IMG/VR virus record: IMGVR_UViG_3300017971_000185
Coordinates: 186,001 to 250,000 of that record
DNA length: 64,000 bases
Strand: one strand, 5' to 3'
Of this stretch, positions 1 to 64,000 are shown in pieces. The notes below the pieces were generated by a model. The model searched no databases. It was not told where the DNA came from and saw only the letters and a list, made by a program, of their open reading frames with translations. The translations under genes were made by a program, and so were the position numbers. Every line of letters begins with the position of its first letter. Within the stretch, counting starts at the first letter, position 1.

Positions 1-1
1 C

Positions 2-2098
2 GACAAGTCTGCCGTCAACACCCAGAAGCAGATCAAGAAGCTGCGCGAGAAGTATCCGATTTGGTCAAATCGCCCGGCGAACATGTGGTTCAACATCGGA
101 GCCACTGACCGGGATTTCCAAGACGGTGAGGCTCCCATTGCGCTTGGCCAACTCGGTCTCTACGTCAGCAACAACAAGGGCAGGCTCATTGCGCCGGGGA
201 AAGCATACGGTACTGCACAAGCTGCACCGAAAGATCTGGCTGAAGATTTCGAGCAGGAGATGGAGGGTGAGCCCCAGGTAAACACCCGAACACTGGCAGC
301 CGTGTATGGCGGCTACGAGTGGCTCAAGAACAACGAGGAGGAATTCAAGGGCGCGTTGGACATGGACGACGTGCTCATCTCCGCGAGTCGCTTGCTCATT
401 GAGGATCCTCGTGCGTTGGCCCAGCTACAAGACCGAATCAAGTGTCTTTTAATCGACGAAGCACAAGACCTGAACGCTGCGCAGCATCTCTTGTTCGGCC
501 TGATTGCTGGCTATGTCGATCCTGCTACGCAAGCGCCTCGCAAAGACGGGCAGATGACGGCGGATACGTTTGCCTTCATAGGCGACGACCGCCAGGCGAT
601 TTACGCCTTTCGCGGAGCGTTGCCCGATCTCTTCATCGAGAAGTCAGATCTGGTCGAAGGCGGCGAAGGGTTCAACACCAAGACGTTGGATCTGAATTAC
701 CGATCTGGTTCGGCCATTGTCGAGGCTGCCAACAACCTCATCAAGCACAACGAGAAGCAGATCCCGATGGTCTGCAAGGCCAACGTAGAGCGCAAAGGCA
801 CAGGTGCCATCCAGCAGGTGACTCTGAAGACGCTAGAGGATTGTGCTGTCTACGCGGCAGAGCAGATCAAGGCGGCTACACAAGAGCTAGAGGATGTGAA
901 GGACCCCGTCACCCAAGCGGCGAGCCCGTCAGACTTCGGTGTTGCGGTGCGCACGAACAAGGAAGCGTACCAGTACGGCATCGAGATGATCAAACGAGGG
1001 ATTCCGTTCAAGTCGAAGTACAACTTCTTCAAGGGTCCCGCAGTCAAGGCTCTGCTCAACCTGATGACGCTTGCCTCGACTGGCAAGAAGGATGTGCGGC
1101 GCATCAACCGGGCCGTGGTCGAGGGAGTCCGCGCACCTGATTGGGGACTTAGCGAAAAGACTCTCAAGACGCGTCTCACCGAGAAGGCAGGACGCGGGGC
1201 GGACTGGTTTGATTGGCTCAGCAAGGGCGGTTGGAAGGAGATCTATCGAGATCGCGAGATGCAGGAACGGCTGCACAAGTATGTGGGATTCTTGAAGGAG
1301 GTCTTTGATCTCAAGGAGACCGACAGCGACGGGGTTCTCAACTTCCTGACCAACTATCCCGGTCCCGAGGGCAACTTGATCGATGCGTTGGTCGAGAGAG
1401 TCAAGCAGTCGAAAGACGACATGGAGGACTTCGGGAAGCAGTACGAGGACACATCCGAGGAGAACCTACGCGAGTACGCCTCGGCTCCAATCCAGGTGCT
1501 TTTTGAGATCACCAAGACCTATCCCAAGCTGGACGATGCCGTTGCGTATCTCAACGAGCTTTACGAGATGAACGAGCGGCTTTCGAGCACGGACGATCCG
1601 ACTCGTAAGGACTACAAGGAAGATCTCGAAGCCGTGCAGATTGACACGGTGCATGGCTGGAAGGGTCTGGAGTGCAAGAATCTCTTTGTTCCGATGTGGG
1701 AGGGTCGCAGAGGCGGTTTCCCACACGGCAAAGCCGAGGACATGACTTCGGAGCGTCGCCTGGCCTACGTCGCCATCACGCGCGGTGAGGATAGCGTCAC
1801 TATCCTGCGTCCCGAGTTTGATGGCGCTGTCGATCGTGAGGGTCGGCCGATTCCCACTCGCCAGTCTCGTTTCGTGACCGAGGCGTGCATTCAGGACGTG
1901 CCGGCCTATGGGGAGTCGGTTGTCGTGGAAGATCCCGAGGAGCAGGGGCGGACGGCGCAGGAGAAGGAAGCGAAATTCCGTTTCACGGATGACGAGCTAG
2001 ACGCCTACCTCAACGACGATCTCGAATACCTAGAGGGCCTGAGATCCGATGAAGAACCCGAGCGCCGGCTTGAGGCCGAATGGAAGTTTCTGCCATGA
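2..2098 (+). CDS. UvrD/Rep-family superfamily 1A helicase, 5'-truncated by the window edge
   Basis: The frame is open from position 2. SF1 motifs are visible: LLIDEAQD (II), GDDRQAIYAFRG (III), LDLNYRS (IV), TVHGWKGLE (V), ERRLAYVAITRG (VI). Walker A must lie upstream of the window. Confidence 0.93.
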   Translation, partial: DKSAVNTQKQIKKLREKYPIWSNRPANMWFNIGATDRDFQDGEAPIALGQLGLYVSNNKGRLIAPGKAYGTAQAAPKDLAEDFEQEMEGEPQVNTRTLAAVYGGYEWLKNNEEEFKGALDMDDVLISASRLLIEDPRALAQLQDRIKCLLIDEAQDLNAAQHLLFGLIAGYVDPATQAPRKDGQMTADTFAFIGDDRQAIYAFRGALPDLFIEKSDLVEGGEGFNTKTLDLNYRSGSAIVEAANNLIKHNEKQIPMVCKANVERKGTGAIQQVTLKTLEDCAVYAAEQIKAATQELEDVKDPVTQAASPSDFGVAVRTNKEAYQYGIEMIKRGIPFKSKYNFFKGPAVKALLNLMTLASTGKKDVRRINRAVVEGVRAPDWGLSEKTLKTRLTEKAGRGADWFDWLSKGGWKEIYRDREMQERLHKYVGFLKEVFDLKETDSDGVLNFLTNYPGPEGNLIDALVERVKQSKDDMEDFGKQYEDTSEENLREYASAPIQVLFEITKTYPKLDDAVAYLNELYEMNERLSSTDDPTRKDYKEDLEAVQIDTVHGWKGLECKNLFVPMWEGRRGGFPHGKAEDMTSERRLAYVAITRGEDSVTILRPEFDGAVDREGRPIPTRQSRFVTEACIQDVPAYGESVVVEDPEEQGRTAQEKEAKFRFTDDELDAYLNDDLEYLEGLRSDEEPERRLEAEWKFLP

Positions 2099-2925
2099 CG
2101 ACACACGAGGCAGCAGGCGGCACCTACGTCGAGATCTCTCGTGAGGAGTTTGAGGATTGGCTCAACAAGACGGGCTACAAGTGGGAGCGTGATCGATCCA
2201 AGGCCGGAATCTATGTCGTCAAGTTGTCGCCCAACGTAGGTATCCACATCTCATCTTCCATCGGCTCCAGAGACACGGGGCTCGCGAGGGGACGAGCCTC
2301 GGTCAAGATGAAGCTGGTCAGCCTCATCACGGGCTACACGCTCAACAAGAAGGTTCAAGGCCGCGATCACTTCAAGCGTACCAAAGGATGGCGACAGACC
2401 TGGAAGAAGGGTCTGGACGACTTCAAGGGCGCCTACATGAAGGCGAAGGACTGGTACGACAAGCTGGCGACCATCGAGAGCCGGGACGAGTACAAGGACG
2501 AGTGGCTCGGGAAGATCGAGGAGATCGGCGGCTGGGAAACCGATCGGATGCTCAAGGACTTCCACGACAAGCTGGAGAAGGGGAGCGTTCTTTCAGACAA
2601 GCAAGAAGCGGCGATTGAGCGCACCAAAGGACGGGGTGCTGGGCCTGGGAGAGCACCCCAAGAAGCGCCAAATGAGGAGTTGCTTGCCAAGCTGCGGGAG
2701 CTTTGGAAGCGAGCCAAGGCAGCCGCCGATCGCGGGGATCGGGACGGTGAGTGGACGATGGGCTTCGCCCAGAACATGGGCGAGAAGTTGAAGAAGGGGT
2801 GGCGTCTCACGCCCAATGAGAAACGGAAAATCGATGAGAAGCTCAAGAGGTATCGCGTCGCCTCGATGCTCGCGGAAGGTGCGATCCAACGCGTAGCTTC
2901 TCAGTTTCTCGCTAGGAGCCTGTAG
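2095..2925 (+). CDS. Hypothetical protein with C-terminal RVASQFL tag
   Basis: ATG at 2095 overlaps the helicase TGA (ATGA). Lys-rich globular sequence ending AIQRVASQFLARSL. Confidence 0.75.
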   Translation: MTTHEAAGGTYVEISREEFEDWLNKTGYKWERDRSKAGIYVVKLSPNVGIHISSSIGSRDTGLARGRASVKMKLVSLITGYTLNKKVQGRDHFKRTKGWRQTWKKGLDDFKGAYMKAKDWYDKLATIESRDEYKDEWLGKIEEIGGWETDRMLKDFHDKLEKGSVLSDKQEAAIERTKGRGAGPGRAPQEAPNEELLAKLRELWKRAKAAADRGDRDGEWTMGFAQNMGEKLKKGWRLTPNEKRKIDEKLKRYRVASMLAEGAIQRVASQFLARSL

Positions 2926-5273
2926 TGGGAGTCACGACTAGCAGCAACTACCGAGCACTGCTTGAGATCATTGACCTGAGCATCGCCTTGGGCAATGGGA
3001 ACCTGACGGGCGGCAACCATGTCGTGTTCACGTCGGGCGACGAGATGCGCGGTGAGGATCTCATGGGTCCTGGCGCTGCCGGTGCTCTGTTCCTACGGGG
3101 AGGCGATTCGCTGGGAGCGGGAGGCGATGGCGGCGATGTTGCCGTGCGCTTTGGCTCTCCCGATACCACCGGAAACGTAGGCACGATCTACATTGGTGAC
3201 ACGGCTCTGTTGCCTCCGGGTATTCCGGCTGCCGAGATTCCGGGCTCGGTCCTCATTGGTGGGGATACGAGAGTAGCCGATCCGGGTGGCTTGATCTGGG
3301 TCATGGCCGCTGGAGGCAATCCGATGGGGTTGCCTATTGCAGCTCAGGCAGGATCGGTCTGGTGCGAAGCAGGAGGAAGTGTAGGTGCGCTTCCGGGTGG
3401 CCTTTTCTATGCCAGGGGAGGAACAACACCTGTTGGAGCCCCCGTTTCCGGTCTTGGGGGAGTTGAGAATGCTGCCTATCTCCTTGGTGGAGATGCTGAT
3501 AACGATGACGATGCGGGCCAAGTCAACGTACAAGGAGGAGAAAGCAAAGGAACGGCAGGTGATGGGGGTCAGGTCACTGTAGAGGGGGGTCCTATTTTTG
3601 TGGGCGGCAACGTAGGTGGTGTTGGGGGTCCTGTTTATGTACAAGGTGGGGTCAATCTTTCAGGAAGTGGCCAGCCAGGTGGTTTGGTTGATGTAGCAGG
3701 TGGGAATCCTGGCGGAAAGGTCACGATTCAAGGAGGTCCTTCTTCTGTAGCGGTGAGTGGTGGAGATGTGGTTCTTACGCCTGGCGGCGGTGTTGGTGCG
3801 GTTGGTGTAGTTCAGACGACTGATGCAACGTCTGGGCATCAGATGGAGGGCTACTGCACGGTTGGGTCTCTCGCGTCTCCAATAGGGGTGGAAAAGCTAC
3901 GGGTTGTTGGGGATGCGAGAGTCGAAGGTAAGCTCACAGTTACGGGGCTGATTGATCCGACAGGACTTGTTGTTTCGGAGCAGATCGCCAAGCCGTTTGA
4001 TCCGACGGGGACGATTTACGGTGTTTATTGGGTTCAACGGGGAACGCCATGCTTGCCCTACTTCACGGACGATCAAGGCAATGATCACAACTTGCTTGGC
4101 GGTGGTGGTGTAGGCACCTACGATTCTTACCTTGATCAAGGCGCTGGTGCGGATGCAGATCCGATCTTCACGGACATGCCGCCTATCCAGGCGAAGATCG
4201 CAGGGCTTCCCGTACTCTCTGTTGGCTACCCAGCCACCAATACGCTTCATTTTCTCCCTGGCACGAACCTGTCACTCGTTACTCCTTTCATCGGTGCATA
4301 CGCTCTGCCCAACACTGAGATTCGGGGGACTGCGCCCATCGGGCCACTTGGAACAGTGGCCAATGATGCTGCTGTGGTGACGGTTTCCAATGTCGGCTTT
4401 CCGGGAGCTACTTTTGAGGATGTTCGTACGTTTAAAGACGTATGTTTCAGTCATGCGTCCTTTGCGATTGCTCCGACTTTCTTCTTCACGAATTCTCCCT
4501 ACTGCGAGTTTGACAACGTATCGACGCTGATTCCGGCAAATGCAAGTCCCACGGTCGGGATCTGGTATCAGACATTTCCCGGCAAGTTTGAGAGGCTAAG
4601 GATCAACAAGACGATCCTCGGGGGACAGTCTTTCGAGATGGACGGGGGCACACTGGATGTCATCGTAGAAACCGGCAATCAGATCGCAAACAGTGCCTTT
4701 ATTGGAACCGGAAACCTTCGCTTCTTTTTGAAAGGAAGCGGGAATTACATCAGCACTTCGCAAGGTCCCACCCTCGATATCGAGATCGGAGACGGGACTG
4801 TGGGAGTCCCTCCCAAATTCAGCGGAGCCGAGACATTCACGTTTGGTGCGGGCACCCATTCGTGGAATTGGTCGGGAGGGCCCGTACCGCCTGGCACGAC
4901 CGGATACCAACTCTGTCCTGGAGGGGGCATGTTGGTTGGCGATCCGCCCCCTCCCGATCCCGGCGGCGGGGGAACACAGCTTCAAGCGGGCCGAACCGTG
5001 AGAGGTATCGTTCGCGGAATTCACGTTCAGATCGGAGCGAATGTCAGCAACGCGAATTTCAACGTGTGGATCCTCGAAGGCGGTGTCCTGAAGTATCAAG
5101 AGGGTCCGGCCCCGTTCCCCTTCTCTCTTCTTGGATGTGTGGGACTGGGGACATATCTCTCCACGACATTCGCCGAATTGACGGGCACGTTTCCCCTCGC
5201 CGTCTGGATCGTTCCAGCCGCGCTGAGTCAGGGGGACTGGGATCACATCAACGTCTCCTTCTTCGTCAGGTAG
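2925..5273 (+). CDS. Gly-rich virion fibre-like structural protein (782 aa)
   Basis: GTG overlaps the upstream TAG. GGxVxxxGG repeats. Shares GKLTVTGLIDPTG with 14902-19869 and an N-terminal TSSN[YF]RALL motif with 6137-6601. Confidence 0.65.
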   Translation: MGVTTSSNYRALLEIIDLSIALGNGNLTGGNHVVFTSGDEMRGEDLMGPGAAGALFLRGGDSLGAGGDGGDVAVRFGSPDTTGNVGTIYIGDTALLPPGIPAAEIPGSVLIGGDTRVADPGGLIWVMAAGGNPMGLPIAAQAGSVWCEAGGSVGALPGGLFYARGGTTPVGAPVSGLGGVENAAYLLGGDADNDDDAGQVNVQGGESKGTAGDGGQVTVEGGPIFVGGNVGGVGGPVYVQGGVNLSGSGQPGGLVDVAGGNPGGKVTIQGGPSSVAVSGGDVVLTPGGGVGAVGVVQTTDATSGHQMEGYCTVGSLASPIGVEKLRVVGDARVEGKLTVTGLIDPTGLVVSEQIAKPFDPTGTIYGVYWVQRGTPCLPYFTDDQGNDHNLLGGGGVGTYDSYLDQGAGADADPIFTDMPPIQAKIAGLPVLSVGYPATNTLHFLPGTNLSLVTPFIGAYALPNTEIRGTAPIGPLGTVANDAAVVTVSNVGFPGATFEDVRTFKDVCFSHASFAIAPTFFFTNSPYCEFDNVSTLIPANASPTVGIWYQTFPGKFERLRINKTILGGQSFEMDGGTLDVIVETGNQIANSAFIGTGNLRFFLKGSGNYISTSQGPTLDIEIGDGTVGVPPKFSGAETFTFGAGTHSWNWSGGPVPPGTTGYQLCPGGGMLVGDPPPPDPGGGGTQLQAGRTVRGIVRGIHVQIGANVSNANFNVWILEGGVLKYQEGPAPFPFSLLGCVGLGTYLSTTFAELTGTFPLAVWIVPAALSQGDWDHINVSFFVR

Positions 5274-5280
5274 GAAGATC

Positions 5281-6036
5281 ATGCGCGAAGCCAACACGAC
5301 AACGCCCAACTTCGTCGGTACTCCGGCAGGATGGCGGCGCGTGGGATTCACGGACCAAGACGGGATTGTACAAGTGGCGATGGTCAAGATGGAGGCGGAC
5401 TGGGATGTCGAGGTTCACATCGAGGAAGAAAATTGGACGTGGTACTGCGTCGGGGTGAGCCCCGATAAGCAGCAAGTCGTTGCCGAAAGGTGGCTCGTCA
5501 ACCATGCGCCTCGGAGACTTGAGTATGGCGATCTGGCGGAGCAGCAGGCTGCGATGGATGGACAAGATGCCACGACGCTTGATCATGCTGGTCTTGTGAC
5601 CGCTCTCAAGTCTGCGCTTACCAGTGGAGACAGCCCACCGCAGGTTCCACCGCGGACGTTCGATCTCACGCCGGTAAACGATACTCACACGATCGAGCAG
5701 GTCGGTCCGGGTCTGTTCCAGCGAGGGGATCTGTGCTTCTCGAATCGGAACGAGTACCGAGCGTGGTGGTTTGATCTCGGGGGGCGACGCGAGGCCATGC
5801 GCACGATGTCGGTAGTGGGCCACATCCGGCACGTCTACAAGAATGGCAATCGAGAGATCTTCTTCCTGTTTGAGATTGATGACGACTATCTGTTGGAGCA
5901 CGTCCGTCCGTGGGAAGGGACGCTCCAGAGGCGTCACGTCCGGGTTCCGAAGACAACGGTGACGGCGACAGAGCCGCCAGACATCATCGAGGAGTTGGAT
6001 CCTCAGCTTGTCTTTGACCCGGATGCCTTCGCCTGA
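5281..6036 (+). CDS. Hypothetical protein in the structural block
   Basis: 251-aa ORF with a GGAAG RBS, collinear with the fibre genes. No motif recognised. Confidence 0.65.
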   Translation: MREANTTTPNFVGTPAGWRRVGFTDQDGIVQVAMVKMEADWDVEVHIEEENWTWYCVGVSPDKQQVVAERWLVNHAPRRLEYGDLAEQQAAMDGQDATTLDHAGLVTALKSALTSGDSPPQVPPRTFDLTPVNDTHTIEQVGPGLFQRGDLCFSNRNEYRAWWFDLGGRREAMRTMSVVGHIRHVYKNGNREIFFLFEIDDDYLLEHVRPWEGTLQRRHVRVPKTTVTATEPPDIIEELDPQLVFDPDAFA

Positions 6037-6136
6037 GTGACATTTGGGGCGCATAGCCCGCGCGGATAGGGCCGGAGGCTCGTTTTTCTGGCTGTAGGGC
6101 AGCCGTAAACGAGGGGCCTTCGCCTCCCTTCCAAAC

Positions 6137-6601
6137 GTGCTTTCTACTTCCTCAAACTTCAGAGCCCTCCTCGATCTCATCGGGGCCGCGGCAACCGTCG
6201 TTCATGCGGGTGTCGGGTCTCCTGAGGGTTCGGAGATTGGGAACATTGGGGACATTTACGCGCGGTTGGACGGAGGCCCTGGAAACTCCCTTTACCTCAA
6301 GGTCGCAGGAAACGGTCTGAACACGGGGTGGGTCCCAGGCGGCCCGGCGTTGGAGGCAGATCTGACTGCTCAGACGACGCCGCCAACCAGCACGTTCACG
6401 TTGGGAGCCAAGGCTTTTCACAATCCTTCTATTCAAGTCGTAATGGAAGTTTACCTGAATGGTCAGCAGCAGGTTCGGGGAGCCGGTGCTGACTACACGG
6501 TGTCAGAGAGCGGGGGTCCAGGCACGGGGTACGACACCATTTCGTTCACGTTTACACCCCGAGCAGGAGACCGTCTGCTCGTTTTTTACCTGCCTCTGTA
6601 G
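6137..6601 (+). CDS. Small virion structural protein (fibre knob motif plus Ig-like C-terminal module)
   Basis: GSPEG..GNIGDIYAR..LYLK..GW knob motif. The C-terminal VYLNG..GADY..ISF..PRAGD module resembles the C-terminus of the 2543-aa protein. Confidence 0.6.
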   Translation: MLSTSSNFRALLDLIGAAATVVHAGVGSPEGSEIGNIGDIYARLDGGPGNSLYLKVAGNGLNTGWVPGGPALEADLTAQTTPPTSTFTLGAKAFHNPSIQVVMEVYLNGQQQVRGAGADYTVSESGGPGTGYDTISFTFTPRAGDRLLVFYLPL

Positions 6602-6619
6602 GCAAGGAGCACACAGGCC

Positions 6620-9600
6620 ATGTCGCGCACACAACTCAATCCAGATGCCGTCGATACTCTACTCCAGACAGAGTTTGACGACACGAAGACGACCGGCTCC
6701 GGCATGGAGTCGACTCCCACGAACCTCATCGACAACATCAACAACGCGATCACGATGTTGCGTGAGTTTTCGGGGTCGTCGGAGTGGTATACGAAACCGG
6801 CGGACAATACCGAGACCTTCCAGACGACCAAGGCCAATGCGCGTCAGGTCTTCGCGTTCCGCACCTACGTCCTCACGGATGTGACGGTAACGGCGGCTCA
6901 GAATTATGAGGTTCTGAACGTCGCTGGGGGCGAAGCTCCGACTGTGACGGCATCTGTGGGTGCAGTCACAACTGAGGGCGCGGTCGTGGCCTACTATTCA
7001 GGTTTTCCAGGCCATAGTTTGGTTGAGGTTACGGGGCCGGATGCTCTGAATCCCGTAAACCTGTGCTTGCTCGTTGATGCCGCGACCGGCGATGCGATCC
7101 AGTCGAGTAACGGTTTTGAGATCAAGGCGCTCCTTCAATATGAGATCAATGTAGATGGTGACCCGTTCAATGATACGGATAAGCGTGTCCAGCTTTCGTT
7201 CGTGGAGAGAAATGCAGGCGGAACCGATCTCATCGCTACCCTTGCTGCGGACATCGCGACAAAGACCATCAATTACTCCTATCCGCGACGACTCCAATAT
7301 CAGAATCTCCCCGAGTCTGTGTTCCTGACTGGATTCTTCGCGGACAACGTCGCTGCGGTTGACGTGACTCTGACCAACGCGGCAACCAATCAGTCTGGCG
7401 ATGTCACTTACACGACCAAGGACATCAATTGGGTCATTCCGGCCAACGAGGATCACTTCCAGTTTGAGGATGGGACCAACGTCATCGCCAAATTCGAGCG
7501 CGACGGAGCAGGCAATGGCGATGTGACTCTCGGTAGCTCTGGTGCAAGCTCCGACATCACGATTGCTGGTTCACTCCTCGACATCGACGTATCCAGTACG
7601 GTTGACATCAAGAACGGTCTTGCGGTCGATACAGACGCAGCGGGCACGACGATCAACATCGGCGTCACTCCGAACCAGATCGATGTTGCCGGAAACCTGA
7701 CGCTTGACGCGAGTGCAGGAGCGATCACGACCAACGCGACAGATGCGGCCAACACGATCAAGACGACTTCCAGCGGCAGTGTGATCGTTGACGGCATCAG
7801 TGGCGTCGAGATCAACTCGACTTCTGGTTCAATCCAGATTGGCAACGACGCGGACGCTCAGAACATCCTCATCGGAACCGGAGGAGCCGCACGAACGATC
7901 TCGATCGGAAACGAGACTGGCGCAACGGCTCTGGATCTCGATGCTGGTACGGGTGGTGTGACGATCGATGCCGAGGGTGCTGGGGTCATCCAAATTGGTA
8001 ATCAGGCCGATACTGGAACAATCAGCATCGGAACGGGTGTCGCGGCTCGCACGATCACAATCGGAAACGCGACAGGTGCAACCGTTGTAGATCTTGACGC
8101 GGGAACCGGCGGGTTCACGCTTGATTCGACGGTGGATGGCACCACTGCGATGATGACGTGGACGACTACGGGCGGTGCAGATGGCGATTCGGTTGAGATC
8201 TTCGTGGGTGAGACAGATCCTTCGGCTGGTGGTGGTGTTGTTGCGCCCGTCGGTTCGATGTTGTGGCGTGACTCGGGCGGAACGGGGACGACAGGTGAAG
8301 CATGGCTCAAGACAGGAGCCGGGAACACAGATTGGGAACAGATCCAAACCGGTGGTGGTGACACGACTCTCCAGGTTGCCTACGAGAATGGCAACACGAT
8401 CACGACAAACGGTGGAGAAGGGAACATCACCTTCGACGGAACCGAGGATTTCATTGTTGGTGGCTCTGTAACTGTTGCTTTTGATACGACAGATGCGATC
8501 ACCTTTGATGCGGATGCCAATTCTAACTTCACTGTCGATGACGCGGATCTGACTCTTTCGACCACTACAGGTGGTGTGGTTGATGTCGATGGTGAGGATG
8601 GGATTACGATCGATTCTAATGCCGGAGCCATTGGAATTGGTACGGAGGACGACACGGGGGACATCAACATTGGAACCGGAGCGGCTGCGCGTTCGATCAC
8701 GGTGGGTAACACGACCGGCACAACAGGAATCGACTACATCGCCGGAACCGGTGGTCACGATTTCACCACGGGCATCGCGGTGGACTCGGGCGGCGGCGTC
8801 GCGGACACCATCTACATAGGTCTCGGCGGGACGGTGAACGGTGAGACCGGCGTGGCGAACACCATCCAGCCAGGGACGGGTGGTAATCTTGAGGTTCGGG
8901 GAGGTGCGGGAGCGAGCAATTCGGGCTACGTTTCGCTTGCTACACAGGACGGCGGAACGGATAGTGATGCGGGTACGGTTTACATCTCACCGGGGGACGG
9001 AGTGGGCACGGGAGATGGTGGCGATGTTTCGCTGAACTGTGGTGACGCGGATACTTCGGGGAACGGCGGAAGTTTCAGCGGGACGGCTGGAACAAGTGGG
9101 TCTTCTTCGGGGGCAGCCGGTACTGTTTCATTTACTGGTGGTACGGCTGGAGCCGCAACGGTAGCTGGTGGGGCTGTCACGTTCCAAGGCGGAACAGGCA
9201 ATACGACTGGAGTCGGCGGGGCAGCGACACTCCAGGGTGGTATTCCGGGCACTACAGGAGTTGGTGGTGCGGCGAACGTCTACGGTCGCGATGGCGGATC
9301 GTCAGGCGGTGCTGGCGGCGGGGTCAACGTCGCGTCGGGTAGCGGTCAGGCTGGAAATACGGCGGGCGGAGAGGTCGACATCACGACCGGAGCGGGTTTC
9401 GGGACCGGCAGCGGAGGCGTTCTCGACGTCAATACCGGGACTTCGGGTTCGGGTGCGACGGGAGACGGTGGAGACATCGACATCGACACTGCCTCGTCCT
9501 CGGCTACAAACGGAGACGCCGGGAACATTCTCATCAATACAGGTGACGGTACGGGGTCAGGAGACGGTGGCGATCTGGTCATCGGCCTGGGCGACGCAGT

Positions 9601-12600
9601 GGCGACCGGCAACGGCGGTTACTTGAGCGCGAGCGCGGGAGCCAGTGGTTCCGGCAGCGGGATTGCCGGTTACGTCACGTTCACGGGTGGCACAGCGGGC
9701 TACAGCGGATGTGCCGGAGGGGATGTAACGTATCAGGGCGGCACGGGGAACGGGAGCGGTGCGGGCGGACCCGCCACGCTGCGGGGTGGTACGGCAGGGA
9801 CGACGGGAGTTGGCGGAGCTGCGAACGTCACCGGTCGCGATGGCGGCAGCACGAGCGGCAACGGTGGCGGCGTGAACATCGCCTCGGGATCCGCCACGAG
9901 CGGCATGGGCGGAGAGATCGACATGACCGCGGGCTCCGGGACCGTCGTCGGTGGCGACATTGACCTGAACGCGGGAAGCGGAGCGGGGACGGGAGGAACG
10001 GACGGCGGCATCGTCTGGGCGACGGGTGGACCAGGCGGTCTGGGGGCCATCGGCGACCCTCCAACGGCGGCCGGAACGGCCGGTAGCCTGCGATTCGCGG
10101 GCGGGACCGGCGGTGCGGGGACGGCCAGCAGCACTGGAGGCAGCGATGCCTCCGATGCGGGTGCCGGTGGTCCGGTCTTCATCAACGGTGGTTTTGGTGG
10201 CGCAGGAGCCAGCGGCACCGACGACGATGCCGATGCGGGCCCCGGCGGCGACGTGAACATCATGGGTGGTGCGGGCGGTTTCGGTGCGGGGACGGGTCAG
10301 AACGCCGACGGCGGCGGGGTCATCCTCACGGGGGGTTCGGCCAGCACGGGCGGTGCGGGCTTCGGTGCCGCGGGATACGTCCAACTGCGGACTCCTACGG
10401 GTCCCGCCACCACGATCACGCAGGGCGCCGTCGTCGTGGAATTCAACAACCAAGGAACCGGGACCGGCGGCGGCCAGGCGATGTCCCTGTACACGGGCAC
10501 GGCCACGCCTACTCACAGCGCGGACACGGGATCTCTGTTCCTCCTCGATGACAACAGCACCGGAAAGGCGTTTCTCAACGACTCCTCCGGCGGCTCAGGG
10601 ACCGACTGGGTGGAGGTGTGTCTCTGCGACTCGGTCACGCTCGACCTGGCGGTCGATAACCAGGGTACCGACGCCGTCACGCAGACGCAGAATCTCACTT
10701 GGAACATTGCCGACGCTGGGTCTATCAGTTGGATAACTGCGGACACCTCGTACATCTACATCGGCGGCCCGACGAACGGCCAGACCACCCTGGCGAAATT
10801 CACGTCTGCGCCCGACAACGATTCGGTGATTCTCGGGAACGCGGCCACGGGCACGTCGGTGGCGCTCAGCGCCGGCTCTGGCAACATGGACGTCGCCGTC
10901 GCGTCGGGCAACCTGTCGATGGGCGCCACGTCGGGGAACGTCGCGCTCACCACCACGACAGCAGGAACGATCGATGTCGATGGTGCTGGGACTGTCTCCA
11001 TCAACTCCTCTGGCGGCAACCTGAACATCGGCGACGACGATGATACCGGTGACATCAACATCGGGACCAACGCGAGCGGGGCGCGGGACATCGACGTCGG
11101 CAGCTCCAACGCGGGCACGACCTTCACGGTCACGGCGGGGACGAGCACGTGCGCCTCTCAACAGAACGCGAACTCGTTCGGCCAGAGCACGACGCAGAGA
11201 GACGGCGCCAGCAACCCCGGCGTGTTCACCAGCGTCGCCTCGTACCAGTCGTTCGAGAACGCCACGGCCGGGAACCTCGCGATCAACTACAACACCGGCT
11301 ACACGACGAACTCCGGCACGAACACCTATCAGGTCTTCGTGGTCCAGGGGAACAACACGACCGACACCATCACGGACATCACCAACAACGGTGCGGCGTC
11401 GAACCCGACGATGACCACGACGGGCAGCGCCACCTACAGCGCGGGCAAAGTCCTCCTGGTCACGTCGGGAGCCCTTGAAGACAACCAGGGGCTCTACGAG
11501 GTCGTGTCGCACGTCGGGACCACGCTGACCCTCGCCGCCTCCCCCACGGCTGGCGCCGAGTGGGTGCATCAGCAGGTCACGTCCGAGAGCAGCATCACGG
11601 CCTCCGTCACCGACGTGACGGTCTCGGTCCTGCGCGCGAACTCCTCGGGCCAGATGCAGATCGCCGAGAGTGTCAGCGACACTAGCGCCATCACCTGGCA
11701 GGATCTTGGTTCCGCCGCGGCAGTCGCACTTGAGGCGGCGTGGGCTAACGCCACGGGCGCGGGCACCGTCCTGGCCAACAGCTTCACTGGTGAGATTTCC
11801 GACGGCGACACCTATCTGGTCCAGACCGAAACCGGGAACCACGCTCTGCTCTCTTTGGCGGCAGTAAACGGCGCAGATGTGGTTACCGTCGGCACGAGCA
11901 ACAGCGCCAACCAGACCAGCGTCAATGCCGGAACGGGCGGCCTGGACTGCGTCGCGTCTGGCACGAAGGCCGGAACGGTCTCAACCCAGCTTCGGGTGAC
12001 GAACACGGACACGGACAACGGGTCGGAGGCCGAGATCAACATTCTCGCGTACGAAAACGCGTCAACGGCCAACGCGGTGGAGGCGACCATCAACGTCGAG
12101 GCGACGAGCGACTCGGCTAACGGCGTGAACACGGTCAACATACAGAACACGGCCGATGGTACCGTGAACATCGCCGCGAGTGCCAACGACAACACTGTGA
12201 ACCTCAACACGGGGGCGGCGGCGAAGACCACCGCTGTCGGGTCCACGAACACCACGTCAGCGACGACGATCGAGGCCGGCAGCGGGGCCGGGAGTTTCAC
12301 GGTCGCGGGCGCCAACCTGACGCTCTCGACCACGACTGCTGGAGATGCCGAACTCATCGCGGCGGACACGGTGCAGATCACGGCCGGGGATGAGGCGGCG
12401 GCGGTGGGCAATCCGGTGAACATCAACGCGGGCGACGGCGGGGGCGACGGCAACGACGGCGGCAGCGTCGTCCTGGAGCCGGGGCAGCCAGGCGGTGGTG
12501 CTGGGGAAGTGGGTGTCGTCAAGGCGACAACCGACACGGCGAGCGAGGGGTTCCCGATCATCCAGATTGAGAACAACACCGGAGGGGCCGCCAACGTGGC

Positions 12601-14251
12601 CGAGATCTTCACGGGCGTGAACGACCCGGATGCTTCGAATTATGATGCTCCGGCCGGATCCATCTTTTTGCGTGATACGGGTGCGACCGGCGAAGTGTGG
12701 GTTAACACTTCTGTCGGTTCGGGAACGGACTGGTCGAAACTCGATACCTCCGGTGTTTCGTCAGCAACCCGGCAAGACGTATATGACAACCAGGGAGTGA
12801 CCGTAGTCTCGATTACTGCGAATGCTACCTTGGATCTTGTTGGTGCCGGTACTGAGTGGCTCATTCGAGACGAGGATGATGCGACGTTGTTCTCGATTCT
12901 CGAAAACTCGGACACGAGTGCGACGACAATCACGTTCGGAGCGCAGGTTGATGTCTTTGATTGCGATGCGGCTTTCGTCGACATGGACGGTACGACGTTT
13001 AATGCCAACTACTCCAGCACAGTTGACATCGACGCGGGGGCGGCCGTTTCAATCAACTCCACGGGAGGAGCACTCAACCTAGGCGACGCGGCGGACGCTC
13101 AGAACATCAACGTTGGTACTGGTGCGGCGCAGCGAATAATCACGATCGGAAACGAGACGGACGCCACGGCGATCGATATGGACGCTGGTATAGGTGGTGT
13201 GGCGATCGATGCTCAGGGTGCTGGTGGGATCGATATTGGTGTCCAGAACGACACTGGAACCATCAACATCGGCACCAATGCGGGTGCGAGAACCATCAAC
13301 ATTGGAAGCACGAGCAGCACCACGCTCGTAATGAACGCTTCGGGTGCTGTCACCATCGATTCGGCGGCAGCGGGTGTTTCGGTTGATGGGGCGGGAGCGT
13401 CCAACTTCTCTACTTCGGCGGGGGCCCTGACCTTCGATGCGGAGGCGGGAGCAGTGACAATCGATGCCGGCGGCGGCGCCCTGACGATTCAGGATACCAG
13501 CGTTGGAGACAACGTTGTTGTCACGACGGTCAACACGGCTACGGCCATACAGACCGGCGCCATCGCCCTGACCACCGGTAACAACACGAACGGAACCTCA
13601 GGAGACGTTGGCGATCTCATCTTCACGGGTGGCGACTCCACGTCTGGACAGGCAGGACGGATCGTGGTCGTTCCGGGCGACGGCGCGACGGATGGGTACT
13701 TCTGGATTGATTCGGATCTGCCGACCACGACGGCGCTCCAGGTTCTCGACAACAGCGATGAGGTTGGTGGCTTCGGTGAGTCGATCAGCTTCTTTGTGCG
13801 GGACCGAACGCCAGAAGGGGCCATCTCCGCGAACCAGGGCAGCGTTTGCTACGTTCGTGATTCTCAGGACAGCGACAACGGCAAGCTGTTCATCAAGGAG
13901 ACGGGAGCAGGCACCAACACCCTCTGGTCCCGAGTCCTCACGACTTCGGATAATCCCGTTACCTACAGCAAGACTGTGGGAGTCACAACCGGGGCTATTA
14001 GTGCCAACACGAACGTGTCGGGCACCACCACTCCGGTCAACCTGGACGCCACGCTGGGCGATTACTCCGGCGTGACGTTCACTACGAAGGTCAACGTGTA
14101 TGTCAACGGCGCTCTCCAGCGCAATGGGGTGGGTGCGGAGGTGGATTTCGACTGCTACCCCGGCACAGACCAGACCACAGGAGACCTCAAGTTTGAGAAC
14201 GGTCTCCGCAGTGGAGACACCATCATAATGGAGATCTTCGCAGCCCTGTAG
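6620..14251 (+). CDS. Giant Gly/Thr/Asp-rich fibre-like virion protein (2543 aa)
   Basis: Uninterrupted 7.6-kb ORF with an AAGGAG RBS. Internal repeats DTGxINIGTxAxARxIxIGN, a long GG-repeat region and four knob motifs. Followed by a terminator. Confidence 0.75.
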   Translation: MSRTQLNPDAVDTLLQTEFDDTKTTGSGMESTPTNLIDNINNAITMLREFSGSSEWYTKPADNTETFQTTKANARQVFAFRTYVLTDVTVTAAQNYEVLNVAGGEAPTVTASVGAVTTEGAVVAYYSGFPGHSLVEVTGPDALNPVNLCLLVDAATGDAIQSSNGFEIKALLQYEINVDGDPFNDTDKRVQLSFVERNAGGTDLIATLAADIATKTINYSYPRRLQYQNLPESVFLTGFFADNVAAVDVTLTNAATNQSGDVTYTTKDINWVIPANEDHFQFEDGTNVIAKFERDGAGNGDVTLGSSGASSDITIAGSLLDIDVSSTVDIKNGLAVDTDAAGTTINIGVTPNQIDVAGNLTLDASAGAITTNATDAANTIKTTSSGSVIVDGISGVEINSTSGSIQIGNDADAQNILIGTGGAARTISIGNETGATALDLDAGTGGVTIDAEGAGVIQIGNQADTGTISIGTGVAARTITIGNATGATVVDLDAGTGGFTLDSTVDGTTAMMTWTTTGGADGDSVEIFVGETDPSAGGGVVAPVGSMLWRDSGGTGTTGEAWLKTGAGNTDWEQIQTGGGDTTLQVAYENGNTITTNGGEGNITFDGTEDFIVGGSVTVAFDTTDAITFDADANSNFTVDDADLTLSTTTGGVVDVDGEDGITIDSNAGAIGIGTEDDTGDINIGTGAAARSITVGNTTGTTGIDYIAGTGGHDFTTGIAVDSGGGVADTIYIGLGGTVNGETGVANTIQPGTGGNLEVRGGAGASNSGYVSLATQDGGTDSDAGTVYISPGDGVGTGDGGDVSLNCGDADTSGNGGSFSGTAGTSGSSSGAAGTVSFTGGTAGAATVAGGAVTFQGGTGNTTGVGGAATLQGGIPGTTGVGGAANVYGRDGGSSGGAGGGVNVASGSGQAGNTAGGEVDITTGAGFGTGSGGVLDVNTGTSGSGATGDGGDIDIDTASSSATNGDAGNILINTGDGTGSGDGGDLVIGLGDAVATGNGGYLSASAGASGSGSGIAGYVTFTGGTAGYSGCAGGDVTYQGGTGNGSGAGGPATLRGGTAGTTGVGGAANVTGRDGGSTSGNGGGVNIASGSATSGMGGEIDMTAGSGTVVGGDIDLNAGSGAGTGGTDGGIVWATGGPGGLGAIGDPPTAAGTAGSLRFAGGTGGAGTASSTGGSDASDAGAGGPVFINGGFGGAGASGTDDDADAGPGGDVNIMGGAGGFGAGTGQNADGGGVILTGGSASTGGAGFGAAGYVQLRTPTGPATTITQGAVVVEFNNQGTGTGGGQAMSLYTGTATPTHSADTGSLFLLDDNSTGKAFLNDSSGGSGTDWVEVCLCDSVTLDLAVDNQGTDAVTQTQNLTWNIADAGSISWITADTSYIYIGGPTNGQTTLAKFTSAPDNDSVILGNAATGTSVALSAGSGNMDVAVASGNLSMGATSGNVALTTTTAGTIDVDGAGTVSINSSGGNLNIGDDDDTGDINIGTNASGARDIDVGSSNAGTTFTVTAGTSTCASQQNANSFGQSTTQRDGASNPGVFTSVASYQSFENATAGNLAINYNTGYTTNSGTNTYQVFVVQGNNTTDTITDITNNGAASNPTMTTTGSATYSAGKVLLVTSGALEDNQGLYEVVSHVGTTLTLAASPTAGAEWVHQQVTSESSITASVTDVTVSVLRANSSGQMQIAESVSDTSAITWQDLGSAAAVALEAAWANATGAGTVLANSFTGEISDGDTYLVQTETGNHALLSLAAVNGADVVTVGTSNSANQTSVNAGTGGLDCVASGTKAGTVSTQLRVTNTDTDNGSEAEINILAYENASTANAVEATINVEATSDSANGVNTVNIQNTADGTVNIAASANDNTVNLNTGAAAKTTAVGSTNTTSATTIEAGSGAGSFTVAGANLTLSTTTAGDAELIAADTVQITAGDEAAAVGNPVNINAGDGGGDGNDGGSVVLEPGQPGGGAGEVGVVKATTDTASEGFPIIQIENNTGGAANVAEIFTGVNDPDASNYDAPAGSIFLRDTGATGEVWVNTSVGSGTDWSKLDTSGVSSATRQDVYDNQGVTVVSITANATLDLVGAGTEWLIRDEDDATLFSILENSDTSATTITFGAQVDVFDCDAAFVDMDGTTFNANYSSTVDIDAGAAVSINSTGGALNLGDAADAQNINVGTGAAQRIITIGNETDATAIDMDAGIGGVAIDAQGAGGIDIGVQNDTGTINIGTNAGARTINIGSTSSTTLVMNASGAVTIDSAAAGVSVDGAGASNFSTSAGALTFDAEAGAVTIDAGGGALTIQDTSVGDNVVVTTVNTATAIQTGAIALTTGNNTNGTSGDVGDLIFTGGDSTSGQAGRIVVVPGDGATDGYFWIDSDLPTTTALQVLDNSDEVGGFGESISFFVRDRTPEGAISANQGSVCYVRDSQDSDNGKLFIKETGAGTNTLWSRVLTTSDNPVTYSKTVGVTTGAISANTNVSGTTTPVNLDATLGDYSGVTFTTKVNVYVNGALQRNGVGAEVDFDCYPGTDQTTGDLKFENGLRSGDTIIMEIFAAL

Positions 14252-14263
14252 GCCACTAACCGG

Positions 14264-14296
14264 AAAGGGCACGAGGTACGTGCCTCGTGCCCTTTT
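14264..14296 (+). terminator. Intrinsic terminator
   Basis: AAAGGGCACGAGG-TACGTG-CCTCGTGCCCTTTT: 13-bp stem 12 nt after the 2543-aa gene stop. Confidence 0.8.
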
Positions 14297-14328
14297 CTAA
14301 ACCCAAACCCATATCAGATCAGACCCAA

Positions 14329-14895
14329 ATGCCAACAGAACAGCAAGCCATCGAAACGGTCGTTCCCATTGATACCCTCCGAGAGCAACTCCAACAGGCG
14401 CAACACGCCGTTGCGGCGATGGAGGAATGTCTAGCCCTTGTAGCGGATCGAAAGACCGACTACCAAAAGGACATTTCTAAGTTTGAGGGGATGGTCGATG
14501 CGTTCAACCTCACCGTCAAGAAGATCGATGAGCACATCGTCGGCGTCAAACAGCTAGAGACCGCGGGTCAGTTGACGACCGAGCAGTATCGCATCGCGAT
14601 CAACTGGATCTCCGAGGTTCACGGCATCCCGAATAGCTTGGTCGAATCTGCCAAGCGCAGTGTTCTTCAAGCCGAAGGAGCCGTGACCGGTTGCACGGGA
14701 GCGATCGAAGCACTCACTGAGCGCGTCAACGAAGAGAAGGCACGAGCCCGGCAGATCGAACGAGCGATTCGCGTTGCTGAGACTGTGCTTCGCCAGGCCG
14801 AGGAATCCAAGGAAGTCGAGGCAGAGGGTACGTCCACTCCGCCTCCAGAGGAACCCGAACAGGCAAAGGAGATCACTCTTTTGCCACAGGACTGA
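14329..14895 (+). CDS. Coiled-coil protein, possible fibre assembly factor
   Basis: Heptad-like Ala/Glu/Gln-rich sequence. ATG 14329 chosen because the track start at 14287 lies inside the terminator hairpin. Confidence 0.6.
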   Translation: MPTEQQAIETVVPIDTLREQLQQAQHAVAAMEECLALVADRKTDYQKDISKFEGMVDAFNLTVKKIDEHIVGVKQLETAGQLTTEQYRIAINWISEVHGIPNSLVESAKRSVLQAEGAVTGCTGAIEALTERVNEEKARARQIERAIRVAETVLRQAEESKEVEAEGTSTPPPEEPEQAKEITLLPQD

Positions 14896-14901
14896 GTAGC
14901 C

Positions 14902-17900
14902 ATGTCCACGACCGACAAGATCCGTCCCGGTGTAGATGCGAACATAGTCGAGGCCAACGTTGTTCGCGGGCACGATGCGATCCTGACTGGAAACGTACCC
15001 GAGGACATTCAGATAGCTGCGTCTCGTAACGACGGTGATGATGTTGTCGGGATCGTCACCATCTGGAATCGTACTGACTCCACCACGGAACAGGTGTTTG
15101 ATCTTCGGTCGGGGCTCACCTTTGGTACGGCCGAACGTGCCCAGATGTTCGTGGGAGCGATCGATCCCACGGGGACTCTGACGGCCACGGCAGGCAGCCT
15201 GTACCTCTCCACGACGCCCGCCAAGCTCTACCAGAACCAAGACGGGGCGACTGATTGGAAGGTCATCTCGGACGATCTAGGCGGCGAGACGCTGGAGGAG
15301 ACGCTCGTTCTGGGCAACACCACGGGCGACAACGCCATCATCGTCAGCGATCAGCCTTCCGCTGGCATCCAGGGTGAGGACAAGTCTGGCGGTACAGGCG
15401 GAGGCGATCTCAAGCTGCGGGGTGGTAGCGAATCTGGGCTCGCTGGCAACGGTGGCGATGTTCAAGTTTCGACGGGAACGACGGCGGCCGGTAACAGCGG
15501 ATCGATCATAGGGACGACGGCAGTCGTCACGACAGGCGGCGCGAGTGGTTTGATCGAGTGGGTAACCGGTGCTGTAACGGGCGGCGGCAACTCTGGAAGC
15601 AACACGCTCAAATCGGGCGATGTGGATACAGGAGCGTCGGGAGCGATCACGGTTGGTAGTGGCGATTCCTCTGGGTCGAATGGAGTAAGCGGCGATCTGA
15701 CGTTTGAAGCGGGTCGTACTCAGTCGGACGGGCAAGGTGGCGGGATCTACGTTTATGGCGGCTCTACGACTCCTCCGCCTGTGCCTCCGATTCCAACCTT
15801 CACGGCCGGAAGGGGTGGGCCGGTCATCATCGAGGCTGGTGAGTCCTCGGGGACGGTAGACGGACCACAAGTCAGCATTGTTGGAGGCGCGGGAGGATCG
15901 GGCGGAGGAGATGGCGGCAACGTGATTTTGTCCGGTGGTCCTGGCGGCGGCGGCGGTTCTGAGGGAGAGATCATTGGGCTGTCCAATCTCAGGGCCGACA
16001 ACATCAAGCGCGGCACCGCGGTTCCCAACGGCGTTGAGAACGGCAACGAAGGAGATATCTATCAGCGCACGGCCGGAGGCTTCGGTGAGCTTTACCTGAA
16101 CACGAATGGGACGAACAACGGATGGATCAAACTTGGAGCATCAGGGGACTTCTTTAACTCGCTGGTCAAGACTCAATGGGGATCGGTCCATGCCTCGATG
16201 GCAACCAATTTCATCAACGCGGACGGTTTCTTTGATGTCGCTACGTTTAGCTCGGCCGGAGCCGTAGTAGATCGAGAGACTGATGAAGGCGGCCCGAATC
16301 TGAGATGGGTCGTTGGCAATGGAGATGATGCGGGTATTCACATTATTGCTGGAGGGGGCGCGGGGGCTCTCCAGAGACAACAGAAATTCATCATCGGGTT
16401 CAAGTTTAGCGTCGATAGTCTCGATGCGGGATACATCAGTTTTCTGGGTGTTTCTAGTGCAGATTTGCCCACGATGCTCACGAACAGTCCTCTCGGGGAT
16501 TGGATTGGGCTTCAGAAGATCGACGGGGTGCCTTCGACTTTCCGCTTCGCTACGCGCGGAAACGTGGGGGAGTATATTGCTGATCCGCTCGTCACCTTCG
16601 CTCTGGATGAGGTTCACTACTTCATCATCGATACGACGGTTTCGGATGCGATCACATTCTTGCTGCTCGATAGCGCCTTGAATCTGGTCCGAACCGCAAC
16701 AATCAGTCCGGTAAGTGACAACACTTCGCCGTCTCTTACCGATGTCCTACGTCCAGTCTGCGGCATCAAAGGAACGAACGCGGTTCTCAAGACATTCGAT
16801 TTCTATCACTTCACGGCAGTCGTCCAGGGCGACCTGAATCTCGGTGGCGGCGGCGGTGGCGGAAGCATTCCGACGTTGGAGACAGTTCTCGGGTCAGGAG
16901 ATTTTACTGGCTCTAACTACATTCGTTTGACGGACTGGGATGCCACGTGGGGCGGCATCATTCAGGGCGAGGCAGATCCTCCGCTCAACGTGCCCGATGG
17001 TGGCCGAGTCACCATCGCAGGAGGAGCGACGACAGATCTGCTCGGGACCGGCGGTGATCTCTATCTCTTCTCCGGGAACCCGGCCATTGCCTCTGCGAAC
17101 AAGTCGGGGGCGGCCAGTCTGAATTCCGGCAGCGTTCTCGATGCAACGAACACGGGCGGAACAGGCGATGTCATCGTTAGCTCTGGAATCACGACTGGTT
17201 CAGGGATAAGCGGCGATCTGTGGTTACTGACAGGAACCACGGTCACAGGCGCTACGGGTGATATTAAAATTCTGAGTGGCTTGTCTGGGGGAGGGAATAC
17301 TGGAAATGTCGAAATCTTGACTGGAAACGCCGCATTAGCGGCAGGAAACATTACCCTCACGGGGGGAAATAGCACCGCTGGTGCGGGTGGAGGCATTGCA
17401 TTTCAAGGTGGCGATGGGGGCGGTGCTGCTGGGAGCGGTGGCGACATTATCATGGCCACGGGATTGCCCGATCCTGGCTTCAATCTGAATGGTGGCAACA
17501 TTGGGTTGCTCTGTACACAAGGCGCAGGCGCGGGCGACGGCGGATCGCTTGCCTTTGCGGCTGGGTTGGGTGGTCCTGGCGGTGGTGATGGCGGATCTAT
17601 AGGACTCACAGCCGGACCAGGAACAGCCGGAGTTTCTGCTGGCGGCAACATTGTGCTCACCCCTGGCTCGGGTTTCGGCGGTGGCGCTGATGGTGCGGTG
17701 ATCGTCAACGGCAAGCTGACAGTCACGGGGTTGATCGATCCGACCGGCATGGTCTTGGTCAACCAAGCCACGATTCCTGGCGGGACACCAGCGGCCGGAA
17801 GCAGCACGCTCTGGGTTCGCTTGTCAGACAATTCGCTGATGCTGACGGACTCCGGGGGGAGCGATCACCCCGTCAGTGGTTCTGCGATCGAGACCAAGGA

Positions 17901-19869
17901 TGAGGGCGGAACGCTCACGACTCTGACGCAATCTCTCGACTTCGTGGGTGCTGGCGTGACGGCATCGGCGGTTGGTAATGCTGTCACGGTCACGATCCCC
18001 GGAGGGGGAGGCGCGGCTGATCTCGGCACGGTTCTCGGGAACGGCAACACGACCAACGTTCACGACATTGAGTTTACGAACGGTGACCAGATCGTTGGAG
18101 AGGACAACCCAACCGGCAACGGAGGCGACCTTTCGCTCCTCACAGGCAACTCAACCAATGCAGGTTCCCGCAGCGGGAACATCGAGTTGAACATCAATGC
18201 TCCGGGTGCCGGAGGAGCAGCGGGCGACTTCATTCTCAAAGGCCAGCCTGGCGGTGACAACACCACTGGAAATGCGGGAGCGGGATCGGACTTTTCTGTC
18301 GAAACGGGACCAGGCGGTGTGGTCACGGTTTCTGGCGACGGCGGTCGTGGTGGCAACGCTGACTTCATTCTCGGAGATGGTGACGACGGAGCCGGTGGTG
18401 GAGATGGCGGTGAAGGTGGCAACACACGATTCCAATTGGGAATAGGCGGCGCTGGGGCTTCGGCCGGAGACGGCGGTGACTTTGAAGTCTCTGCTGGCGA
18501 TGGCGGAGTGGGCACGGTAGCCAGTGGGGCAGGTGGGGCGGTTCGTTTCATAAGCGGAACGGGTCCTGGTAGCTCGGCAATTGATGCGGGGAATGCTGGG
18601 CCGTTTGAGATCTTCACGGGCAGTGGCGGAACGACCACGAATGCGGGGTCAGATGGAGGAGACGGAGGACCCTGGAATGTTCAGCTTGGTGATGGCGGAG
18701 GAGCCGCGGGAGTCGGTGGTGGCGGGGATGGTGGTTACTTCGGCATTCAGACGGGCGCAGGAGGCTCTACGGACTCTGGGGTGGCCGGTTCTGGCGGGCT
18801 GTGCTCCATCAACCTCGGTGAAGGGGCCGACTCTACAACGGGCACAGGGGGCCTAGGAGGCTTGTTTGATCTTCGGGCGGGGGATGGTGGAAATGCGATC
18901 TCGGCGGGGCCTGGTGGCGCAGCGGGCGGCATGGCGGTCACCCTCGGGGATGGTGGTCAAGGTGTTGGCGGAGGCAGCGCAGGAGGAGCGGCAGGGGACT
19001 TCGTAGTCACGGCCGGCGATGGTGGGGTTGGGACTGGTGGAGCAGCAGGAACCGCAGGCGGAATCATCTCTCTCACGGCAGGGGATGGTGGTACAGGTGG
19101 TCCCGATGGGGCAGGAGGATCTGTTTTCGTTATTGGTGGTGCGGGCGGAGGTAGTGGCGCTCATGGAGATGTCACTGTAGCAACAGCACCACCAAACCCA
19201 CCCTTGTTCGGTGGGGTCGGTGGCGAAATTCAACTTCTCACGTCCAACTTCGCTGCTGGTGGTAACGGGTCTTATGCACGACTGCGAAGCGGGGGTGCTC
19301 TTAATGGAGGACCGATCGAAATCCATGGCGGAACCTCGTCGGTGGGAAACGGAGGGGATGCAACTCTAGAGGCAGGAGCTACAACGCTTGTAGGGGCTTC
19401 TGCTGGCGGCGATGCACATGTGATTGCAGGTGATGCCTCAGACCCAGCCGGTACTGGCGGCAACATCTTCTTGACCCCCGGCCCAGCCACAGGCGGCGGT
19501 ACGCCAGGGACGGTCGTGTTAGACGGTCTCGTAGAGAACGGCAGTGGACCGGGCACTACCCCGACCATTGGGCATCAGCGGAGCAACGCAGCTTCCGCGG
19601 GAGCCGTGCCTGGGTTCCCTGGCATGATCGATCCGACGACCCTTCCACCTGGAAGCTATCCTACATCCTTCATTGTGCCGTTCAACGTGCCTTTTGCCAC
19701 GGCACCGTCAAACATCCAGATCACGCTCACTTCGTTTGGTCTACCAGCGCCCCCTGCCGCGGGGACTGTGGCCATCGTTCACAGTGTCTTGCCCGGATCG
19801 TTTGAGATCGGGTTTGACGCTGCTAGCCCGCAGCCCGCGATGGGTTTCTACTGGGAGGCGTGGCTCTAG
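14902..19869 (+). CDS. Giant Gly-rich fibre-like virion protein (1655 aa)
   Basis: Long GGxGGxxxLxxG repeats, two knob motifs, a central non-repetitive beta-rich domain, and C-terminal VPFNVPFATAP..FEI..GFYWEA typical of fibre C-termini. Confidence 0.72.
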   Translation: MSTTDKIRPGVDANIVEANVVRGHDAILTGNVPEDIQIAASRNDGDDVVGIVTIWNRTDSTTEQVFDLRSGLTFGTAERAQMFVGAIDPTGTLTATAGSLYLSTTPAKLYQNQDGATDWKVISDDLGGETLEETLVLGNTTGDNAIIVSDQPSAGIQGEDKSGGTGGGDLKLRGGSESGLAGNGGDVQVSTGTTAAGNSGSIIGTTAVVTTGGASGLIEWVTGAVTGGGNSGSNTLKSGDVDTGASGAITVGSGDSSGSNGVSGDLTFEAGRTQSDGQGGGIYVYGGSTTPPPVPPIPTFTAGRGGPVIIEAGESSGTVDGPQVSIVGGAGGSGGGDGGNVILSGGPGGGGGSEGEIIGLSNLRADNIKRGTAVPNGVENGNEGDIYQRTAGGFGELYLNTNGTNNGWIKLGASGDFFNSLVKTQWGSVHASMATNFINADGFFDVATFSSAGAVVDRETDEGGPNLRWVVGNGDDAGIHIIAGGGAGALQRQQKFIIGFKFSVDSLDAGYISFLGVSSADLPTMLTNSPLGDWIGLQKIDGVPSTFRFATRGNVGEYIADPLVTFALDEVHYFIIDTTVSDAITFLLLDSALNLVRTATISPVSDNTSPSLTDVLRPVCGIKGTNAVLKTFDFYHFTAVVQGDLNLGGGGGGGSIPTLETVLGSGDFTGSNYIRLTDWDATWGGIIQGEADPPLNVPDGGRVTIAGGATTDLLGTGGDLYLFSGNPAIASANKSGAASLNSGSVLDATNTGGTGDVIVSSGITTGSGISGDLWLLTGTTVTGATGDIKILSGLSGGGNTGNVEILTGNAALAAGNITLTGGNSTAGAGGGIAFQGGDGGGAAGSGGDIIMATGLPDPGFNLNGGNIGLLCTQGAGAGDGGSLAFAAGLGGPGGGDGGSIGLTAGPGTAGVSAGGNIVLTPGSGFGGGADGAVIVNGKLTVTGLIDPTGMVLVNQATIPGGTPAAGSSTLWVRLSDNSLMLTDSGGSDHPVSGSAIETKDEGGTLTTLTQSLDFVGAGVTASAVGNAVTVTIPGGGGAADLGTVLGNGNTTNVHDIEFTNGDQIVGEDNPTGNGGDLSLLTGNSTNAGSRSGNIELNINAPGAGGAAGDFILKGQPGGDNTTGNAGAGSDFSVETGPGGVVTVSGDGGRGGNADFILGDGDDGAGGGDGGEGGNTRFQLGIGGAGASAGDGGDFEVSAGDGGVGTVASGAGGAVRFISGTGPGSSAIDAGNAGPFEIFTGSGGTTTNAGSDGGDGGPWNVQLGDGGGAAGVGGGGDGGYFGIQTGAGGSTDSGVAGSGGLCSINLGEGADSTTGTGGLGGLFDLRAGDGGNAISAGPGGAAGGMAVTLGDGGQGVGGGSAGGAAGDFVVTAGDGGVGTGGAAGTAGGIISLTAGDGGTGGPDGAGGSVFVIGGAGGGSGAHGDVTVATAPPNPPLFGGVGGEIQLLTSNFAAGGNGSYARLRSGGALNGGPIEIHGGTSSVGNGGDATLEAGATTLVGASAGGDAHVIAGDASDPAGTGGNIFLTPGPATGGGTPGTVVLDGLVENGSGPGTTPTIGHQRSNAASAGAVPGFPGMIDPTTLPPGSYPTSFIVPFNVPFATAPSNIQITLTSFGLPAPPAAGTVAIVHSVLPGSFEIGFDAASPQPAMGFYWEAWL

Positions 19870-20651
19870 TCTCTGAAGCAGTATCCAACGAGCGGAATTG
19901 ATGAGTTTTGGATCTGCTCGGGGTACTGGTCCGGCTGGTTTGCAGACGGCATGCAGTGCATGTCTGGAGGACACAGGTCGTTTTGGACATCGCAATGCTC
20001 AGTGCAGCAGAGATTTGCGTTGCATACCCCGTCTGGAAAACCACCTGAGGCTAAACTAGCTCCCGTCTTGCAGCCCGAGTTTCCTTGCGTTGGATCGCCA
20101 AATTCGCCCCCAGGATCGTCGCCCGTGTAGATCTGGCACAGCCATTGGTAGCTGTCGTAGTCAGGATCCCAGCCCATGTAGGTGCAGGTTAGGGCATTGC
20201 CGCAAGGCGGCGTACCAGCATCTTCCCACAAGGGATGACAAGGCTGGTCAGGGCCAAGCGGGCCAGCACTTGTTGAGTCGGTCGTGTCTCCTGTAGTCGG
20301 GTCCTCTGTTCCTGTAGTCGGGTCCTCTGTCGGCGTATCGGAGCCGGTCTCGGTCGGCGCGTCCGTGTTGCTGTCGGACGTGTCGGTGGTCTCATCCTCG
20401 GTCGTGCCGCCTTCGGTTGTGGCCGGGTCCTCGGTGGTTTCCTCGCCGGAGCTATCTCCATCGTCAGCGCCATGTGTGGTGTCATCCCCGGTGGCGCTTG
20501 AGGAATCTTCATCTCCCGACGACGCCTCATCTTCGGTTCCGCTTTCGAGGCCGGAGTCTGTCATGTCATCGCTGGGATAGAATTCGCCGCGACAACCGAT
20601 GGTGGTTGCAAGGGCGAGAAGGGTGATGCGGAGGCCGCATTTCATGGTCAT
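19866..20651 (-). CDS. Lipoprotein with Ser/Thr/Asp/Glu-rich linker and Cys-rich C-terminal domain
   Basis: Signal peptide with lipobox LALATTIG-C, acidic low-complexity stalk (EDPTTG repeated), and a C-terminal domain with about 10 Cys. Antisense to its neighbours. Confidence 0.8.
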   Translation of the reverse strand: MTMKCGLRITLLALATTIGCRGEFYPSDDMTDSGLESGTEDEASSGDEDSSSATGDDTTHGADDGDSSGEETTEDPATTEGGTTEDETTDTSDSNTDAPTETGSDTPTEDPTTGTEDPTTGDTTDSTSAGPLGPDQPCHPLWEDAGTPPCGNALTCTYMGWDPDYDSYQWLCQIYTGDDPGGEFGDPTQGNSGCKTGASLASGGFPDGVCNANLCCTEHCDVQNDLCPPDMHCMPSANQPDQYPEQIQNSSIPLVGYCFRD

Positions 20652-20666
20652 TTTCTCCTTAGCCCT

Positions 20667-20694
20667 TCTACGCAGGATTCAGCCAATAGTTTAC
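20667..20694 (-). promoter_or_regulatory. 28-nt phage promoter motif, copy A
   Basis: Minus strand GTAAACT-ATTGGCT-GAAT-CCT-GCGTAGA, upstream of the lipoprotein RBS (AAGGAG). Confidence 0.7.
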
Positions 20695-20773
20695 ATTTCG
20701 CTCGAATTTACACGTTCCGAGACAGATTTGGAAGGTTTGTGGCGACGTTGGCGCGTGTAGGTCTGGCCGGGCC

Positions 20774-20787
20774 TAATTTTCCTATGG
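20774..20787 (+). promoter_or_regulatory. Candidate late promoter motif TRA-N4-SYTATGG
   Basis: TAATTTTCCTATGG 40 nt before the 1505-aa fibre gene. Similar motifs occur at 33376, 34141, 37003 and 58932(-). Confidence 0.45.
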
Positions 20788-20827
20788 GCTAGCCCTCAGT
20801 GAGCCTTCGCGGGCTTTCGGAGAGCCT

Positions 20828-23800
20828 ATGGCCCAGACTCCATTTCGCCAGCCCGGCAAAGACCTTGAGGTAACGGATGGGAACGTCATCACTGGCGCCG
20901 ATGACTCCCAGGGTGGGGACCTTACTCTTGAAGGCGGGACATCCTCTAGCGGGAACAACGACGCGGGCGATGTCGTCATCCGGCCCGGCCTTCCAAATGG
21001 CTCGGGTGCTCGCGGCATCGTCAATGTCACGAACAATGGGGGTGCTGATACAGATCCAATTCTTCAACTGACTTCCGAGACGGGAGCAAATGTTGAGGAT
21101 AGTCGCTTTTTCGTAGGGACACGAGATCCCCACACAAACGTAACTGGCAACCCTGGTGATGTCTACATCACACACAACGGCACCAGTAGTACGGTCAGCG
21201 TAAACACCGGGGCCGGGGACGCTAACACGACTTGGACAGATCTGGCGGGTGGAGGGACTGGCGGAGCAGATCCGGGCATAGAGGGGGTTCTTTGGGAAGA
21301 CATCCAGTTTTACCTCGACGCTGGGGACCGTAACTCATATCCCGGTTCCGGCTCGACCATAACGGATCTGATCGCTAGCAAGAGTTGCACGCTGTATTTC
21401 GTGACTATCACGGATAGTCACATCAACTTCAACGGCGTAAGCTCCTACCTCGACACCGGCACCCTGTCCGCTGCGCTCGTGAACCTCTTCGAAACGGGCG
21501 GGACGGTCGCCGCGTGGGTTCGTGCGGAATCAGATGGGGGAGGGAACGCGGGGCGTGTGGTGTCAACGACCGGTTCCGCAGACACGAAGGGCTGGTACTT
21601 GGATGTTAACGATGAGTCGTCCGGGCTTGTTCGTTTCAGATTTGAGCAGAACAGAGGCACGACAGACACGGTCTACACGACGTTCAGGACGGTCCCGATC
21701 AACGAGTGGGCTCATGTCGTCATCACCTACGACGGCAGCGACCCCGCGACGAAATTTCCGATCGCCTACATCAACGGTGAGCTAGTTTCCTGGGATTCAG
21801 AGACGGCGGGCTCTGGTGCCATTACGAGTGACTCAGGCGAGATCCTCTTCATCGGAAATCGGTGGGGCGCCGCTAGGACGTGGGACGGCGACATCGATCT
21901 GTTCCAACTTTGGGACCGTGTTTTGTCCGCCGATGAAGTCCGTCAGCTTTATCGAGTAACCGGCGAGGACCGATTCCGGCCTAGTTTGCTCGGAGACGCT
22001 GCTTCGACTTCTACTGGCGACGCTCCTGATGTCGAAATCAAGGCAGGCCCAGGAGGAAGTACGAGCGGTGCTGGAGGAGGCATCGCGCTGACGGCAGGAA
22101 CCACGACCGCCGGCTCGGGGGGAGGCATCACGATCACGGCCCAAGACGGCACGAGCGGAGCCGGAGACGTGATCCTCAATTCGGGGACGACTTCCTCTAG
22201 CGGTGATGGAGGAATCATCTCGTTACGTCCGGGCGTTGGCGCGGGGACAAACGACGGTTATGTCGACATTGATCCCGACTGGACCGGGGATGCGGATCCT
22301 CTCCTCCAATTCACGGTCACGGGTTCTAACGTTGACAACAACACTCAGATATTCACCGGGAACCGAAACCCCGATGGCTTCGTCACGGGAGAGTGTGGTT
22401 CCCTATACCTTCGCGGCAACACCGGGTCGAGCACGCTTTACGTCAATACGAGTGGGGCAAGCCCTGGGAGCACGTGGACGGAAATCGGTGCAGGGGGCTC
22501 TGGAGCGAGCGCGGGCATCGAAGGCGTTATCTGGGGCAACAACCAATTCTACCTCGATGCCGGCGACCGCAACAGTTACGCCGGATCGGGTAACACGTGG
22601 ACGGACATCGTTGGTTCTCGCGCCGCAACGATGACCAACCAGACCATCACTGATGGTCACATCATCTGGAACGCCAGTACGACCACGGCAACGTTCACTT
22701 CCGACTCCTCCATAGAAGACATTTGGAATGGGGGCGGTACGCTCATTGCTTGGGTTCGGGCAGATAGTTTTGGTGAAAGTAGCGTCGGTCGCATCGCGAG
22801 CACGGCGAACGCAGGTAACACCATAGGATGGTACGCAGGTGTTACGTCCGCTAGCGGCAACACCTGGAAGCTCTACTTCCGTCAGAATTTCGACAACACG
22901 GATGGCGAATGGCGCACGACCTCGACGGTAAACCTCAATGAGTGGTTGTTCTTTGCCATCACCTACGACTCTAGCTCTGCCAGTAACGAACCTACGCTCT
23001 ACATCAACACGGTTCTGGACACGACCGACGAGATAACCAACCCGATTGGCGATTACGGTTCTGAATCGGGAGCGGACTTGGACATTGGTCGTGCTGGAGA
23101 CGGCTCAGGAACGTGGGGTGGCGCGATCGAAATTGTCATGCTCTATGACACGGAGTTGTCTGACGATGCGATCCGTCAGATCTACAGTGTCACGGGGCAA
23201 GATCGTTTGCGGCCGAGTTTGATGGGCGCTCCCACGACGGACGCTAGTCGACCACCACAACCCATTCAAATTATTGCGGCTGATGGTGGGGCTACAGCCA
23301 GTGACGGAGGCGCGGTCGAAATCTCGTCCGGGGCTAGCACGACTGGTGCGGGGGGTGCTGTTTCGGTCACGGGTGGCGCGTCGGAAGGCGGCACCACGGG
23401 AGGAGACATATCGATCACAGGTGGAGACGTTGCAAGCACTAACTACAGTGCAGGTGATGTCACCATTAAGGGCGGCGATCTGGACTATTCGTCCGCGATT
23501 TCCCCAAACACGGGCGGAGACGTCACCCTCGAAAGTGGTTCGTATAGCGGGACAGGTTCGGCGCAGCCAGGCGGAATCACCATCAAGACGGGGACGGGAG
23601 GAACCAACAGCGCAGCCGCTCCCGATCTTCTTCTTCAAGTTACATCCTATGCTGGAAGCAGTGCCCTTGGAGACATCATCCTTCAAGGAGGAGACAACAC
23701 CGGGACAGGCGCAGCAGGGGGAATTCAGATTCTTGCCGGAGACGCTAGTGGTGATCCGGGTGGGGGTGTCACAATCACGGCGGGCGATGGGACCGGGGTA

Positions 23801-25345
23801 GGCGCGGTTGGGGGAGCCCTTAATCTGACTTCAGGCGGCGCGAGTGCGAGTTATACGGGCACGATCAACATTGATGTTCCGGCACAGTCTGCATCAGGCA
23901 GAGGCACGGGTGACATCAACATAACCATTGGAGACACTGCCTCCAATTACGGCTCGAATCCTTCGGGCGACATCAGTCTCACGGCAGGCGATCATACGGG
24001 CACGACGGGAACCGCTCAGGCTTCCAGCATCTTTCTCACAGCCGGGGATCATGCGGGAAATGAGAACAATGCGCCACCGGGCGATATCACCCTGAGCGCA
24101 GGAGATCAAACCGGAAGTGGTCGGGGTGCTGCTGGCGGCATCTACATTTGGGCTGGAGACAAGACAGGCGGCAGCCACAGTACTACGGCGGGTGGTCAGG
24201 TAGACATCGATGCTGGCGAGGGCAGTGGGGTAGGCCCAGGAGGGGCCGTCAGCATCACTGGCGGTTTAGCTGGCTCAACTGGAACCGGCGGCGGAGTTGA
24301 CATTGATGCAGGAGGATCTGGTACGGGAGCGACAGGTACGGGGGGAACGGTTGCCATCGATGGTGGGACCTGTAATGCGACGAATGGCGCAGGAGGCCCC
24401 GTCACCATCACGTCCGGTGCCGGTGCGGGGACGGGGAATGCTGGAGCCCTTGCGCTTAGCGGCAATGACGGAGGAGCCACGTCGGGTACAGGTGGAGATG
24501 CATCTCTGGGCGGCGGTGAAGGCGGCGGCACGGGTAGGGGAGGCAACCTTTCTCTTTTCTCGGGAACGGGTGGTGCGAACGGTGCGGGCGGGACGGTGTC
24601 GATCAACGCCGGGAGTGGCGGAGCTTCCGCGGGAGCATCGGGGACGATCACGATTTCCGGTGGCGATGGAGGCTCGGCGACAGTTGCAGGGGGAGCCGTT
24701 ACCTTTGAAGGAGGGGCTGGTAACACGACCGGAGCAGGGGGTCTTGCAACGGTTCAAGGAGGCACAGCAGGAGCTTCGGGGAATGGCGGCAGCGTAGCGA
24801 TTACGGCGCAAGATGGTGCTACGAATGGGGACGGTGGCAGTGTCACTGCGACCGCTGGTGGGGGTGCTGGGACCGGTGCCGATGGGAATGTCTCTGCCTT
24901 CGCGGACGACGACGGGTCCTTCCAGCATCGCACGCAGACGACGGGGTTCGCTGGAACGCAGTGCGACCACAAGACACTCGCGCTTCAAGCCTCTACGTCT
25001 GGCACGACTGTGTTAGCCGTGCTCGGGGTTCTGAGCACGGACGGCTTGAACATGAAATTCGACGTAAAATGTACGGGTGTCCGCGACTCCAACGACTCCG
25101 ATATCATCTCGATTTTCGCTGTGCAGACGGCGTATCGGGTTGGCGGTACGGTGTTTCTCTTGACGGCTCATGTCGATCCGACTTCGGCTCCCGGCAAGCA
25201 GACGAATGGTACGATTCCCTGGACGAACATCCAACTGGCCATCAACGGAGACAACATTGAGCTTCAAGCCACGGCCACGGCTGCCACGGGCGACTGGAAT
25301 TTCTCGATAGAGTGGACGCGACAGCTTGGCGGCTACTCCTCGTAA
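20828..25345 (+). CDS. Fibre-like virion protein with two LamG/concanavalin-A-like domains (1505 aa)
   Basis: Two copies of QFYLDAGDRNSYxGSGxTxTD...GGT..AWVRA..NEW.....TYD..LYING..WxGxI.....DR/TxLSxDxxRQxY (about 21300-21960 and 22540-23200), Gly-rich repeats and two knob motifs. Confidence 0.82.
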   Translation: MAQTPFRQPGKDLEVTDGNVITGADDSQGGDLTLEGGTSSSGNNDAGDVVIRPGLPNGSGARGIVNVTNNGGADTDPILQLTSETGANVEDSRFFVGTRDPHTNVTGNPGDVYITHNGTSSTVSVNTGAGDANTTWTDLAGGGTGGADPGIEGVLWEDIQFYLDAGDRNSYPGSGSTITDLIASKSCTLYFVTITDSHINFNGVSSYLDTGTLSAALVNLFETGGTVAAWVRAESDGGGNAGRVVSTTGSADTKGWYLDVNDESSGLVRFRFEQNRGTTDTVYTTFRTVPINEWAHVVITYDGSDPATKFPIAYINGELVSWDSETAGSGAITSDSGEILFIGNRWGAARTWDGDIDLFQLWDRVLSADEVRQLYRVTGEDRFRPSLLGDAASTSTGDAPDVEIKAGPGGSTSGAGGGIALTAGTTTAGSGGGITITAQDGTSGAGDVILNSGTTSSSGDGGIISLRPGVGAGTNDGYVDIDPDWTGDADPLLQFTVTGSNVDNNTQIFTGNRNPDGFVTGECGSLYLRGNTGSSTLYVNTSGASPGSTWTEIGAGGSGASAGIEGVIWGNNQFYLDAGDRNSYAGSGNTWTDIVGSRAATMTNQTITDGHIIWNASTTTATFTSDSSIEDIWNGGGTLIAWVRADSFGESSVGRIASTANAGNTIGWYAGVTSASGNTWKLYFRQNFDNTDGEWRTTSTVNLNEWLFFAITYDSSSASNEPTLYINTVLDTTDEITNPIGDYGSESGADLDIGRAGDGSGTWGGAIEIVMLYDTELSDDAIRQIYSVTGQDRLRPSLMGAPTTDASRPPQPIQIIAADGGATASDGGAVEISSGASTTGAGGAVSVTGGASEGGTTGGDISITGGDVASTNYSAGDVTIKGGDLDYSSAISPNTGGDVTLESGSYSGTGSAQPGGITIKTGTGGTNSAAAPDLLLQVTSYAGSSALGDIILQGGDNTGTGAAGGIQILAGDASGDPGGGVTITAGDGTGVGAVGGALNLTSGGASASYTGTINIDVPAQSASGRGTGDINITIGDTASNYGSNPSGDISLTAGDHTGTTGTAQASSIFLTAGDHAGNENNAPPGDITLSAGDQTGSGRGAAGGIYIWAGDKTGGSHSTTAGGQVDIDAGEGSGVGPGGAVSITGGLAGSTGTGGGVDIDAGGSGTGATGTGGTVAIDGGTCNATNGAGGPVTITSGAGAGTGNAGALALSGNDGGATSGTGGDASLGGGEGGGTGRGGNLSLFSGTGGANGAGGTVSINAGSGGASAGASGTITISGGDGGSATVAGGAVTFEGGAGNTTGAGGLATVQGGTAGASGNGGSVAITAQDGATNGDGGSVTATAGGGAGTGADGNVSAFADDDGSFQHRTQTTGFAGTQCDHKTLALQASTSGTTVLAVLGVLSTDGLNMKFDVKCTGVRDSNDSDIISIFAVQTAYRVGGTVFLLTAHVDPTSAPGKQTNGTIPWTNIQLAINGDNIELQATATAATGDWNFSIEWTRQLGGYSS

Positions 25346-25356
25346 GGGAAGCAGAC

Positions 25357-25623
25357 ATGGCACACACGCAGTTTGAAAAAGACATGCTCACCAGAATCCA
25401 CAATGAGATTCAGCAGAGAAAGCGGCGTGGGAAGGCAAGCGCTCAGGACGACACCGACCTGGAAACGATCATGACGGGAACCGAGGCCGAGCGGCAAACG
25501 TTGATCACGAGTTACATCAACAACACCGGCATTCCTCTATGCGATGCTGAGATCGCTGACTGCGATGCGGCAAAGACGGCGGCACAGAGTCTCAAGGCTG
25601 ATATGCAGAGCTACGTGTCCTAG
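25357..25623 (+). CDS. Small helical protein, paralog of 25635-25904 (candidate fibre chaperone)
   Basis: MAHTQFEKDM..QRKRRG..LI..YI..LKADMQSYV aligns with the next ORF. Lies directly after the fibre gene. Confidence 0.65.
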   Translation: MAHTQFEKDMLTRIHNEIQQRKRRGKASAQDDTDLETIMTGTEAERQTLITSYINNTGIPLCDAEIADCDAAKTAAQSLKADMQSYVS

Positions 25624-25634
25624 GAGATCAAACA

Positions 25635-25904
25635 ATGGCGTTCACAAACTTCGAGAAACAGATGATCGACATCATTGATCAGCGTTGTCGTCGCGGATCG
25701 ACGGACGCCGCGAAGCGTACCGTGTACCAAGGCTACGAGGCGACTTTGCTCAAGGGCGATGAGGCCGAAGTGCAGGCGCTCATTGCTACTTTTATTGCCG
25801 ATGAGGGCATGGTACAAGAGACCACGAACCAGATCACCGTTCTCAATACCAAGGTCACTGAGTTGAATACGCTCAAGACCGACATGGCTGCCTACATCGC
25901 GTGA
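25635..25904 (+). CDS. Small helical protein, paralog of 25357-25623
   Basis: MAFTNFEKQM..QRCRRG..LI..FI..LKTDMAAYI; GGAG RBS. Confidence 0.65.
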   Translation: MAFTNFEKQMIDIIDQRCRRGSTDAAKRTVYQGYEATLLKGDEAEVQALIATFIADEGMVQETTNQITVLNTKVTELNTLKTDMAAYIA

Positions 25905-26431
25905 TTACTCGTCTCGCCATTTTCGACTTCGACGGCACGCTGTTCAATGCCCCCGAAATGCCGGGCGCTTCCGACAGTTGGTACGACAGTGTAGAGTCGT
26001 TGTCACCTCCCTGCGTGCCGCAGCGGCCGACTCCCGATTGGTATATCGGGTCGACCAAGAGTGCGTTCCAGAAGGTCAAGGGCGATCCCAAGACGCATGT
26101 TGCAGTCGTGACGGGTCGCGTCGAGCCTTTGCGAGCACGGGTCGCTGAGCTTCTGCGCATGGGTGGTTTAGTCCCCGATGACCTGTTTCTGCGAAGCGGA
26201 GGCGTCACGTTGCGCTACAAAATGGCGACTCTCCGATACTTGACGAACGCACTCCGCACACTCCAGACCATCGAAATCTGGGAAGACCACAAGCACAACC
26301 TAGAGCACATGGTGCGTTACGGAAACAAGATGGGGTACTCTTGCATACCTCACTTGGTTCGAGTGAAGCGGCGCGTTTGTCCGTCTCCTGTGAAAGTCGC
26401 TGAGCGAGCATTGCGCGCAAAGTTGCTATAG
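25901..26431 (+). CDS. HAD-superfamily phosphatase, Swiss-Army-Knife RNA-repair-like type
   Basis: Motif I IFDFDGTLF.P, motif II VVTGR, DLFLR, and motif IV IWED. C-terminal tag PVKVAERAL. Confidence 0.75.
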   Translation: MITRLAIFDFDGTLFNAPEMPGASDSWYDSVESLSPPCVPQRPTPDWYIGSTKSAFQKVKGDPKTHVAVVTGRVEPLRARVAELLRMGGLVPDDLFLRSGGVTLRYKMATLRYLTNALRTLQTIEIWEDHKHNLEHMVRYGNKMGYSCIPHLVRVKRRVCPSPVKVAERALRAKLL

Positions 26432-26433
26432 GT

Positions 26434-26453
26434 GGGGCAGATCTGCCCCCTTT
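26434..26453 (+). terminator. Palindrome / possible terminator
   Basis: Perfect 16-bp palindrome GGGGCAGATCTGCCCC followed by CTTT, immediately after the HAD gene stop. Confidence 0.5.
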
Positions 26454-26567
26454 AGTCGGTAAATTTGCGCTGTGCATGCTCAGAACAGCACCCTACGGTG
26501 TAGAGCAGGGAGCACGGTTTCCGGTTTATAGGTTCCACCTACCTGTACACATACCGTGTGAAGTCCG

Positions 26568-26651
26568 ATGCGAGACAGCATTGCCATCAAGATCATTCTT
26601 GCAGGATTAGGGTTGCTGTTCGTGATTCAGCTTACGCACTGCTTAGCTTAG
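26568..26651 (+). CDS. Possible 27-aa hydrophobic peptide
   Basis: MRDSIAIKIILAGLGLLFVIQLTHCLA, read by eye and below the ORF-track cutoff. RBS is weak. Confidence 0.3.
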   Translation: MRDSIAIKIILAGLGLLFVIQLTHCLA

Positions 26652-26672
26652 TGTCTCAAACCAGGAGTCTGT

Positions 26673-28040
26673 ATGAGAGGCGCCCCGACCAAGAAAACGT
26701 ACTACCTGAGGCATCTGCCTGTGTTCCTGTGTCTCCTTCTGCTTTCAGGATGGAATCCCACAGGATTGGCGGAGATCACAGGCGACGATGGGTTGGCGGA
26801 TACTCAAGAGACAGTTTCTCAAGAAGAGACTGAAGCAAACGAATCCCCGACCGCAAACGAAACCTCAAAAGAGAAGATCGATCCTTATGCGGAGTGGGCA
26901 ACATGGTCCGAAGACCCGATCAAGAAAGAGTGCAGGTCCGATGACGAGTGCGTGCCTGATAGGACAGGACGCGAAACATACTGTCGCAAGCGAAAAGGTG
27001 CGTTAGAGGGAGATCCCGGTTACTGCCGGCCGTATTGGCTGAATCGGAAACGCCAGGCCATCCAGATGCGAAACCAACGCATCATCGTGGATGCTGTCTG
27101 CAAGCCTCCTTCGTGGTGGACCCCTGATGTGCAGTGCTGGAAATTCAAATGGCGCACTGCCAAGACATGCAACCGCAAGCACTACTGCGACCCAGACAAG
27201 CTCTCTCGATTCCTTCGTATTCCTGCGAAGCGCGAATCGACATGGGATCACCAGACGGACCACCGGCTCGATCCCGATCGTATCGCCAACCGCAACTCGT
27301 ACAAGCGGATGTATCGGAGAGGGGTATACAAGGGAAATCCGCACTTCTATGAAGGACTGACGCTCGGGAAGAGCGGCAAACCGCTCTTTCGGCTCAAGGA
27401 TCTGGAATTCCACTGCGATCCCGACAACCCGTATGACCAAAACTGCGATGGTGTCCCGGATCGTTGGAGCGTGGGCTACGGATGGTATGGGATGAACGCG
27501 GCGTTGTTTACATGGCGTTGGGATCCCATGGCTCCCCCAGAAGTCTTGGCAAAGCGTGTCCCCGCGACGCTGACAATCCTACGTGCCATGCGAAAAGCAT
27601 GGCGCAAGTTTGAGGGTGGTGTGGACTGTCGTGACGCGGACGGGAACCTCTATACCGTCGAGGGGATGTTTTCCGGCGAGCAAAAGCGGGATTACAAGAA
27701 AGACACGTGGCCTGAGCAGACTTGGTGGTCGCTTCATCGGGCTGTGTTTGGTGGGGATGTCTGCCCCATCAAGATCAAAGGCCATAAGCGGTATCGTAAG
27801 GGATTCGTCGCCAGGGCCAAGAACAAGAAAATTGATCTCGATCCAGATGAGAAAGTTACTCTGTCGATGCTCGGGAAACCGGTGCCGCGGGATCAACAGT
27901 GGGAATTTGTGCTTGCAGTCGAGGCGAAATTCGAGCCCGTGTGGCCGGAAGAAGCCGAAGGACCGGAAGAAGAAATCGAGAGAAACGATGCTATTGCCAT
28001 GAGCGATGGTGAAGAAACGGCGGTTTGGATGGCACCATGA
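26673..28040 (+). CDS. Secreted or membrane-anchored Cys-rich protein, possible lysozyme-fold domain
   Basis: N-terminal hydrophobic segment, many Cys, and AKRESTW plus GWYGMN, loosely like the ES..GLMQ motifs of lytic transglycosylases. AGGAG RBS. Confidence 0.45.
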   Translation: MRGAPTKKTYYLRHLPVFLCLLLLSGWNPTGLAEITGDDGLADTQETVSQEETEANESPTANETSKEKIDPYAEWATWSEDPIKKECRSDDECVPDRTGRETYCRKRKGALEGDPGYCRPYWLNRKRQAIQMRNQRIIVDAVCKPPSWWTPDVQCWKFKWRTAKTCNRKHYCDPDKLSRFLRIPAKRESTWDHQTDHRLDPDRIANRNSYKRMYRRGVYKGNPHFYEGLTLGKSGKPLFRLKDLEFHCDPDNPYDQNCDGVPDRWSVGYGWYGMNAALFTWRWDPMAPPEVLAKRVPATLTILRAMRKAWRKFEGGVDCRDADGNLYTVEGMFSGEQKRDYKKDTWPEQTWWSLHRAVFGGDVCPIKIKGHKRYRKGFVARAKNKKIDLDPDEKVTLSMLGKPVPRDQQWEFVLAVEAKFEPVWPEEAEGPEEEIERNDAIAMSDGEETAVWMAP

Positions 28041-28087
28041 GTTGTCTTCTGGAGTATACAGGAGTGTGGCCGATCTGAGGAAGAGTC

Positions 28088-28792
28088 ATGCGGCTTGACG
28101 GCAAGTACGTTTGCTTGCCACGTGTCCCCCGGCTTCCGGCGCACGAAGCTGCCGGTCTCAATCTCGACGTTTGCTTCATCTCTATCCGTCCGTGCAGCGC
28201 CAAGGCACGCGAGAAGATGCTGTCTTTCTTGTTCGATCACTATCGATCGTGGACAGATCTCACGGGCGAGCCGAGTTTCTCGGACATTCCCATCCGCGGA
28301 ATCTGGCGACACACGAAGGGCGAGGTTCCGGTCATCGAGATCGACTACGACCTGGACATCGGAGAGTGGGAACAGCAGTACGTGACGAGTCTTGCTCGAT
28401 GGATAGCTCTACGAGTCGGAGCGATAGGGCACGCGACTGTTGGGAAGATGAGCAAGCGTGCTCTCGCAAACTGCGGCGACACCTACAAGGATGATGTCTA
28501 CACGTACAGCGTCCCGTCGCTCTACTTCAACGGCCATGAGCGTTGGCTCGTTGTGCAGCAGGGACAGTGGAAGAATCGTCGCTCACCCGAGACGGTCGGG
28601 CTGGGAACGCTCTGCGATGAGCACGGCTTCGCGAGTCGAGAGGAAGCGCGAGGTCGTCAGACGCTCTACCACGTCCAGTCTGTTAATAGGTTTGGGCTCG
28701 GTGACGTGCGACAAGTGCGCAATTTGGGACGGGAAACTGAGGATCTGATCCGTGACGAATTGCGGCGTTTGAGCGCTCTCTGGCCTGGCTAG
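28088..28792 (+). CDS. Hypothetical protein
   Basis: 234-aa ORF with a GAGG RBS. Confidence 0.6.
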   Translation: MRLDGKYVCLPRVPRLPAHEAAGLNLDVCFISIRPCSAKAREKMLSFLFDHYRSWTDLTGEPSFSDIPIRGIWRHTKGEVPVIEIDYDLDIGEWEQQYVTSLARWIALRVGAIGHATVGKMSKRALANCGDTYKDDVYTYSVPSLYFNGHERWLVVQQGQWKNRRSPETVGLGTLCDEHGFASREEARGRQTLYHVQSVNRFGLGDVRQVRNLGRETEDLIRDELRRLSALWPG

Positions 28793-28822
28793 CTCACCTT
28801 CTGCGCGCTTTTCGCGGGAAAA

Positions 28823-28850
28823 GTCAACTTTTCGCGGAATCTCGCGTAGA
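28823..28850 (+). promoter_or_regulatory. 28-nt phage promoter motif, copy D
   Basis: GTCAACT-TTTCGCG-GAAT-CTC-GCGTAGA. Confidence 0.7.
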
Positions 28851-28859
28851 AGGGATGAG

Positions 28860-28990
28860 ATGACGAGTGCCCGAGATTTCGCGATCAAGGCCCACGGGGA
28901 CCAGAAGTACAACTCTGAGCCCTACAGCGTTCATCTCGATCAGGTTGCGCGGCTCGTTTCGCGAGGCAGCGTACCTGCCTGATCTATGCG
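28860..28990 (+). pseudogene. Remnant of an HD-domain (RelA/SpoT-hydrolase/Mesh1-like) gene
   Basis: ATG 28860 gives MTSARDFAIKAHGDQKYNSEPYSVHLDQVARLV, then stops at 28982. The +1 frame reads EAAYLPD, a decayed AAYLHD. Confidence 0.55.
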
Positions 28991-29805
28991 ATGCACTACA
29001 TAAGGCTCTGGATGAAGCTCTGGACACTCGGTACATGACGGGGACGTTTACCAAGAATCTAACCTTCCGCAAAGGAAGAGAGCGGTCTGCGGAACGTGCC
29101 CTTGTATGCTTCAAGGAGCTTCTGGACACCTACCATGCCGTGTCGTGGTTGCCGTCGTTTGATCACTTACTGGAGGCCGGGTGCTCATTCAGCCAGATCG
29201 ATGATGAGACAGGGAAGTTGATCACGGAAAGTCCTCCGTCGTGCGAATTGATTCCCAGGTTGCCCAAGCCAGTCGGCGTGAGCGACCCAGAGGGGACAAT
29301 TGTGGTGGCTCAAGTGCCAATGTCTTTGGGCGTGATGCTATACCGTGTGTTGCTGGACTCGTTGCCGCGGCTAACTTTGGGCGAAGAGCACACGGTGTTT
29401 GAGGCGTGGGTTCAGCCGGTTCCGACTCCTGGCCAGGAAAAGAAGCGGATGCGGTGGTGGAACGTGTGCCCGATTGTGAAGATCTTTGGGGTGAACGAGA
29501 AGGGACATTTGCTGACAGACGAAGGCATTGAAACGGTGTGTACGGCTGTGGAGAATGCCCTGACTGGAATTGAACAGGATCCTGAGGGGTATATGAAGGC
29601 TCAGACTGTGATGTCGGTGCTATCGACTGACCTGACTGTGGCGTTCGATCAGATTGCGTACCTGATACAGCAGGGATGCATGGAAGGTGAGCTGGTAAAA
29701 ATACCCGACCCAATGGTTGGAGGGCACAAGGTGGTTGACCAACTCAATGAGGAACAGATCATGGGCTACTGGATATCTCAGTCGAGAGCTAAGCCTGAAG
29801 CCTGA
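28867..29805 (+). CDS. Hypothetical protein, true start uncertain (possibly ATG 29035)
   Basis: Long open frame. Its 5' part overlaps the HD remnant. Confidence 0.55.
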   Translation: MPEISRSRPTGTRSTTLSPTAFISIRLRGSFREAAYLPDLCDALHKALDEALDTRYMTGTFTKNLTFRKGRERSAERALVCFKELLDTYHAVSWLPSFDHLLEAGCSFSQIDDETGKLITESPPSCELIPRLPKPVGVSDPEGTIVVAQVPMSLGVMLYRVLLDSLPRLTLGEEHTVFEAWVQPVPTPGQEKKRMRWWNVCPIVKIFGVNEKGHLLTDEGIETVCTAVENALTGIEQDPEGYMKAQTVMSVLSTDLTVAFDQIAYLIQQGCMEGELVKIPDPMVGGHKVVDQLNEEQIMGYWISQSRAKPEA

Positions 29806-29823
29806 GTCCGAGAGTAATGGATC

Positions 29824-30294
29824 ATGGACCACGAAACACGACAAGCCATCATGTTACAGCGAAACTATGACAACGATCCTCGTGTCCGTGCGGGTGAACG
29901 TGGCGACTGGTACGAGACTTTCGATGAGAAGCGCATGATCGCCACTATCCTCACCTACGATGAGGATGACGAGGAGACGACTGTAGAGGTTCCTGTCCAG
30001 TACGTGGTCTGTCCGACCTGTGACGGGAAGGGTTCGCACGTCAATCCGAGCATCGACGCGGGTGGCATCTCTTCTGAGGAGTTCTACGACGATCCCGACT
30101 TTGCTGAGGACTACATGAGCGGCACGTATGATGTGTCTTGCTACGAATGCGGCGGAAAGCGCGTCGTACCGGAGATCGCATACGACCGTCTCAATGCCGA
30201 GCAGAAAGCGGCGGTCGAGGCATTGGAGGAGCGGCAGCGTTGGGATGAGGAAGATGCGGCCGTTCGGCGCGCGGAAAGAGCCATGGGTGCCTGA
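29824..30294 (+). CDS. Acidic protein with DnaJ-type CxxCxGxG zinc finger
   Basis: CPTCDGKG ... CYECGGK. Confidence 0.7.
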   Translation: MDHETRQAIMLQRNYDNDPRVRAGERGDWYETFDEKRMIATILTYDEDDEETTVEVPVQYVVCPTCDGKGSHVNPSIDAGGISSEEFYDDPDFAEDYMSGTYDVSCYECGGKRVVPEIAYDRLNAEQKAAVEALEERQRWDEEDAAVRRAERAMGA

Positions 30295-30635
30295 TGTTGA
30301 CGCTTGAGAAAATGCTCGATGGTGTTTCTGAGAAGGTGCGGGAGCAGATCGAGAAGGAAATCGCGGAAGCGGTTGCTCGTGCCAAGTCCGACTTGGCGTT
30401 TCTCGTTGCAGAGGAGTTTGGACGAGTCGGCTTGCGAAACGCGGACCTTGGTCCCTTGAAAGGACTCATCGAGGACGCCGCCTTATCAGCCGCAAAGATC
30501 GTCGTTGGGTTGCTTGGAGTCGAGTATGCTCATCGCGCTAGTGAAGCCTCGGACAACATGATCCGAGGAACGCTTGCGGGAGTTGCCCTTGGCGCTCAGG
30601 AAGAGGAAGAGGAAGAGGAGCGCGCTTCAAGGTGA
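30294..30635 (+). CDS. Hypothetical protein
   Basis: TGATG coupling with the upstream gene. Helical, with a poly-Glu tail. Confidence 0.65.
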   Translation: MLTLEKMLDGVSEKVREQIEKEIAEAVARAKSDLAFLVAEEFGRVGLRNADLGPLKGLIEDAALSAAKIVVGLLGVEYAHRASEASDNMIRGTLAGVALGAQEEEEEEERASR

Positions 30636-30803
30636 AAGGATGGCTACCCAATCTACTGCCCAAGGTGCGGTTCTAAGAAGGTTGTTTACGAGCAAGGACG
30701 TTGGTGGTGCAACTCGTGCAACTACGATTGGCACGACCCAGACGACGGCCCAGACGACGACCCGGAACCACCCGATTTCCCCGACCCGAGTGGGCCGTAC
30801 TGA
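30636..30803 (+). CDS. Zinc-ribbon coding frame lacking an in-frame start codon
   Basis: KDGYPIYCPRCGSKKVVYEQGRWWCNSCNYDW... in frame directly after the TGA of 30294-30635. Not in the ORF track. Confidence 0.5.
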   Translation, partial: KDGYPIYCPRCGSKKVVYEQGRWWCNSCNYDWHDPDDGPDDDPEPPDFPDPSGPY

Positions 30804-30815
30804 AAGGGGATAGCG

Positions 30816-31568
30816 ATGCGCGACGATTACCGAGTTGACATTCCCGAAGGTGAATCCGGCGATTGGTCCGTCAAACGCTTCACGGTCAGCAAACAAGAAG
30901 CGGAATTAGAGCGACTCAGAGCGGTGTTCTCGTTCGGCGGAGGGGGCCGTGGTGTTCCAGAAGGAACGTACACAGGTCTGTATCACGGGAAGTCGGTGAT
31001 CATGAGCGACACGCCGCACGAGATCCGAGACCATCTGGGGTTCATTCTGCGAGCCGAAGGACGGGTTCTGATTCATGGGCTTGGGCTCGGGATGTGTGCG
31101 GCGGCGGTTCTCAAGAAGGAGGAAGTCACTCACGTCACGGTGATCGAAAAGAGCCCGGATGTGATCAAGCTGGTTGGTGAGTCTATGGTGACTCTCGCGA
31201 AGGAGAAGATCGAGAGTGGCGCGTCTCAGGTTGGCACGATGCCTTCTATCATACGTGCCGAGAATGAAGCTGGCGAGATCACCAGCATCCACGTCTATGC
31301 CAGCGATGGTGAGAATGCCATTGCAAAACAGGCGACCCTGGTCATCAAGTTGGACGATTGCTTCACCTGGAAGCCTCCCAAGGGCGAGCGGTGGAACGTC
31401 GTGTGGCACGATGTATGGGATACCATCTGTACGGACAACCTGCCGGAGATGTCGAAGATGCACAGACGGTTCGGCCGACGATGTGACTGGCAGGGATCTT
31501 GGTGTAGAGAACGTCTGTTGTTCGAGCGTCGCAGAGAACAGCGAGATCCTTGGCAGAGCGGTTGGTGA
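30816..31568 (+). CDS. Class I SAM-dependent methyltransferase (spermidine-synthase-like)
   Basis: VLIHGLGLG (motif I), VTVIEKSPDVI (motif II), WNVVWHD (motif IV). Confidence 0.78.
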   Translation: MRDDYRVDIPEGESGDWSVKRFTVSKQEAELERLRAVFSFGGGGRGVPEGTYTGLYHGKSVIMSDTPHEIRDHLGFILRAEGRVLIHGLGLGMCAAAVLKKEEVTHVTVIEKSPDVIKLVGESMVTLAKEKIESGASQVGTMPSIIRAENEAGEITSIHVYASDGENAIAKQATLVIKLDDCFTWKPPKGERWNVVWHDVWDTICTDNLPEMSKMHRRFGRRCDWQGSWCRERLLFERRREQRDPWQSGW

Positions 31569-31957
31569 TGATTCACTGTCTGGACGATAGCGGTCATCCG
31601 ATCACGGTGCTCGATCTGTGTGACTTGCCTCTGGAGGAGGCGCAAGATCATCTCATCGCGCTCCATGCTGAGATGAAGGCGAATCCGAATTCATGGGGCT
31701 ATAGAGAAGACTGCTGCATGGAGGATGGCGTGCGCGTGATCGTTTCCGCAACAGGTGAGAAGCGCTCTCCTCTCGCAGACCAGAGGGCGTCGTATTACGG
31801 GTTGCATCCGAGTTTTGGCTTACAGACGTGTTGGTTTTGCTGGGTCTGTGACGTGATTGACGGGTTGTCTGGTATCCCGCGGATGATGTACGTTGTACGT
31901 CCAGACCCGAAGGCCAGACCCCGTAAGGTGAAACTAGATGGAAGAACGAAGCGATGA
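31568..31957 (+). CDS. Hypothetical protein
   Basis: TGATG coupling. Confidence 0.55.
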   Translation: MIHCLDDSGHPITVLDLCDLPLEEAQDHLIALHAEMKANPNSWGYREDCCMEDGVRVIVSATGEKRSPLADQRASYYGLHPSFGLQTCWFCWVCDVIDGLSGIPRMMYVVRPDPKARPRKVKLDGRTKR

Positions 31958-32352
31958 GATCAAGAATCGCACTGGCAGTTCTTGTCGCAGCTTGTTCTGC
32001 TGAAGTCGGTCCCGATCCCGAGTTGTCGGATGAAGCGCAGGCGGTCCTGCAAAAGCATGGCGGTTCGTTGGCATGGCATCCTGACGTGGGTCAGTGGGAA
32101 TACAGGCCCACTTCGGATTGCGGATGGGGCCTCGATCAGTACGACAAGTCAGCATCGATCGCGGTGATTCTCGCGGGGACACAAGCTGACAACAAATGCA
32201 GGATTTGTGGTCCCGTGCGTCGAGGTCGATGGGTCCATCCTGGTCCGCCTCCCAAGCTAGCCGGCTGCACCGAAGAACAGTGGGAGGAGATCGAGCGCCT
32301 CTATCACGAGACGGAGTGTAGGCTTGAACGTCATCAGGGAGGCTGTTTGTGA
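31954..32352 (+). CDS. Putative lipoprotein
   Basis: MRSRIALAVLVAA-C lipobox. Confidence 0.6.
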   Translation: MRSRIALAVLVAACSAEVGPDPELSDEAQAVLQKHGGSLAWHPDVGQWEYRPTSDCGWGLDQYDKSASIAVILAGTQADNKCRICGPVRRGRWVHPGPPPKLAGCTEEQWEEIERLYHETECRLERHQGGCL

Positions 32353-32942
32353 CCGAGCCTCGTCCCATAGGCACAGTGCTTGAGCACCCCTGTCCAGACT
32401 GCGGCGGGGAGATGGTGCTTCGTACCAGCCGCTACGGCCTGTTCTACGGGTGCAAGGCATTCCCCAAGTGTCAGGCGACGCACGGGGCTCACAAGGACGG
32501 ACGCCCCCTCGGCATTCCCGCGGACTCGGACACCAAGCGGGCTCGCATAACCGCCCACAACGTGTTCGATCGCATCTGGAAAGACAAGTACATGCGACGC
32601 GGCGATGCCTATGCCTGGATGGCTGAGCAGATGGGGATGGAGAAAGATGAGGCGCACATCGGTCGCTTCGACATGGAGCAGTGCGAGAAGCTGATCGCGA
32701 TCGTGGACGCCTACTTTGAGAGCAAGCCCAAGAAGGTGAACCCGTACAAGGGTGCTCCACTCCGCAAGATCGTTGACGTGAAGCTGGATGACAACTACCA
32801 CCGCAGCGGGTGGTACACGGCTGTCTTGGAGTGTGGCCACGAAGTCCAGCGACTAGGTTACTACCGTAAGGCTGACAAAGGGCCGCGTGGAGTCAAGACG
32901 AAACGCTGCTACTGCCTCCAGTGCCGAGAGCCTTCGGTGTGA
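32349..32942 (+). CDS. Zinc-finger protein (topoisomerase C4-like / DUF3268-like)
   Basis: CPDCGGEMVLR..FYGC..FPKC..THGAH..GRPLG.PA..R..AH..FD.IW..R.DAY.W.A....HIG.FD.EQC. Confidence 0.75.
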   Translation: MTEPRPIGTVLEHPCPDCGGEMVLRTSRYGLFYGCKAFPKCQATHGAHKDGRPLGIPADSDTKRARITAHNVFDRIWKDKYMRRGDAYAWMAEQMGMEKDEAHIGRFDMEQCEKLIAIVDAYFESKPKKVNPYKGAPLRKIVDVKLDDNYHRSGWYTAVLECGHEVQRLGYYRKADKGPRGVKTKRCYCLQCREPSV

Positions 32943-33352
32943 GTGACGACGCTGACATGGTTCTCGTCTCTCGTCTGCGGAAGCATGCCGATCCGTTCTA
33001 TGTTTTGGGATGGCCCGGAAATCCACCCACGTTGGTCGAGATCAAGCGACAAAAGCCATCGAGGTTTCGTGCCATAGCTCGACGTTCGTTTGCGACGCGA
33101 ACGCGGTACGACTACGGGCGAATTGCGTACTTTGTGCAACAACTGGAACAGGGCTGTGAGATCGAACCGATCATGGTGGATTGCTTCTGTGACGGGGGCC
33201 GCATCTATCCAGAAGCGGTAATCCTAGATGGCTGCCATCGCTTCTGCGCCCACGTTCTGCTGCGAAAACGGCGTATTCCGATCTTTTTCGGAGGCCGCGT
33301 GGATCTGCTCGAATGGCTGCGTGGTGAGCGTCGGGAGTGCCCCATGGAGTAA
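32939..33352 (+). CDS. ParB/Sulfiredoxin-like domain protein
   Basis: IEPIMVD...ILDGCHRF. GTGA coupling at 32939. Confidence 0.6.
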   Translation: MSDDADMVLVSRLRKHADPFYVLGWPGNPPTLVEIKRQKPSRFRAIARRSFATRTRYDYGRIAYFVQQLEQGCEIEPIMVDCFCDGGRIYPEAVILDGCHRFCAHVLLRKRRIPIFFGGRVDLLEWLRGERRECPME

Positions 33353-33354
33353 AG

Positions 33355-33389
33355 TATAGATCATCTATAGTCCGCTGATTTTCTTATGG
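33355..33389 (+). promoter_or_regulatory. Palindromic operator-like site plus candidate late promoter
   Basis: TATAGAT-C-ATCTATA (33355-33369) followed by TGATTTTCTTATGG (33376-33389). Confidence 0.45.
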
Positions 33390-33407
33390 GTAGTCTCTTA
33401 GTAGAGA

Positions 33408-33710
33408 ATGCCTGAATTCAACCCCATGGAGCAGCTACTCGGCTACGAGGATGCCATGCAGCCCGTTGTGGTGACGATCTCCAGCGGCGATGACGATAAG
33501 AAGCCCTTGCACGTTGGGGTTCGTATTCGGCAATGGGGATCGTATTTCCATCTGGAGCCGAAGGTGTGTTGGGTAGAGGGGACGGATGAAATGGTTGCGT
33601 GTGACGAGATGGACTACGACTTCCATGCGGTACGGCTGACAGCAGCGGTTGCCGTCGCTGACATGCTGGTGGACAACATGACCAAGAACAGGATGTTCTA
33701 CCCAAACTGA
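33408..33710 (+). CDS. Hypothetical protein
   Basis: 100-aa ORF after an AT-rich intergenic region. Confidence 0.55.
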   Translation: MPEFNPMEQLLGYEDAMQPVVVTISSGDDDKKPLHVGVRIRQWGSYFHLEPKVCWVEGTDEMVACDEMDYDFHAVRLTAAVAVADMLVDNMTKNRMFYPN

Positions 33711-33713
33711 GAC

Positions 33714-34136
33714 ATGCGAGACGCAGGAGACGTTTACGGGCTACGCAACAACCTCCAACGAGTGTTCGTGACTCTGTTGGATGGTCGTTGGCACACAGCC
33801 GAGGAGTTGCGGCGAGTTGGTGGTTCTGGTGGCCCAGCACGTGCGAGGGAGCTACGTGAAGCACGATGTGGAGGCCAGACCGTCTACTGCCGGCGCAAGG
33901 GCCCGTCCGGGTCTCGTGCGAGCAGCTATCGTCTCGATCTCGTTTCGTTGACGGACGAATGGAAAGAACGAATCCTCGCGAATGACCTGTCTTCCCGGCG
34001 AAAGCGGCAGGAGAAAACGTGTCCTGCCTGCAAAGGTCGAGGCAAGGTGTCGTTGACATTCCAGTACGAGCCAGCCAGCGACAAGCCGATCGATCCGACC
34101 CGCTGGAATGCCGTCTTTGACGAGTTTGTGGGATAG
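33714..34136 (+). CDS. Winged-helix DNA-binding protein with C-terminal CxxC motif
   Basis: LLDGRWHTAEELRRVGG...ARARELR, then CPACKGRG. Confidence 0.6.
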   Translation: MRDAGDVYGLRNNLQRVFVTLLDGRWHTAEELRRVGGSGGPARARELREARCGGQTVYCRRKGPSGSRASSYRLDLVSLTDEWKERILANDLSSRRKRQEKTCPACKGRGKVSLTFQYEPASDKPIDPTRWNAVFDEFVG

Positions 34137-34140
34137 GCGA

Positions 34141-34154
34141 TAAGGAGCCTATGG
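34141..34154 (+). promoter_or_regulatory. Candidate late promoter
   Basis: TAAGGAGCCTATGG 23 nt upstream of the endolysin. The ATG it contains opens only a 5-codon ORF. Confidence 0.4.
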
Positions 34155-34177
34155 GTGCCTCCTGTTAGGAGGCGACC

Positions 34178-35341
34178 GTGAAGTGGTTAATTGAGCTTCT
34201 GAGATCTCTCTTCGGTGGCAAGAAGCCTGGGGACCCGGCTCCAGCCCCGGTAGATGATGACCGCACGCCTATTCAGCCGATGGTGGCGGAAGGGGCTGAG
34301 GAATACTTGGAAGATCTGGCCAAGGAGCCAGAGCAGAAAACGCCAGCAGAGCACGGTCTCGGCCACGTCGAGCCCGTGTTCAACCACGGGGACTCGGGAC
34401 CGAAGGTCAAGGAGTTTCAACGGTTGCTGGAGCGTCTGGGGTACGAGCTGACTCGGTACGGGGCTGACGGTTTTCTGGGCGACGAGACGCTTCAGGAAGT
34501 GTGTGACTTCCAAGATGACGATCGCGAGAAAGGCGGCATTCTCAAGACCAAGGAGCACGCGCTCAAGATTCGTGGTGTGGGTCCAGATACCTACACGGCA
34601 ATCAAGCTGGAGGCAGAGAAACTGCCGAGGTTTCCGGTTCCAGAGCCCATCATCGAGCCCAAGGCTGGCGAAGAAGATGCGGAAGGGCACACGCCACCTC
34701 ACTTCTACAAGCTGTGTGGGGACGACGGGAAAGGCGTCAAGGCCAAGTACAAGCGCAAGAACGGGTGGAAGGACATCAAGGGGATCACACTGCACCAGAC
34801 GGCTTGCTTGCTTGGTGTCAAGGCCAGTCGCTACAAGAAGGTCAGCGCCCACATCGGGATTCCTCGCGACGGCAAGATCGTCCAGATGAACGGGCTCGAT
34901 TGGGTTGTCTATCACGGCCATGCCTTCAACAAGAAGGATGTAGGGATCGAGATCGATGGCCACTTTTCAGGATTAGAGTCCTATGATGAGGCAACCAAAA
35001 CCTGGACTCCAAATCTCAAGACCTACTGGAAGCCTCAGAGCCAGCCCGATCGGAAGCCGCTATCTGTCACGGATTCTCAAGTCAGAGCGACGCTGAGAGC
35101 CATTGAGTGGATCATCGAGGAAGTCAAGAAGCATGGCGGCGAAGTGGTCTATCTCCACGCACACAGGCAGTCGAGCAAGAGCCGAACGTCCGATCCTGGC
35201 GAGAAGGTGTGGCGGCTCATCGCGCTTGAGGCGAAGGAACGGTGGGGTCTCAAGGATGGCGGCGGCAGTTTCGAGATCGGTGGTTACCCCATCCCTCACG
35301 ATTGGGCGCAGGACGTGACGTACACAGCCAAGTATCGCTGA
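34178..35341 (+). CDS. Endolysin: peptidoglycan-binding domain plus N-acetylmuramoyl-L-alanine amidase (Amidase_2 type)
   Basis: GDSGPKVKEFQRLL..LGY...GADG.LG.ET (PG_binding_1). ITLHQT, SAHIGI, VYHG..N...GIEI and AHRQ...SDPG (Zn amidase). AGGAGG RBS. Confidence 0.87.
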   Translation: MKWLIELLRSLFGGKKPGDPAPAPVDDDRTPIQPMVAEGAEEYLEDLAKEPEQKTPAEHGLGHVEPVFNHGDSGPKVKEFQRLLERLGYELTRYGADGFLGDETLQEVCDFQDDDREKGGILKTKEHALKIRGVGPDTYTAIKLEAEKLPRFPVPEPIIEPKAGEEDAEGHTPPHFYKLCGDDGKGVKAKYKRKNGWKDIKGITLHQTACLLGVKASRYKKVSAHIGIPRDGKIVQMNGLDWVVYHGHAFNKKDVGIEIDGHFSGLESYDEATKTWTPNLKTYWKPQSQPDRKPLSVTDSQVRATLRAIEWIIEEVKKHGGEVVYLHAHRQSSKSRTSDPGEKVWRLIALEAKERWGLKDGGGSFEIGGYPIPHDWAQDVTYTAKYR

Positions 35342-35369
35342 GTCGAGGAGCGAGTATAGTAGACGAGCA

Positions 35370-35663
35370 ATGCCACTCTTCAAGGTAGCTCCCGAGACAT
35401 TCGGGCTCACTCCAGAGCAAGGTGAGGCTCTCTACGAGCAGTACGTCTTGGAGGAGAAAACCGTTGCCGTGGCGACGCATTTGGCGGGCAAGAAACTCGG
35501 CTGCCAGATCGCTGGAACACGAGCGGCCAAATTCATCCGTGCGAACGGTTGGACTCGGCCACGGTCGTACTACGCCAGGCGCAATCCGTTCAAGGATCTG
35601 ACTCGTGCCAACATCGAGGGCGGCAAGGCTGCGATCAAACGTCGTGGCCAGTGGGTTGACTGA
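35370..35663 (+). CDS. Hypothetical, possibly DNA-binding protein
   Basis: 97-aa basic ORF. Confidence 0.55.
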   Translation: MPLFKVAPETFGLTPEQGEALYEQYVLEEKTVAVATHLAGKKLGCQIAGTRAAKFIRANGWTRPRSYYARRNPFKDLTRANIEGGKAAIKRRGQWVD

Positions 35664-35893
35664 GCCGCGCAGCTAGCGCAGCCGGTCTCGTTGGGGCGTT
35701 TAGGGTACCCAACGTGTAACGGCCCCGGACTAAGGGCATGAGCACCCGAGTATGCACTCTTGAGCGCTGCTGCCACCATCCACGCGTTTGCCCTGCCTGC
35801 CGTTTGATCCGTGCCGTTTTTGGCGAAAGGCGCGGTTCCGTTGGTGGTTCCAAAGATCCGCGGAAGGGGCGAAAGGGGGTAGAAGATGGAGAC

Positions 35894-36256
35894 GTGTCCG
35901 CCGACCGCTTCATCTACTTCAAGAAGGGCACGACGCCGCCCACGAAGGACGAGATCGAGTCCCTTCTGCGTAACTACTTCGGCGCCGCCGCGACGGAGAT
36001 CGAGTGGAGGAGCGACCGCTTCTACGTCACTCTCCACGGACACCCATCTTTCCCCTTCGCAGAGATCGCACCCGATGTCCCAAACCCGTACAAGGGAGAG
36101 GATGAGCGGGAGCGGTGGATCGAGGTCTGGCTCGACCGGAAGGACGGCACGGTCGACGTGATGACGCGGCACATGGACCACTACACGGGCGCGCTGGCCA
36201 CCGATCTCGCGCGGACCATCGCCCGCTACTGGCGCGGCCGTCTGGAGGACGACTAG
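35894..36256 (+). CDS. Hypothetical protein (start probably GTG 35894)
   Basis: MSADRFIYF... with strong GC3 coding bias. The 5' extension in the track looks non-coding. Confidence 0.55.
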   Translation: MSADRFIYFKKGTTPPTKDEIESLLRNYFGAAATEIEWRSDRFYVTLHGHPSFPFAEIAPDVPNPYKGEDERERWIEVWLDRKDGTVDVMTRHMDHYTGALATDLARTIARYWRGRLEDD

Positions 36257-36270
36257 AGCGGAAGTGAAAC

Positions 36271-36468
36271 ATGCCACGCCCAAAAAAGAAGCCGTCGAAG
36301 GGAAAGAAAGCTGAGGAGGCCATTGCCGAAGCCGCAGATCTCCTTGAGGAGGCGTGGCTCCACGTGCAACCGAGCGACATGATCGATAACGACAAAGAAG
36401 TCGAGAGCCTACGAGAGCGCATGGAGGCGTTCGTGCGTCGCCACAAAGGGAAGAAAGCTCGGATCTGA
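36271..36468 (+). CDS. Small hypothetical protein
   Basis: Basic N-terminus and helical acidic core. Confidence 0.55.
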   Translation: MPRPKKKPSKGKKAEEAIAEAADLLEEAWLHVQPSDMIDNDKEVESLRERMEAFVRRHKGKKARI

Positions 36469-36531
36469 AAGGGAAGCGTGGCCATGGAACGCACATCTCA
36501 CGATCGCTCCCGGCGTTGGGTAGCGTAGGGC

Positions 36532-36984
36532 ATGCGGCGAGTCGTCGTTGAGAGCCCCTTCCGCACCACGGACATCAAGGTAGCTGGGCACACAATCACG
36601 ATCAAAGAGGATGACAACGTAGCGTATGCTCGGGCTTGCTTGCATGACTGCCTTCAGCGAGGCGAGTCGCCGTACGCGAGCCATCTGTTGTACACGCAGC
36701 CTGGCGTTCTTGACGATTCCGTGCCAGAGGAACGAGCGAAGGGAATCGAGGCTGGCCTGGAGTGGAAGCGGTCAGCCGATGCCTCGATTGTCTACTGCGA
36801 TCGAGGGGTCACGGCCGGGATGATTCTGGGAATCCAGCTTTCCGAGAAGATTGGCCAGCCCGTCGAGTATCGTCAATTGGGCGGCCAGTGGGCGGTCATG
36901 GAGATCGCAGCCATGAGCCTGGACGAGCTACTGGACGAGTTGAAGGTACTCGCGCATACCACGCATGGCTCTGAGAGCGCCTGA
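36532..36984 (+). CDS. Phage protein of nucleoside-deoxyribosyltransferase-like fold
   Basis: VVVESPF...YARAC..DCL.RGE.PYASHLLYTQPGVLDD..P.ER..GI.AG..W....VY.D.G...GM..GI, a widespread phage family recognised from memory. Confidence 0.65.
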   Translation: MRRVVVESPFRTTDIKVAGHTITIKEDDNVAYARACLHDCLQRGESPYASHLLYTQPGVLDDSVPEERAKGIEAGLEWKRSADASIVYCDRGVTAGMILGIQLSEKIGQPVEYRQLGGQWAVMEIAAMSLDELLDELKVLAHTTHGSESA

Positions 36985-37002
36985 GAGCCGTCACAAGGCC
37001 GC

Positions 37003-37016
37003 TATTCGGCCTATCT
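37003..37016 (+). promoter_or_regulatory. Degenerate candidate late promoter
   Basis: TATTCGGCCTATCT 17 nt upstream of the 37034-41593 operon. Confidence 0.3.
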
Positions 37017-37033
37017 GTTCCCCAGGGTGAGCC

Positions 37034-37759
37034 ATGGAACGCGTAGGCATAGGCCCTTACAGGCCCAAGAAGCGCAAGCGGCAGCGTAGGCAGCGGGGAC
37101 AGGCCAAGCAGAAGGCCAAGATGAGCTACCGCAAGCGCAAGGGTGTCCTCAAACAGAAGGCCAAGATTCGCTATCGCCAGGTACGCAAGTCGCCTGCGTT
37201 CAAGCGAAAGAAGCGCATCTACCGGAAATTCCGCACGCGCCACAGGCGGCTCGGGACGACGGAAGAGATTATGATGCATCCGGCCGTCGAGTTTATGATG
37301 ACCCTAGACGGCGAGCGTGTCGTCGCGGGACATATCACGGGAGTCGTTGCTGACACGTGGCAAGTCGAGTACGCACTTGAGGATGGCACGATCGGTTCCA
37401 TGGACATCGATGACTTCCTCGATCAAGCAGCGTTCTTCGATGACGGCGACATCGAGTTGTTGTTTCTGATTCTCGATGAGGCTTCTTCGGTGGAAGACGA
37501 CGGCGATGAGGATGTGACCGTCTTCGAGTTTGAACCTCCCGCTGAGCCATCGGCTGAGAGAGTCGTCTTGGCCTACCAAGAGCGTCACGCCTTCAACAAG
37601 GAGTCTCCGCCCGACTTGCTCGCGCAGCTTGTGAAGGTTCTCGACAAGGCGAGCACTCAGGCTGAAGGCGATGGGCGTAAAGGACTACGAGATGCCGTGG
37701 GTCGAGTCAAGGGCATCGCCAAGATCGTGGACTCCGCCTGGACGCATCGGAGGGAGTAG
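37034..37759 (+). CDS. Bipartite protein: Lys/Arg-rich N-terminus, acidic middle, tag AERVVLAY
   Basis: The first 75 aa are dominated by K/R. The D/E-rich domain follows. Confidence 0.7.
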   Translation: MERVGIGPYRPKKRKRQRRQRGQAKQKAKMSYRKRKGVLKQKAKIRYRQVRKSPAFKRKKRIYRKFRTRHRRLGTTEEIMMHPAVEFMMTLDGERVVAGHITGVVADTWQVEYALEDGTIGSMDIDDFLDQAAFFDDGDIELLFLILDEASSVEDDGDEDVTVFEFEPPAEPSAERVVLAYQERHAFNKESPPDLLAQLVKVLDKASTQAEGDGRKGLRDAVGRVKGIAKIVDSAWTHRRE

Positions 37760-37762
37760 GTT

Positions 37763-38002
37763 GTGGCGCTGCCTGCTGACGTTCGGCGGCTCTTAGCTGA
37801 GGTCGAGCGTCGGCGTCAGGCGAGACTGGAGCGTATTCGCTTCCAGAACAACAACCGTCAGTATGGTCGCTCGATCTACGGAGACTTCACCTACTATCCG
37901 AGTCAGATCGAGCCAGAGCACCATCTCAACCGGGGCATCTTGGGGCTAGACAAGATTCTCAGCGGGGTTACTCCGTGGCCTCGTTTCCCGACAATCCCAT
38001 GA
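37763..38002 (+). CDS. Small hypothetical protein
   Basis: GTG start after GGGAG. Stop overlaps the next ATG. Confidence 0.55.
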   Translation: MALPADVRRLLAEVERRRQARLERIRFQNNNRQYGRSIYGDFTYYPSQIEPEHHLNRGILGLDKILSGVTPWPRFPTIP

Positions 38003-38136
38003 GCGCGAGCGCACAACGAGTTGCTTCCCGATACCTGCAAGATGCTCGTGTGGATCACTACGAGGTCGAGAAGTGGCTTGAGGAGGCTGGGGTGAAACCG
38101 GAAATCGCTGCTCCGTCCAAGACGGACGGCCAATGA
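37999..38136 (+). CDS. 45-aa protein beginning with tag MSASAQRVASRYL
   Basis: Read by eye. ATGA overlaps at both ends. Confidence 0.65.
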   Translation: MSASAQRVASRYLQDARVDHYEVEKWLEEAGVKPEIAAPSKTDGQ

Positions 38137-38384
38137 CGCTGATGGAGCAGGGAAAGAGGGCATCCATGAAGCGAACAGCAATCGTTAAGAAGCATCCCGA
38201 ACGCGGGGTTTGGTGCCTATTCGATTCTGAGGGTAAGAAGGCGCTCAACTGTTTCAAGAATCGGTACAAGGACAAGAAGCCGCCTCAAGAGGCTATCGAG
38301 CGGGCAGAGCGCATCGTGCAATTCTACAAACACCAGGCTAAGGACATGGCGGTTCGGGTCGCAGCGAGATGGCGGGGCGAATGA
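38133..38384 (+). CDS. Small protein with phage head-associated-type motif and C-terminal RVAARW tag
   Basis: IVKK....WCLF...GKK..CF......AxERxVQFYKH resembles a short motif seen in phage head-morphogenesis genes (recalled). Confidence 0.6.
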   Translation: MTLMEQGKRASMKRTAIVKKHPERGVWCLFDSEGKKALNCFKNRYKDKKPPQEAIERAERIVQFYKHQAKDMAVRVAARWRGE

Positions 38385-38810
38385 CGGCGTCAGCACAGCG
38401 CGTGGCACATGCTCATCTTCTCCGCACGGGAGCCAAGGCTCTCAGCGGTAACGCGATTCGGTTGGAAGCAAGACATCAAGAAGGAGGCTGACCAGATCAC
38501 GAGAGAGATTCGCGATGGGTTTGTCAGGAAGAACACGATGAAGCTGAGTGCCATCGTGACCGGGAAAGGCAACCTGAAGAACATCGAAGTCCTGAGTTGG
38601 GCACGTAGCAACTTTGAAGGCGATATGCTGTTCACGTTCAAGGACGGATCGAGTTTCGAGGTACGCAACAAGACCGTGACCAAGATGTCGGTCAAGGGCC
38701 GGTGGTTCTCGCAGTACCCGACGACGTTCCACAAGGTAGTCATGCCGGACGGCAAGAAGATGCCTTCTCCGTCTGAGAAGCGCATGGTCCAGGTATTCGC
38801 GGCAGTGTGA
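38381..38810 (+). pseudogene. Frame-disrupted gene: tag-bearing start in one frame, conserved body in +1 frame
   Basis: ATG 38381 (ATGA overlap) gives MTASAQRVAHAHLLRTGAK, stop at 38491. The +1 frame (38409-38810) carries IRDGFVRKN..KGNLK..FEGD..F.F.DGS.F.V.N..FSQYPTTFH.VV.PDG. Confidence 0.55.
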
Positions 38811-41593
38811 TGGGTCGGCCGAAGTACATCGGGATCTTTCTCACGCCTCAGAGTAGGCGGGCGCTCCTGCGCACCTATCCGCCCGTCCATCCCACTGTCT
38901 ACGCCGATCACGTCACGGTGATCTACGATCCCACCGATGCCGACTTGGAGAAGGTCGAATTGGGAGAGATCGTCACGGTCAAGCCGGTAGCTCATCTGGA
39001 GGACGAAAAGGCCCAGGTGTTGAGGGTGAGCATTCCGTCCTACCTGGCTCGGCTCACCAACCGGGTGCCGCACATCACAATCTCTACGGCTCGCGGTGTT
39101 GCTCCCGTGTATGCGGGCGAGCTAGCCAAGTCGCACCACACCATGATCGCCCCGAAGCCAGGCAACTACACGGGCATCGTGGACGTGGACAAGCGTAGCC
39201 ATCCGGTGCGAACGAGGATGTTCCCGCTGGCCGCTGCTCCCAAGCACTACAAGATCGATCAGGGCGACGTTCGCAAGAAGACGCGCCGTGACAAGAAGCA
39301 GGAGCTAGAGGAGGCGAAAGACCTTGGTTTCTATTCGTACACGGTGATGAAGGTCGTTCCCATCAAGCAGGTCAAGACTCCGCCGGTCTGGAACCAAGGG
39401 CGTATCGACAGGATCAAGAAGGGGCTCGCGTCTGGGAAAGCCTTTCCGCCCATCTCTCTTGCGGGGAAGCGTCCTCCCTATGAGATCAGTGACGGCATCC
39501 ATCGGACCAACGCGAGTATCGACGCTGGCTACACGCACATCCCAGCGTACTTCACGGTGCTCGTAGAGCGCCCCGATCTCTACGAAGAGCCCGAGAAGGA
39601 GAAGCCCAAGCTACGGCCAGGTACTTGGGTCAAGATGCGCGCGTCTCGGGACGGTTTCGATTGGGCGGTTGTGATCGAGTACGTGGGTCCTCGCGTGTGG
39701 AAGGGAGTCAAGCGTCACTTGTACGGTCTCGTAGCGGGCGATACGAACAAGTCCGACTTCATCGGAGACTGGATGGACTCCGAGTTTGATCCCGTGCGGG
39801 AAGGACAAGTACCGAGGAAGGTGCGTGAGACGATTCTGGCAGACCCGTTTGCTGATCATCTTCCGCAGCGACGTGTTGCTGCTCGCCATCTCATCGCTCG
39901 TGACTATTTCGAGATAGGCGACATCATCTTGTACGGGAAGTACAAGAACAAAAAAGCACGGATTGTGGCGTGGGGCAAGGACCACAAGGGAAACCCCACT
40001 GTCGAGATTGAGCCCATCCCCAAGGGCCGCAAGAAGAACAAGACCCTCGGCCTGTTCCGCATCTGGCACGCGCTCCCGCCAGAGGAGCGGAAGAAGGAAG
40101 CGCAGGTTCGGACGGCGGAATTTTCTCCCAATTGGGATTGGCCCAACGTCCTGAAGAATGTGGCCATCTTCAACCAAATCCACAAGACGGTGAAGGGATG
40201 GACGCGCCTGAGCGACAAGGACCGAGTACCGGCGCTCCAGAAAGAAAAGCCGTTCATCGGACAACTGAAGAAGGATGTCGCGGGCGGAACCTTCCCTGGT
40301 CAATGGGAAGCAGGTTTGGCTGAGTGGCTCTATCAGTGGTGGGGATTCGAGTGCCCCAAGAAAGGCACTTCTGATCTGCTTCATCATGAGCTTTCGGTTC
40401 TGTATCGTCATGTTGCCATCGAGCCCAACAACTATTTACTCAAGAAGGATGTCGAAAATACAGCACGAGTGTTAGACACGTACTCCAAGGAGGTCAACGA
40501 CTGTCTCAAGCAAGCCGGGCCAGCGCGTCTGACCTACTCGGGGTTCAAGGTCTGGAATCCGCAGCGCATGCCCGACAAGATGATGCGCAAGCTGTTGAGC
40601 GGCGTCGATCACATCATGGCGATCTTCCGCAAACGAGGGATGGAGAAGGCGCTCACGAAAGGCGTCAAGGACATCCTCGTTCGCAAGTGGACTAGCAACG
40701 ATGGAAAGTATGTTGCCTGGTACTTCTCCCGTGAGCGCCGCATCGTCCTGACCGATGCTGTTCTCAAACCCGGCGGTGGTCGGCTCATGGATCGCTGGAT
40801 CTCCGAAGTGTTCCTCCATGAGTTTGGGCATCATGTCCACATGACGTACCTCCATCCCAACGCTAAGAAGGAATGGGATGCCGGGTGGAGTCCTGTTGAG
40901 TCGGCACGGGAGAAGGTCGAGCAAGAATTCAAGATCACCGGGAAGGACCGAAGGCGGTTCTTCGATCTCATCGAACGGAATGATTGGAGTCCGTCGAAAG
41001 CGGCACGAAAGCTCAAGGGCTTGGACAAGCTACGGTTCATGGCGTGGCTGCGCAACCCTGGTTTGGGAGAGCCCTTGATTACACCTAAGATTGTTCGGTT
41101 GACGCGTCGAGGGAAGGACGTGTTTGATTTCTTGCGGGACCCAGAGGGGCATTGGCGTCAACAACACCCTGGAGACCTGCTCAGTCATCTCCAATATGAG
41201 TCGAAGGAGCAGCAGAGAGCGGAAGAGGATGCTTATGTGGCAAAGCAAGTAGCTCAGAAGCTCCGCCGCCTTCGCAACGATGTTTTGTCTCTCGATTGGG
41301 AAGGCGCAGACAAGATTCCCCGAGCGTTGCAAGACGAGATTCGCAAAGAGGACAAGAGCGTAGACGCTGCGATAGATGCTTTGGAAGTCCCCACGGATTA
41401 TGCGAGAACGAATGAGATGGAGGACTTTGCCGAGTCTTTTGTTGCCTTCGTGGCGAACCCGGCAAAGCTCTCGGACCAGGCCAAGTTCCGCATGCAGCGT
41501 GCTCTCAGCCTCTCCGGGCTCTACGGCAAGCCGATTATGAGGCTGGCTGAGCGGGTCGCTCAGACCTGGCGTCGAAGGCAGGCCGCAGCCTAG
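38807..41593 (+). CDS. Multidomain (polyvalent-type) protein: 2H phosphoesterase + ParB/Srx-like + SH3-like + HExxH zincin metallopeptidase
   Basis: HVT (ADHVTV) and HIT (VPHITI) 2H pair; PPISL..YEISDGIHR; VFLHEFGHHVH plus DYARTNEMEDFAESF. Tags RRVAARHL (internal) and ERVAQTW (C-terminal). Confidence 0.78.
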   Translation: MMGRPKYIGIFLTPQSRRALLRTYPPVHPTVYADHVTVIYDPTDADLEKVELGEIVTVKPVAHLEDEKAQVLRVSIPSYLARLTNRVPHITISTARGVAPVYAGELAKSHHTMIAPKPGNYTGIVDVDKRSHPVRTRMFPLAAAPKHYKIDQGDVRKKTRRDKKQELEEAKDLGFYSYTVMKVVPIKQVKTPPVWNQGRIDRIKKGLASGKAFPPISLAGKRPPYEISDGIHRTNASIDAGYTHIPAYFTVLVERPDLYEEPEKEKPKLRPGTWVKMRASRDGFDWAVVIEYVGPRVWKGVKRHLYGLVAGDTNKSDFIGDWMDSEFDPVREGQVPRKVRETILADPFADHLPQRRVAARHLIARDYFEIGDIILYGKYKNKKARIVAWGKDHKGNPTVEIEPIPKGRKKNKTLGLFRIWHALPPEERKKEAQVRTAEFSPNWDWPNVLKNVAIFNQIHKTVKGWTRLSDKDRVPALQKEKPFIGQLKKDVAGGTFPGQWEAGLAEWLYQWWGFECPKKGTSDLLHHELSVLYRHVAIEPNNYLLKKDVENTARVLDTYSKEVNDCLKQAGPARLTYSGFKVWNPQRMPDKMMRKLLSGVDHIMAIFRKRGMEKALTKGVKDILVRKWTSNDGKYVAWYFSRERRIVLTDAVLKPGGGRLMDRWISEVFLHEFGHHVHMTYLHPNAKKEWDAGWSPVESAREKVEQEFKITGKDRRRFFDLIERNDWSPSKAARKLKGLDKLRFMAWLRNPGLGEPLITPKIVRLTRRGKDVFDFLRDPEGHWRQQHPGDLLSHLQYESKEQQRAEEDAYVAKQVAQKLRRLRNDVLSLDWEGADKIPRALQDEIRKEDKSVDAAIDALEVPTDYARTNEMEDFAESFVAFVANPAKLSDQAKFRMQRALSLSGLYGKPIMRLAERVAQTWRRRQAAA

Positions 41594-41736
41594 CTCTGAG
41601 GCTCTGAGGAGCGTCTCCAGAGGCTTCTGGGCCGCCAGGATGCGGCTGTAGTCTCGGGGCTCTGGAGGCTCAGGGAGGCTCCCAGGGCGTCCTACGGGTT
41701 GCGGGCAACGCGCACCGCGCCGGGCGCGCATTTCGT

Positions 41737-41764
41737 ATGCACTTTTGGTAGATTCTGGCGTAGA
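41737..41764 (+). promoter_or_regulatory. 28-nt phage promoter motif, copy G
   Basis: ATGCACT-TTTGGTA-GATT-CTG-GCGTAGA, 10 nt before ATG 41775. Confidence 0.65.
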
Positions 41765-41774
41765 GGGCGTAGAG

Positions 41775-42914
41775 ATGAAGGTTCTCAAGCTACAGATCTT
41801 CCATGGCAACGAGATGAAGGAATGGCGCACGATCGAGGACGACGTGACCAAGATCGGGACGCTCCAGTCCTCGCACATCCAGCTTGAAGGGCTAGCGCGC
41901 ATGCACGCGGTGATCGAGCGCAGCACGGACACGTTCCGGCTCATCGATCTCGGCGGCGTGCCTCCGACTTTCGTCAATGGCGAGCAGATCAGGCAGGCCG
42001 AGATTCAGAATGGCGACATGATCCACTTCGGTCGAGAGGGTCCGTGGAGTATGCGCGCGACCATCGAGACAGCCGTCGAGGTTGACGTGGACCGCAAGCC
42101 GGAGGCCCCTGACTCTTTGTCACGGGATGAGCTTTTCGAGACTTTCGCCAACGCAGCCCAACGACGCAAGGAGCGAGAGGACAAGGAGGATATTCCAGAC
42201 GATGAGCTTTTTGATCATTACTATCGCAAGTACCAACGTCGTAAGGCTCAGGAGCAAGAGCGCGAGAAGGACTCGGGGCAAGAGAAGTTGTTTGAGAGCC
42301 TGTGCGAACAGATGGAGGAGCTTGTAGAGGAGCGCTCAGAAGACCAGAAGAATGACATTACACGGATGCTTACCCAGGTGAAGTCTCTGTGGAAGAGCAA
42401 GGATCCTGAAAGAAAGCAAGATCAGATCCGACGCCTTGAGGATATTATTCAGGCTCTCAAGCAAGACAGGCAAGAGAAGGAGCAGATGGCGCACGCTTTG
42501 ATCGATGCCACGAGCCAAATCATTGCGGAAGGCACGATGGAAGAGGCGTTCAAGATCTCCGAAGAAGAGGCGCTTGAGAAAGCCGCCGATCTCGTCATGG
42601 AGGTCAGTCAGTACAAGGATGCCCTCGGTCTCCTTCAGGTGTTTTCTGGGCCAAAAGAAGGCGGAGCAGGGGACAAGAAAGTCTTTCTCAAGGGGAAACA
42701 TCTCTTGGAGAAACAATTGTCGGGGGAGGTCGCTAGAAAGAGTCTGTTCTTGAGTCTCTACATCGCGCGGGCAGGCGGCTGGACGTGGGAGCAACAACAA
42801 AAGGAAATGCTGAAAGCGCGGCGTAACCTGACTGAGGAGGAGCTTCAAGTGCTTGAAAACCATCCCGCAGTCAAGAAGGTTTTTGAAGCCATGGAGAGGC
42901 AGAGCGGTAGCTAG
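41775..42914 (+). CDS. FHA-domain protein with acidic coiled-coil C-terminus
   Basis: TKIGTL.SSHIQL..LARMHAVI...LIDLG....TFVNG.....I.NGD.I.FG. Confidence 0.78.
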   Translation: MKVLKLQIFHGNEMKEWRTIEDDVTKIGTLQSSHIQLEGLARMHAVIERSTDTFRLIDLGGVPPTFVNGEQIRQAEIQNGDMIHFGREGPWSMRATIETAVEVDVDRKPEAPDSLSRDELFETFANAAQRRKEREDKEDIPDDELFDHYYRKYQRRKAQEQEREKDSGQEKLFESLCEQMEELVEERSEDQKNDITRMLTQVKSLWKSKDPERKQDQIRRLEDIIQALKQDRQEKEQMAHALIDATSQIIAEGTMEEAFKISEEEALEKAADLVMEVSQYKDALGLLQVFSGPKEGGAGDKKVFLKGKHLLEKQLSGEVARKSLFLSLYIARAGGWTWEQQQKEMLKARRNLTEEELQVLENHPAVKKVFEAMERQSGS

Positions 42915-42938
42915 TCGATAAACCACGGTTTACAGGAG

Positions 42939-43613
42939 ATGCTGAAGCCGCAGGACATCGTGCATGTAGGAGGGACGCTGACCGCCGCTAGCGTGTTGGC
43001 TGCCTACCACCAAGGAGTGTTTCCTTGGTTCTCGCACGATGGCAGCGACGTGCTTTGGTGGTCGCCAGATCCTCGATTCGTGCTCGACGTGAACGAGGTA
43101 CACAGAGGGCGCACCGTTCGGAAAGCGCTCAAGAAGCTCGACTTCACGATCGACGCTGAGTTTGACCAAGTGATACAGGAGTGTGCCGACAAGCGCTATG
43201 CAGCCAGGTCTGCGATGGGAACCGATCGGACCGACACTTGGATCACTCCCCGGATGTTGAAGGTGTACCGGAAGCTCTATCGAGAAGGCTACGCGCACAG
43301 CGTCGAGGCGTGGAAGGATGGCGATCTAGTAGGTGGTCTTTACGGTCTGTGCCTGGGCAACGTGTTCTTTGGCGAGTCCATGTTTGCGCACATGCCCAAT
43401 GCGTCCAAGGCGGCTCTTGTGTTCCTTTGCGATAAGCTGAAGGAAGCGGGTGTCGGAAGGATCGATTGTCAGATGGAGACTCCGCTGATGCGCTACATGG
43501 GAGCCAAATTTGTCAGTCGGGCGCAGTTTCGAGATGGTCTCTTGTTGGGCTTGCTCACCAAGCCCACGCTCCGAGGAAAGTGGTCTGTAGATGGGTTGCC
43601 AGACGCAGAGTGA
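42939..43613 (+). CDS. aat: Leucyl/phenylalanyl-tRNA--protein transferase
   Basis: LAAYHQGVFPW, WWSPDPR, F.QVI..CA, TWIT, AHSVEAW...LVGGLYG...G.VFFGESMF...NASKAAL, IDCQM.T. Lacks the usual short N-terminal extension. Confidence 0.95.
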   Translation: MLKPQDIVHVGGTLTAASVLAAYHQGVFPWFSHDGSDVLWWSPDPRFVLDVNEVHRGRTVRKALKKLDFTIDAEFDQVIQECADKRYAARSAMGTDRTDTWITPRMLKVYRKLYREGYAHSVEAWKDGDLVGGLYGLCLGNVFFGESMFAHMPNASKAALVFLCDKLKEAGVGRIDCQMETPLMRYMGAKFVSRAQFRDGLLLGLLTKPTLRGKWSVDGLPDAE

Positions 43614-43956
43614 CGTAGTTTCCCTGCCCAACCCGCCGCCAGACGGCTCGACCGTGGAGGAGATCTTGACTTACCTGGACACGATCAGGGTCATCGATCC
43701 GGTGCCGCACGCCGTGGTCACGTTGAACGGCTACACCTTCAGGCTCGACTGGCCTCGCATTCCGATGCTGCCGCCTACGATGTGGTACATCACGTCAACG
43801 AGCCCAGCCACAGCGAGGGATACACAGATAGCTCGTCCCCGTCTCGGATGGCAGTGGTGTTGGGAATATGCAATCGACACGATCAAAGCCGAGATTGAGC
43901 GGGTATTAACCGCTATACCAACCCCAGACCCAGGCCCATGGCCACCACCCCTATGA
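43591..43956 (+). CDS. Hypothetical protein
   Basis: Pro-rich 121-aa frame; start uncertain. Confidence 0.45.
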   Translation: MGCQTQSDVVSLPNPPPDGSTVEEILTYLDTIRVIDPVPHAVVTLNGYTFRLDWPRIPMLPPTMWYITSTSPATARDTQIARPRLGWQWCWEYAIDTIKAEIERVLTAIPTPDPGPWPPPL

Positions 43957-44387
43957 TCAACCTGACCCCAAAGGCTCTCTGCAAGCGAATTTTCCAAGGT
44001 AGTGAAGGCATCCAAGCCGCTGCTATAGCACGGTGCAGCGAAAGCGGTTGGGATGGGAGGCTCTGGCTGGCTGACGGGAAATCCGAGCATACCCCGCCTC
44101 CCTTTTCTACTCCTTGGGAAGATACCTTTTCGAAGCTCTTGCTCTTGCTGGGGACGCTTTCCGTCGACAAGTTTCATGTCAACACAGAGGCCCGTCGCAT
44201 AGCCGATCCCGCGCATAGTCTTGTAGTCGAGAAGCAAGACGAGTGGGTCGTGCTTGTGGCCGTGGCTTTGGGACACCCAATCCGTAAGAGCTTGCGCCGA
44301 ATGATTGCCAAGACGTTCCGCGATCTTCGGAAGGATGGACCGCCGCAGAAGGTGATTCCCTTCACGCCAGTCGCCGTTGAGGAGTAG
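43953..44387 (+). CDS. Hypothetical protein
   Basis: ATGA overlap at 43953. Confidence 0.55.
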   Translation: MINLTPKALCKRIFQGSEGIQAAAIARCSESGWDGRLWLADGKSEHTPPPFSTPWEDTFSKLLLLLGTLSVDKFHVNTEARRIADPAHSLVVEKQDEWVVLVAVALGHPIRKSLRRMIAKTFRDLRKDGPPQKVIPFTPVAVEE

Positions 44388-44389
44388 CG

Positions 44390-44635
44390 ATGCCTGATAC
44401 TGAGGAAGAGGTTGTCTACATCGAGGACGATGACTTTGAGCGGCTAGTGGACGACTACTTCGCCGGCATCTATACCGACTTGGGAGAGATGGGCGTGCCG
44501 GAGGACCGGATGCCCACGTCTCTGCAAGTGCTCTCGCACGTCATGGACTGTATAGATGAGTCTCGGCTCAAGGCATGGATGGAAGCCTATGCCGCGGCCG
44601 AGGGCAAGGCTGAGCCGCCACAACAGGAGTTGTGA
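44390..44635 (+). CDS. Small acidic protein
   Basis: GAGGAG RBS. Confidence 0.6.
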   Translation: MPDTEEEVVYIEDDDFERLVDDYFAGIYTDLGEMGVPEDRMPTSLQVLSHVMDCIDESRLKAWMEAYAAAEGKAEPPQQEL

Positions 44636-44674
44636 TCGGTAGAGTCCGATCACCTGGCAAACCAGGAGGATCAG

Positions 44675-44959
44675 ATGCCGATCAAGAAGAAAACAAAGAC
44701 GACCAAAGCTAGACCGACCAAGGCCGCATCGACAAACGTCGAGGAAGCCATCTCTGTGAAGAACGGAATCAAGGCCACAGTCTACAAGGACAAGGCTGGC
44801 GAGTTTCGTTGGCGAGTTGTCAAGAAGGGTCGGGTTATCGGAGCGAGCAGCGAGGGCTACAAGCGTCGAGGGAGTGCTGTGTCCAACTTCACGAATCTCT
44901 GCGAAGCCATGCGACTCGTCAGGCCGAAACCGAAGAAAGCCGCGGCGAAGAGAGCATGA
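44675..44959 (+). CDS. YegP/DUF1508-like protein
   Basis: VYKDKAGEFRWRV....RVIGASSEGYKRR..A..N; AGGAGG RBS. Confidence 0.75.
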   Translation: MPIKKKTKTTKARPTKAASTNVEEAISVKNGIKATVYKDKAGEFRWRVVKKGRVIGASSEGYKRRGSAVSNFTNLCEAMRLVRPKPKKAAAKRA

Positions 44960-45065
44960 TCACCAAGCCTGTCAAGGACCCTGAGCGTCGAAAGGCTCGA
45001 AAGCGCAAGAAGGCGCCGAAGGATCCTCGACAGGGGCTTCGCTTGTACGCTATCCTGCGAAGCCA

Positions 45066-45320
45066 GTGACGTTTGGGTACAGGAAGTCACGTGACGAGTG
45101 GTCATGCTACGACTGCGGCATGGTGCGGCCGGAGTACCACATGCTCTGGGATGGTGTGTGGGAGAAAGCGTGGGACGGAAAGCAGCCACCGCACGAGGAT
45201 CCTCGCGATCCTCGTCAGCCGTTGCAGTTGTGCTTCGCGTGCTTAGAGAAGCGACTCGGGCGTCCGTTGGCCAACGCAGACTTCACCACCGCGCCGGTCA
45301 ACAATTTCTGGCTTCGTTGA
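45066..45320 (+). CDS. Small zinc-finger protein
   Basis: CYDCG ... LCFACLEKRLGRPL...DFT.APVN. Confidence 0.65.
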   Translation: MTFGYRKSRDEWSCYDCGMVRPEYHMLWDGVWEKAWDGKQPPHEDPRDPRQPLQLCFACLEKRLGRPLANADFTTAPVNNFWLR

Positions 45321-45344
45321 GCGCGTTGTCTGTTTCCTATGCGT

Positions 45345-45519
45345 CTATGCGTCAAACGCCTCGACGCGGATCAGCGGCGCCGCGCCTCCACCGATCATCA
45401 TGATACGGCCGGGGCTCAGCGAGCAGAGGTTCTCGATCTCCTGCTCATCGAGTCCGTCCCGATTGTCCGTCGAGTGGATAGCGCTGGCTGTTGGTGATCG
45501 TCTCTCTCGTCCGTGCCAT
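45345..45519 (-). pseudogene. Frame-disrupted paralog of 45809-46066
   Basis: AGGAG RBS and ATG 45519 give MARTRETIT. The +1 frame continues SAIHSTD..., matching PALRSAD of the paralog, and ends GGGAAPLIRVEAFDA. Confidence 0.45.
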
Positions 45520-45538
45520 CGTCTCAGTCTCCTGTGGG

Positions 45539-45805
45539 TTACGAATTCTTCGGAAAGTGCTCCTGTAGGTACGCCGCGACTGCGCGGCCGAGGGGGGTGA
45601 TGTCCCACGTACGCTCACAATCGCCGTAGGACACAGAGAGCACGCCAAGATCAACAAGCGGATTCAGGTTGACCGCGGTTTGGCGATTACCACGCCGCGG
45701 CTCGGTCCAGGGGCCACACTTTGCAAAGTCGGTGAGATAGAGGCGCTGGTGAACCTCCAGCCCCTCCGCTACCTCTGCCGGTGTCCGCTCTGGTGTGGGG
45801 GTCAT
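45539..45805 (-). CDS. Small winged-helix-like protein
   Basis: LVDLGVL...WDITPLGRAVAAYL. Confidence 0.6.
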   Translation of the reverse strand: MTPTPERTPAEVAEGLEVHQRLYLTDFAKCGPWTEPRRGNRQTAVNLNPLVDLGVLSVSYGDCERTWDITPLGRAVAAYLQEHFPKNS

Positions 45806-45808
45806 GGC

Positions 45809-46066
45809 CTAGATGACCTCCTCTGCGACGACGGGAAGGCCCGTCTCTCGGCTCAGTTCCTCGGCCGCCGCAAGCGCATCGTCTCGGTCTAGGTGGGTGT
45901 CCAGCGTCTCTGTGGTGATCGCGCCGCCAGACGCGTCGAGTCGGTCCCGGCTCACGATCCATAGAGGATCGGCGCCCGGGTCGCTGTCCGAGTCGAGCCA
46001 GACGCTCAGGACGGTGCGCGTCTCGTCGGCGCTGCGCAGGGCCGGGGTGATCTTTGTCCGTGCCAT
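45809..46066 (-). CDS. Hypothetical protein
   Basis: GGAGG RBS and ATG 46066 (MARTKITP...). Confidence 0.6.
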   Translation of the reverse strand: MARTKITPALRSADETRTVLSVWLDSDSDPGADPLWIVSRDRLDASGGAITTETLDTHLDRDDALAAAEELSRETGLPVVAEEVI

Positions 46067-46093
46067 TGTCTCTGCCTCCGTCATCGGTGGGGG

Positions 46094-46279
46094 TCATGGG
46101 ATCCTCCCCTCGACACGATTGTGATAGTCTGCCCGTGCCTTCAAGTAGTCCGCGACTGCGCGGCCGAGCGGCGTGCGCCGTCCACCCCGCTGCACGAGAC
46201 CGGCAGCGACAAGGGCATCAAGATCGACGCCATACAGGACAGCGCGCGCGTCGTCGGTGACTTGGATGATGATGCTCAT
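46094..46279 (-). CDS. Small winged-helix-like protein
   Basis: LVAAGLVQ...RTPLGRAVADYL. Start coupled to the upstream TAA. Confidence 0.55.
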   Translation of the reverse strand: MSIIIQVTDDARAVLYGVDLDALVAAGLVQRGGRRTPLGRAVADYLKARADYHNRVEGRIP

Positions 46280-46389
46280 TACTTCGTCCCACTCACGAAG
46301 ATCAGCACCTTGCCGAGCAGCCAAAGGCCGAGTCCGGCCGGGATGCAAATGACCGCGGTAAGTACGAGCAGACTGAGGATCGCTTCCAT
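46279..46389 (-). CDS. 36-aa membrane peptide
   Basis: MEAILSLLVLTAVICIPAGLGLWLLGKVLIFVSGTK, the first gene after promoter copy E. Confidence 0.55.
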   Translation of the reverse strand: MEAILSLLVLTAVICIPAGLGLWLLGKVLIFVSGTK

Positions 46390-46398
46390 TTCACCCTC

Positions 46399-46426
46399 TC
46401 TACGCGGGATTCCGGCGAAAGTATAT
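46399..46426 (-). promoter_or_regulatory. 28-nt phage promoter motif, copy E
   Basis: Minus strand ATATACT-TTCGCCG-GAAT-CCC-GCGTAGA. Confidence 0.7.
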
Positions 46427-46489
46427 TGCGGGAGGCGCGCGCTCTACAAGGCTGTGGAACGCTGTCTAAAAGCGAAATTCGGAGCCTCT

Positions 46490-46517
46490 ATGCACTTTTC
46501 CTTCGATTCCGCGTAGA
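46490..46517 (+). promoter_or_regulatory. 28-nt phage promoter motif, copy F (divergent from E)
   Basis: ATGCACT-TTTCCTT-CGAT-TCC-GCGTAGA. Confidence 0.62.
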
Positions 46518-46533
46518 CACGAAAGAGGGATTG

Positions 46534-46977
46534 GTGCGCAAACCGCACAAAGGCACCTTACGAGCACTCGCCAAACGATTCCGGGCTTGGCTCGTCACGC
46601 TTCCTCAGATCGCCTCTTTCGATGAGGATCTCTGTGGGGCGTGTGCGATTGCTTCGGATGGTCTGGCTCGCTTTCTTCGTAAAGAAGGTTTCGACGCTTG
46701 GTTTGTCGAGGGCCAGTACGTTCCTTGCGCCAACAGCACTCGGTCAGAGGACTTTTACGGTGCCGAGACCAACCATTGTTGGGTCGAGGTTGGTCGGAAG
46801 TGGATCGTGGACATCACTGCTAGGCAGTACAGTGGGCGATTCCCCGAGGTCTACATTGTGCCCACAGAGCATGAGGACTATCATAGATTCCGGCGAGGGC
46901 CGTATGCTCTTCGATGCGTGCGGCGGGAGTGGCCGAAAGACCACCATCCACTCGGTCGAAAGCTACGCATCAGGTAG
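46534..46977 (+). CDS. Papain/transglutaminase-like Cys-His-Asp protein
   Basis: LCGACAIAS ... NHCWVEV ... IVDITARQY. Start set at GTG 46534 after GAGGGA. Confidence 0.62.
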   Translation: MRKPHKGTLRALAKRFRAWLVTLPQIASFDEDLCGACAIASDGLARFLRKEGFDAWFVEGQYVPCANSTRSEDFYGAETNHCWVEVGRKWIVDITARQYSGRFPEVYIVPTEHEDYHRFRRGPYALRCVRREWPKDHHPLGRKLRIR

Positions 46978-46981
46978 GAGT

Positions 46982-47923
46982 ATGACTGAGATTTACATGA
47001 TGGCTGGCGTGCCGGGTTCGGGCAAGAGCACGGAAGTCAAGAAGTTGCCGCCGCACGTTTACCTGAGCCGGGACAAGGAAGGCGGCAAGGTTTTGAGCTT
47101 GCTTCCGAAAATGCATAAGGCGATTGCGGACGGGGCCGAGATCATCGTGCTCGACTGTACTTTCCTTTTGCCTGAGCACCGTGAGCCCTTTCTTCAAGCC
47201 GCGGAAAAGGCTCAGGTGCCGGTTCATCTCAAGTTTCTCGATGTCAGTAAGGAACAGGCTCAATTCAACTTGTGCTGGCGCATGTGCGAGCGCTACGGGC
47301 ACGTGCTGCGGTCCGAAGAGATGGACGAGTACAAGCACGATCCAAACATGTTCCCGCCGACTGTTCTGTTCGGATGGTTCAAGAAAATGGTGCGGCCTCA
47401 GTATGCTGAGGGTTTCGATTCGGTCGAGGTCATCAAGATCGGGCGCTGGCCTTTGCCTTCTGAATTCAAGAACAAGGCGTTCATCGTGGATTACGACGGG
47501 ACGGTACGGGAGACCAAGAGCGGAGAGATCTACCCGACTGATCCCTCCGACGTGCGAGCACTCCCACAGGCGGCTGAGAAACTCCAGAAGATAGCCAAGG
47601 AAGGAAGGCTGTTGCTTGGAGCGAGCAATCAGTCTGGTGTCGCCAAGGGTCTTCTGACCATGGAGACGGCCAGGGCATGTTTCGAGGAGGCCAATCGCCA
47701 GCTTGGCGTAGACATCGAGTATGCCTTCGACTACAGTCGGTCTGGGCCGATCACTTCCTGGCACCGAAAGCCCATGCCGGGAATCGGGGTAGACTTCATC
47801 TGGAAGCATCGGCTGGACCCGAGCCAGTGTGTTTTTGTGGGCGACATGACTTCGGACGAGACCTTCGCCCAGCGATGCGGTTTCCAGTTTGAGTGGGCAA
47901 AGGATTTCTTCGGACATGAATGA
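46982..47923 (+). CDS. Bifunctional polynucleotide 5'-kinase / 3'-phosphatase (P-loop kinase + HAD IIIA)
   Basis: MAGVPGSGKST (Walker A), VLDCT, and HAD motifs VDYDGT, SNQSGV, RKPMPG, FVGD..SD..FA. Confidence 0.88.
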   Translation: MTEIYMMAGVPGSGKSTEVKKLPPHVYLSRDKEGGKVLSLLPKMHKAIADGAEIIVLDCTFLLPEHREPFLQAAEKAQVPVHLKFLDVSKEQAQFNLCWRMCERYGHVLRSEEMDEYKHDPNMFPPTVLFGWFKKMVRPQYAEGFDSVEVIKIGRWPLPSEFKNKAFIVDYDGTVRETKSGEIYPTDPSDVRALPQAAEKLQKIAKEGRLLLGASNQSGVAKGLLTMETARACFEEANRQLGVDIEYAFDYSRSGPITSWHRKPMPGIGVDFIWKHRLDPSQCVFVGDMTSDETFAQRCGFQFEWAKDFFGHE

Positions 47924-48209
47924 ACCTGCGAAACGAAAATCTGCGTGGCCACCGCTCAACTTGACAGGTGGTGACTCTCTAGACGGAGATCTGCTCAAGC
48001 GGCTGGAGATGAAGCGAGAAGCTCAGATCGAAATGTGGCGGCGGAATACGACATACGGATCGTTCGCTGTGTGGCCGTGGTGGGCTGTGGGCTGGTGCGT
48101 GGGGTTCGTGGTGACGATGGTTCGTGGGTTGTGGTGGAACCTTGCGAACGGCTACAAGCGTTGGACAACACACTGGACAGACGAATGGCAGCATCCCGAT
48201 GATCACTGA
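47916..48209 (+). CDS. Small Trp-rich membrane protein
   Basis: Hydrophobic segment AVWPWWAVGWCVGFVVTMV. Confidence 0.5.
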   Translation: MNEPAKRKSAWPPLNLTGGDSLDGDLLKRLEMKREAQIEMWRRNTTYGSFAVWPWWAVGWCVGFVVTMVRGLWWNLANGYKRWTTHWTDEWQHPDDH

Positions 48210-48375
48210 ATCTGAGATTAGGAAGAACGCAGAGAGGGCGTGTCCTTACGCGCGAGGATACGTTGGGTATGGGCCTTGGATCGGTGGCTACACCCACGCA
48301 GCGGAAGAGTATGAGAAGAAGCTCGAAAAGTTGCGTGAAGTGATAAGGATCTTTGAAAGGCGCGGTTTCCGATGA
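48199..48375 (+). CDS. Small hypothetical protein
   Basis: Coupled ORF. Confidence 0.45.
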   Translation: MITESEIRKNAERACPYARGYVGYGPWIGGYTHAAEEYEKKLEKLREVIRIFERRGFR

Positions 48376-48848
48376 CACAGGATGACATGATGGAGATTCG
48401 CGCTGAGGTTCCGGCGGACGACTACGTGTTGATCACCAAGTCGGAGCTAGGCAAGCTCGTAGAGATGCTGCGCAAGTATGACGAGACCGTGCCTGGCTTG
48501 TGGGATGCCTTTCAGGCGCTCGACATCCGAGCCCGCAGCGTCAAGTACCGCAACCCCAAGATTCACGATCTTGTGTCTCAACTCACTGACCCGCAGAAGC
48601 GTGCGCTGCTGTTCATGGCCGAGGGCGATCCTGACGTTCTCTACGATGAGAACAGTCGCCTTCTCGGCATGCCGGGGCTTAGTCGGCGCACGTTGAATGT
48701 CTTGGCGAAGCACGGGTTAGTGGTGTCAACGAAGGTCGAGCGTGAGGTGATGAAGGGGCCGTTCAAGTACAAAGACGGATACCACACGTCGTTCACCATC
48801 ACCGATCTTGGTCGGGAAGTCGCGGACATCGTGGTTCCTCATGAGTAA
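48372..48848 (+). CDS. Protein with C-terminal winged-helix-like domain
   Basis: LTDPQKRAL...TLNVLAKHGLV...FTITDLGREVA. Confidence 0.62.
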   Translation: MTQDDMMEIRAEVPADDYVLITKSELGKLVEMLRKYDETVPGLWDAFQALDIRARSVKYRNPKIHDLVSQLTDPQKRALLFMAEGDPDVLYDENSRLLGMPGLSRRTLNVLAKHGLVVSTKVEREVMKGPFKYKDGYHTSFTITDLGREVADIVVPHE

Positions 48849-49254
48849 CAAACTCCGAATCAGAAATCCGAAAGGCGAGGATCTCATCGTCATCGACTTG
48901 CACACCGGGAAAGTCCATAGCGACATGCCCGATCGCTTAATCTATCCGAAGGTGGCTGAGACTTGGTGGGAAGCCGTGAGGACGGCTTACACAGCGGCCA
49001 ACAAGGAGTCGGGCAAGAGCTTCAAAGACCTGATTTTGCAAGGAGTCGGTGTGGGTGGAGAGGATGACGGGGATATCATCTTTCAGCCAGGACAAGGAAA
49101 CAAGGGAGGAAAGGGGGGCGATGTCATGGTTTCAAACAAGACGGGTATCGAGGGAGACGAACCTTGCCCTGAGTGTCATGGCGATCCTCGCGGTGTCTTG
49201 ATGCTGGACAAGTACCACCCGTGCAAGACTTGCGGTGGCTCTCGGAAAGAGTAG
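48841..49254 (+). CDS. Hypothetical protein with C-terminal CxxC..CxxC finger
   Basis: CPECHG ... CKTCGG. Confidence 0.55.
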   Translation: MSNKLRIRNPKGEDLIVIDLHTGKVHSDMPDRLIYPKVAETWWEAVRTAYTAANKESGKSFKDLILQGVGVGGEDDGDIIFQPGQGNKGGKGGDVMVSNKTGIEGDEPCPECHGDPRGVLMLDKYHPCKTCGGSRKE

Positions 49255-49257
49255 GTC

Positions 49258-49470
49258 ATGCAGATCGCTATATTAGTCGAGAGGCTCGCGCAGAGCCTCT
49301 ATCCCTCTCAGAAACGTGAGCTACTAGCCGAAGCGACCAAGACAGAATGGCGGAGACCGGGGCCGGAGTTGCGCGACTTGGAGATTCATGGCCTGACTGT
49401 TCGACGCGGGGCCTACTGGCGTCTCACTCCTTTTGGTTTCGCTTTCGCTGCCTATCTCCAGAGAGAGTAG
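49258..49470 (+). CDS. Small winged-helix-like protein
   Basis: LEIHGL...WRLTPFGFAFAAYL. Confidence 0.55.
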   Translation: MQIAILVERLAQSLYPSQKRELLAEATKTEWRRPGPELRDLEIHGLTVRRGAYWRLTPFGFAFAAYLQRE

Positions 49471-49474
49471 ACTC

Positions 49475-49750
49475 ATGCCTCTCATAGCTCTTGACCGTGA
49501 CCCGCAGCATGCGCCATGCTGTTACCTCATCTGTCGAGTCACGAATCCCGATGCGGGTGAGGGAAACTACGATTGGTCCACGCGAGATCCAGACAACACT
49601 GTGCTCGTGCAGACGGATCTCGACTACCCTGGGGTCGCCAGATCGTTCGGATGGGACGGCGACGATGACGACATCAATGGAGCAACGGACTACCTGGAGC
49701 GCTGTGTAGCGCACGGTACGGTAGTTGAAGATCCGGGGTACTTCGGATGA
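49475..49750 (+). CDS. Small acidic phage protein
   Basis: LVQTDLDYPGVARSFGW...VEDPGYF. Confidence 0.6.
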   Translation: MPLIALDRDPQHAPCCYLICRVTNPDAGEGNYDWSTRDPDNTVLVQTDLDYPGVARSFGWDGDDDDINGATDYLERCVAHGTVVEDPGYFG

Positions 49751-50058
49751 TCGTTGTGAAGCTGGAGTTGTGGCCTGGTGGTGACCGCAGCCGGGCCACG
49801 GAGATCGGGCGGACGTACGTCTGGAGAGAACATCTCCATAGCCCCGGCAAGGCTGACTACGAAGTCCGGGTTTGCCGGCGAGGCCATTACGAGGTCGCGT
49901 CGAGAGCGTTTCTCGATAGCAAAGGATTCACGCGCACGGGGCGAGTCGAGAATTGGCCGCGGTTGAGCTACAACGTGTGGCGTCTGATTTGCCGCTGTCT
50001 CAAAGCTGCGTTTCCCGAGGAGAACAAGAAAAGCAATGGCTGTTCTACTTCCCGGTAA
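49747..50058 (+). CDS. Conserved phage hypothetical protein
   Basis: MIVVKLELWPGG...G.V.NWPRLSYNVWRLI.R.L. Confidence 0.65.
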   Translation: MIVVKLELWPGGDRSRATEIGRTYVWREHLHSPGKADYEVRVCRRGHYEVASRAFLDSKGFTRTGRVENWPRLSYNVWRLICRCLKAAFPEENKKSNGCSTSR

Positions 50059-50788
50059 GTTGCTCTACCTAGCTGTCCCTCGCACGGCGTCCGTATCTAC
50101 CGAGACTGCGTTGCTCGCTTTCGAGGGCGCCATCCGTTTGGAAAAGCACATCACCTATGGGCAGGTGAAGGCTGATCCGTCGATCCCGTTCCAAGGCACG
50201 GAAGTGGTCTTCACGACCATTCGCAATCCCTATGACATACTGACGACAGACTTCTACTACGAGGAGGATCGCTACCCGCACTTCCTTACGTTCGTTCGCG
50301 AGTACGAACACTGGCCGTTCGTGGTCCAGGGTAAACTGTTCTGGTTGCTCGATGAGGTCGATGAAGCGTGGAATGCGATCGGGGTAGACTTCGAGGACTT
50401 CTATCAAGGAGAAGGACCTTTCTTCGTGGTTCTACAGTATGAGAACCTGTCGGAAGAATTAGACGCGCTGTTGAGAACCGTAGGGTTACCCACGGTCAAC
50501 CTGCCACGAAAGAACATCTCCAAAGACAAGAAGCCGTGGCGAACCTACTACACGCCGGAGGCAATCGAGGCTGTCAATGAACGTTTCGGGGAGGAGATCA
50601 AGAAGTGGGGGTACGATCTACTCGACCCGGTGCGTAAATCCCGCGGCGACCTGAAACGCTACGTCGTGCCCGTCACACTGGAGATTGATGCGGAATCTCC
50701 CGAGCACGCTCAGGAAGTCTTGGAGGCTCTCCAGCATGTTGGGGTAAGCATTACTGACTGGAGTGAGCCCGAAGAGACGAGACGATGA
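50036..50788 (+). CDS. Sulfotransferase-family protein (Sulfotransfer_2-like)
   Basis: LYLAVPRTASVS (5'-PSB-like), TTIRNPYD (3'-PB-like), YENL.EE...L, W..YYT.E....V..RF. Confidence 0.72.
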   Translation: MAVLLPGKLLYLAVPRTASVSTETALLAFEGAIRLEKHITYGQVKADPSIPFQGTEVVFTTIRNPYDILTTDFYYEEDRYPHFLTFVREYEHWPFVVQGKLFWLLDEVDEAWNAIGVDFEDFYQGEGPFFVVLQYENLSEELDALLRTVGLPTVNLPRKNISKDKKPWRTYYTPEAIEAVNERFGEEIKKWGYDLLDPVRKSRGDLKRYVVPVTLEIDAESPEHAQEVLEALQHVGVSITDWSEPEETRR

Positions 50789-51084
50789 GCGAGCTACGGA
50801 CGATTCTGGAGCGCATTGGCGGGATGGTGAGGAAGTCCGATCTCAGAGGATGGGAAGACCCGGCGACGGATGCGATCCATCTCTCATGGTACGTCGAGCG
50901 TCTCGTGTCGCAGGTTCATGTCTTGAATCAGATGCGTCCCGAGCCCAAGGATTTGTGCCCTGCGTGTGCGGGGGAGACGTGGGGGCGACCTTCTGGGCCG
51001 GACGGGTCTGCGCTGGACTGGACAAGGCGTAAGTGTCGCGAGTGCGGTGAGCTTAGACCCGAGCCAAAGGATCAGAAGGCGTGA
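50785..51084 (+). CDS. Hypothetical protein with zinc finger
   Basis: CPAC ... CRECG. Confidence 0.55.
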   Translation: MSELRTILERIGGMVRKSDLRGWEDPATDAIHLSWYVERLVSQVHVLNQMRPEPKDLCPACAGETWGRPSGPDGSALDWTRRKCRECGELRPEPKDQKA

Positions 51085-51575
51085 CGGTAACCAAGGAAGA
51101 AGTCGAGGGGATCGTAGCCCACCACATGGCGACGGCTGTGGCCCAGATCGGCAAAGATCTTGAGGCCAAGTACGCGACCAAAGACGAAGTCGTCCAGAGA
51201 ATCAAGGAGTTTGCTCAGGGCATCGGAGAGATGGCGACTGGCTGGGGCAAGAAATTCTGCGAAGATTTGAAGGAGGGGAAGGATCTTCCAGATGACCATC
51301 CGCTCCGTTTGGTGGTGCAGATTGTGGATGACATTTTGACGCTTCAGCTTCAGGTGATGGAGTTGGGGTTGCTCATGATCCTGAGCAACGAGAAGGGGAT
51401 GGTCGGCCGGGACATCAACAAGACCATGCGTCTGGTCCAGATGACGCAAAAGCTCATGGAGCGTCAGCGTGAGCGGGTTTTCGGTGAGATGGAAAAGCAC
51501 ATGGCACGGAATCCCGAGTCGCCGTTCGTACCCATTCTGCAAGAGATTCGTGAGCTAACCGAGCCGGGAGGCTGA
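51081..51575 (+). CDS. Helical hypothetical protein
   Basis: GTGA coupling. Confidence 0.6.
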   Translation: MTVTKEEVEGIVAHHMATAVAQIGKDLEAKYATKDEVVQRIKEFAQGIGEMATGWGKKFCEDLKEGKDLPDDHPLRLVVQIVDDILTLQLQVMELGLLMILSNEKGMVGRDINKTMRLVQMTQKLMERQRERVFGEMEKHMARNPESPFVPILQEIRELTEPGG

Positions 51576-51577
51576 AG

Positions 51578-51901
51578 ATGACGCTGAGGGGATACTTCAA
51601 AACTGAGGAAGAAGCGCAAGAGGCTGCTCGGAAGTACCCAGAGAAGGACTACGACGTGGAGATCGTAGAGCGTGTCGTGCTTTCGTACCAAGGCTGTCGC
51701 AAGACGCGCTGGATGCTCTACGCGACTAGAATCCTGCACTGCTCATGTGGCAGGGACGTAGCTCTTTACGGCGCTACCAACATGTGCCGGTGCGGTGCTG
51801 ACTACAACTGGACAGGCCAGCGTCTCGTGCCTCGTTCGCTCTGGGGCGAGGAGACAGGCGAGCATTGGGCCGACACCATGTTGCCACCCGAAGACTGGTA
51901 G
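51578..51901 (+). CDS. Zinc-finger protein with YFKTEEEA module
   Basis: CSCG ... CRCGADYN.SGQ-like motif. Confidence 0.62.
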   Translation: MTLRGYFKTEEEAQEAARKYPEKDYDVEIVERVVLSYQGCRKTRWMLYATRILHCSCGRDVALYGATNMCRCGADYNWTGQRLVPRSLWGEETGEHWADTMLPPEDW

Positions 51902-51911
51902 GAGAAGATCG

Positions 51912-52502
51912 ATGACTTCACACGTTCGTGTCTACAGTGATGGTCGCTTGTGCGTCCCAGCCCCGGTGCTCAAGGAAGCAGCGCAGGCGGCCGGGAAGAA
52001 AAAGCTGCCCCGCAGCATTTGGGTCGGAGCCTTGGACGGAGAGATCTTTCTAACCTGGGATCGCTCGCACTTGGGCTCGTACTTCAAAACCGAGGAAGAA
52101 GCGGAAGAGGCTGCTCGGAAATACTTGCTGAAGGAGTATGATCTCAGTGTTCGGCAGCGGGTTCTGTTCGGTTCGTATCCCAAAGGCAGGACGTTTCCAG
52201 TCCAGGTCACGAGTAGTGGAAACATAGTGATCCGGGGGGCGAACACACGCGATGCCGTTCTTCGCGACCGTAGTCCGTCTACGGAAGGAAGCACGAAGGG
52301 GATGGCGCTAACGCTGAGAGCGATGAAAGCCAAAGATCGCAAGTCCAAGAAGAAGAGTCTGAAGCAGACGTGGACGGACATGGATCACAAGGTACGGCTC
52401 CAGGTGGCCGCGATGTTGCGCAAGGAATACCCCGAGGCCACGGTGGCCGAGATCGCTAGGAGTTTACCTGACTTGACAGTGGCGGAGTTGGTGGGGCAGT
52501 AA
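51912..52502 (+). CDS. Possible AbrB/MraZ-like DNA-binding protein with an inserted YFKTEEEA module
   Basis: RVYSDGRLCVPA.V swapped-hairpin-like start; GGAG RBS. Confidence 0.45.
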   Translation: MTSHVRVYSDGRLCVPAPVLKEAAQAAGKKKLPRSIWVGALDGEIFLTWDRSHLGSYFKTEEEAEEAARKYLLKEYDLSVRQRVLFGSYPKGRTFPVQVTSSGNIVIRGANTRDAVLRDRSPSTEGSTKGMALTLRAMKAKDRKSKKKSLKQTWTDMDHKVRLQVAAMLRKEYPEATVAEIARSLPDLTVAELVGQ

Positions 52503-52521
52503 CGAAGAGAAGGAGCAAGAA

Positions 52522-52785
52522 ATGAGCAAGAAAGTGTTTTGTGGTGGCCTTCCGTGGGCAACCGATGATTCTGGTCTGGCAACGGCGATGTCCGAGTTTG
52601 GGGTCGTCGTAGAAGCGAAGGTGATCACGGACCGGGAGACAGGAAGATCACGAGGTTTCGGCTTCGTGACCTTTGCCAGCGAGGAAGAGGCAGAGGAGGC
52701 TCTCCAGGTTGGCACCCTTCAGATAGATGGCCGGGCGATCCGCATTGACGAGCCCAACGAACGGCCACGCGGAAAGCGTAAATAG
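52522..52785 (+). CDS. RRM (RNP-1) RNA-binding protein
   Basis: RNP-2 KVFCGGL and RNP-1 RGFGFVTF; VITDRETGRS; GR.IRIDE; AAGGAG RBS. Confidence 0.95.
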   Translation: MSKKVFCGGLPWATDDSGLATAMSEFGVVVEAKVITDRETGRSRGFGFVTFASEEEAEEALQVGTLQIDGRAIRIDEPNERPRGKRK

Positions 52786-52795
52786 TCTGGCCTAG

Positions 52796-53170
52796 GTGAT
52801 GGGCGAGTACACGGACAAGCTACAAAAGCGCAAGAAGGGCCCAAAGCCCTTCGGCCAGGGCACGGCCGCGATGAAAGTCGCGGTGCTGGACTCCAACATG
52901 GAAACGACCGTGGATCAGTTTGTCACGGCATATGCAGGGGCCGATGCGTTGCACGACATGTGCGATTGGCTGAAGGAAGCTCCGCCCAATGAGAAGTGGT
53001 TGTGCGAGGCCCCAAACCAAGTCCACAACCTGATTGTCTACCTCGATCCCAACGATCTGATTGTCTTGGCTCGCGAGACTCCAAAGGGTAAGTGGCTTCC
53101 GCTTTCTCATCCTTGCGCATCGTTCTATCCCGATGCTTCCTTGAAGGTACTGGAAGACATGATTCCCTAG
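52796..53170 (+). CDS. Hypothetical protein
   Basis: Lies between the RRM gene and infA. Confidence 0.6.
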   Translation: MMGEYTDKLQKRKKGPKPFGQGTAAMKVAVLDSNMETTVDQFVTAYAGADALHDMCDWLKEAPPNEKWLCEAPNQVHNLIVYLDPNDLIVLARETPKGKWLPLSHPCASFYPDASLKVLEDMIP

Positions 53171-53180
53171 GTGTGTTCGG

Positions 53181-53399
53181 ATGTCCAAAGAAGACCAGAT
53201 CGAGTTTGATGGGAAGATCACGGAGGTTCTCCCTGCGGGGTTGTTCCGGGTGAAAGTCAGCGATGACCATGAGGTACTTGCCCATCTGAGCGGCAAGATG
53301 CGGAAGTTTCGGATTCGTGTAGTGTTGGGCGACGCTGTGACGGTCGCCGTTTCTCCCTACGATCCGAAGCGAGGGCGTATCACGTTTCGAGCACGATGA
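53181..53399 (+). CDS. infA: Translation initiation factor IF-1
   Basis: MSKED.IEFDG.I.EVLP..FRV.....HEVLAHLSGKMR..RIRV..GD.V.V.VSPYD..RGRI.FR. Confidence 0.96.
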   Translation: MSKEDQIEFDGKITEVLPAGLFRVKVSDDHEVLAHLSGKMRKFRIRVVLGDAVTVAVSPYDPKRGRITFRAR

Positions 53400-53761
53400 T
53401 GACGACAGCCAAACAGAATCGTCTCCAGCTTCACTTCCCCAAGGGAACGTCGAGCGAGAACGCGAAGAAGATGCTGAAAGCCATCGACGCGCTCGCGGAA
53501 GCCACGGGGCAGCCTCCAGCCGAGATTCTGGATCTGCGTATGCACTTCGACAAGCCAGGTCCAGATGGGGTGATGATCAGCGATGAGGGCTACGCGCTCC
53601 ATTTCGTCAAGAACATCCCGACAAACGATGAAGATGGTTGGTACGTGTACAAGGACGGGGAGTGCATTCACGAAGGTCCTATTGACAATCCACACATAGC
53701 TGAGCGTCGTGCGGCAGAGCACTTTCTCGGTTGGGAAGCTGACAAGAAAGACATCTCATGA
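53396..53761 (+). CDS. Hypothetical protein
   Basis: ATGA coupling. Confidence 0.6.
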   Translation: MMTTAKQNRLQLHFPKGTSSENAKKMLKAIDALAEATGQPPAEILDLRMHFDKPGPDGVMISDEGYALHFVKNIPTNDEDGWYVYKDGECIHEGPIDNPHIAERRAAEHFLGWEADKKDIS

Positions 53762-54135
53762 GAAGACCGAGCACAGCCGTACTAGAGGACTGGGCGCAGC
53801 AAGGCGGCCGTCTTCCGCAGATCTGCAACGAATGTCTCCGGTTGCGCAAGATCCTTCGCGATCTTCACGAGGAAGCATCCACCACAGAAGATGCTGGAGA
53901 CTTCATTTTGGGGATTCTCGAAACCTTCCCTGGAGAGATTGAGTCCTGGGGTGAGGAGGCTTTCGAGTCCGAACATGCACGAGTGACCCGTGAGGAAGCT
54001 GAGCTAAAGGCGGAGGAGCGCGCCGAGTTGGCCCGACTCATCAGCAAGTACCTGCCTGCGGAAGTGGTGAGGTTGCTCAAGAAGTATGTGTCGTTGGATG
54101 AGGAAGCTGAAGATAATGGCGACGAGAATCAGTGA
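53758..54135 (+). CDS. Hypothetical protein
   Basis: ATGA coupling. Confidence 0.55.
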   Translation: MRRPSTAVLEDWAQQGGRLPQICNECLRLRKILRDLHEEASTTEDAGDFILGILETFPGEIESWGEEAFESEHARVTREEAELKAEERAELARLISKYLPAEVVRLLKKYVSLDEEAEDNGDENQ

Positions 54136-55258
54136 AGACACCGAAGTGAACATGGAGCGAGAGGGTTCTACTCGTCTCGCGTTCGCCAACATCGAGGAGC
54201 GCGAGGTTGCGTGGCGTATCATCGAGACGTGGTACGGCATGGTCAAGACTCTGCGCGAGATGGGCGAACACTTGGTGGAGAACGGTGAGGCGCTCAAAGA
54301 GTACGGAGGCTTCGATTGGCTGGAAGGCCGAGCCCGCATCCATGCAGGCATGGAGATCACGAGCCTTGCGGAGATCGTCGTGATGGAAGCTCAGTCGGAC
54401 GAGCGCGGGATGGCTGCGGACACCGCTAGCCGGCTACTGGAGAAATTCAAGAAGATTGACAAAGCCATCGAGACCGAAGATCCCGAGCTATTCAAGGAGT
54501 GGCGGGAGGAGTTTCCGCCCCGAGATCCAGTGAAGGTGAGGTCTGAGGCTGAGGCTCGTCTCGTCAAATTGCGGGAGAACCTAGACTACCTAGAGCGGCA
54601 GCCGTGTGTGAAGAAGAACGTCGAGGAGTGGTACGACCTAGTCCGCAACATTCGCCAGTGCGAGCGCACGATCTCTGTCCAGGTCAGTGCCGAAGAATAC
54701 GAGAAACACGCCGAGAAGCCGGACCCCGTTGCCGAGGAGGAGATCAATCTCAAGGTCCGGGTTTTGGCGCATGAAGGCAACCTCGTGATGGTTCCCCTTG
54801 CGCCAGAGGAAGGCATCGATGACGATTGGTGGCCGACTGGAGGAGACAAGATGGGCTGTGTCGTGGGGGACACGCGGCGGCGACTTGGTGTCTCGAAAGA
54901 GGCTATCGGTCTCATGCGTGGCATCAAGCGCAACCGTGATGCCATTGGTGACATTGGTTGGTGGCGATGCCACGACGGCACATACGCGTTTAGCTGGTGG
55001 GGGCCTATTTTCCGCATCATTCATCCGAACGATGCGGAAGGCAGTCGAGACTTCGCGACACATCCAGATCAGTACGTCGAGATCCCGAATGACGTACCGC
55101 CCGAGGTCATCGAAGGCTGTAGGAAGGCAGCCGCAGGCGAGATGCTGCTTAGTGGAAAAGCGGCGGAAACTATGTGGAAAATGCCATTCAAGATCGAGCC
55201 CAATCCCTATGAGGATGAGAGCAGCAAAGAAAGCTCTGATGTGTACCCGGAAGGGTAG
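54116..55258 (+). CDS. Hypothetical protein (about 380 aa)
   Basis: Helical N-terminal half; Trp/Gly-rich C-terminal domain (IGDIGWW...FSWWG). Confidence 0.62.
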   Translation: MATRISEDTEVNMEREGSTRLAFANIEEREVAWRIIETWYGMVKTLREMGEHLVENGEALKEYGGFDWLEGRARIHAGMEITSLAEIVVMEAQSDERGMAADTASRLLEKFKKIDKAIETEDPELFKEWREEFPPRDPVKVRSEAEARLVKLRENLDYLERQPCVKKNVEEWYDLVRNIRQCERTISVQVSAEEYEKHAEKPDPVAEEEINLKVRVLAHEGNLVMVPLAPEEGIDDDWWPTGGDKMGCVVGDTRRRLGVSKEAIGLMRGIKRNRDAIGDIGWWRCHDGTYAFSWWGPIFRIIHPNDAEGSRDFATHPDQYVEIPNDVPPEVIEGCRKAAAGEMLLSGKAAETMWKMPFKIEPNPYEDESSKESSDVYPEG

Positions 55259-55260
55259 CC

Positions 55261-55431
55261 ATGGAAGACCACAAAGGCGATGTGTACGATCTTGGGCGCA
55301 AACGCGAACGTGCGGACGTATTGGCGTGGCTACGGAGCGAAAGCGTATTTTCTGACGCGGCCGAGTTTCTCGCGGACAGGATCGCGGAAGGCTGTCATGA
55401 GGGGGCGGCTGCTCGTTTTGAAAAGGACTGA
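55261..55431 (+). CDS. 56-aa hypothetical protein
   Basis: Read by eye. TGATG coupling to the next gene. Confidence 0.5.
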   Translation: MEDHKGDVYDLGRKRERADVLAWLRSESVFSDAAEFLADRIAEGCHEGAAARFEKD

Positions 55432-55751
55432 TGGCGGTCATCCTTCCAGGCAAGTTTCTCTATCTGGCGAACCCGCGGACGGCATCCACGTCCACGCGCA
55501 TCGCTCTTGGCAAGCTGCCAGAAGCCAAGATGCTCTGGCCACAGCATCAACTGCTGCATGAGTGCCATCTGTACGATGGTGAGCAGCCGGTCACTGCTGT
55601 TCGCAATCCCTACGATGTCCTTGCAACGTGGTTCCAGCTTCAAGTGAAGTATGAGGATTTCGTGGAGTTTCTCGCCAAGTTTCAGCACAAGCAGTTTCTC
55701 CTTGGCGATCCACCTGACTTGTTCTGGCAGTGTGGTGAGGGGTTTGGGTAG
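55431..55751 (+). pseudogene. Truncated paralog of the 50036-50788 sulfotransferase-like gene
   Basis: MAVILPGKFLYLANPRTASTST...TAVRNPYDVL matches the paralog but stops at 106 aa. Confidence 0.6.
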
Positions 55752-55775
55752 CCGCAGTGGAGGCACTGGTAGACT

Positions 55776-55919
55776 GTGGGCTGGTGCTGTCACCAGTGCG
55801 GTGAAGAGAAGCATCCTCAAGTCGATTGTCCTCAGTGCGGGGAGCTAGACCGCTCCTGCCTCCACTGTGGCCATCTCTACATCAAGTGGGTCAACTACGA
55901 AGAGTGGCGAGCCAAGTAA
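55776..55919 (+). CDS. 47-aa zinc-finger protein
   Basis: Read by eye: three CxxC motifs (CHQC, CPQC, CLHC). GGAGG upstream. Confidence 0.5.
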   Translation: MGWCCHQCGEEKHPQVDCPQCGELDRSCLHCGHLYIKWVNYEEWRAK

Positions 55920-55943
55920 CGCTCAGCTACCGTACTCCGAAAT

Positions 55944-57362
55944 CTACTCAAAGGTAAGCATCGGATTCGAGGCTGTGCCGGTCTCGCCTTGGCGGCGATG
56001 CTCCGGTAGTGAGCCTCCGGCCTGACGGTTCAGGCGCCTTGGTATGAGTCCTGCGGAACTGTCCCGACGACGCCGGTATCGCCCTCGCAGCAACTCCCCC
56101 ACGTCTCGGTGATGATCGTCGAGACCGACCTGTTCGTCCTGAGAACGTCTCAGCAGGTTGATCCCTCCCACCACGTCGGCATGAGAACGTCTACCGCAAC
56201 TGCGGCAGACGAAATCGATTCCTGATCGGTTCCGTCGAGAAACGTAACCACAGGAGGGGCAAGTCTGGGACGTGTACGCCGGGTTCACCTTGATCACCGC
56301 TGCCTTCGTCTCCAAAGAGTGGGCCAAGGCCCGGTAGGCGAACCTCTTCTGTCCCCGACATCCTTGAAGGTCGAGATCTTCGATCACGAACACGGTGCCC
56401 TTCGGCGCATCACGGACCAGCTTGTTCGCCGTCTCTCCCGTGATGGTTTTCACCATCCCGGTGAGCTTCGACTCCAAGCGGTCGAGCCGAGGGCTGTTCT
56501 CCTTGAAACCTTGGCGCTGTCGGTTCGCACGAAGGTTCCTGACGCGTTCGTAGAGCCTGTCGAATTTGGGTTTGAGGTCGGCACCGAACGTTCGGCCGTC
56601 AGACGTGGCCGCCACCACGTTCAGGCCGACATCGACACCGATTTTAGGAGCATCTGGCTGAGGCTCGGGGACGACCCACTCCTTCTTCTCGACAACCTCG
56701 AACCGCCATCGGCCCCGCTTGTCCTTGCGAGCGTGGACTCCCTTCGACACGTCCGAAGAGGACCCGACGTAAGGATTTCCGTTCAGCGGAAGCCAGATGA
56801 CTTTCCGGCTGACCAACGTGGAGATCTTGATCCACATCGGAGCCATCGCAGCTTCGTTGGCGTCGGCCAGCGTGCAGGTGTTCTCCGACATCCGCATGGG
56901 GATACGGTCAGACACTCTCGGCGGGTTCCCGGAGACCTCGGGGTCGAGGAGAAGTTTCCAGTAGGCGTCGATGGCTTCCTGGGTGACATGCTTCCAAGGA
57001 ACGGAGATCAGGTGCTTGCCCACGGTGCAGAGGGCATGTCGCTCATCTTGGGAGATCTGGCCGAACCTATGGAGACGGGTGAGGTGCTTCTTGATGGCAC
57101 GCTCGTAGGTTGCCTTGGCCCAGGTACTTACGATCTGGATGGCGTGGTCTCGTGCGTTCTTCTGGATCTGGGACGTGAGCTTTTCAGCCTTTGGGAAGAA
57201 GGCTTGTTTCTTGGACCGCTTGAGGTTGAGCCTCCGGCCATCGAACATCGCCTGCACGCAAATACGGACGTACTTGACGTACTCCACATGCAGGGCCTCC
57301 AGGGCAGCGACCTTGCCTTGGTTGGTCTCCGGGTGGAGATAGAGGTGGCGTGACTTCTTCAC
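55944..57362 (-). mobile_element. tnpB: Stand-alone TnpB (IS200/IS605/IS607-type RNA-guided nuclease) gene
   Basis: RuvC I GVDVG, RuvC II VIEDL, Zn finger TSQTCPSCG..F.C.SCG, RuvC III HADVVG.IN. No tnpA and no CRISPR array nearby. Opposite strand to the upstream neighbours. Confidence 0.9.
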
Positions 57363-57493
57363 GAAAAACGGTAGTTTAGCATGGAAACGGGCGGTAGGTT
57401 CTCTCAGGAATGCTTAGGTTTACTGGGATTTGGCGTCAACAGTTCGCAACCCCGATACTCCTTCAGCACGGTGACCTTGGGAGTTGCGCTTTT

Positions 57494-58558
57494 CTATTGG
57501 AGAAGAGGCAGGATCTTGTCCCGAGCCTCGGGATGCTCGTAAGCAAGTCGGATGAGAGCCTTCCGCAGACTCCCTTCCTTCTTGAGCTTGCTCTTGTGCT
57601 TCTCCTTGTATTTTTTCTGCTTGTCCTCGGCAAGCGGTTCGCCTTGGAAGTCGGCTTGATAGACACCGGGTTGGGACGCTGCTTCATGGAGCAGATCGTC
57701 CATGTCCATGTCAATCACTACGACTTCCATGGTGCGCTTGGGATCGATTGTGAGCACGGCTGCCCAACGGTGGTGTCCGTCGAGGATGTAGCCGTCGCGT
57801 GAGATCATCACCTTGGGTTCTTCGGTCAGCGCGTTGAATTTGCCTTTGAGATGGGCGTCTGCGATGCCGAAGGTCTTGGCCGCCTTGATCTCTTTCTGCG
57901 TGGCCTTTAGCTCTCCAACACGAACGCGGGATTGCTTCGATCCGGCTCCCGCTTCCTCGAAACGGTCGAGCATCTGACGCATGATGGGGCGGTCGTCATC
58001 GGGATCGGCTCCCGCCTGGACCATCGCCTGACCTTTCTTGCGCTCTAGCTCGTCATCGGAATCGAGCATCTCGCGGACTGACTTGCCGCCTTCGATCTGG
58101 GGCATCTTGTCTCGCGTGAGCCCTTTGTTCTCGACACAGACGGGAGGGCTCATCTTGCAGACATCGGCGCCAGCTTCAATGCCTTCCCTGACTTTCTGGG
58201 CGATCTCGGCAGCCTGGATCGCGTCGTCTCCGACAATCTCCAGGTTGTACTCTTTGATGGCTTCGCGATGCTCTTTCGGCAAGTCCTTGGGTTCCGCAGG
58301 AGGCTTGCCTTTGCGCTTTTCGAGCATCTTCTCGCCTCCTTTGGGGCTCTCCACGGGGATCTTCTCCGTGTCTGCTGGGCCTTTCTTCTCCTCTTTCGGC
58401 TTGCCCTTGGTCTTTTTCTCCGCGACTGTGTGAGCCTTGGGATCGGCGTCGGGGTGCTCCTCAAGATACTTCTTGAGTGCCTTCTCGGTGGGAAACTCCC
58501 CGGCCTCTCGCTCCATTCGAAGAGCGAGCACACGAGCCTGCTGGCGAAGATCGTGCAT
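57494..58558 (-). CDS. ParB/Srx-like domain protein with terminal tags
   Basis: LKATQKEI...VMISRDGYILDGHHRWAA. N-terminal ARVLALRM and C-terminal LRKALIRLAYEHP..R..ILPLL. Confidence 0.7.
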   Translation of the reverse strand: MHDLRQQARVLALRMEREAGEFPTEKALKKYLEEHPDADPKAHTVAEKKTKGKPKEEKKGPADTEKIPVESPKGGEKMLEKRKGKPPAEPKDLPKEHREAIKEYNLEIVGDDAIQAAEIAQKVREGIEAGADVCKMSPPVCVENKGLTRDKMPQIEGGKSVREMLDSDDELERKKGQAMVQAGADPDDDRPIMRQMLDRFEEAGAGSKQSRVRVGELKATQKEIKAAKTFGIADAHLKGKFNALTEEPKVMISRDGYILDGHHRWAAVLTIDPKRTMEVVVIDMDMDDLLHEAASQPGVYQADFQGEPLAEDKQKKYKEKHKSKLKKEGSLRKALIRLAYEHPEARDKILPLLQ

Positions 58559-58915
58559 CTAGCTCAGCTTGCCAATGACGTTTCGGATGCGCTCACGCAA
58601 TTGTCGAAGCTGCCTGAATCCGAAATTCATGTTGGCTGGTGCGCCGTGGGTCATGTCTGTCTCGATTGCGTCCATCAATCGTCCACAAACATCAGCGAGG
58701 ATCATCATCCGCATTCTCGGTTGCTTCGGCATGGCTTGCCGTAGCAGTGGGATGATCTCTTGGATCTGATCCTTGATTTTGTCGCCCGCCGTCTCCTCGG
58801 GTAGCTCCTCTGAGTACCCTTCCTTGATTAGCGGAAGAACCGCGTCCCGAACCTCACCGGGGTTCTCGTGAGCCAGTCGGATCAGGGCTTTGCGTAGTTC
58901 TTGCGAGTCAGCCAT
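58559..58915 (-). CDS. Small protein beginning LRKALIRLAHENP..RDAVLPLI
   Basis: Its TAG directly abuts the in-frame ATG of 57494-58558. Confidence 0.7.
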   Translation of the reverse strand: MADSQELRKALIRLAHENPGEVRDAVLPLIKEGYSEELPEETAGDKIKDQIQEIIPLLRQAMPKQPRMRMMILADVCGRLMDAIETDMTHGAPANMNFGFRQLRQLRERIRNVIGKLS

Positions 58916-58931
58916 CTCACCGGAGTCAGAT

Positions 58932-58945
58932 CCATAGCCAAATCA
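58932..58945 (-). promoter_or_regulatory. Candidate late promoter
   Basis: Minus strand TGATTTGGCTATGG 16 nt upstream of ATG 58915. Confidence 0.45.
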
Positions 58946-59012
58946 ATGGCGGCGTATGCGCAGGCGCTCCAAGGCAGCTAGCGGGGCGGTAGAAGAGATA
59001 ATCGGCCGTAAG

Positions 59013-59040
59013 GTAAACTTCTTGCTGAATTTCGCGTAGA
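59013..59040 (+). promoter_or_regulatory. 28-nt phage promoter motif, copy C
   Basis: GTAAACT-TCTTGCT-GAAT-TTC-GCGTAGA. Confidence 0.72.
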
Positions 59041-59053
59041 GAAATCGCAAGCC

Positions 59054-59479
59054 ATGGGTACGTCAAAGATCACGGCGAAGGATTGTCGCAAGTGTGGCTT
59101 GTGTTGCGTCTCTCTACACGATCAAGATGCTTTGGCCGACGTGACTCAAAAAGACATGGACCGACTCAATCCTCGTTGGGCTTCCGCTAACGTCCTAGCC
59201 ATGTCTTCGTTCGATTTTGTGGTGGCTGCCGTGAATGGGCGTCGTCTGCCGCCGGGTGCTATCCGAACCAAGTGGAAGCTCCAACGATGTGGCCCGCTTC
59301 GGGGCGTAGCGGCGTGTGCTTGCGTGGCTCTCCGAGGGTCTGTACTACACCGCACGTCGTGTTCGATCTACAAGAGACGCCCGGATAGTTGTCGGACAGC
59401 CGTGAAACCAGGAGACCAGGCTTGTTTGGAGATCCGGCGACACTGGTCAGAACATGTACAAGAGGTATGCGATGACTGA
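59054..59479 (+). CDS. YkgJ-like CxxCxxCC (Zn/Fe-S) protein
   Basis: CRKCGLCC ... CVAL..CSIY..RP..CR. Confidence 0.8.
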   Translation: MGTSKITAKDCRKCGLCCVSLHDQDALADVTQKDMDRLNPRWASANVLAMSSFDFVVAAVNGRRLPPGAIRTKWKLQRCGPLRGVAACACVALRGSVLHRTSCSIYKRRPDSCRTAVKPGDQACLEIRRHWSEHVQEVCDD

Positions 59480-60224
59480 CGTGTGGTACGACACTCGTGA
59501 AGGTTTGCAGGCGCGGCTGGAGAGCGGTCTTCCGGGTTTGCGAGAGATCGCCAAGGCTCGCCATGAAGCACACTACGACCGTGGTGAAACCATGAAGTCG
59601 TGGTGCCTCCTGGGCATCTTCTTTGCGGACAGCCTGGGAAACCTCTCGTTGATTACTGAGGGCGCTCCGGCCGATGCCTTCCTCGACTACCGAGAGCCGC
59701 CCGTGCCTGTTGTGATGCTGCGGGAAGAGATGGGAAGGTACACACAGCGTTGGGTGGCTACCCACGGATCATGCATTCCGCCAGGAGACGACCGGTGTGA
59801 TCGGTGTGGCCGTGGCTGGACTGTGAACAACGTGCGTGACTTCATCGATCGAGAGCCTAAGTCTCCACGACACTTGGCTTGTCATCGACTGGCGATCATC
59901 GAAGGTGAACGGCGGGACATGGTGGAGATCGTGAAGCGTTCGGAGATTCCGTACACGGACCTTTACATGATCCCGAACGAGTACGTACCAAACTCCGATC
60001 ACTACGGACCTTGGGTCATGGTGGTGACGGCGGTCGGCCGCATCAAGATTGGATGGCGCTTGCGAGTCATCCAGATCGATTGGAGCGAAACGGCTCTTGC
60101 AGCGACGGGCGATGTCGTGGTTGAGAAGCCAAACGTGACTCACGGACCCAAATACGTTCACGCATGGAGCAAGGACAAAGCCGTCGAGGCTCTCCGCAAA
60201 CTGTGGAACGGAGGGACTAGCTGA
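59472..60224 (+). CDS. Conserved-looking phage hypothetical protein
   Basis: IPNEY...PW..V.T..G.IKIGWR.RVI.IDWS...HAW. Confidence 0.65.
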   Translation: MTDVWYDTREGLQARLESGLPGLREIAKARHEAHYDRGETMKSWCLLGIFFADSLGNLSLITEGAPADAFLDYREPPVPVVMLREEMGRYTQRWVATHGSCIPPGDDRCDRCGRGWTVNNVRDFIDREPKSPRHLACHRLAIIEGERRDMVEIVKRSEIPYTDLYMIPNEYVPNSDHYGPWVMVVTAVGRIKIGWRLRVIQIDWSETALAATGDVVVEKPNVTHGPKYVHAWSKDKAVEALRKLWNGGTS

Positions 60225-60228
60225 GCCT

Positions 60229-60256
60229 GTATACTTTTTGGGGATTTTTGCGTAGA
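60229..60256 (+). promoter_or_regulatory. 28-nt phage promoter motif, copy H
   Basis: GTATACT-TTTTGGG-GATT-TTT-GCGTAGA, followed by the GGAG RBS. Confidence 0.68.
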
Positions 60257-60265
60257 GGAGACAAC

Positions 60266-60994
60266 ATGGGAAAGCTGTTCAAATTCTTGGGGGGCGACTG
60301 CGATTGGGCCACTTACGGAGGAAAGTGGTATCGCCAGACTGGTGACAACACCTACCACGTCATTGAGTTGTTCAACTGGGAAGAAGCATGCGGAAGAGAC
60401 GCACCAGACGACACCTATCATGTGGGTCTGAGCGAAGTGGACATTTCTGATTTGGAGCGCGTCCAAGAAGCCTTGTCCTCATGCGGATGGAAACTAAGTC
60501 TTGTTTCGACGGGCGGCGCCGTGTTGTCTGGCCTGCGTGTGGTAGTCGTTGACGACTACAGCGGAGACTGCGTCGCAACGCACAAAAGCACGGTTCGTTT
60601 GTGTCTTGTGGAGGCGCTTCACAGCTATGGTGCGAAAGCGCCACTCGGTCAGTGGAATGGAAACAACCACGCAGTGCTACGGCGGCAAGCTCGGGAGTTG
60701 TCCTTAGAGCTTGACGATCCTACGAAGTACGAGGCAGCCATGGAGAAGCCGGTGAACCAAATCGGCTCGTCTGCACGAGAGTATCAACGAGGAGACATCC
60801 AAGCCGCAGTGAGGCGCGGCGTCAAGGCCGGGAGTGTGGAGGCAGAAATCATCCACAAGATGCAGTTGGCAACCGAAGGACACACTCTAGGTGGCAAAAC
60901 CATTCCAGGCTATGGTTGCGCTCCTTGTCCGGCTTGCGGACAGACTACGTGCGACCCAAATTCATGTCCAGAGTGGGTTGGGGCAACAAAATGA
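60266..60994 (+). CDS. Hypothetical protein
   Basis: GAGGAG RBS; C-terminal Cys cluster. Confidence 0.65.
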   Translation: MGKLFKFLGGDCDWATYGGKWYRQTGDNTYHVIELFNWEEACGRDAPDDTYHVGLSEVDISDLERVQEALSSCGWKLSLVSTGGAVLSGLRVVVVDDYSGDCVATHKSTVRLCLVEALHSYGAKAPLGQWNGNNHAVLRRQARELSLELDDPTKYEAAMEKPVNQIGSSAREYQRGDIQAAVRRGVKAGSVEAEIIHKMQLATEGHTLGGKTIPGYGCAPCPACGQTTCDPNSCPEWVGATK

Positions 60995-61317
60995 GCGCGT
61001 TCATGATTCCCGAGTACGACCACGGCGTGTTCTGGAGCGTCGAGAGCGAGAAGGGATGGTCCACGCTCGTGCCTGGACATCTTGTTGGCTCCGATCCTGC
61101 TCTACAGGACTTCACGGACTACACCGAATGCGGCGAGCCCCTGTCTTTCGAGAAGGCGGAAGGCTGGTTTGCTCGCTTGTCTGCGCCGGGCTACCTGGAC
61201 TCGACCGACTGGAGTGGCCCTTTCGAGACGGAGAAGGAAGCCCGCGAACACGTCAGGGACTTCTACGAAGTAGACGATGACACGGGAGAATGCCTCGATG
61301 AGCATAACCAAGATTGA
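60991..61317 (+). CDS. Small acidic phage protein
   Basis: GWFARLSAPGYLD.TDW.GPF.T..EA motif. Confidence 0.65.
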   Translation: MSAFMIPEYDHGVFWSVESEKGWSTLVPGHLVGSDPALQDFTDYTECGEPLSFEKAEGWFARLSAPGYLDSTDWSGPFETEKEAREHVRDFYEVDDDTGECLDEHNQD

Positions 61318-61783
61318 CCTTCGCCCCATCTGCCGAAATGCAGACAAGGTTGATTGCCTCGTTACGATGCGTGAGGGAGGCCGCGAACAAGAGTGGCTGC
61401 ATCTTGGCGCTGTCAGCTTGACGGAGCGTGGCATCCTGAATGCACGCATGGACAAGGGAGCCACCGATTTCGAGCACGATTCGGCTTACGCTTGTTGTCT
61501 TCCGCTGATCGGCGTGAAGATGGAATACATCGACAGCCACGTGACCATCCTGACTGCGTGGATCAATCCGCAGCATGAGCCGTTTTCACCCGAATTCAAC
61601 GTGCCGCCCTCGGACTACAACCCGATGGAGCATCCAGACACGGTCATGTGTGATCAGTGCGAGGAGCCACATCCCATCGTGCCAGAGGGATTCTACACGC
61701 CGCCTTTCGATGAGGAGCTTTTCGAGGCTGTTCGTGGCAAGAAGGTAACCATCTACATTGGGCCCGTGTGGCCGGAGGAGTGA
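61298..61783 (+). CDS. Hypothetical protein
   Basis: GGAG RBS; CxxC..H. Confidence 0.55.
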   Translation: MSITKIDLRPICRNADKVDCLVTMREGGREQEWLHLGAVSLTERGILNARMDKGATDFEHDSAYACCLPLIGVKMEYIDSHVTILTAWINPQHEPFSPEFNVPPSDYNPMEHPDTVMCDQCEEPHPIVPEGFYTPPFDEELFEAVRGKKVTIYIGPVWPEE

Positions 61784-62076
61784 TGTCTATTCAGGTTGAA
61801 GACAAGACAGAGATCGAGTGGGGCCATTGCGTCGATTGGGGACGTGTCAACGAGGCTGGCGTCTGCTGGTGTCATCGGAACGACGGGCTCACTAGGCGCG
61901 TTGCACTGGTAGTCCGGCAGAAGCCCGGCAAGTACCGTCTGAGTTGCTATCCCGACTGGCGTCTGGTAGGTGCCCAAGATGGGCTCTCCTTGCGTAGCGC
62001 GGTGAGGAAGGCATATCGTTTCATACGGTTCAACAACGACGTGTATTTGTGGGGCGGACAGGAGTTGCAGTCGTGA
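61783..62076 (+). CDS. Hypothetical protein
   Basis: TGATG coupling; GGAGGAG RBS. Confidence 0.6.
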   Translation: MSIQVEDKTEIEWGHCVDWGRVNEAGVCWCHRNDGLTRRVALVVRQKPGKYRLSCYPDWRLVGAQDGLSLRSAVRKAYRFIRFNNDVYLWGGQELQS

Positions 62077-62113
62077 AGCCGAAGATCGAACAACTAGAAG
62101 GTCGTGGAGGTAA

Positions 62114-62428
62114 ATGATGTCGAATCCCCACTGTAGTCCGAGGTACATCGAGACGGCGCAAAACAAGATCGAGGGGGCCAAGGGTGTTCTTGACCGTGCG
62201 AGTCGGGAAGTGTCGGAGCGGTACCAGAAGGCGAAGGAAGAGGCTCAGGCTCGGTTTGAGGAGACGGTTCGCCCGTACAGAGAAGAGTGCAAGCGACGAG
62301 AGGCCGAGGCAGCCAAGGTGCTTCTCGCTGAGCTAGACGAGATCGGAGAGGCATGGCAACGGGAGGCGAAGGAAGTGGATGAAGCCTTCATGCGCACGGT
62401 AAGAGAAGCCAAAGGAGAAGAAGCATGA
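62114..62428 (+). CDS. Coiled-coil hypothetical protein
   Basis: GGAGGT RBS; E/A/R-rich. Confidence 0.65.
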   Translation: MMSNPHCSPRYIETAQNKIEGAKGVLDRASREVSERYQKAKEEAQARFEETVRPYREECKRREAEAAKVLLAELDEIGEAWQREAKEVDEAFMRTVREAKGEEA

Positions 62429-62685
62429 CGCGCACCGAGCACTATCGGCCGGACGAGATCTTCATTGTGAAGGTCCAGCTTTCGGTGATGACCATGTATG
62501 AGGAACCCATCTTTCTGGTCTACGATGAGCACAGGATCATCATGGACCAATTCCCGCAGTCGGAGCTTCCCGAGCTAGCCGAGGCGATGGGAAAGGACTT
62601 GAAGCGGTTTTTCTACGCCGACATCTCAGAGAAAGGGCTGCTCAACATCAATACCCTGGATCCTGTTCCCTGGCAGGACTGGTGA
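62425..62685 (+). CDS. Hypothetical protein
   Basis: ATGA coupling; AAGGAG RBS. Confidence 0.62.
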   Translation: MTRTEHYRPDEIFIVKVQLSVMTMYEEPIFLVYDEHRIIMDQFPQSELPELAEAMGKDLKRFFYADISEKGLLNINTLDPVPWQDW

Positions 62686-62708
62686 CGCGCATCTGGCGCG
62701 CCTCCTCT

Positions 62709-62736
62709 GTAAACTCTCGGCGGAATCCCGCGTAGA
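62709..62736 (+). promoter_or_regulatory. 28-nt phage promoter motif, copy B
   Basis: GTAAACT-CTCGGCG-GAAT-CCC-GCGTAGA. Confidence 0.72.
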
Positions 62737-62752
62737 TGGGATGGAGAGCGCC

Positions 62753-63187
62753 ATGACAGCAACACCAGCCCAAATCGAGGAAATGAATGCCGAGGAGTTT
62801 CTGGCCGAGGTAGATGGTGTCGAGCTTGACGACCCGGACGATCTTCTCGACGCAGCGATCGAGTGCGAGGGTGTCAGGGCCGATCACGGTTGTATGGAGA
62901 GCCGGTGGGTGTTCACCGCTGACCCGTGCGACGGCGAGATCGAGATACGCTGGAAGCAGCAAGAGGCTCCAGACCTGGACTACTTGGCGTTTCGCGAAGT
63001 GTACAAGAGGCTCACTTGCGAGTCGCGGGATCACTACACGGGGGAAATATCCTACATCATCATCATCGAAGCGTCTCTCCTTTCGCTCACCGTGACGCGG
63101 CATGAGGCCCATCGGTGGCGGCGACACGAAGTGTATTGGGAGTGCGAGGCGAAGTATGCCTGGAGGTACGACGACTCGCATCTGTAA
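62753..63187 (+). CDS. Acidic hypothetical protein
   Basis: GGAGAG RBS. Confidence 0.6.
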   Translation: MTATPAQIEEMNAEEFLAEVDGVELDDPDDLLDAAIECEGVRADHGCMESRWVFTADPCDGEIEIRWKQQEAPDLDYLAFREVYKRLTCESRDHYTGEISYIIIIEASLLSLTVTRHEAHRWRRHEVYWECEAKYAWRYDDSHL

Positions 63188-63201
63188 GGAAGACTACTAA
63201 G

Positions 63202-63678
63202 ATGGACGCCAAGATCATCGCGGAAACCAACGCTGCCACGCAGGCACACATCGACAAGGTGCGTGAGTACCTGGAGCGGGCGATCACTGAGCTAAAGAAG
63301 CGCGGTGAGGAGCACGACGCCTCCAAGATGGAGGAGCCCGAGCTTAGCTACTTCTGCACCTACACGCCCAAGCTCAAGAACCTGAAGTACGGCAGTGCCG
63401 ACTACCAAGACTGTCTGTTGCGGCTAGCTCCCGCTCTTGATCACCACTATGAGCACAACCGTCACCATCCCGAGCACTTCGACAACGGGATCGATGGCAT
63501 GACGTTGGTGGATCTGCTGGAGATGCTCTGCGACTGGAAGGCTGCCACGCTGCGGACTGCGGATGGCAGCATGGAAAAGAGCCTGGAGCACAACCGCAAG
63601 AGGTTCAAGATCTCGGATCAGTTGTTCAACATCCTGCGGAACACGGCAGAGGAGTTGTTCGCGGGGACGGACGAATGA
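63202..63678 (+). CDS. DUF5662-like HD-related phosphohydrolase
   Basis: T..HI..V....HDASK...E...YGS..Y..AL.HHY..NRHHPEHF..GI..M.L.DL.EM.CDW.AA. Confidence 0.75.
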   Translation: MDAKIIAETNAATQAHIDKVREYLERAITELKKRGEEHDASKMEEPELSYFCTYTPKLKNLKYGSADYQDCLLRLAPALDHHYEHNRHHPEHFDNGIDGMTLVDLLEMLCDWKAATLRTADGSMEKSLEHNRKRFKISDQLFNILRNTAEELFAGTDE

Positions 63679-64000
63679 GAATTCCGCCACTCCACTTCGA
63701 CTGGTATCGCAAGCACGACTCGTACCAGATCTACGAGATGGGCGAACAAGCGTTGGAGTCGCTGTCGGTTGAGAAATTCCTTGCTGGGTACTCGACGCAA
63801 ACCTACGATGACACGTTCCAGAAGTTTGGGCCGACCGCACACAGCACCATGATCTCGATGGTGATGTGGGCGCGTTGCGGACAACATGCTTACGTCGTTG
63901 GGCCAAAGGTCGCGGATGCCCTGTGCCGTACAAACCTGACAGGCATCAAGCCCAGCATGCTCACGCCTACCCATTCGGTGTTCTACATCGCTCTCCCTGA
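63675..64000 (+). CDS. Hypothetical protein, 3'-truncated by the window edge
   Basis: ATGA coupling. The frame MRIPPLHFDWY... is open to the window end. Confidence 0.55.
   Translation, partial: MRIPPLHFDWYRKHDSYQIYEMGEQALESLSVEKFLAGYSTQTYDDTFQKFGPTAHSTMISMVMWARCGQHAYVVGPKVADALCRTNLTGIKPSMLTPTHSVFYIALP

Follow-up and report, generated by a model that had tools for sequence, protein, structure and literature searches.

A peptide tag of about 14 residues, with the consensus S-A-x-R-V-A-x-R-[Y/W/H]-L-x-R, marks the termini of unrelated protein modules, and the junctions between their domains, in a phage genome and in related phages, and it is real and conserved at the protein level. The window analysed here, a stretch of 64,000 nucleotides, belongs to phage record G000, an IMG/VR virus of 497,194 bp that CheckV rates as 94 % complete, and holds a coupled operon that ends in a gene for a 928-aa polyvalent protein. 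The tag acts as if it were a shared label for addressing or processing. Our tentative view, held at slightly less than even confidence, is that it is a portable recognition helix shared by polyvalent-type effector modules, which would have their handling by one partner in common.

A peptide tag in a coupled operon

The six ORFs starting at 37034, 37763, 37999, 38133, 38381 and 38807 (Table 1) had been described as coupled by ATGA or GTGA overlaps or a 3-nt gap, and all of these junctions were found: a 3-nt gap separates the TAG stop of 37034-37759 from the GTG start at 37763, ATGA overlaps mark the starts at 37999, 38133 and 38381, and a GTGA overlap lies at 38807, with an alternative ATG at 38810. 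Five of the six carry the RVA-type tag, as had also been claimed, the exception being the 79-aa ORF; the 90/133-aa domain protein, a further member of the operon, is tagless as well. Different copies spell the tag with different synonymous codons (Ser, for one, is AGC or TCA), which makes it a motif of the peptide rather than a repeat in the DNA. With an independent matrix, trained on 20 tags from outside the operon, six operon sites score 9.6-26.2 bits, against 0.02-0.05 expected in 1,545 residues; a separate genome-wide matrix scan yields 23 matches of at least 10 bits (11 of them non-seeds) versus 1.3-3 when the sequences are reversed or shuffled.

The genome as a whole has about 25-30 copies, most of them 6-9 residues from an N-terminus, no farther than 9-17 residues from a C-terminus or between domains. 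Tags adjoin PolyA_pol, 2H and, in relatives, Topo IB domains and are also found on a papain-like peptidase, and the bodies that carry them are unrelated in sequence and fold, which bears out the proposal of a modular label. Position 0 of the tag is R in 21 of 26 copies and K in the other five; position -1 may be K, Q, A, E or R, with no preference for E. Conservation follows a helical periodicity across about 12 residues, the variable positions -1, +3 and +7 forming one exposed stripe of the helix, and the motif has lineage flavours, S-A-K/Q-R-V-A in G000 and I-A/S-L-R-V-A-A-R-Y in L024, L026 and L027.

Table 1. Coordinates of the operon, its domains and tags, and one further tagged protein, numbered within the window
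Feature	Position (nt)	Strand	Basis or remark
241-aa protein	37034..37759	+	N-terminal 75 aa extremely basic (35 K+R, 1 D+E), then a 100-aa acidic stretch
Internal tag-like SAERVVLAYQERHA of 241-aa protein, aa 173-186	37550-37591	+	matrix score
Degenerate C-terminal tag IAKIVDSAWTHRRE (then stop) of 241-aa protein	37715-37756	+	sequence
79-aa protein, no tag	37763..38002	+	GTG start, GGAGGGAG upstream
45-aa mini-protein	37999..38136	+	ATGA overlap with 79-aa ORF
N-terminal tag of 45-aa mini-protein, MSASAQRVASRYLQ / SAQRVASRYLQDAR	38008-38049	+	26.2 bits, independent matrix
83-aa protein, single small domain and C-terminal tag	38133..38384	+	L004 match
C-terminal tag MAVRVAARWRGE (then stop) of 83-aa protein	38346-38381	+	matrix score
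36-aa ORF, hardly more than an N-terminal tag	38381..38491	+	out of frame with downstream domain
Tag of 36-aa ORF, MTASAQRVAHAHLL / SAQRVAHAHLLRTG	38390-38431	+	matrix score
Frame-0 ORF, small domain, no own tag	38409..38810	+	GTGA overlap with 928-aa gene
928-aa polyvalent protein	38807..41593	+	AlphaFold2 model, fold matches, homologs
Predicted 2H phosphoesterase domain, aa 1-133	38807..39205	+	HVTV aa 35, HITI aa 89
Predicted ParB/sulfiredoxin-like domain and beta-rich extension, aa 150-350	39254..39856	+	DGIHR aa 229
Internal tag PQRRVAARHLIARD, aa 353-366	39863..39904	+	modelled helix 353-367, low pLDDT, between domains
Small beta module GDIILYGKYKNKK...TVEIEP	39971..40069	+	strands 389-421, low confidence
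Helical bundle, aa 445-570, and predicted zincin metallopeptidase module, aa 571-905	40139..41521	+	motifs and fold matches
C-terminal tag LAERVAQTWRRRQAAA (then stop) / LAERVAQTWRRRQA, aa 913-926	41543..41584	+	modelled helix 910-927, preceded by low-confidence linker 907-915
283-aa protein, two tandem C-terminal tags (RYRVASMLAEGAIQRVASQFLARSL, then stop)	2074..2925	+	elsewhere in window

Among the smaller operon products, the 241-aa protein has a 58 % identical ortholog in the relative L004, in which the internal tag SAERVVLAYQERHA is not conserved and only a C-terminal variant (MAKTVARAWEQRNEA, then stop) is kept; the 79-aa protein has a 50 % identical ortholog there, and three other assemblies have a gene call for the 45-aa mini-protein. 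The 83-aa protein matches residues 228-306 of a 456-aa protein of L004 with 56 % identity (E 2e-29); there the same domain lies inside the chain, and an internal tag of that protein marks its end. Pfam and PHROGs were blank for these ORFs, and the head-associated-type motif named in the preliminary description found no support there.

The ORF at 38381 had been read as a tag followed by a conserved domain, which is wrong for this genome: it stops after 36 aa (38491), was called by none of three gene callers, and the domain lies in frame 0. The frame-0 gene may start at ATG 38409 (133 aa) or at ATG 38538 (90 aa, AGGAAG upstream), and other assemblies have it called at either length; its separation in frame from the 36-aa ORF is identical in four independent assemblies from different samples. 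The frame-0 domain shares 64 % identity with the last 107 aa of a 451-aa protein of L004 that has the tag MPASAKKVASAYLRGQ as its N-terminus, and it is this ancestral or relative form that the tag-plus-domain description fits.

Synteny with L004 agrees with the expectation that cargo genes differ while tags persist, as L004 genes of 659, 456, 150 and 451 aa stand in for the 45/83/36/133-aa genes of the window, the 456-aa protein with three tags and the 451-aa protein with its N-terminal one. In our reading, the cassette in the window is a reduced version, its mini-ORFs being fragments of larger tagged genes in relatives, which sit on 200-435-kb viral contigs.

The 928-aa protein and its homologs

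With predicted 2H, ParB/sulfiredoxin-like and zincin domains in one chain, the 928-aa product is classed as a polyvalent protein. Its 2H domain (model residues 1-130) matches the catalytic domain of mouse CNPase (VIA-align Z 12.5; Foldseek E 1e-3) and, weakly and below the cut-off, Pfam tRNA_lig_CPD (E 0.014); two H-x-T/S motifs on a modelled CNPase/LigT-like fold point to a 2H phosphoesterase. The second domain matches SerK, sulfiredoxin, SbnI and PadC (VIA Z 8.4-9.9) and, weakly, a PHROG ParB-like nuclease (E 0.012), its predicted fold and DGxHR-type arginine motif being those of the ParB/sulfiredoxin superfamily. Stand-alone homologs of this module, of about 220 aa, exist, and it is missing in the 907-aa ortholog of L004. 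The small beta module, for which no fold match was obtained, is in our reading of the sequence possibly SH3-like; the same module comes after a tag, behind the zincin, in homologs P0004 and P0013.

The zincin module has the motifs HEFGH (aa 671-675) and NEMEDFAE (aa 869-876) and the end motif SLSGLYGKPIMRLA. Its VIA Z values, which lie in a range that counts as meaningful only if well above background, are 10.9 to the catalytic domain of anthrax lethal factor (LF; 1yqy), 8.8 to a Bacteroides zinc metallopeptidase (4l7a) and 8.5 to PPEP-3 (9g0j). Fold-level similarity to anthrax-LF/PPEP-like gluzincins is therefore likely, the model placing HExxH and a downstream Glu on a predicted LF/PPEP catalytic fold. 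No Pfam model, those for MPTases included, matched the zincin at E<=0.1, and the module has 1,240 homologs at E<=1e-3.

AlphaFold2 models each of the two tags of the 928-aa protein as a helix standing by itself, with low-confidence linkers next to it, and the internal one, PQRRVAARHLIARD, is conserved in homologs P0002, P0003 and P0007. The suggestion that the tag separates domains within the fusion thus stands, on its linker placement both there and in homologs with shuffled domain order. Tags were found in 62 of the 153 best diverse representatives, 71 in all (14 N-terminal, 17 C-terminal, 40 internal) versus 8 in the reversed sequences, and the zincin end motif directly precedes most of them. 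Some stand-alone ParB-like homologs are tagged; 36 of 51 homologs of stand-alone size have no tag at >=8 bits, and neither, by the matrix, do about half of the more distant homologs, so that the label is either not obligatory or has diverged beyond recognition. Among orthologs of 40-77 % identity, the flanking linkers vary and the tag is conserved. Cassettes have also been shuffled: the 83-aa domain and its tag form a protein of their own here but part of a larger one in L004, the small beta module comes before or after the zincin, and ParB is inserted or absent.

Candidate roles of the tag

In the mechanism that we tentatively prefer, the operon would supply effector modules (an RNA-end or cyclic-nucleotide 2H phosphoesterase, a ParB-like nuclease/NTPase, an LF/PPEP-like zincin and small domains), and the tag, which travels with single domains through fusion, splitting and reshuffling between related huge phages, would be a docking helix recognised by a single common partner. 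Since positions -1, +3 and +7 make up one exposed stripe, the remaining faces of the helix would be the ones engaged, and docking to one partner would require that each separately translated module keep at least one copy and that fusions retain copies where their parts join. Its purpose would most likely be to gather unrelated counter-defence or take-over enzymes into the capsid for co-delivery with the DNA, while junction copies may also direct cutting by the co-encoded zincin. Against docking, it must be counted that the 79-aa and 90/133-aa proteins of the operon and many homologs are tagless, that the head-gene families tried were not recognised in the genome, and that internal copies are unnecessary for targeting as such.

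The main rival, an unlikely one, is that the tag is chiefly a proteolytic site at which polyvalent proteins are split into modules by one of two enzymes, the co-encoded zincin or the papain-like peptidase that itself bears a tag, with terminal copies on stand-alone genes as leftovers of gene fission. Endopeptidases of the LF/PPEP type have specificity for short linear motifs, and the zincin fold resembles theirs. The tag lies in inter-domain linkers and right behind the zincin end motif in many homologs, a papain-like peptidase gene is tagged here while another neighbours a homolog in L007, and zincin processing of polyvalent proteins was predicted by Iyer et al. (PMC5512222). However, many copies lie 6-9 residues from the initiator Met or within 9-17 of the stop of stand-alone proteins, where cutting would achieve little and yet the full motif is conserved, which argues against a pure processing site. 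The helical periodicity and modelled helix are also unlike typical extended cleavage sites, and no conserved P1-like residue precedes the core.

Less probable still is a tag with no partner in trans, a generic boundary helix inherited with the shuffled cassettes by descent and recombination. The shuffling of the 83-aa domain, the SH3-like module and ParB would suit such a helix, but the peptide is kept despite synonymous divergence, which means that the peptide is under selection; the bodies that bear it are unrelated, and among orthologs it is the linkers that vary and the tag that stays constant. Turnover through an N-degron, in which cutting at the tag would leave its invariant Arg/Lys at a fresh N-terminal end for the phage Leu/Phe-tRNA-protein transferase, fits the basic position 0 and the transferase gene two genes downstream of the operon (window 42939-43613), but is very improbable and already weakened, as that gene is missing from the syntenic place in L004 and five records of related huge phages with the tag, among them a complete one, lack PF03588.

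Returning to docking, loading of tagged proteins into the capsid is plausible by analogy with the capsid targeting sequence (CTS) of T4. In T4 the CTS stands only at the N-terminus, and the prohead protease cuts it off behind L/I-x-E. In IPI-III and Alt, it is the sole common feature of diverse anti-defence proteins and sends them into the prohead for injection (PMC3012670). Like it, the tag is a short peptide common to otherwise unrelated proteins; unlike it, the tag is commonly C-terminal or internal, has no conserved Glu and is unrelated in sequence, and packaging is here a candidate role. The preliminary description had taken the operon for virion-internal cargo, a reading that would draw on this analogy and on polyvalent proteins as portrayed in PMC5512222. 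None of the capsid, portal, protease and terminase families tried could be located in the genome, whether close to the operon or elsewhere; PF03420 (T4-type S77/gp21-like protease) had no match in this genome or in any control genome, which makes that negative uninformative. A search of RNA runs turned up none with this phage.

The prohead-protease motif of phiKZ and SPN3US is S/A/G-x-E, cut by a T4 gp21-like protease. Head and ejection proteins are processed in SPN3US (PMC5694885, PMC7411985), and the tag resembles that motif in that many proteins of one giant phage share it, frequently where domains meet. It differs in sequence, with no E preference at position -1, and in its helical character, and its extreme-terminal copies misfit pure cleavage sites. 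Encapsulin and microcompartment peptides are short and terminal, occur at either end of unrelated enzymes and dock inside a shell, as amphipathic helices in microcompartments. Their consensus is another one, no encapsulin or microcompartment shell genes are known here, and the shell would be a phage capsid or another hub. We know of no short motif shared by the Dar proteins of P1. According to PMC5512222 and PMC9024508, these proteins (DarA, DarB, Hdf and DdrB) are large anti-restriction proteins loaded into the head, one with ParB-like and zincin domains; a phage database search for similarity to them returned nothing.

A close parallel in composition is given by polyvalent proteins, for which Iyer et al. 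(2017; PMC5512222) reported combined 2H, ParB-like and zincin domains and predicted co-delivery with DNA and zincin processing. The 928-aa protein is likewise phage-encoded, with at least two unrelated effector or enzymatic domains and a zincin component; it differs in that modules are here also separately translated from coupled mini-genes and in that the zincin has no Pfam match. The main text of that paper does not contain the word 'linker', and the passages of it that were examined describe no junction or terminal peptide.

Meaning for polyvalent proteins

The prediction made for polyvalent proteins in 2017 (PMC5512222) was that they enter the particle, are injected and are then cleaved into functional parts, and the tag gives a concrete, testable handle on how those parts are recognised. 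It is a short, conserved, position-independent marker of module boundaries in metagenomic zincin and ParB-like homologs that would delimit functional units in otherwise unannotatable giant ORFs, would point to a receptor or protease awaiting discovery, and would nominate about 25-30 proteins per genome as co-handled early effectors, the candidates being 2H phosphoesterases, a CCA-adding enzyme, ParB-like nucleases and peptidases, with Topo IB in relatives. More speculative, and unlikely, is that in a clade of huge phages a single transferable helix (S-A-x-R-V-A-x-R-Y-L-x-R), at either end of a protein or domain, serves as a general loading code read by one receptor for entry into the capsid and injection. 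Were that true, polyvalent proteins would string together cargo units that each carry their own address, the tag could be added to foreign proteins to have them loaded, and the signal could be put to use as a tool for filling large capsids with cargo.

The coupled operon and its recurrent tag

Six coupled ORFs begin at window positions 37034, 37763, 37999, 38133, 38381 and 38807, and the overlaps and 3-nt gap by which the preliminary description had joined them were found again in the sequence, as was, in the translated ORFs, the RVA-type tag that it had reported in five of the six. The 37034-37759 ORF ends in TAG, with the GTG start of the next (37763) following after 3 nt; ATGA overlaps occur at 37999, 38133 and 38381, and a GTGA overlap at 38807, for which the alternative ATG is 38810. 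In a crude gene set of the whole genome (G000), 4-nt overlaps are found in 12 % of adjacent same-strand gene pairs and junctions of ≤5 nt in 23 %, and the longest runs of tight junctions are seven (once) and then three; therefore, a chain of five such junctions is unusual, not unique. Between 36400 and 42000, there are no promoter-like sites, and the 7 terminator-like sites do not clearly exceed the 4.7 that shuffled sequences predict.

The tag, about 14 residues long, has the consensus S-A-x-R-V-A-x-R-[Y/W/H]-L-x-R. Ala occupies position +2 in 26 of 26 copies, only Arg or Lys occurs at position 0, and Val is at +1 in nearly all; the variable positions -1, +3 and +7 recur at every fourth residue and therefore form a single helix stripe. 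Copies differ synonymously, e.g. six of nine codons are not shared by the N-termini MSASAQRVA and MTASAQRVA, in which Ser is encoded by AGC or TCA. Thus, it is the peptide that is conserved, and a DNA-level element was rejected as its source. When a 14-column matrix was run over the 487 gene calls of G000 at a threshold of ≥10 bits, 23 sites were obtained, 11 of them non-seeds, vs 1.3-3 in reversed or shuffled proteins. An independent matrix, whose training set was confined to 20 tags from outside the operon, recovered six sites within it at 9.6-26.2 bits, where 0.02-0.05 were expected.

Placement of the tag in G000 is strikingly terminal. N-terminal tags begin 6-9 residues past the initiator Met (MPPSFKRVARRYL, MPPSAKRLAERFL, MADPKRVAARYL and MFSAAKIAKRYL), C-terminal tags leave no more than a few residues before the stop, and the remainder lie inside giant ORFs. 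Pairs of a C-terminal and an N-terminal tag span gene boundaries at genome positions 30697/30698 and window positions 38384/38381, and tandem tags lie within one ORF at window positions 2854 and 2890 and genome positions 456590 and 456629.

Locations of tags, protein domains and neighbouring or related genes (window coordinates unless a genome, contig or protein is named)
Feature	Location	Strand	Details
Tag, 241-aa protein	internal		SAERVVLAYQERHA
Tag, 45-aa ORF	N-terminal		MSASAQRVASRYLQ
Tag, 83-aa ORF	C-terminal		MAVRVAARWRGE*
Tag, 38381 ORF	N-terminal		MTASAQRVAHAHLL
Tags, 928-aa protein	aa 353-366; C-terminal end		PQRRVAARHLIARD; LAERVAQTWRRRQAAA*
CNPase-like 2H phosphoesterase, 928-aa protein	aa 1-133		structure search of model (Z 12.5) and motifs HVTV, HITI
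ParB/sulfiredoxin-like domain, 928-aa protein	aa 150-350		structure search of model (Z 8.4-9.9) and motif DGIHR
Small beta module, 928-aa protein	aa 389-421		low confidence; SH3-like by sequence reading only
Helical bundle, 928-aa protein	aa 445-570		AlphaFold2 model
Zincin, 928-aa protein	aa 571-905		resembles catalytic domains of anthrax lethal factor (Z 10.9) and Pro-Pro endopeptidases (8.5); HEFGH, NEMEDFAE
283-aa protein	2074-2925	+	two tandem C-terminal tags (RYRVASMLAEGAIQRVASQFLARSL*); directly after a UvrD-like helicase ORF that enters from upstream of the window
Giant ORF, 2,549 aa	6602-14251	+	no match in Pfam or PHROGs
Giant ORF, 1,657 aa	14896-19869	+	no match in Pfam or PHROGs
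Giant ORF, 1,522 aa	20777-25345	+	two Laminin_G_3 stretches, one PHROG of unknown function
172-aa protein	35738-36256	+	C-terminal LARTIARYWRGRLEDD*
DUF7768 protein	36532-36984	+	resembles PHROG nucleoside 2-deoxyribosyltransferase-like families; conserved in L004, immediately upstream of the operon
Tag ORF (36 aa) and the domain following it in relatives	38381-38538	+	in different frames
FHA-domain protein	41745-42914	+	E 4e-11; immediately downstream of operon; L004 ortholog downstream (32 % identity)
Leu/Phe-tRNA-protein transferase	42939-43613	+	phage-encoded; Pfam Leu_Phe_trans in gene table of identical contig
Polynucleotide kinase-phosphatase-like protein	46517-47923	+	AAA_33, PNK3P and HAD
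J-domain (DnaJ) gene	G000:C1:252643-252783	-	
J-domain (DnaJ) gene	G000:C1:297121-297264	+	
J-domain (DnaJ) gene	L004 13691-14725		
J-domain (DnaJ) gene	L007 9686-10090		
Tagged 468-aa gene	genome 253280-254686		adjoined by one J-domain gene
Intein with LAGLIDADG domain	P0034, aa 781-1168		in a zincin-protein homolog
Topoisomerase IB	L001 8749-9990; L003 1576-3675; P0017; P0035; P0045		adjoins or is fused to zincin module; fused to 2H domain in L003
Cas12f1-like or TnpB-type gene	L001 (421-kb relative) 15445-17766	-	close to polyvalent gene

Tagged polyvalent proteins and their relatives

The window covers bases 186,001-250,000 of the genome, a single viral contig of 497,194 bp, with 57.7 % G+C and a CheckV completeness of 94 %. 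Contigs nearly identical to it, the longest 528 kb, are present in many sediment and seawater metagenomes, and the sequencing runs that contain the phage are DNA metagenomes only, from those two sources. Searches of Pfam and PHROGs with the six operon ORFs and their neighbours gave nearly no matches; the 928-aa protein matched nothing in the PDB by sequence, INPHARED phage records gave zero matches at the protein level, the 241-aa protein had no usable lead in the ESM Atlas, and the cluster names of 10 homologs were uninformative. Among head-gene and chaperone families, Phage_capsid, Phage_capsid_4, Terminase_6N, AAA_2 and CLP_protease were searched for in G000 and none was found. Peptidase_S77 likewise gave no match, a negative that is uninformative because the search also failed in every control genome.

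In an AlphaFold2 model of the 928-aa protein (mean pLDDT 81), both tags are helices (353-367 and 910-927) that are flanked by low-confidence linkers and do not pack into any domain. Elsewhere in G000, a 189-aa papain-like peptidase (C39/C70-like) has a C-terminal tag, and a 1,510-aa protein has one tag about 35 residues ahead of a PolyA_pol/CCA-adding domain. Among large homologs of the 928-aa protein, the zincin is fused to topoisomerase IB or to PolyA_pol and 2H domains, or an intein is present. In domain repertoire and architecture, the 928-aa protein and the tagged set match the polyvalent proteins, i.e. multi-domain effector polypeptides, as portrayed in the searched passages of Iyer et al. 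(PMC5512222). The kinase-phosphatase-like protein, considered alongside the 2H and CCA-adding domains, points to a putative RNA-repair theme in G000. In G000 and three related contigs, J-domain genes have tagged or polyvalent genes in their vicinity.

A search of 1.84 billion representatives at a threshold of E≤1e-3 gave 1,240 homologs of the zincin and ParB-like modules. By the G000 matrix, at least one tag is present in 62 of the best 153 of these, which together hold 71 tags (14 N-terminal, 17 C-terminal and 40 internal) vs 8 in reversed sequences. Most homolog tags come directly after the conserved zincin end (...SLSGLYGKPVMRLA-x-RVA-x-RYL), some being merged with it, and some ParB-like proteins that stand alone (about 220 aa) have a terminal tag. 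The tag is not universal among homologs: this matrix detects no copy in roughly half the representatives or in 36 of 51 homologs of stand-alone size; many of the homologs so classed show diverged forms, e.g. IVASRYL and RVVYRYL. Whereas a scan of viral contigs with a single sequence as query gave no match, an alignment-based scan recovered 17 loci; the IMG/VR contigs that contain them are 6-435 kb long, mostly >200 kb, and several of these loci have a lineage-specific tag flavour, I-A/S-L-R-V-A-A-R-Y. One 402-kb relative contains 10-12 tags vs 0-2 in controls.

Cassette remodelling and the 38381 frame change

L004, a 28-kb contig from a different sample, is syntenic with the window, its order being amidase, DUF7768, a 242-aa protein (58 % identity), a 79-aa protein (50 %), the cassette, a 907-aa polyvalent protein and, later, an FHA protein. 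The synteny comparison that the preliminary description had proposed showed cargo that differs and tags that are kept. The cassette genes encode 659, 456, 150 and 451 aa in L004 vs 45, 83, 36 and 133 aa in the window. The L004 456-aa protein has three tags (N-terminus, residue 296 and C-terminus), the 451-aa protein has an N-terminal MPASAKKVASAYLRGQRRVAAG, and two copies are present in the 907-aa protein, one (SKRRVAARYLIARD) separating the 2H part from the SH3-like part and one at the C-terminus. The window's 83-aa protein corresponds to a domain inside the 456-aa protein, residues 228-306 (56 % identity, E 2e-29), its end coinciding exactly with the internal tag there; the frame-0 domain that precedes the 928-aa gene corresponds, at 64 % identity, to the C-terminal 107 residues encoded by the 451-aa gene, and the 45-aa and 36-aa ORFs resemble only the tagged N-terminus of the same 451-aa protein. 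In P0002, a closer relative at 74-77 % identity, the polyvalent gene is preceded by one that encodes at least 319 aa. Since the window genes map as fragments of L004 genes, the window cassette is a derivative in reduced form: individual domain-plus-tag units now stand as mini-genes of their own, translationally coupled, and one tag has been parted from its domain by an out-of-frame junction. In the L004 counterpart of the 241-aa protein, the internal tag-like site is not preserved, and the two proteins share only a degenerate C-terminal variant (MAKTVARAWEQRNEA* in L004). The end of the 172-aa protein resembles this variant and, judged by its sequence, may be a second tag flavour.

While the preliminary description largely holds for junctions and tags, its reading of the 38381 ORF as a tag plus a conserved domain does not; the ORF comprises 36 aa, its stop lying at 38491, and the domain sits in frame 0, running from ATG 38409 or ATG 38538, the latter with the better Shine-Dalgarno, to 38810. 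Assembly error was rejected as the source of the frame change, since the stretch is identical across four assemblies from different samples. Because frame 0 is open along the entire 36-aa ORF, tag and domain would be fused by a +1 shift at any point in 38385-38491; the RNA fold around the change is not unusual (z 0.48).

Proposed docking, processing and handling of tagged proteins

The persistence of tags on differing cargo in L004 supports the proposal that the tag is a modular label. As to how it is read, a docking or recognition helix is favoured over a mere cleavage site, because conservation has helical periodicity over about 12 residues and the helix is modelled free, because full-length tags cap stand-alone proteins, from which cutting would trim few residues, and because most separately translated modules have at least one tag, in tandem where tagged units meet. 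The lineage-specific flavour is in keeping with co-evolution of the tag and one partner; common descent of the copies could also yield it. The main rival is that the co-encoded zincin or papain-like peptidase recognizes the tag for processing. In phage T4, targeting and cleavage coexist, and processing of the tag may well occur alongside docking. An N-degron link to the neighbouring Leu/Phe-tRNA-protein transferase was attractive, position 0 being always Arg or Lys, but it was rejected for want of co-occurrence, as the transferase gene is absent from the syntenic L004 site and from five tag-bearing relatives.

For polyvalent proteins, the searched passages of Iyer et al. propose delivery with the DNA and processing by the proteins' own zincins (PMC5512222). 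A shared junction peptide is not mentioned in those passages, nor in the passages searched of the same group's jumbo-phage survey; the word 'linker' is absent from the main text of PMC5512222, and a description of the tag was not found in the literature searched. Short peptides that mark diverse proteins for common handling are already known. The present tag differs in being position-independent (N-terminus, C-terminus or junction), in being tied to polyvalent modules and in its spread over huge phages known only from metagenomes.

With the tag as a docking helix, its proposed partner would collect these enzymes for common handling. In view of the polyvalent-protein context, and of the precedent of T4, whose diverse anti-defence proteins have only a targeting peptide in common (PMC3012670), capsid loading followed by co-injection would be the most parsimonious purpose. 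A role of the tagged proteins as virion cargo, as first proposed for the operon, is plausible.

Follow-up and report, generated by a model that had tools for sequence, protein, structure and literature searches.

A huge-phage protein of polyvalent type with 2H phosphoesterase, ParB/Srx and zincin modules and a recurrent peptide tag at module junctions

Polyvalent proteins are regarded as the earliest weapons that a phage deploys. To our knowledge, hardly any of them has been characterised, and those of the 0.5-Mb 'huge' phages not at all. Several better-described systems resemble parts of such proteins. CNPase and the CPD domains of Trl1 and AtRNL convert 2',3'-cyclic phosphates to 2'-phosphates, which are removed by Tpt1. 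Anthrax LF is a substrate-specific endopeptidase. The T4 capsid-targeting sequence and the encapsulin cargo-loading peptides are short terminal peptides that send unrelated proteins inside an HK97-fold shell. The 2H domains of polyvalent proteins have been proposed to degrade signalling nucleotides, and cleavage of host proteins by their zincins is a role allowed by Iyer et al. (PMC5512222). DdrB of phage P1, which comprises ParB and MPTase domains, undergoes processing, is packaged and enters the host together with the DNA (PMC5512222, PMC12810830). The packaging of polyvalent proteins and their cutting by their own zincin are two long-standing inferences.

The gene described here is a clean and fully modular example of the polyvalent type. 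Its three enzyme types have catalytic motifs that appear intact in the sequence, and each can be assayed simply. On balance, we lean towards a polyvalent-type multi-enzyme conflict protein composed of four cassettes that are mobile independently of one another among related phages, with a peptide tag at the junctions and with the roles proposed below.

Gene integrity and modular layout

The window is a stretch of 64,000 nucleotides from the 497-kb record of an uncultivated huge phage (roughly 0.5 Mb). The whole gene spans 38810-41593 and probably starts with ATG, giving 927 aa, with a GTG at 38807 one codon upstream. The ATG is favoured because it forms a TGATG overlap with the upstream TGA, the copy in the database (P0002) is 927 aa long, and the homologues all start with MG. 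Counted from the GTG, the frame 38807-41593 is intact and gives the 928 aa of the first-pass annotation. Residue numbers, including domain boundaries, count from this GTG throughout. All features of the gene, and the upstream ORFs of 53, 83 and 133 aa, lie on the plus strand. The 133-aa ORF (38409-38810) is translationally coupled to the gene through the TGATG overlap. Its match is confined to the C-terminal 107 aa of a larger gene that precedes the homologue P0008 in locus L002, and that has 451 aa on the record and 464 aa by a new ORF call.

An artefact, either a chimeric assembly or neighbouring genes fused through sequencing error, is very improbable. The sequence does derive from a metagenome, and the small upstream ORFs look rearranged. 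However, the reading frame is free of stops and frame changes, and short linkers connect confidently modelled domains. Assembly artefact is dismissed for the fusion because the identical protein is carried by 12 contigs, and because P0003, which is 74-77 % identical and comes from a different sample, has the four modules in the same order.

Two AlphaFold models (pLDDT 88 and 90) cover the protein, and the module limits were obtained from these models together with sequence profiles. Both lines support the 2H, ParB/Srx, SH3-like and zincin domains proposed at first. The SH3-like element had been described as single; its barrel fold stands, but it comprises two separate small beta-barrels. For each of the three enzyme families the window's own sequence falls short of the Pfam threshold; the enzyme assignments are drawn from family profiles and from predicted folds. 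A search of 50,697 GenBank phage records gave no homologue. The annotated motifs HVT (aa 35-37), HIT (aa 89-91), DGIHR (aa 229-233), HEFGH (aa 671-675) and Y865..TNE.E872-DFAE876 all lie where they had been placed. They exceed chance because their key residues are invariant among homologues, the HxT pairs in 6/6, GIHR in 15/15 and the zincin residues in 46/46.

Each module is found alone or recombined in relatives, which is the hallmark of a polyvalent protein, and phage clusters with LPD1 and MuF domains are structural neighbours of the zincin; the polyvalent label thus holds. The ParB cassette also occurs as stand-alone proteins of 187-265 aa. P0008 and P0004 have the 2H domain and a barrel without ParB, and in P0005, P0013 and P0040 the barrel is placed after the zincin. 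Zincins occur alone or within proteins reaching 2952 aa, frequently as tandem paralogues (L008, L010, L020, L028). The relatives are almost all on viral contigs of 200-512 kb.

The 2H domain and the RNA-repair genes

The 2H phosphoesterase domain (aa 3-130, 38813-39196) is of the CNPase / tRNA-ligase-CPD type by VIA, AFDB and Pfam, with a model pLDDT of about 90 over aa 1-100. The first HxT motif, H35-V-T37 (38909-38917), opens model strand E35-40, and the second, H89-I-T91 (39071-39079), runs on as IST and opens strand E89-94. H35/T37 and H89/T91 are invariant in the six homologues of this N-terminal domain. CNPase superposes on it over 129 residues with Z 13.4 and an rmsd of 2.3-2.4 A (VIA), and both motifs lie on beta-strands of the overlaid domain. 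This whole-domain comparison bears only indirectly on whether the two motifs face one active site. The Trl1 kinase-CPD structure 6u05 matches with Z 10.9 (VIA), and the AFDB Swiss-Prot structure search gives tRNA ligase CPD domains at E 1.4e-4. The Pfam matches of the family are tRNA_lig_CPD and 2H-SAK. The former (PF08302) matches 6/6 members at E <= 1, with a best E of 9.6e-8; the protein's own sequence scores 18.7 bits (E 0.0013) against a curated cut-off of 23 bits, and P0008 scores 29.3 bits. The nearest relatives are CNPase, the CPD domain of tRNA ligases from fungi and plants, and proteins of giant viruses labelled 'RNA ligase'.

The first-pass annotation had drawn an analogy with Acb1, to which CNPase and the tRNA-ligase CPD are to be preferred. 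In BFVD, Acb1 of an Erwinia jumbo phage comes no higher than rank 27 (E 6.1e-4, TM by target 0.51) and is outranked by the Trl1-like proteins of CroV and Marseillevirus. It is absent among the best 50 PDB matches of the domain, which extend down to Z 8.4 (VIA), and Pfam gave no sequence link between the 2H family and the Acb1 family. On these comparisons, Acb1 is a more distant relative of the domain than the enzymes that heal cyclic-phosphate ends.

The genes around the target encode an endolysin, a deoxyribosyltransferase-like / DUF7768 protein, FHA, Aat and PNKP. PNKP (46622-47923) and an HAD_SAK protein (25901-26431) are in the window, and Tpt1 (E 2e-49) and a CCA/poly(A) nucleotidyltransferase are encoded in the genome. 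Tpt1 adjoins ADP-ribose enzymes and may have another role. A tagged giant of 1510 aa combines a zincin motif with a PolyA_pol head domain; its 2H match is weak, with Pfam LigT_PEase at E 0.006, below the cut-off. RNA ligases of the Rnl2, RtcB or Trl1 type were not found in the genome, so a complete RNA-repair pathway is not demonstrated. With PNKP, Tpt1, the CCA/poly(A) nucleotidyltransferase and HAD_SAK all in the genome, RNA-end healing fits better than an Acb1 role. The most likely substrates of the 2H domain would be the 2',3'-cyclic phosphate ends that host ribonucleases leave when they cut RNA, or else cyclic-phosphate nucleotides of a related kind, which it would open. The adjacent basic barrel may hold the nucleic acid, and the 2H domain would act alongside the phage PNKP, Tpt1 and CCA/poly(A) nucleotidyltransferase. 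A CNPase/Trl1-type cyclic phosphodiesterase is in this way tied to a phage RNA-repair toolkit.

It is unlikely that the 2H domain is an Acb1-like nuclease directed against the cyclic-oligonucleotide signals of CBASS, type III CRISPR and Pycsar, within a protein that is pre-packaged and injected as an anti-defence cocktail. The structural match to the Erwinia phage Acb1 is significant, at about 125 aa the domain equals Acb1 in compactness, polyvalent 2H domains have been proposed as degraders of signalling nucleotides (PMC5512222), and P1 DdrB is a packaged and injected precedent (PMC5512222, PMC12810830). Against this stand the better-ranked CNPase, tRNA-ligase CPD and giant-virus proteins, the PDB and Pfam results, and the RNA-repair genes, which argue for another role. 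Packaging is unsupported, as the neighbourhood is not a head-assembly module and capsid genes were not located: family searches near the gene and genome-wide gave no head, portal, terminase or protease genes. The structural genes of this lineage may be too divergent for detection.

The ParB/Srx domain, the barrels and the zincin

A disordered linker (aa 131-149, 39197-39253), with pLDDT below 50 for aa 133-144, marks the place where the ParB cassette joins the 2H domain. The ParB/Srx-fold domain (aa 150-262, 39254-39592) is assigned by a family profile against PDB, Pfam and VIA. The profile matches SbnI at E 2e-8, followed by ParB and Noc (about 1e-5). Pfam ParB_N matches 10/15 members of the ParB-module family (best E 1.8e-7), and the module's own sequence alone is without a Pfam match. 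The fold of aa 153-255 resembles free serine kinase (Z 10.0), followed by Noc, sulfiredoxin and ParB-CTP (Z 8.4-9.0; VIA). The ParB/Srx phosphate-binding signature D229-G-I-H-R233 (39491-39505) aligns with DGVHR of SbnI; in the 15 ParB-module sequences GIHR is invariant and D nearly so. None of the same 15 members matches the ddrB-ParB Pfam family at E <= 1, ParB_N being the only match. This nucleotide-binding unit may be an NTP-dependent enzyme or switch, such as a nuclease, kinase or NTPase.

The ParB domain is accompanied by a Tudor/SH3-like beta-barrel (aa 263-336, 39593-39814; strands E274-330), which was detected in 16/18 proteins that match the ParB module. The second barrel is a basic KOW/SH3-like barrel (aa 366-420, 39902-40066), which is lysine-rich, very conserved and matched by Spt5 KOW. 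It was found in 12 proteins at differing positions, and among its Atlas neighbours, at TM 0.59-0.62, are Tudor-knot and a phage cluster named 'putative KOW domain'. Structure-search matches to SAWADEE and the SETDB1 tandem Tudor span aa 260-438.

A four-helix bundle (aa 443-570, 40133-40516; model helices H16-139) precedes the zincin core. It has generic four-helix-bundle matches only (Z 9-11), and searches found its N-terminal part (aa 438-514) in 35 relatives. The zincin (gluzincin) metallopeptidase core (aa 571-915, 40517-41551) is identified by VIA and by a family profile against PDB. H671-E-F-G-H675 (40817-40831) aligns with HEFGH of LF and would supply two zinc ligands and the catalytic Glu. 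In Y865-A-R-T-N-E-M-E872-D-F-A-E876 (41399-41434), alignment with LF points to E872 as the candidate third zinc ligand and to the Tyr as catalytic. The motifs lie on model helices 664-681 (HExxH) and 870-883 (E872), and the segment that separates these helices has about 150 extra residues. Among the 46 zincin-module sequences H671, E672, H675 and E872-D-F-A are invariant, and Y865 is nearly invariant.

Anthrax LF (1yqy) matches over 172 residues with Z 10.5 and 20 % identity, and 4l7a with Z 8.8 (VIA). The meaningful Foldseek matches are zincins only, yet at E >= 0.39. LF is the best PDB match of the family profile, with both motifs aligned at E 0.12, and LF chains range over E 0.12-1.4. All Pfam zincin-family matches are sub-threshold, with ATLF at E 0.028 or weaker in 10/46 members, and MPTase-PolyVal does not match the module. 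Membership in the LF family (M34 / Pfam ATLF) was rejected on these ATLF and profile values. The Atlas structural neighbours carry M90, ATLF and MA_2, and the module has 1241 relatives at E <= 1e-3. The zincin belongs to an uncurated family of its own, marked by a four-helix bundle and an insert of 150 aa, and its likeness to LF, as read from the motifs, is an active-site resemblance and not family membership.

The zincin may cleave linkers and so free the modules, or cleave host proteins. That it is the effector, an LF-like endopeptidase that cuts proteins of the host (defence or translation factors, for example) with the other modules accessory, has a low probability. LF shares the metal-site signature, Iyer et al. 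(PMC5512222) allow such a role, and the family is large, variable and often in tandem, a pattern typical of arms-race effectors. In contrast, the zincin stays constant as the hub and its partners change, a pattern that a housekeeping or processing role fits at least equally well.

The junction tag and comparison with known systems

The junction tag is a new result of this analysis. It has the form (R/K)-V-A-x-R-(Y/W/F) and is positioned at module junctions and protein termini. In the target protein, R356-V-A-A-R-H361 (39872-39889; PSSM 24.8) is on a linker helix (39863-39901; helix 353-365, pLDDT about 65) between the two barrels. A weaker second tag, R-V-A-Q-T-W (PSSM 15.8), is in the C-terminal tail (41552-41590), where the C-terminal model has helix 480-498 (pLDDT 58-73). 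The tag is thus predicted to be helical in both AlphaFold models. In alignment, P0008 and P0004 have it directly at the 2H junction where the ParB cassette joins here; in P0008 this is the 2H/barrel junction. Upstream of the gene, a 53-aa ORF (37975-38136) has the N-terminal tag Q-R-V-A-S-R-Y-L and an 83-aa ORF (38133-38384) the C-terminal tag V-R-V-A-A-R-W. A 40-aa ORF (38369-38491), in a different frame from the 133-aa ORF, has a tag-like N-terminus.

The tag was counted 58 times against 2.1 +/- 1.4 in shuffles, a count that comes partly from homologous positions beside the zincin module, and 44/58 are at termini or module borders. The phage's own genome has 19 PSSM hits in 13 proteins (0-1 in shuffles), of which 13/19 are <=30 aa from a terminus (P = 6e-5). 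In the loci of the relatives there are 24 hits, and shuffles never gave more than 1. The tag is conserved as protein and not as DNA, since the codons vary. The mutual similarity of the 13 tagged proteins is limited to short zincin motifs. The passages of PMC5512222 (Iyer et al. 2017) on linkers, cleavage and processing do not mention the tag.

The leading ideas are that the tag is an address label or a processing site. It may mark a set of at least 13 genome proteins with a common fate, either capsid loading or processing. Tentatively, it could be an undescribed cargo-loading or sorting helix of a lineage of huge phages, most plausibly leading to the capsid interior for co-injection, with LF-like zincins trimming or separating cargo at the tags or near them. 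The tagged set includes at least three zincin-bearing polyvalent proteins and otherwise unrelated members. It is conceivable, though doubtful, that the protein is instead an unpackaged polyprotein made after infection, whose modules are cytoplasmic (for example in RNA-end healing or nucleotide metabolism), whose zincin only separates them, and whose tag is a protease recognition element. The surrounding genes are non-structural (deoxyribosyltransferase-like, FHA, Aat, PNKP), tags stand precisely between modules here and in two further zincin-bearing giants of the genome, and about 20 tags come straight after the conserved zincin C-terminus. However, stand-alone proteins keep tags at their extreme termini, where cutting would remove few residues, and the tag is modelled as a helix and not as an extended strand. 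If the tag is an address or processing signal, the packaging of polyvalent proteins and their self-cutting become sequence-readable predictions; if it is a cargo tag, sequence by itself could reveal which proteins uncultivated huge phages inject.

Like the polyvalent proteins (PMC5512222), the protein has unrelated enzymatic domains on one chain with a zincin-like metallopeptidase as the hub; the listed components include 2H and ParB, and the domains are shuffled among relatives. In contrast, it is without an MPTase-PolyVal or ddrB-ParB Pfam match. Searches for fusions and neighbours by family, in the window and the genome, gave no virion-linked partner (MuF, portal, head). It has in common with P1 DdrB, of the Dar anti-restriction system, that within one phage protein a ParB-superfamily domain precedes a C-terminal zincin. 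Its ParB domain is closer to generic ParB_N, SbnI and SerK than to the DdrB-like subfamily; it adds a 2H domain and two barrels, and its packaging is hypothetical.

The entire 2H domain superposes on CNPase and the Trl1/AtRNL CPD and shares the Pfam family tRNA_lig_CPD, but it has about 125 aa in place of about 200 and no fused ligase or kinase. With Acb1 it has in common the 2H fold, the compact size, the phage origin and a detectable structural similarity. Acb1 nevertheless places behind the CPD/CNPase group in every search, and a sequence-family link is absent. Anthrax LF is the top zincin by structure, and HEFGH and Y-x-R-T-N-E-x-E-x-F-A-E-x-F align motif by motif. In contrast, HExxH and Glu are 201 residues apart in the phage zincin and 49 in LF, the context is a phage, and PA-binding and VIP2-like domains are absent from the phage protein. 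The sequence of the tag is unrelated to the T4 capsid-targeting and encapsulin peptides, and it also occurs internally and at either terminus. By analogy, it may nonetheless be compared with them, as it is short, often terminal and common to unrelated proteins.

Modular architecture and distribution

The target gene at 38807-41593 (+) is uninterrupted and lies in a window covering bases 186001-250000 of a 497,194-bp virus record with a CheckV completeness of 94 % and a GC content of ~0.58. It encodes 928 aa if the GTG start is used. The ATG at 38810, one codon after the GTG, shares TGATG with the stop of the preceding ORF, and agrees with the 927-aa database copy found on 12 contigs, the longest of 527,654 bp. 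Numbered from 38807, all motifs lie where the first-pass annotation placed them: HVT at 35, HIT at 89, DGIHR at 229, HEFGH at 671, and Y865 followed by E872-DFAE. The catalytic signatures of the 2H esterase, ParB/Srx, and gluzincin are intact.

Direct family scans are nearly silent, and the domains were therefore worked out from homologues. The full protein has just one weak match in Pfam, to tRNA_lig_CPD, and none among PHROGs and PDB sequences; tblastn against 50,697 GenBank phage records gave no match, and no relative was found in GenBank phages. Its own genome holds no detectable paralogue of any part. An exhaustive search retrieved 1241 relatives at E <= 1e-3, which mostly cover aa 545-920 only, with some restricted to aa 143-352 and a few to aa 5-144. 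Two AlphaFold models built from family alignments are confident, with pLDDT values of 87.8 (aa 1-440) and 89.6 (aa 430-928). The domain architecture is assigned with very high confidence, and the overall functional model is given slightly better than even odds.

Local HMMs, one per module, were run on 155 retrieved proteins and 29 loci, and every module occurs there in several architectures. The homologues P0008 and P0004 have the order 2H, tag, barrel, and zincin, without ParB. The ParB and barrel cassette also exists on its own, in proteins of 187-265 aa, and the small barrel follows the zincin in P0005, P0013, P0027, and P0040. The zincin may stand alone (~470 aa), be encoded by tandem genes in twos or threes, or form part of a protein as long as 2952 aa. 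The ParB cassette of the target sits exactly between the end of the 2H domain and the tag preceding the barrel. The protein is built modularly, with flexible tag-bearing linkers.

Relatives in IMG/VR are on contigs mostly of 200-512 kb. Representative prokaryote genomes gave only fragments that match the EDFAE helix and no full-length relative of the family. The syntenic related locus L002 shares with the target locus DUF7768, a pair of small genes, the partner gene upstream, the polyvalent gene, and an FHA gene. The upstream gene coupled to the target start encodes 133 aa, and its match to a larger L002 homologue (L002 6605-7999; 451 aa on record, 464 aa by the ORF call here) is confined to the final 107 aa of the latter. 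Just upstream of it, in a different frame (window region 38369-38810), is the tag-bearing start M-A-G-R-M-T-A-S-A-Q-R-V-A-H. This suggests that the 133-aa gene and the out-of-frame tagged start are the remnant of a deletion or frameshift. Zincin-family genes stand in tandem, two or three together, at five related loci (L008, L010, L011, L020, and L028), which suggests rapid duplication and divergence.

Catalytic modules

2H domain: Over 129 residues, the region aa 3-130 overlays the catalytic domain of CNPase (rmsd 2.3-2.4 A, Z 13.4), and it also overlays the kinase-CPD part of the fungal tRNA ligase (Z 10.9), CPD being its cyclic-phosphodiesterase-type domain. Among Swiss-Prot models, the best matches are the CPD of the S. 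pombe and Arabidopsis tRNA ligases, followed by CNPase. Both HxT motifs are invariant, and a beta-strand starts at each. Pfam tRNA_lig_CPD is matched by six of six 2H family members, and 2H-SAK by one. No true match came from searching PDB with a profile of the 2H family, nor from phmmer with the P0008 N-terminus against PDB, and the likeness to CNPase therefore stands at the level of the whole domain. Only one stand-alone 2H relative appeared in the search. The domain would open 2',3'-cyclic phosphates, as its nearest relatives do, and together with partner enzymes would heal RNA ends cut by host anticodon nucleases or similar enzymes. Such a role has been suggested for jumbo-phage 2H enzymes (PMC7824862).

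RNA-end healing is favored because the nearest relatives are of the CNPase/CPD type and because candidate partner enzymes are encoded in the same genome. A PNKP-like gene at 46622-47923 (+), 5 kb downstream of the target, combines an AAA_33 kinase with a PNK3P/HAD phosphatase, and its product has an N-terminal extension of ~120 aa without domain assignment. The 176-aa product of 25901-26431 (+) matches HAD_SAK_1, the HAD domain found in RNA-repair proteins of the 'Swiss Army Knife' type, with E 1.6e-5 and 25.2 bits, just below the 25.6-bit cut-off. The genome also encodes a Tpt1/KptA RNA 2'-phosphotransferase (G000:C1:369099-369602, locus L037; E 2.2e-49) and a CCA/poly(A) nucleotidyltransferase domain (PolyA_pol) within a 1510-aa giant protein. 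Near the Tpt1 gene are an ADP-ribosylglycohydrolase gene (E 2.4e-58) and one for a deoxyribosyltransferase-like/NUDIX fusion (neighbours at 376261-378482), and this neighbourhood is an NAD/ADP-ribose gene cluster. Family searches of the genome found neither Rnl2-type nor RtcB RNA ligases; in the Rnl1 search the controls gave no signal. The healing argument has a gap, since a ligase of either type is missing and Tpt1 adjoins ADP-ribose enzymes.

The main rival is an Acb1-like role, which the first-pass annotation had raised and which is possible; the 2H domain would then break down signalling nucleotides, like the phage anti-CBASS nuclease. In a viral structure library, Acb1 is found at rank 27; within the 2H range, the list is led by a protein of Cafeteria roenbergensis virus and an 'RNA ligase' of Marseillevirus.

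ParB/Srx cassette and barrels: The family profile of the ParB/Srx domain (aa 150-262) matches SbnI at 2e-8 and ParB and Noc at ~1e-5 in PDB, and 10 of 15 family members match ParB_N. Its fold neighbours are free serine kinase, Noc, sulfiredoxin, and ParB-CTP, with Z values of 8.4-10.0. A Tudor-like barrel (aa 263-336) almost always accompanies it. With CTPase clamps, serine kinases, and nucleases among its relatives, the cassette most likely acts as an NTP-dependent nuclease, kinase, or switch. The small basic barrel at aa 366-420 resembles KOW, Tudor, and SH3 domains, and is 60-70 % identical between proteins that are elsewhere just 30-40 % alike. A further ParB-like ORF of the window, at 32921-33352 (+), is small, encoding 143 aa with the motif D-G-C-H-R and matches the ParB module HMM weakly (E 9.7e-5).

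Zincin module: The region aa 443-915 comprises a four-helix bundle (443-570) and the zincin (571-915). H671, E672, H675, and E872-D-F-A are invariant across 46 zincin-module sequences. The closest peptidase structure is anthrax lethal factor (LF), with Z 10.5 and 20 % identity over 172 residues, followed by a Bacteroides zinc peptidase with Z 8.8. LF is also the best match of the family profile among PDB sequences, at an E of 0.12 that is not significant alone. The LF alignment pairs HEFGH and Y-G-R-T-N-E-A-E-F-F-A-E with the phage zincin motifs. The phage family matches several Pfam zincin families below threshold and MPTase-PolyVal not at all, and AFDB fold clusters gave just weak, mixed zincin matches at E >= 0.01. 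The HExxH motif and the Glu helix are 201 residues apart in the phage zincin, whereas they are 49 apart in LF, and the phage family therefore has a conserved insert of ~150 residues. It is filed as a new family with an LF-like metal site and not as a member of M34. The zincin would be either a polyprotein-processing enzyme or a host-directed endopeptidase, and both roles are discussed by Iyer et al. 2017 (PMC5512222). Predicting a complex of the zincin module with the tag peptide (aa 338-370) yielded no answer (score 0.00), which counts neither for nor against binding.

The junction tag

A short peptide at module junctions and protein termini, (R/K)-V-A-x-R-(Y/W/F), was spotted while aligning the homologues. 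Its fuller consensus is small/hydrophobic-x-(R/K)-V-A-(A/S)-R-(Y/W/F)-L-A-A. The strict pattern occurs 58 times in the homologue set against 2.1 +/- 1.4 in shuffles, a count that by itself overstates independence, as many copies are homologous zincin-flanking positions. Forty-four of the 58 coincide with the end of a protein or with a module border set by the HMMs. A position-specific matrix run on the genome of the phage itself finds 19 matches in 13 proteins, compared to 0-1 in shuffles and 4 in reversed sequences, and 13 of the 19 are within 30 residues of a terminus (24 % expected; P = 6e-5). The loci of relatives have 24 matches against at most 1 in shuffles, including an N-terminal tag on a topoisomerase-IB protein adjoining the zincin protein P0007.

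The target contains tags at 39872-39889 and 41552-41590 (+). Three ORFs just upstream of it carry the tag at the N-terminus (37975-38136, +), the C-terminus (38133-38384, +), and the N-terminus (38369-38491, +). Further window tags are at the C-terminal ends of 2080-2925 and 25901-26431, the latter, in the HAD_SAK_1 protein, being a weak tag-like sequence. The idea of the tagged proteins as mere paralogues is rejected, as blastp among the 13 gave short zincin motifs only. A DNA recombination linker is also rejected, since codons and flanks vary freely among copies in one genome; the constraint is thus on the peptide. AlphaFold models show the tag as a helix of moderate confidence (pLDDT ~58-73).

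The tag is kept at the extreme ends of stand-alone proteins, which speaks against its being just the remains of a cleavage site. It most likely serves as an address or docking peptide, possibly with processing as well. The T4 capsid-targeting sequence, which combines an address signal with processing, is an analogy only. Two genes downstream of the target, at 42939-43613 (+), is a gene for Aat, the leucyl/phenylalanyl-tRNA-protein transferase (Pfam E 1.3e-62). Aat attaches Leu or Phe to proteins that begin with Arg or Lys. The first residue of the tag is always Arg or Lys, and a cut just ahead of it would therefore yield an Aat substrate. ClpS and ClpP are absent from the phage genome. The tag was found neither by a word search of Iyer et al. 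2017 (PMC5512222) nor in a literature search and, should its function be confirmed, could represent a new type of signal.

Other large proteins and comparison with known polyvalent proteins

Two giant polyvalent proteins with tags between modules are encoded at G000:C1:450981-455513 (1510 aa) and 455504-458551 (1015 aa), locus L034. LF-like zincin motifs are present in the two (HEMGHH and HELGHR, with ...EE-x-FCEA). The 1510-aa protein combines its PolyA_pol/CCA nucleotidyltransferase domain with a 2H match that is weak and falls below the cut-off (Pfam LigT_PEase E 0.006). Topoisomerase and intein-type large proteins are found at G000:C1 458548-467778 (L040) and 447475-450942. The topoisomerase IB core of a 1523-aa protein is of the eukaryotic type (E 4.8e-24), Hint/intein and LAGLIDADG domains occur in a protein of 1371 aa, and a 1155-aa protein has a weaker intein signal. 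At the related locus L001, a TopoIB gene is immediately upstream of P0007. The window also encodes giants of 2543, 1655, and 1505 aa (6620-14251, 14902-19869, and 20828-25345, all +). Neither Pfam nor PHROG matches were obtained for the first two, and the third, a possible fibre or adhesin, contains two Laminin_G_3 (concanavalin-like) domains. Terminase_6N was not found in the genome; Gp23 and Peptidase_S77 gave no match there, and the search controls were likewise silent.

By its architecture and domain shuffling, the target is a polyvalent protein as described by Iyer et al. 2017 (PMC5512222). The closest characterised analogue is DdrB of P1, which has ParB and a C-terminal zincin. Unlike DdrB and other polyvalent proteins, the target lacks any virion-linked domain or neighbour. 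It is also set apart from them by its 2H domain of the CNPase/Trl1 type, a zincin family that Pfam lacks, and the junction tag.

What the first reader, a model, noticed from the sequence alone, without database searches (positions are those of the whole stretch)
42939..43613. Phage-encoded N-degron enzyme Aat (L/F-transferase)
Seen: a compact aat with its own AGGAG RBS. Established: Aat adds Leu/Phe to N-terminal Lys/Arg, marking proteins for ClpS-ClpAP. Inference: the phage can redirect host proteolysis. Speculative link: several RVA tags are followed by Ala-[Arg/Lys] (LA-R, RA-K, DA-R, GA-K, IA-R) or Ala-Phe, so cleavage after that Ala would expose exactly N-degron residues and give injected cargo a timer. 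A/R/K richness may explain this by chance.
Basis: partly seen in the sequence, partly recalled or inferred. Interest (0 to 1): 0.6.

Follow-up and report, generated by a model that had tools for sequence, protein, structure and literature searches.

The report
Huge-phage copy of Aat transferase
A roughly 500-kb phage from sediment and seawater carries an intact, long-kept copy of the bacterial enzyme Aat, which marks proteins for destruction, so the phage probably pushes proteins into the host's Clp protease, but the proposed "timer" built on RVA tags has no direct support.

Summary
The ORF at 42939..43613 (+, 224 aa) is a genuine leucyl/phenylalanyl-tRNA--protein transferase. It scores Pfam PF03588 E 1e-62 and passes the TIGR00667 equivalog cut-off. 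Its AlphaFold model matches E. coli Aat at TM 0.81. The catalytic Asp/Gln, the acceptor Glu and the Leu/Phe pocket are kept.

The window lies in a 497-kb virus record. The gene has the phage's own composition, is under purifying selection, and recurs in two sublineages of related huge phages, always near one FHA-domain gene. No bacterial Aat is closer than 51%, so the capture is old.

A 618-kb relative also encodes a canonical ClpS, which supports an N-degron role. This phage has no ClpS, ClpA, ClpP, Bpt, LeuRS or PheRS, but it does carry four tRNA-Leu and one tRNA-Phe.

The AGGAG abuts the ATG with spacer 0, which is atypical here. The RVA motif is real (about 32 sites). Ala-Arg after it is enriched genome-wide, but it looks like part of the motif: fewer than half the tags have it, five tags are C-terminal, and nothing shows cleavage.

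Verdict: a new member of a known kind in an unusual setting. The N-degron inference is plausible; the timer idea is unsupported.

The parts
42939..43613 (+). aat: leucyl/phenylalanyl-tRNA--protein transferase, 224 aa
   Evidence: PF03588 E 1.3e-62. TIGR00667 162.8 bits, above the 143.55 cut-off. E. coli Aat structures E 5e-42. Fold TM 0.81. dN/dS about 0.15 against the 62% relative in L003. GC3 0.684 against 0.690 +/- 0.05 for the genome.
43464..43472 (+). Codons for D176-C177-Q178, equivalent to E. coli D186-C187-Q188 (catalytic Asp/Gln)
   Evidence: Alignment to 2z3k. D and C are invariant and Q nearly invariant in alignment A2. The role of these residues comes from my memory of the E. coli structural work and was not re-read here.
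43374..43376 (+). Codon for E146, equivalent to E. coli E156 (recalled as the residue that reads the basic N-terminal side chain of the acceptor)
   Evidence: Kept in the window and in P0001, P0002, P0004 and P0005. It is Ser in P0003, Cys in sublineage B and Val in L002.
42934..42938 (+). AGGAG directly abutting the aat ATG (spacer 0)
   Evidence: Sequence. The genome-wide spacer distribution peaks at 5-8 nt, and aat is the only gene with spacer 0.
41775..42914 (+). FHA-domain protein, 379 aa from ATG 41775 (the ORF opens at TTG 41745): N-terminal FHA plus a conserved helical C-terminal domain. It is the immediate upstream neighbour of aat.
   Evidence: PF00498 E 4e-11. It is the only FHA gene in the genome. 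Orthologues lie within 0-3 kb of Aat in both phage sublineages. The start is set by the alignments.
43591..43956 (+). orf121: a conserved 121-aa protein with Pro-rich ends, whose start overlaps the end of aat by 23 nt
   Evidence: Seven relatives at 60-83% identity, all in sublineage A. dN/dS about 0.19. No Pfam hit. Model pLDDT 66 with no PDB fold match. Not ClpS-like.
43938..44387 (+). orf149: next gene of the same-strand run, function unknown
   Evidence: Weak relative at the same position in L003, 26% identity, E 3e-9. No Pfam hit.
44675..44959 (+). DUF1508 protein, 94 aa: a further conserved member of the Aat neighbourhood
   Evidence: PF07411 E 7e-5. A DUF1508 gene lies between Aat and FHA in sublineage B contigs and downstream of Aat in L003.

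Best explanation
The gene encodes a catalytically competent L/F-transferase that a lineage of huge phages captured from bacteria long ago and has kept.

Proposed mechanism. During infection the gene is expressed from a same-strand run: FHA protein, aat, orf121, orf149. Aat takes Leu or Phe from Leu-tRNA or Phe-tRNA. The phage supplies four tRNA-Leu and one tRNA-Phe; host synthetases must charge them. Aat adds that residue to proteins whose N-terminus is Arg or Lys, which are normally fragments made by endoproteolysis. The new Leu/Phe N-terminus is read by ClpS and the protein is degraded by ClpAP. In this phage both must come from the host. A 618-kb relative brings its own ClpS. The net effect is more flux through the host's N-degron route in infected cells, either to clear cleaved host proteins or to limit the life of some phage proteins.

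Shown: family membership, fold, kept active-site residues, purifying selection, conservation in a phage clade, and ClpS in a relative.

Inferred: enzyme activity, dependence on host ClpS-ClpAP, and the purpose. The substrates are unknown.
For: Identity and fold. The residues equivalent to E. coli W49, W111, M144, E156, M158, L170, F173, I185, D186 and Q188 are W30, W101, L134, E146, M148, L160, L163, I175, D176 and Q178.

Viral setting: a 497,194-bp virus record, 94% complete, with one aat copy. Identical DNA occurs in sediment and seawater metagenomes from 11 studies.

Not a recent pick-up. GC is 57.2% and GC3 0.684, like the phage's own genes. The best bacterial Aat is only 50-51% identical. 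In both trees the phage rows sit on long stems outside the bacterial groups.

Kept by selection. dN 0.33 against dS 2.17 versus L003. A natural variant shows 3 synonymous changes to 1 replacement. The gene is present in sublineage A (P0001-P0005, L003-L005) and in sublineage B (L089 in a 618,736-bp record, L090, L094-L096).

N-degron theme. The 618-kb relative has a canonical 110-aa ClpS, PF02617 E 6e-30, with the NDD..T..H motif. ClpS is recurrent in cultured jumbo phages (PMC7824862). The phage carries tRNA-Leu x4 and tRNA-Phe. The Aat to ClpS to ClpAP route is described in PMC4765774.
Against: No activity or expression data exist, and no RNA run holds the stretch. This phage's record has no ClpS, ClpP, Clp-type AAA_2, Bpt, LeuRS-type or PheRS gene. 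Everything downstream of Aat must therefore come from a host that is not identified and may or may not have ClpS/ClpA.

The phage enzyme lacks about 20 N-terminal residues of bacterial Aat and has a 7-residue insert modelled at low confidence. The effect of either change is unknown. The acceptor Glu varies in relatives (Ser, Cys, Val), so the clade may not be uniform in specificity. The ribosome-binding signal is oddly placed. No source of Arg/Lys N-termini was identified.
Confidence: 0.6

Rival explanations
1. A protease cuts after the Ala that follows RVA tags on injected cargo proteins and exposes Arg/Lys/Phe. Aat then adds Leu/Phe, so the cargo is degraded after a set time.
For: The RVA-type motif is real. 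RVA with an aromatic residue at +5 occurs 19 times against 6.7 expected, p 2e-5. A matrix scan finds 32 sites in 26 proteins. A-[RKF], mostly Ala-Arg, is enriched 6-12 residues after the tag: 10 of 19 against 2.2 or 4.2, p<0.001. Tagged proteins include giant multi-domain enzymes of the kind proposed elsewhere to be injected (PMC7824862). A 928-aa tagged protein with an HEFGH motif lies two genes upstream of aat.
Against: Only 14 of 32 tags have the dipeptide. Its position slides between +7 and +10, which fits a loose helical motif better than a cleavage site. Five tags are at the extreme C-terminus; the one with the dipeptide would leave a 3-residue stub. No maturation protease family was found (S77, S78 and ClpP all negative). 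Nothing shows that the tagged proteins are packaged, injected or cut. Inside the window the enrichment is not significant. No RVA-type tag was seen in the few short loci of relatives scanned.
Confidence: 0.04
2. The phage enzyme has shifted specificity. It might use another N-terminal residue (E. coli Aat can also modify an N-terminal Met of PATase, from memory) or a non-protein acceptor, as FemX and MprF relatives do. Its role would then not be the classical Arg/Lys N-degron step.
For: The clade differs from bacterial Aat by an N-terminal truncation of about 20 residues and a 7-residue insert. The acceptor Glu is replaced in P0003 (Ser), sublineage B (Cys) and L002 (Val). The fold is shared with FemX, MprF and ATE1 at low TM, 0.4-0.5.
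Against: In the window's own protein every recalled acceptor and donor residue is kept, including E146. It passes the equivalog cut-off that NCBI uses to name Aat. The match to E. coli Aat is far closer than to any other transferase: TM 0.81 against at most 0.49.
Confidence: 0.12
3. Aat works with the neighbouring FHA-domain protein, which would act as an adaptor that brings chosen (perhaps phosphorylated) proteins to Aat or to the protease.
For: Each of the two huge genomes has a single FHA gene, and it lies beside Aat or within about 3 kb of it in both sublineages. This holds even though Aat is only 42% and the FHA protein only 26% identical between them, and the gene order differs. In the P0001 contig Aat is 91% identical while the FHA neighbour is 45%, the pattern expected for a fast-evolving target-binding partner.
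Against: The shared neighbourhood also holds DUF1508 and may simply be inherited gene order. The phage has no Ser/Thr kinase. The family has Ala where canonical FHA domains have the phosphate-binding Ser (my reading of alignment A3), and it also hits the phospho-independent YscD-type model. The complex prediction gave no answer, which counts neither way.
Confidence: 0.1
4. The gene is a passenger: a chance capture of host DNA, an assembly chimera, or a decaying copy with no role for the phage.
For: Aat is rare in viral collections: four loci in 2.9 million IMG/VR contigs by pattern scan. Some database 'phage' hits are really bacterial DNA; the 'Acinetobacter phage MD-2021a' contigs carry ftsK, trxB, aat, bpt, rimI and tufA.
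Against: The same gene sits in the same phage-specific neighbourhood on independent contigs from many samples. Its composition is that of the phage. dN/dS is about 0.15. The frame is intact with all key residues. No bacterial Aat exceeds 51% identity.
Confidence: 0.04

Closest known systems
E. coli Aat (leucyl/phenylalanyl-tRNA--protein transferase; PDB 2CXA, 2DPS/2DPT, 2Z3K-2Z3P)
   Same: Same family and fold: PF03588, TIGR00667, 36-38% identity, TM 0.81, rmsd 1.6 A. The Asp-Cys-Gln catalytic motif, the acceptor Glu and the hydrophobic donor pocket are the same.
   Different: It is encoded by a 497-kb phage rather than a bacterium. It lacks the first 20 or so residues and has a 7-residue insert after the Cys82 region. 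It sits between an FHA gene and an unknown 121-aa gene rather than near infA/clpSA as in E. coli (gene order from memory).
ClpS genes of jumbo phages (e.g. PA5oct, Atu_ph07, GAP32, Phosso, SCTP-2), noted in Iyer et al. 2021, PMC7824862
   Same: This is another case of a large phage carrying one component of the bacterial N-degron route, presumably to steer the host ClpAP. The 618-kb relative of this phage has such a ClpS as well as Aat.
   Different: None of the 34 ClpS-holding GenBank phage records is among the Aat holders. This phage has Aat without ClpS.
Aat-like genes annotated in Xanthomonas/Erwinia jumbo phages (PhiXhv-12/15/16, Ep026, Ep032)
   Same: Phage-borne, about 228-kb genomes, annotated as leucyl/phenylalanyl-tRNA--protein transferase.
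   Different: Only 30% identical over 75% of the query. The protein is 277 aa, on a very long branch. By my eye on the printed sequence, Asp-Met-Glu stands where Asp-Cys-Gln should be and there is no WWSPDPR motif. It is probably a separate capture and possibly not a canonical Aat.
Bpt / ATE1 (leucyl- or arginyl-tRNA--protein transferases acting on Asp/Glu N-termini)
   Same: Same superfamily fold and the same logic of tRNA-dependent N-terminal tagging (ATE1 at TM 0.44).
   Different: No ATE_C-type gene is present in the phage. The window protein is far closer to Aat than to ATE1.

Membership tests
Aat (L/F-transferase; PF03588 / TIGR00667) | Scores above the curated family cut-offs over the full domain | tested here: met
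   PF03588: 210.7 bits against 22.7, profile positions 3-170 of 171. TIGR00667 equivalog: 162.8 bits against 143.55.
Aat (L/F-transferase; PF03588 / TIGR00667) | Two-lobed GNAT-like fold of E. coli Aat | tested here: met
   AF2 pLDDT 88, pTM 0.87. The top nine PDB matches are all E. coli Aat, TM 0.81-0.82. The first 20 or so residues of the bacterial enzyme are absent.
Aat (L/F-transferase; PF03588 / TIGR00667) | Catalytic Asp186 and Gln188 (E. coli numbering; roles recalled from the 2006-2007 structural papers) | tested here: met
   D176 and Q178 lie in an 'IDCQ' motif.
Aat (L/F-transferase; PF03588 / TIGR00667) | Hydrophobic pocket for the Leu/Phe side chain (M144, M158, L170, F173, I185) and Trp49/Trp111 | tested here: met
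   The equivalents are L134, M148, L160, L163 and I175, plus W30 and W101. Two changes are conservative.
Aat (L/F-transferase; PF03588 / TIGR00667) | Acidic residue that reads the basic acceptor N-terminus (E156) | tested here: met
   E146 is present in the window protein. It is not kept in P0003, sublineage B or L002.
Aat (L/F-transferase; PF03588 / TIGR00667) | Transfers Leu/Phe from aminoacyl-tRNA to Arg/Lys N-termini | not testable with these tools
   Needs an enzyme assay.
Complete bacterial Leu/N-degron pathway (Aat + ClpS + ClpA + ClpP) | ClpS adaptor present in the same genome | tested here: not met
   No PF02617 match at E<=0.1 in the 497-kb record. tblastn with the relative's ClpS gave nothing better than E 0.19. 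The record is 94% complete, and longer assemblies of 527,654 bp exist, so absence is not proven. The 618-kb relative does have ClpS.
Complete bacterial Leu/N-degron pathway (Aat + ClpS + ClpA + ClpP) | ClpA-type unfoldase and ClpP peptidase present in the same genome | tested here: not met
   There is no PF07724 and no PF00574 match in this phage or in the 618-kb relative. These must be host-supplied.
   19 sites against 6.7 expected, p 2e-5. There are 32 sites in 26 proteins: 12 N-terminal, 15 internal, 5 C-terminal.
   Genome-wide: 10 of 19 against 2.2 at random positions or 4.2 after local shuffling, p<0.001. In the window alone it is not significant. Only 14 of 32 tags carry it.
   No S77, S78 or ClpP protease was found. 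The only lead is an HEFGH motif in the 928-aa tagged protein. N-terminal proteomics is needed.

The most novel reading that the evidence does not exclude
A lineage of huge phages runs its own targeted N-degron system. The fast-evolving FHA-domain protein kept next to Aat selects particular host (or phage) proteins or fragments. Aat writes the degron. ClpS, phage-encoded in the 618-kb relative and host-encoded here, hands them to ClpAP. This would give the phage programmable removal of chosen proteins. The RVA-tagged multi-domain proteins could be one substrate class.
Probability: 0.1. Interest if true: 0.7.

Novelty: new member of a known kind. Interest (0 to 1): 0.4.

Why it matters
Phages are known to bring ClpS or ClpP, but the writer enzyme of the bacterial N-degron route has not, in the papers I could search, been discussed as a phage gene. 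Here it is an old, conserved gene of a clade of 500-620-kb phages, and one member has both writer (Aat) and reader (ClpS). That makes a concrete, testable case that large phages reprogramme which proteins the host Clp machine destroys. It also supplies a naturally shortened Aat for enzymology. It does not change what Aat is understood to do.

Tried and rejected
1. Complex prediction of Aat with the FHA protein (alignments A2 and A3) returned 'no answer', score 0.00. It is not evidence for or against binding.

2. I tested whether the translationally overlapped orf121 is a hidden ClpS. It has no Pfam hit and no usable Atlas lead. Its model has pLDDT 66 and no PDB fold match at E<=0.001. The idea is rejected as unsupported.

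3. 'Acinetobacter phage MD-2021a' looked like the closest phage Aat, but its contig is bacterial chromosome with ftsK, trxB, aat, bpt, rimI and tufA. Discarded.

4. Donor and host inference from the Aat tree failed. The best bacterial hits are Spirochaetaceae, Saprospiraceae, Syntrophales and Gammaproteobacteria MAGs at 43-51%. The phage rows do not nest in any of them, and their placement moved between the two quick trees. No donor or host is claimed. The careful tree search did not finish in the time allowed.

6. Expression: no RNA run holds the stretch, and only contigs could be laid.

7. I did not try to reach the roughly 30 kb by which other assemblies exceed this record (527,654 against 497,194 bp).

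8. Literature searches for phage Aat found nothing relevant.

The big representative-protein search was not used.

Full report
**What is there.** The window is bases 186,001-250,000 of a 497,194-bp IMG/VR virus record that CheckV rates 94% complete. GC is 57.7% and most genes lie on the + strand. An ORF of 224 codons runs from ATG 42939 to TGA 43613 on the + strand.
- It matches Pfam PF03588 (Leu_Phe_trans) end to end at E 1.3e-62.
- It passes the NCBIfam equivalog model TIGR00667 'aat', 162.8 bits against a cut-off of 143.55.
- It aligns to the E. coli Aat crystal-structure sequences at E 5e-42.
- An AlphaFold2 model built on 16 sequences has pLDDT 88 and pTM 0.87.
- Its nine best PDB matches are all E. 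coli Aat chains, with TM 0.81-0.82 and rmsd 1.6 A over 208 columns. The next folds (ATE1, Eis, FemX, MprF) stay at or below TM 0.49.

The gene identification is therefore confirmed.

**Active site.** I numbered the 2z3k chain from the alignment, taking chain index plus one as the E. coli residue number. The residues I recall as functional from the 2006-2007 E. coli structures map as follows. Their roles are from memory and were not re-read here.

| E. coli | Window protein |
|---|---|
| W49 | W30 |
| W111 | W101 |
| M144 | L134 |
| E156 | E146 |
| M158 | M148 |
| L170 | L160 |
| F173 | L163 |
| I185 | I175 |
| D186 | D176 |
| Q188 | Q178 |

All are kept or conservatively replaced. Two features set the phage clade apart from bacterial Aat. 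It starts about 20 residues later, and all five close relatives begin 'ML' at the same column, which also fixes the start codon. It also has a 7-residue insert, modelled with low confidence.

**The 'own RBS'.** AGGAG lies at 42934-42938 and touches the ATG. Across 288 confident genes of this genome, AGGAG/GGAGG 5-mers cluster 5-8 nt before the start, and aat is the only gene with spacer 0. The 62% relative has GAGG in the same abutting position. Sublineage B has GGAG 15 nt upstream. The upstream FHA gene stops 24 nt before the ATG. I would not call this a normal Shine-Dalgarno site.

**It is a phage gene, and an old one.**
- The gene's GC (57.2%) and GC3 (0.684) match the phage's own genes, 0.690 +/- 0.05.
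- Identical DNA across the 2.7-kb stretch stands in contigs from sediment and seawater metagenomes of 11 studies.
- The word search found one 91% relative, three at 62% and one at 54%. After those come thousands of bacterial Aats at no more than 51%.
- Among one genome per species of 185,579 prokaryotes, the best hits are Spirochaetaceae MAGs at 50-51%, followed by Saprospiraceae, Syntrophales and Gammaproteobacteria.
- In two quick maximum-likelihood trees the phage rows form their own groups on long stems and nest in no bacterial group. Their exact position moved between trees, so I name no donor.
- Against the 62% relative, dN is 0.33 and dS 2.17.
- A natural 96-98% variant shows three synonymous changes and one replacement, Q77R, which is also the P0001 state.

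**A clade-wide gene with a conserved neighbourhood.** An alignment-based scan of 2.9 million IMG/VR contigs gave only four Aat loci. One lies in a 618,736-bp record that is 92% complete.

I distinguish two sublineages.
- Sublineage A holds the window, P0001-P0005 and contigs L003-L005. Its gene order is FHA protein, Aat, orf121, orf149, an 81-aa gene, DUF1508.
- Sublineage B holds L089 (in the 618-kb record), L090 and L094-L096. Its gene order is a 180-aa gene, Aat, a 345-aa gene, three small genes including DUF1508, a 98-aa gene, then the FHA protein.

The FHA proteins of the two sublineages align over their full length at 26% identity, E 5e-18. Each huge genome has only this one FHA gene. 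Other genes around these loci also have homologues in the window's genome, so the two phages are related. The FHA-Aat pairing may be functional or simply inherited order. The complex prediction gave no answer.

The FHA family has Ala where canonical FHA domains have the phosphate-binding Ser (my reading). It also hits the phospho-independent YscD-type model. The phage has no Pkinase gene.

**Other parts of the pathway.** This phage's record has none of the following:
- ClpS (tblastn with the relative's ClpS);
- ClpP;
- Bpt/ATE_C;
- a Clp-type AAA_2 unfoldase;
- a class-I LeuRS-type synthetase or PheRS alpha.

It does carry 46 tRNA genes, including four tRNA-Leu and one tRNA-Phe(GAA), about 100 kb from aat.

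The 618-kb relative encodes a canonical 110-aa ClpS (PF02617, E 6e-30) with the Asn-Asp-Asp...Thr...His signature, but no ClpP or AAA_2. ClpS is also found in 34 GenBank phage records. Most are jumbo phages of about 285-490 kb, such as PA5oct, Atu_ph07, GAP32, Phosso and SCTP-2; a few are short or mislabelled records. Iyer and colleagues have noted it as a way to bring targets to the host ClpAP (PMC7824862). The dependence of Aat-made degrons on ClpS and ClpAP is described in PMC4765774.

Writer and reader together in a sister phage is the best contextual support for the canonical role. The absence of ClpS here is not proven, because the record is incomplete and other assemblies reach 527,654 bp.

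**The RVA-tag idea.** The tripeptide RVA itself is barely enriched, 69 against 58 expected. RVA with an aromatic residue at +5 occurs 19 times against 6.7 expected, p 2e-5. An iterated weight-matrix scan, allowing about two false positives per proteome, gives 32 sites in 26 proteins. The consensus is roughly (S/A)-x-R-V-A-[A/R/S]-R-[Y/H/W]-L-[A/Q]-[R/A]. Twelve sites lie within the first 30 residues, five within the last 30, and fifteen are internal. Five sites lie in the window, at nt 2890, 38017, 38355, 39872 and 41552.

A-[RKF], mostly Ala-Arg, occurs 6-12 residues after the tag in 10 of 19 strict tags. That compares with 2.2 at random positions in the same proteins and 4.2 after shuffling the local residues, p<0.001 for both. 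In the window alone it is not significant.

However, several points argue against a cleavage site:
- the dipeptide slides between +7 and +10;
- only 14 of 32 tags have it;
- the one C-terminal tag with it would leave a 3-residue stub;
- no maturation-protease family was detected.

I read Ala-Arg as part of a basic, probably helical, docking or targeting motif. Cleavage, packaging and injection remain untested. It has no positive evidence beyond the enrichment.

**Mechanism and verdict.** The most likely account is a working L/F-transferase that raises flux of Arg/Lys-ended proteins into the host ClpS-ClpAP route, with unknown substrates (confidence about 0.6). Within that figure I put about 0.85 on enzyme identity and activity and about 0.5 on the physiological reading.

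| Rival explanation | Confidence |
|---|---|
| Shifted acceptor specificity | 0.12 |
| FHA-guided version (not exclusive of the main account) | 0.10 |
| Passenger gene | 0.04 |

Phage Aat-like genes are already annotated in a few Xanthomonas and Erwinia jumbo phages. Those are very divergent and appear to lack the Asp-Cys-Gln motif. I found no paper that discusses a phage Aat.

I rate this a new member of a known kind in an unusual and informative setting, with interest 0.4.

No human-like, toxin, alternative-code or spliced-model issue arose.

Noticed in passing
window 2890-2925, 38017-38060, 38355-38381, 39872-39915, 41552-41590 (plus 27 more sites elsewhere in the 497-kb genome): A short basic motif, roughly RVA-x-R-[Y/H/W]-L-x-A-R, recurs 32 times in 26 proteins. 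It sits at extreme N-termini (12), at extreme C-termini (5), or just before enzyme domains inside giant proteins (15). It looks like a shared docking or targeting peptide. I know of no described equivalent.
   Followed up: partly
window 38807-41593 (+), 928 aa: A multi-domain protein two genes upstream of aat. It has two H-x-T/S motifs and a weak 2H/CPD phosphoesterase hit at the N-terminus (E 0.0013, below cut-off). It also has a 'DGIHR' ParB-like motif (by eye), an HEFGH zinc-peptidase-like motif, and two RVA-type tags (aa 356 and 916). It resembles the 'polyvalent proteins' proposed to be injected by phages (PMC7824862).
   Followed up: partly
G001:C1:214756-214992 (-) = L098:1480-1812 (-): The related 618,736-bp phage encodes a canonical ClpS, next to a Tpt1/KptA-like RNA 2'-phosphotransferase-like ORF (named by eye from the translation). 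It therefore carries both Aat and ClpS.
   Followed up: yes
genome 310-376 kb (outside the window): 46 tRNA genes covering nearly all amino acids, including four tRNA-Leu and one tRNA-Phe, but no LeuRS-type or PheRS gene.
   Followed up: partly
genome 450,981-467,778 (L100), outside the window: A run of giant tagged proteins. One of 1510 aa has a CCA-adding/tRNA nucleotidyltransferase domain at 1150-1301, right after a tag at 1116. One of 1523 aa has an N-terminal type IB topoisomerase core. One of 1371 aa is interrupted by Hint/intein and LAGLIDADG domains.
   Followed up: partly
window 6620-14251, 14902-19869, 20828-25345 (+): Three very long ORFs of 2543, 1655 and 1505 aa in a row, not analysed here.
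   Followed up: no
window 46622-47923 (+): A polynucleotide kinase / 3'-phosphatase-like protein (AAA_33 plus PNK3P). Together with the 2H-like domain and a Tpt1 homologue at about 369 kb, it hints at an RNA-repair set.
   Followed up: no
window 41775-42914 (+) and relatives (alignment A3): The FHA family next to Aat has Ala in place of the conserved phosphate-binding Ser ('ARMHA' instead of 'SR.HA'). In the contig where Aat is 91% identical, the FHA protein is only 45% identical, so it evolves much faster than its neighbour.
   Followed up: partly
GenBank CAKLQH020000030.1 / CAKLQF020000028.1 (L087): Records labelled 'Acinetobacter phage MD-2021a' carry ftsK, trxB, aat, bpt, rimI and tufA. 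They look like bacterial chromosome, not phage.
   Followed up: yes
whole record: The window's FHA protein and orf121 are on record on contigs up to 527,654 bp, about 30 kb longer than the 497,194-bp record held here. Some genes of this phage could therefore not be examined.
   Followed up: no
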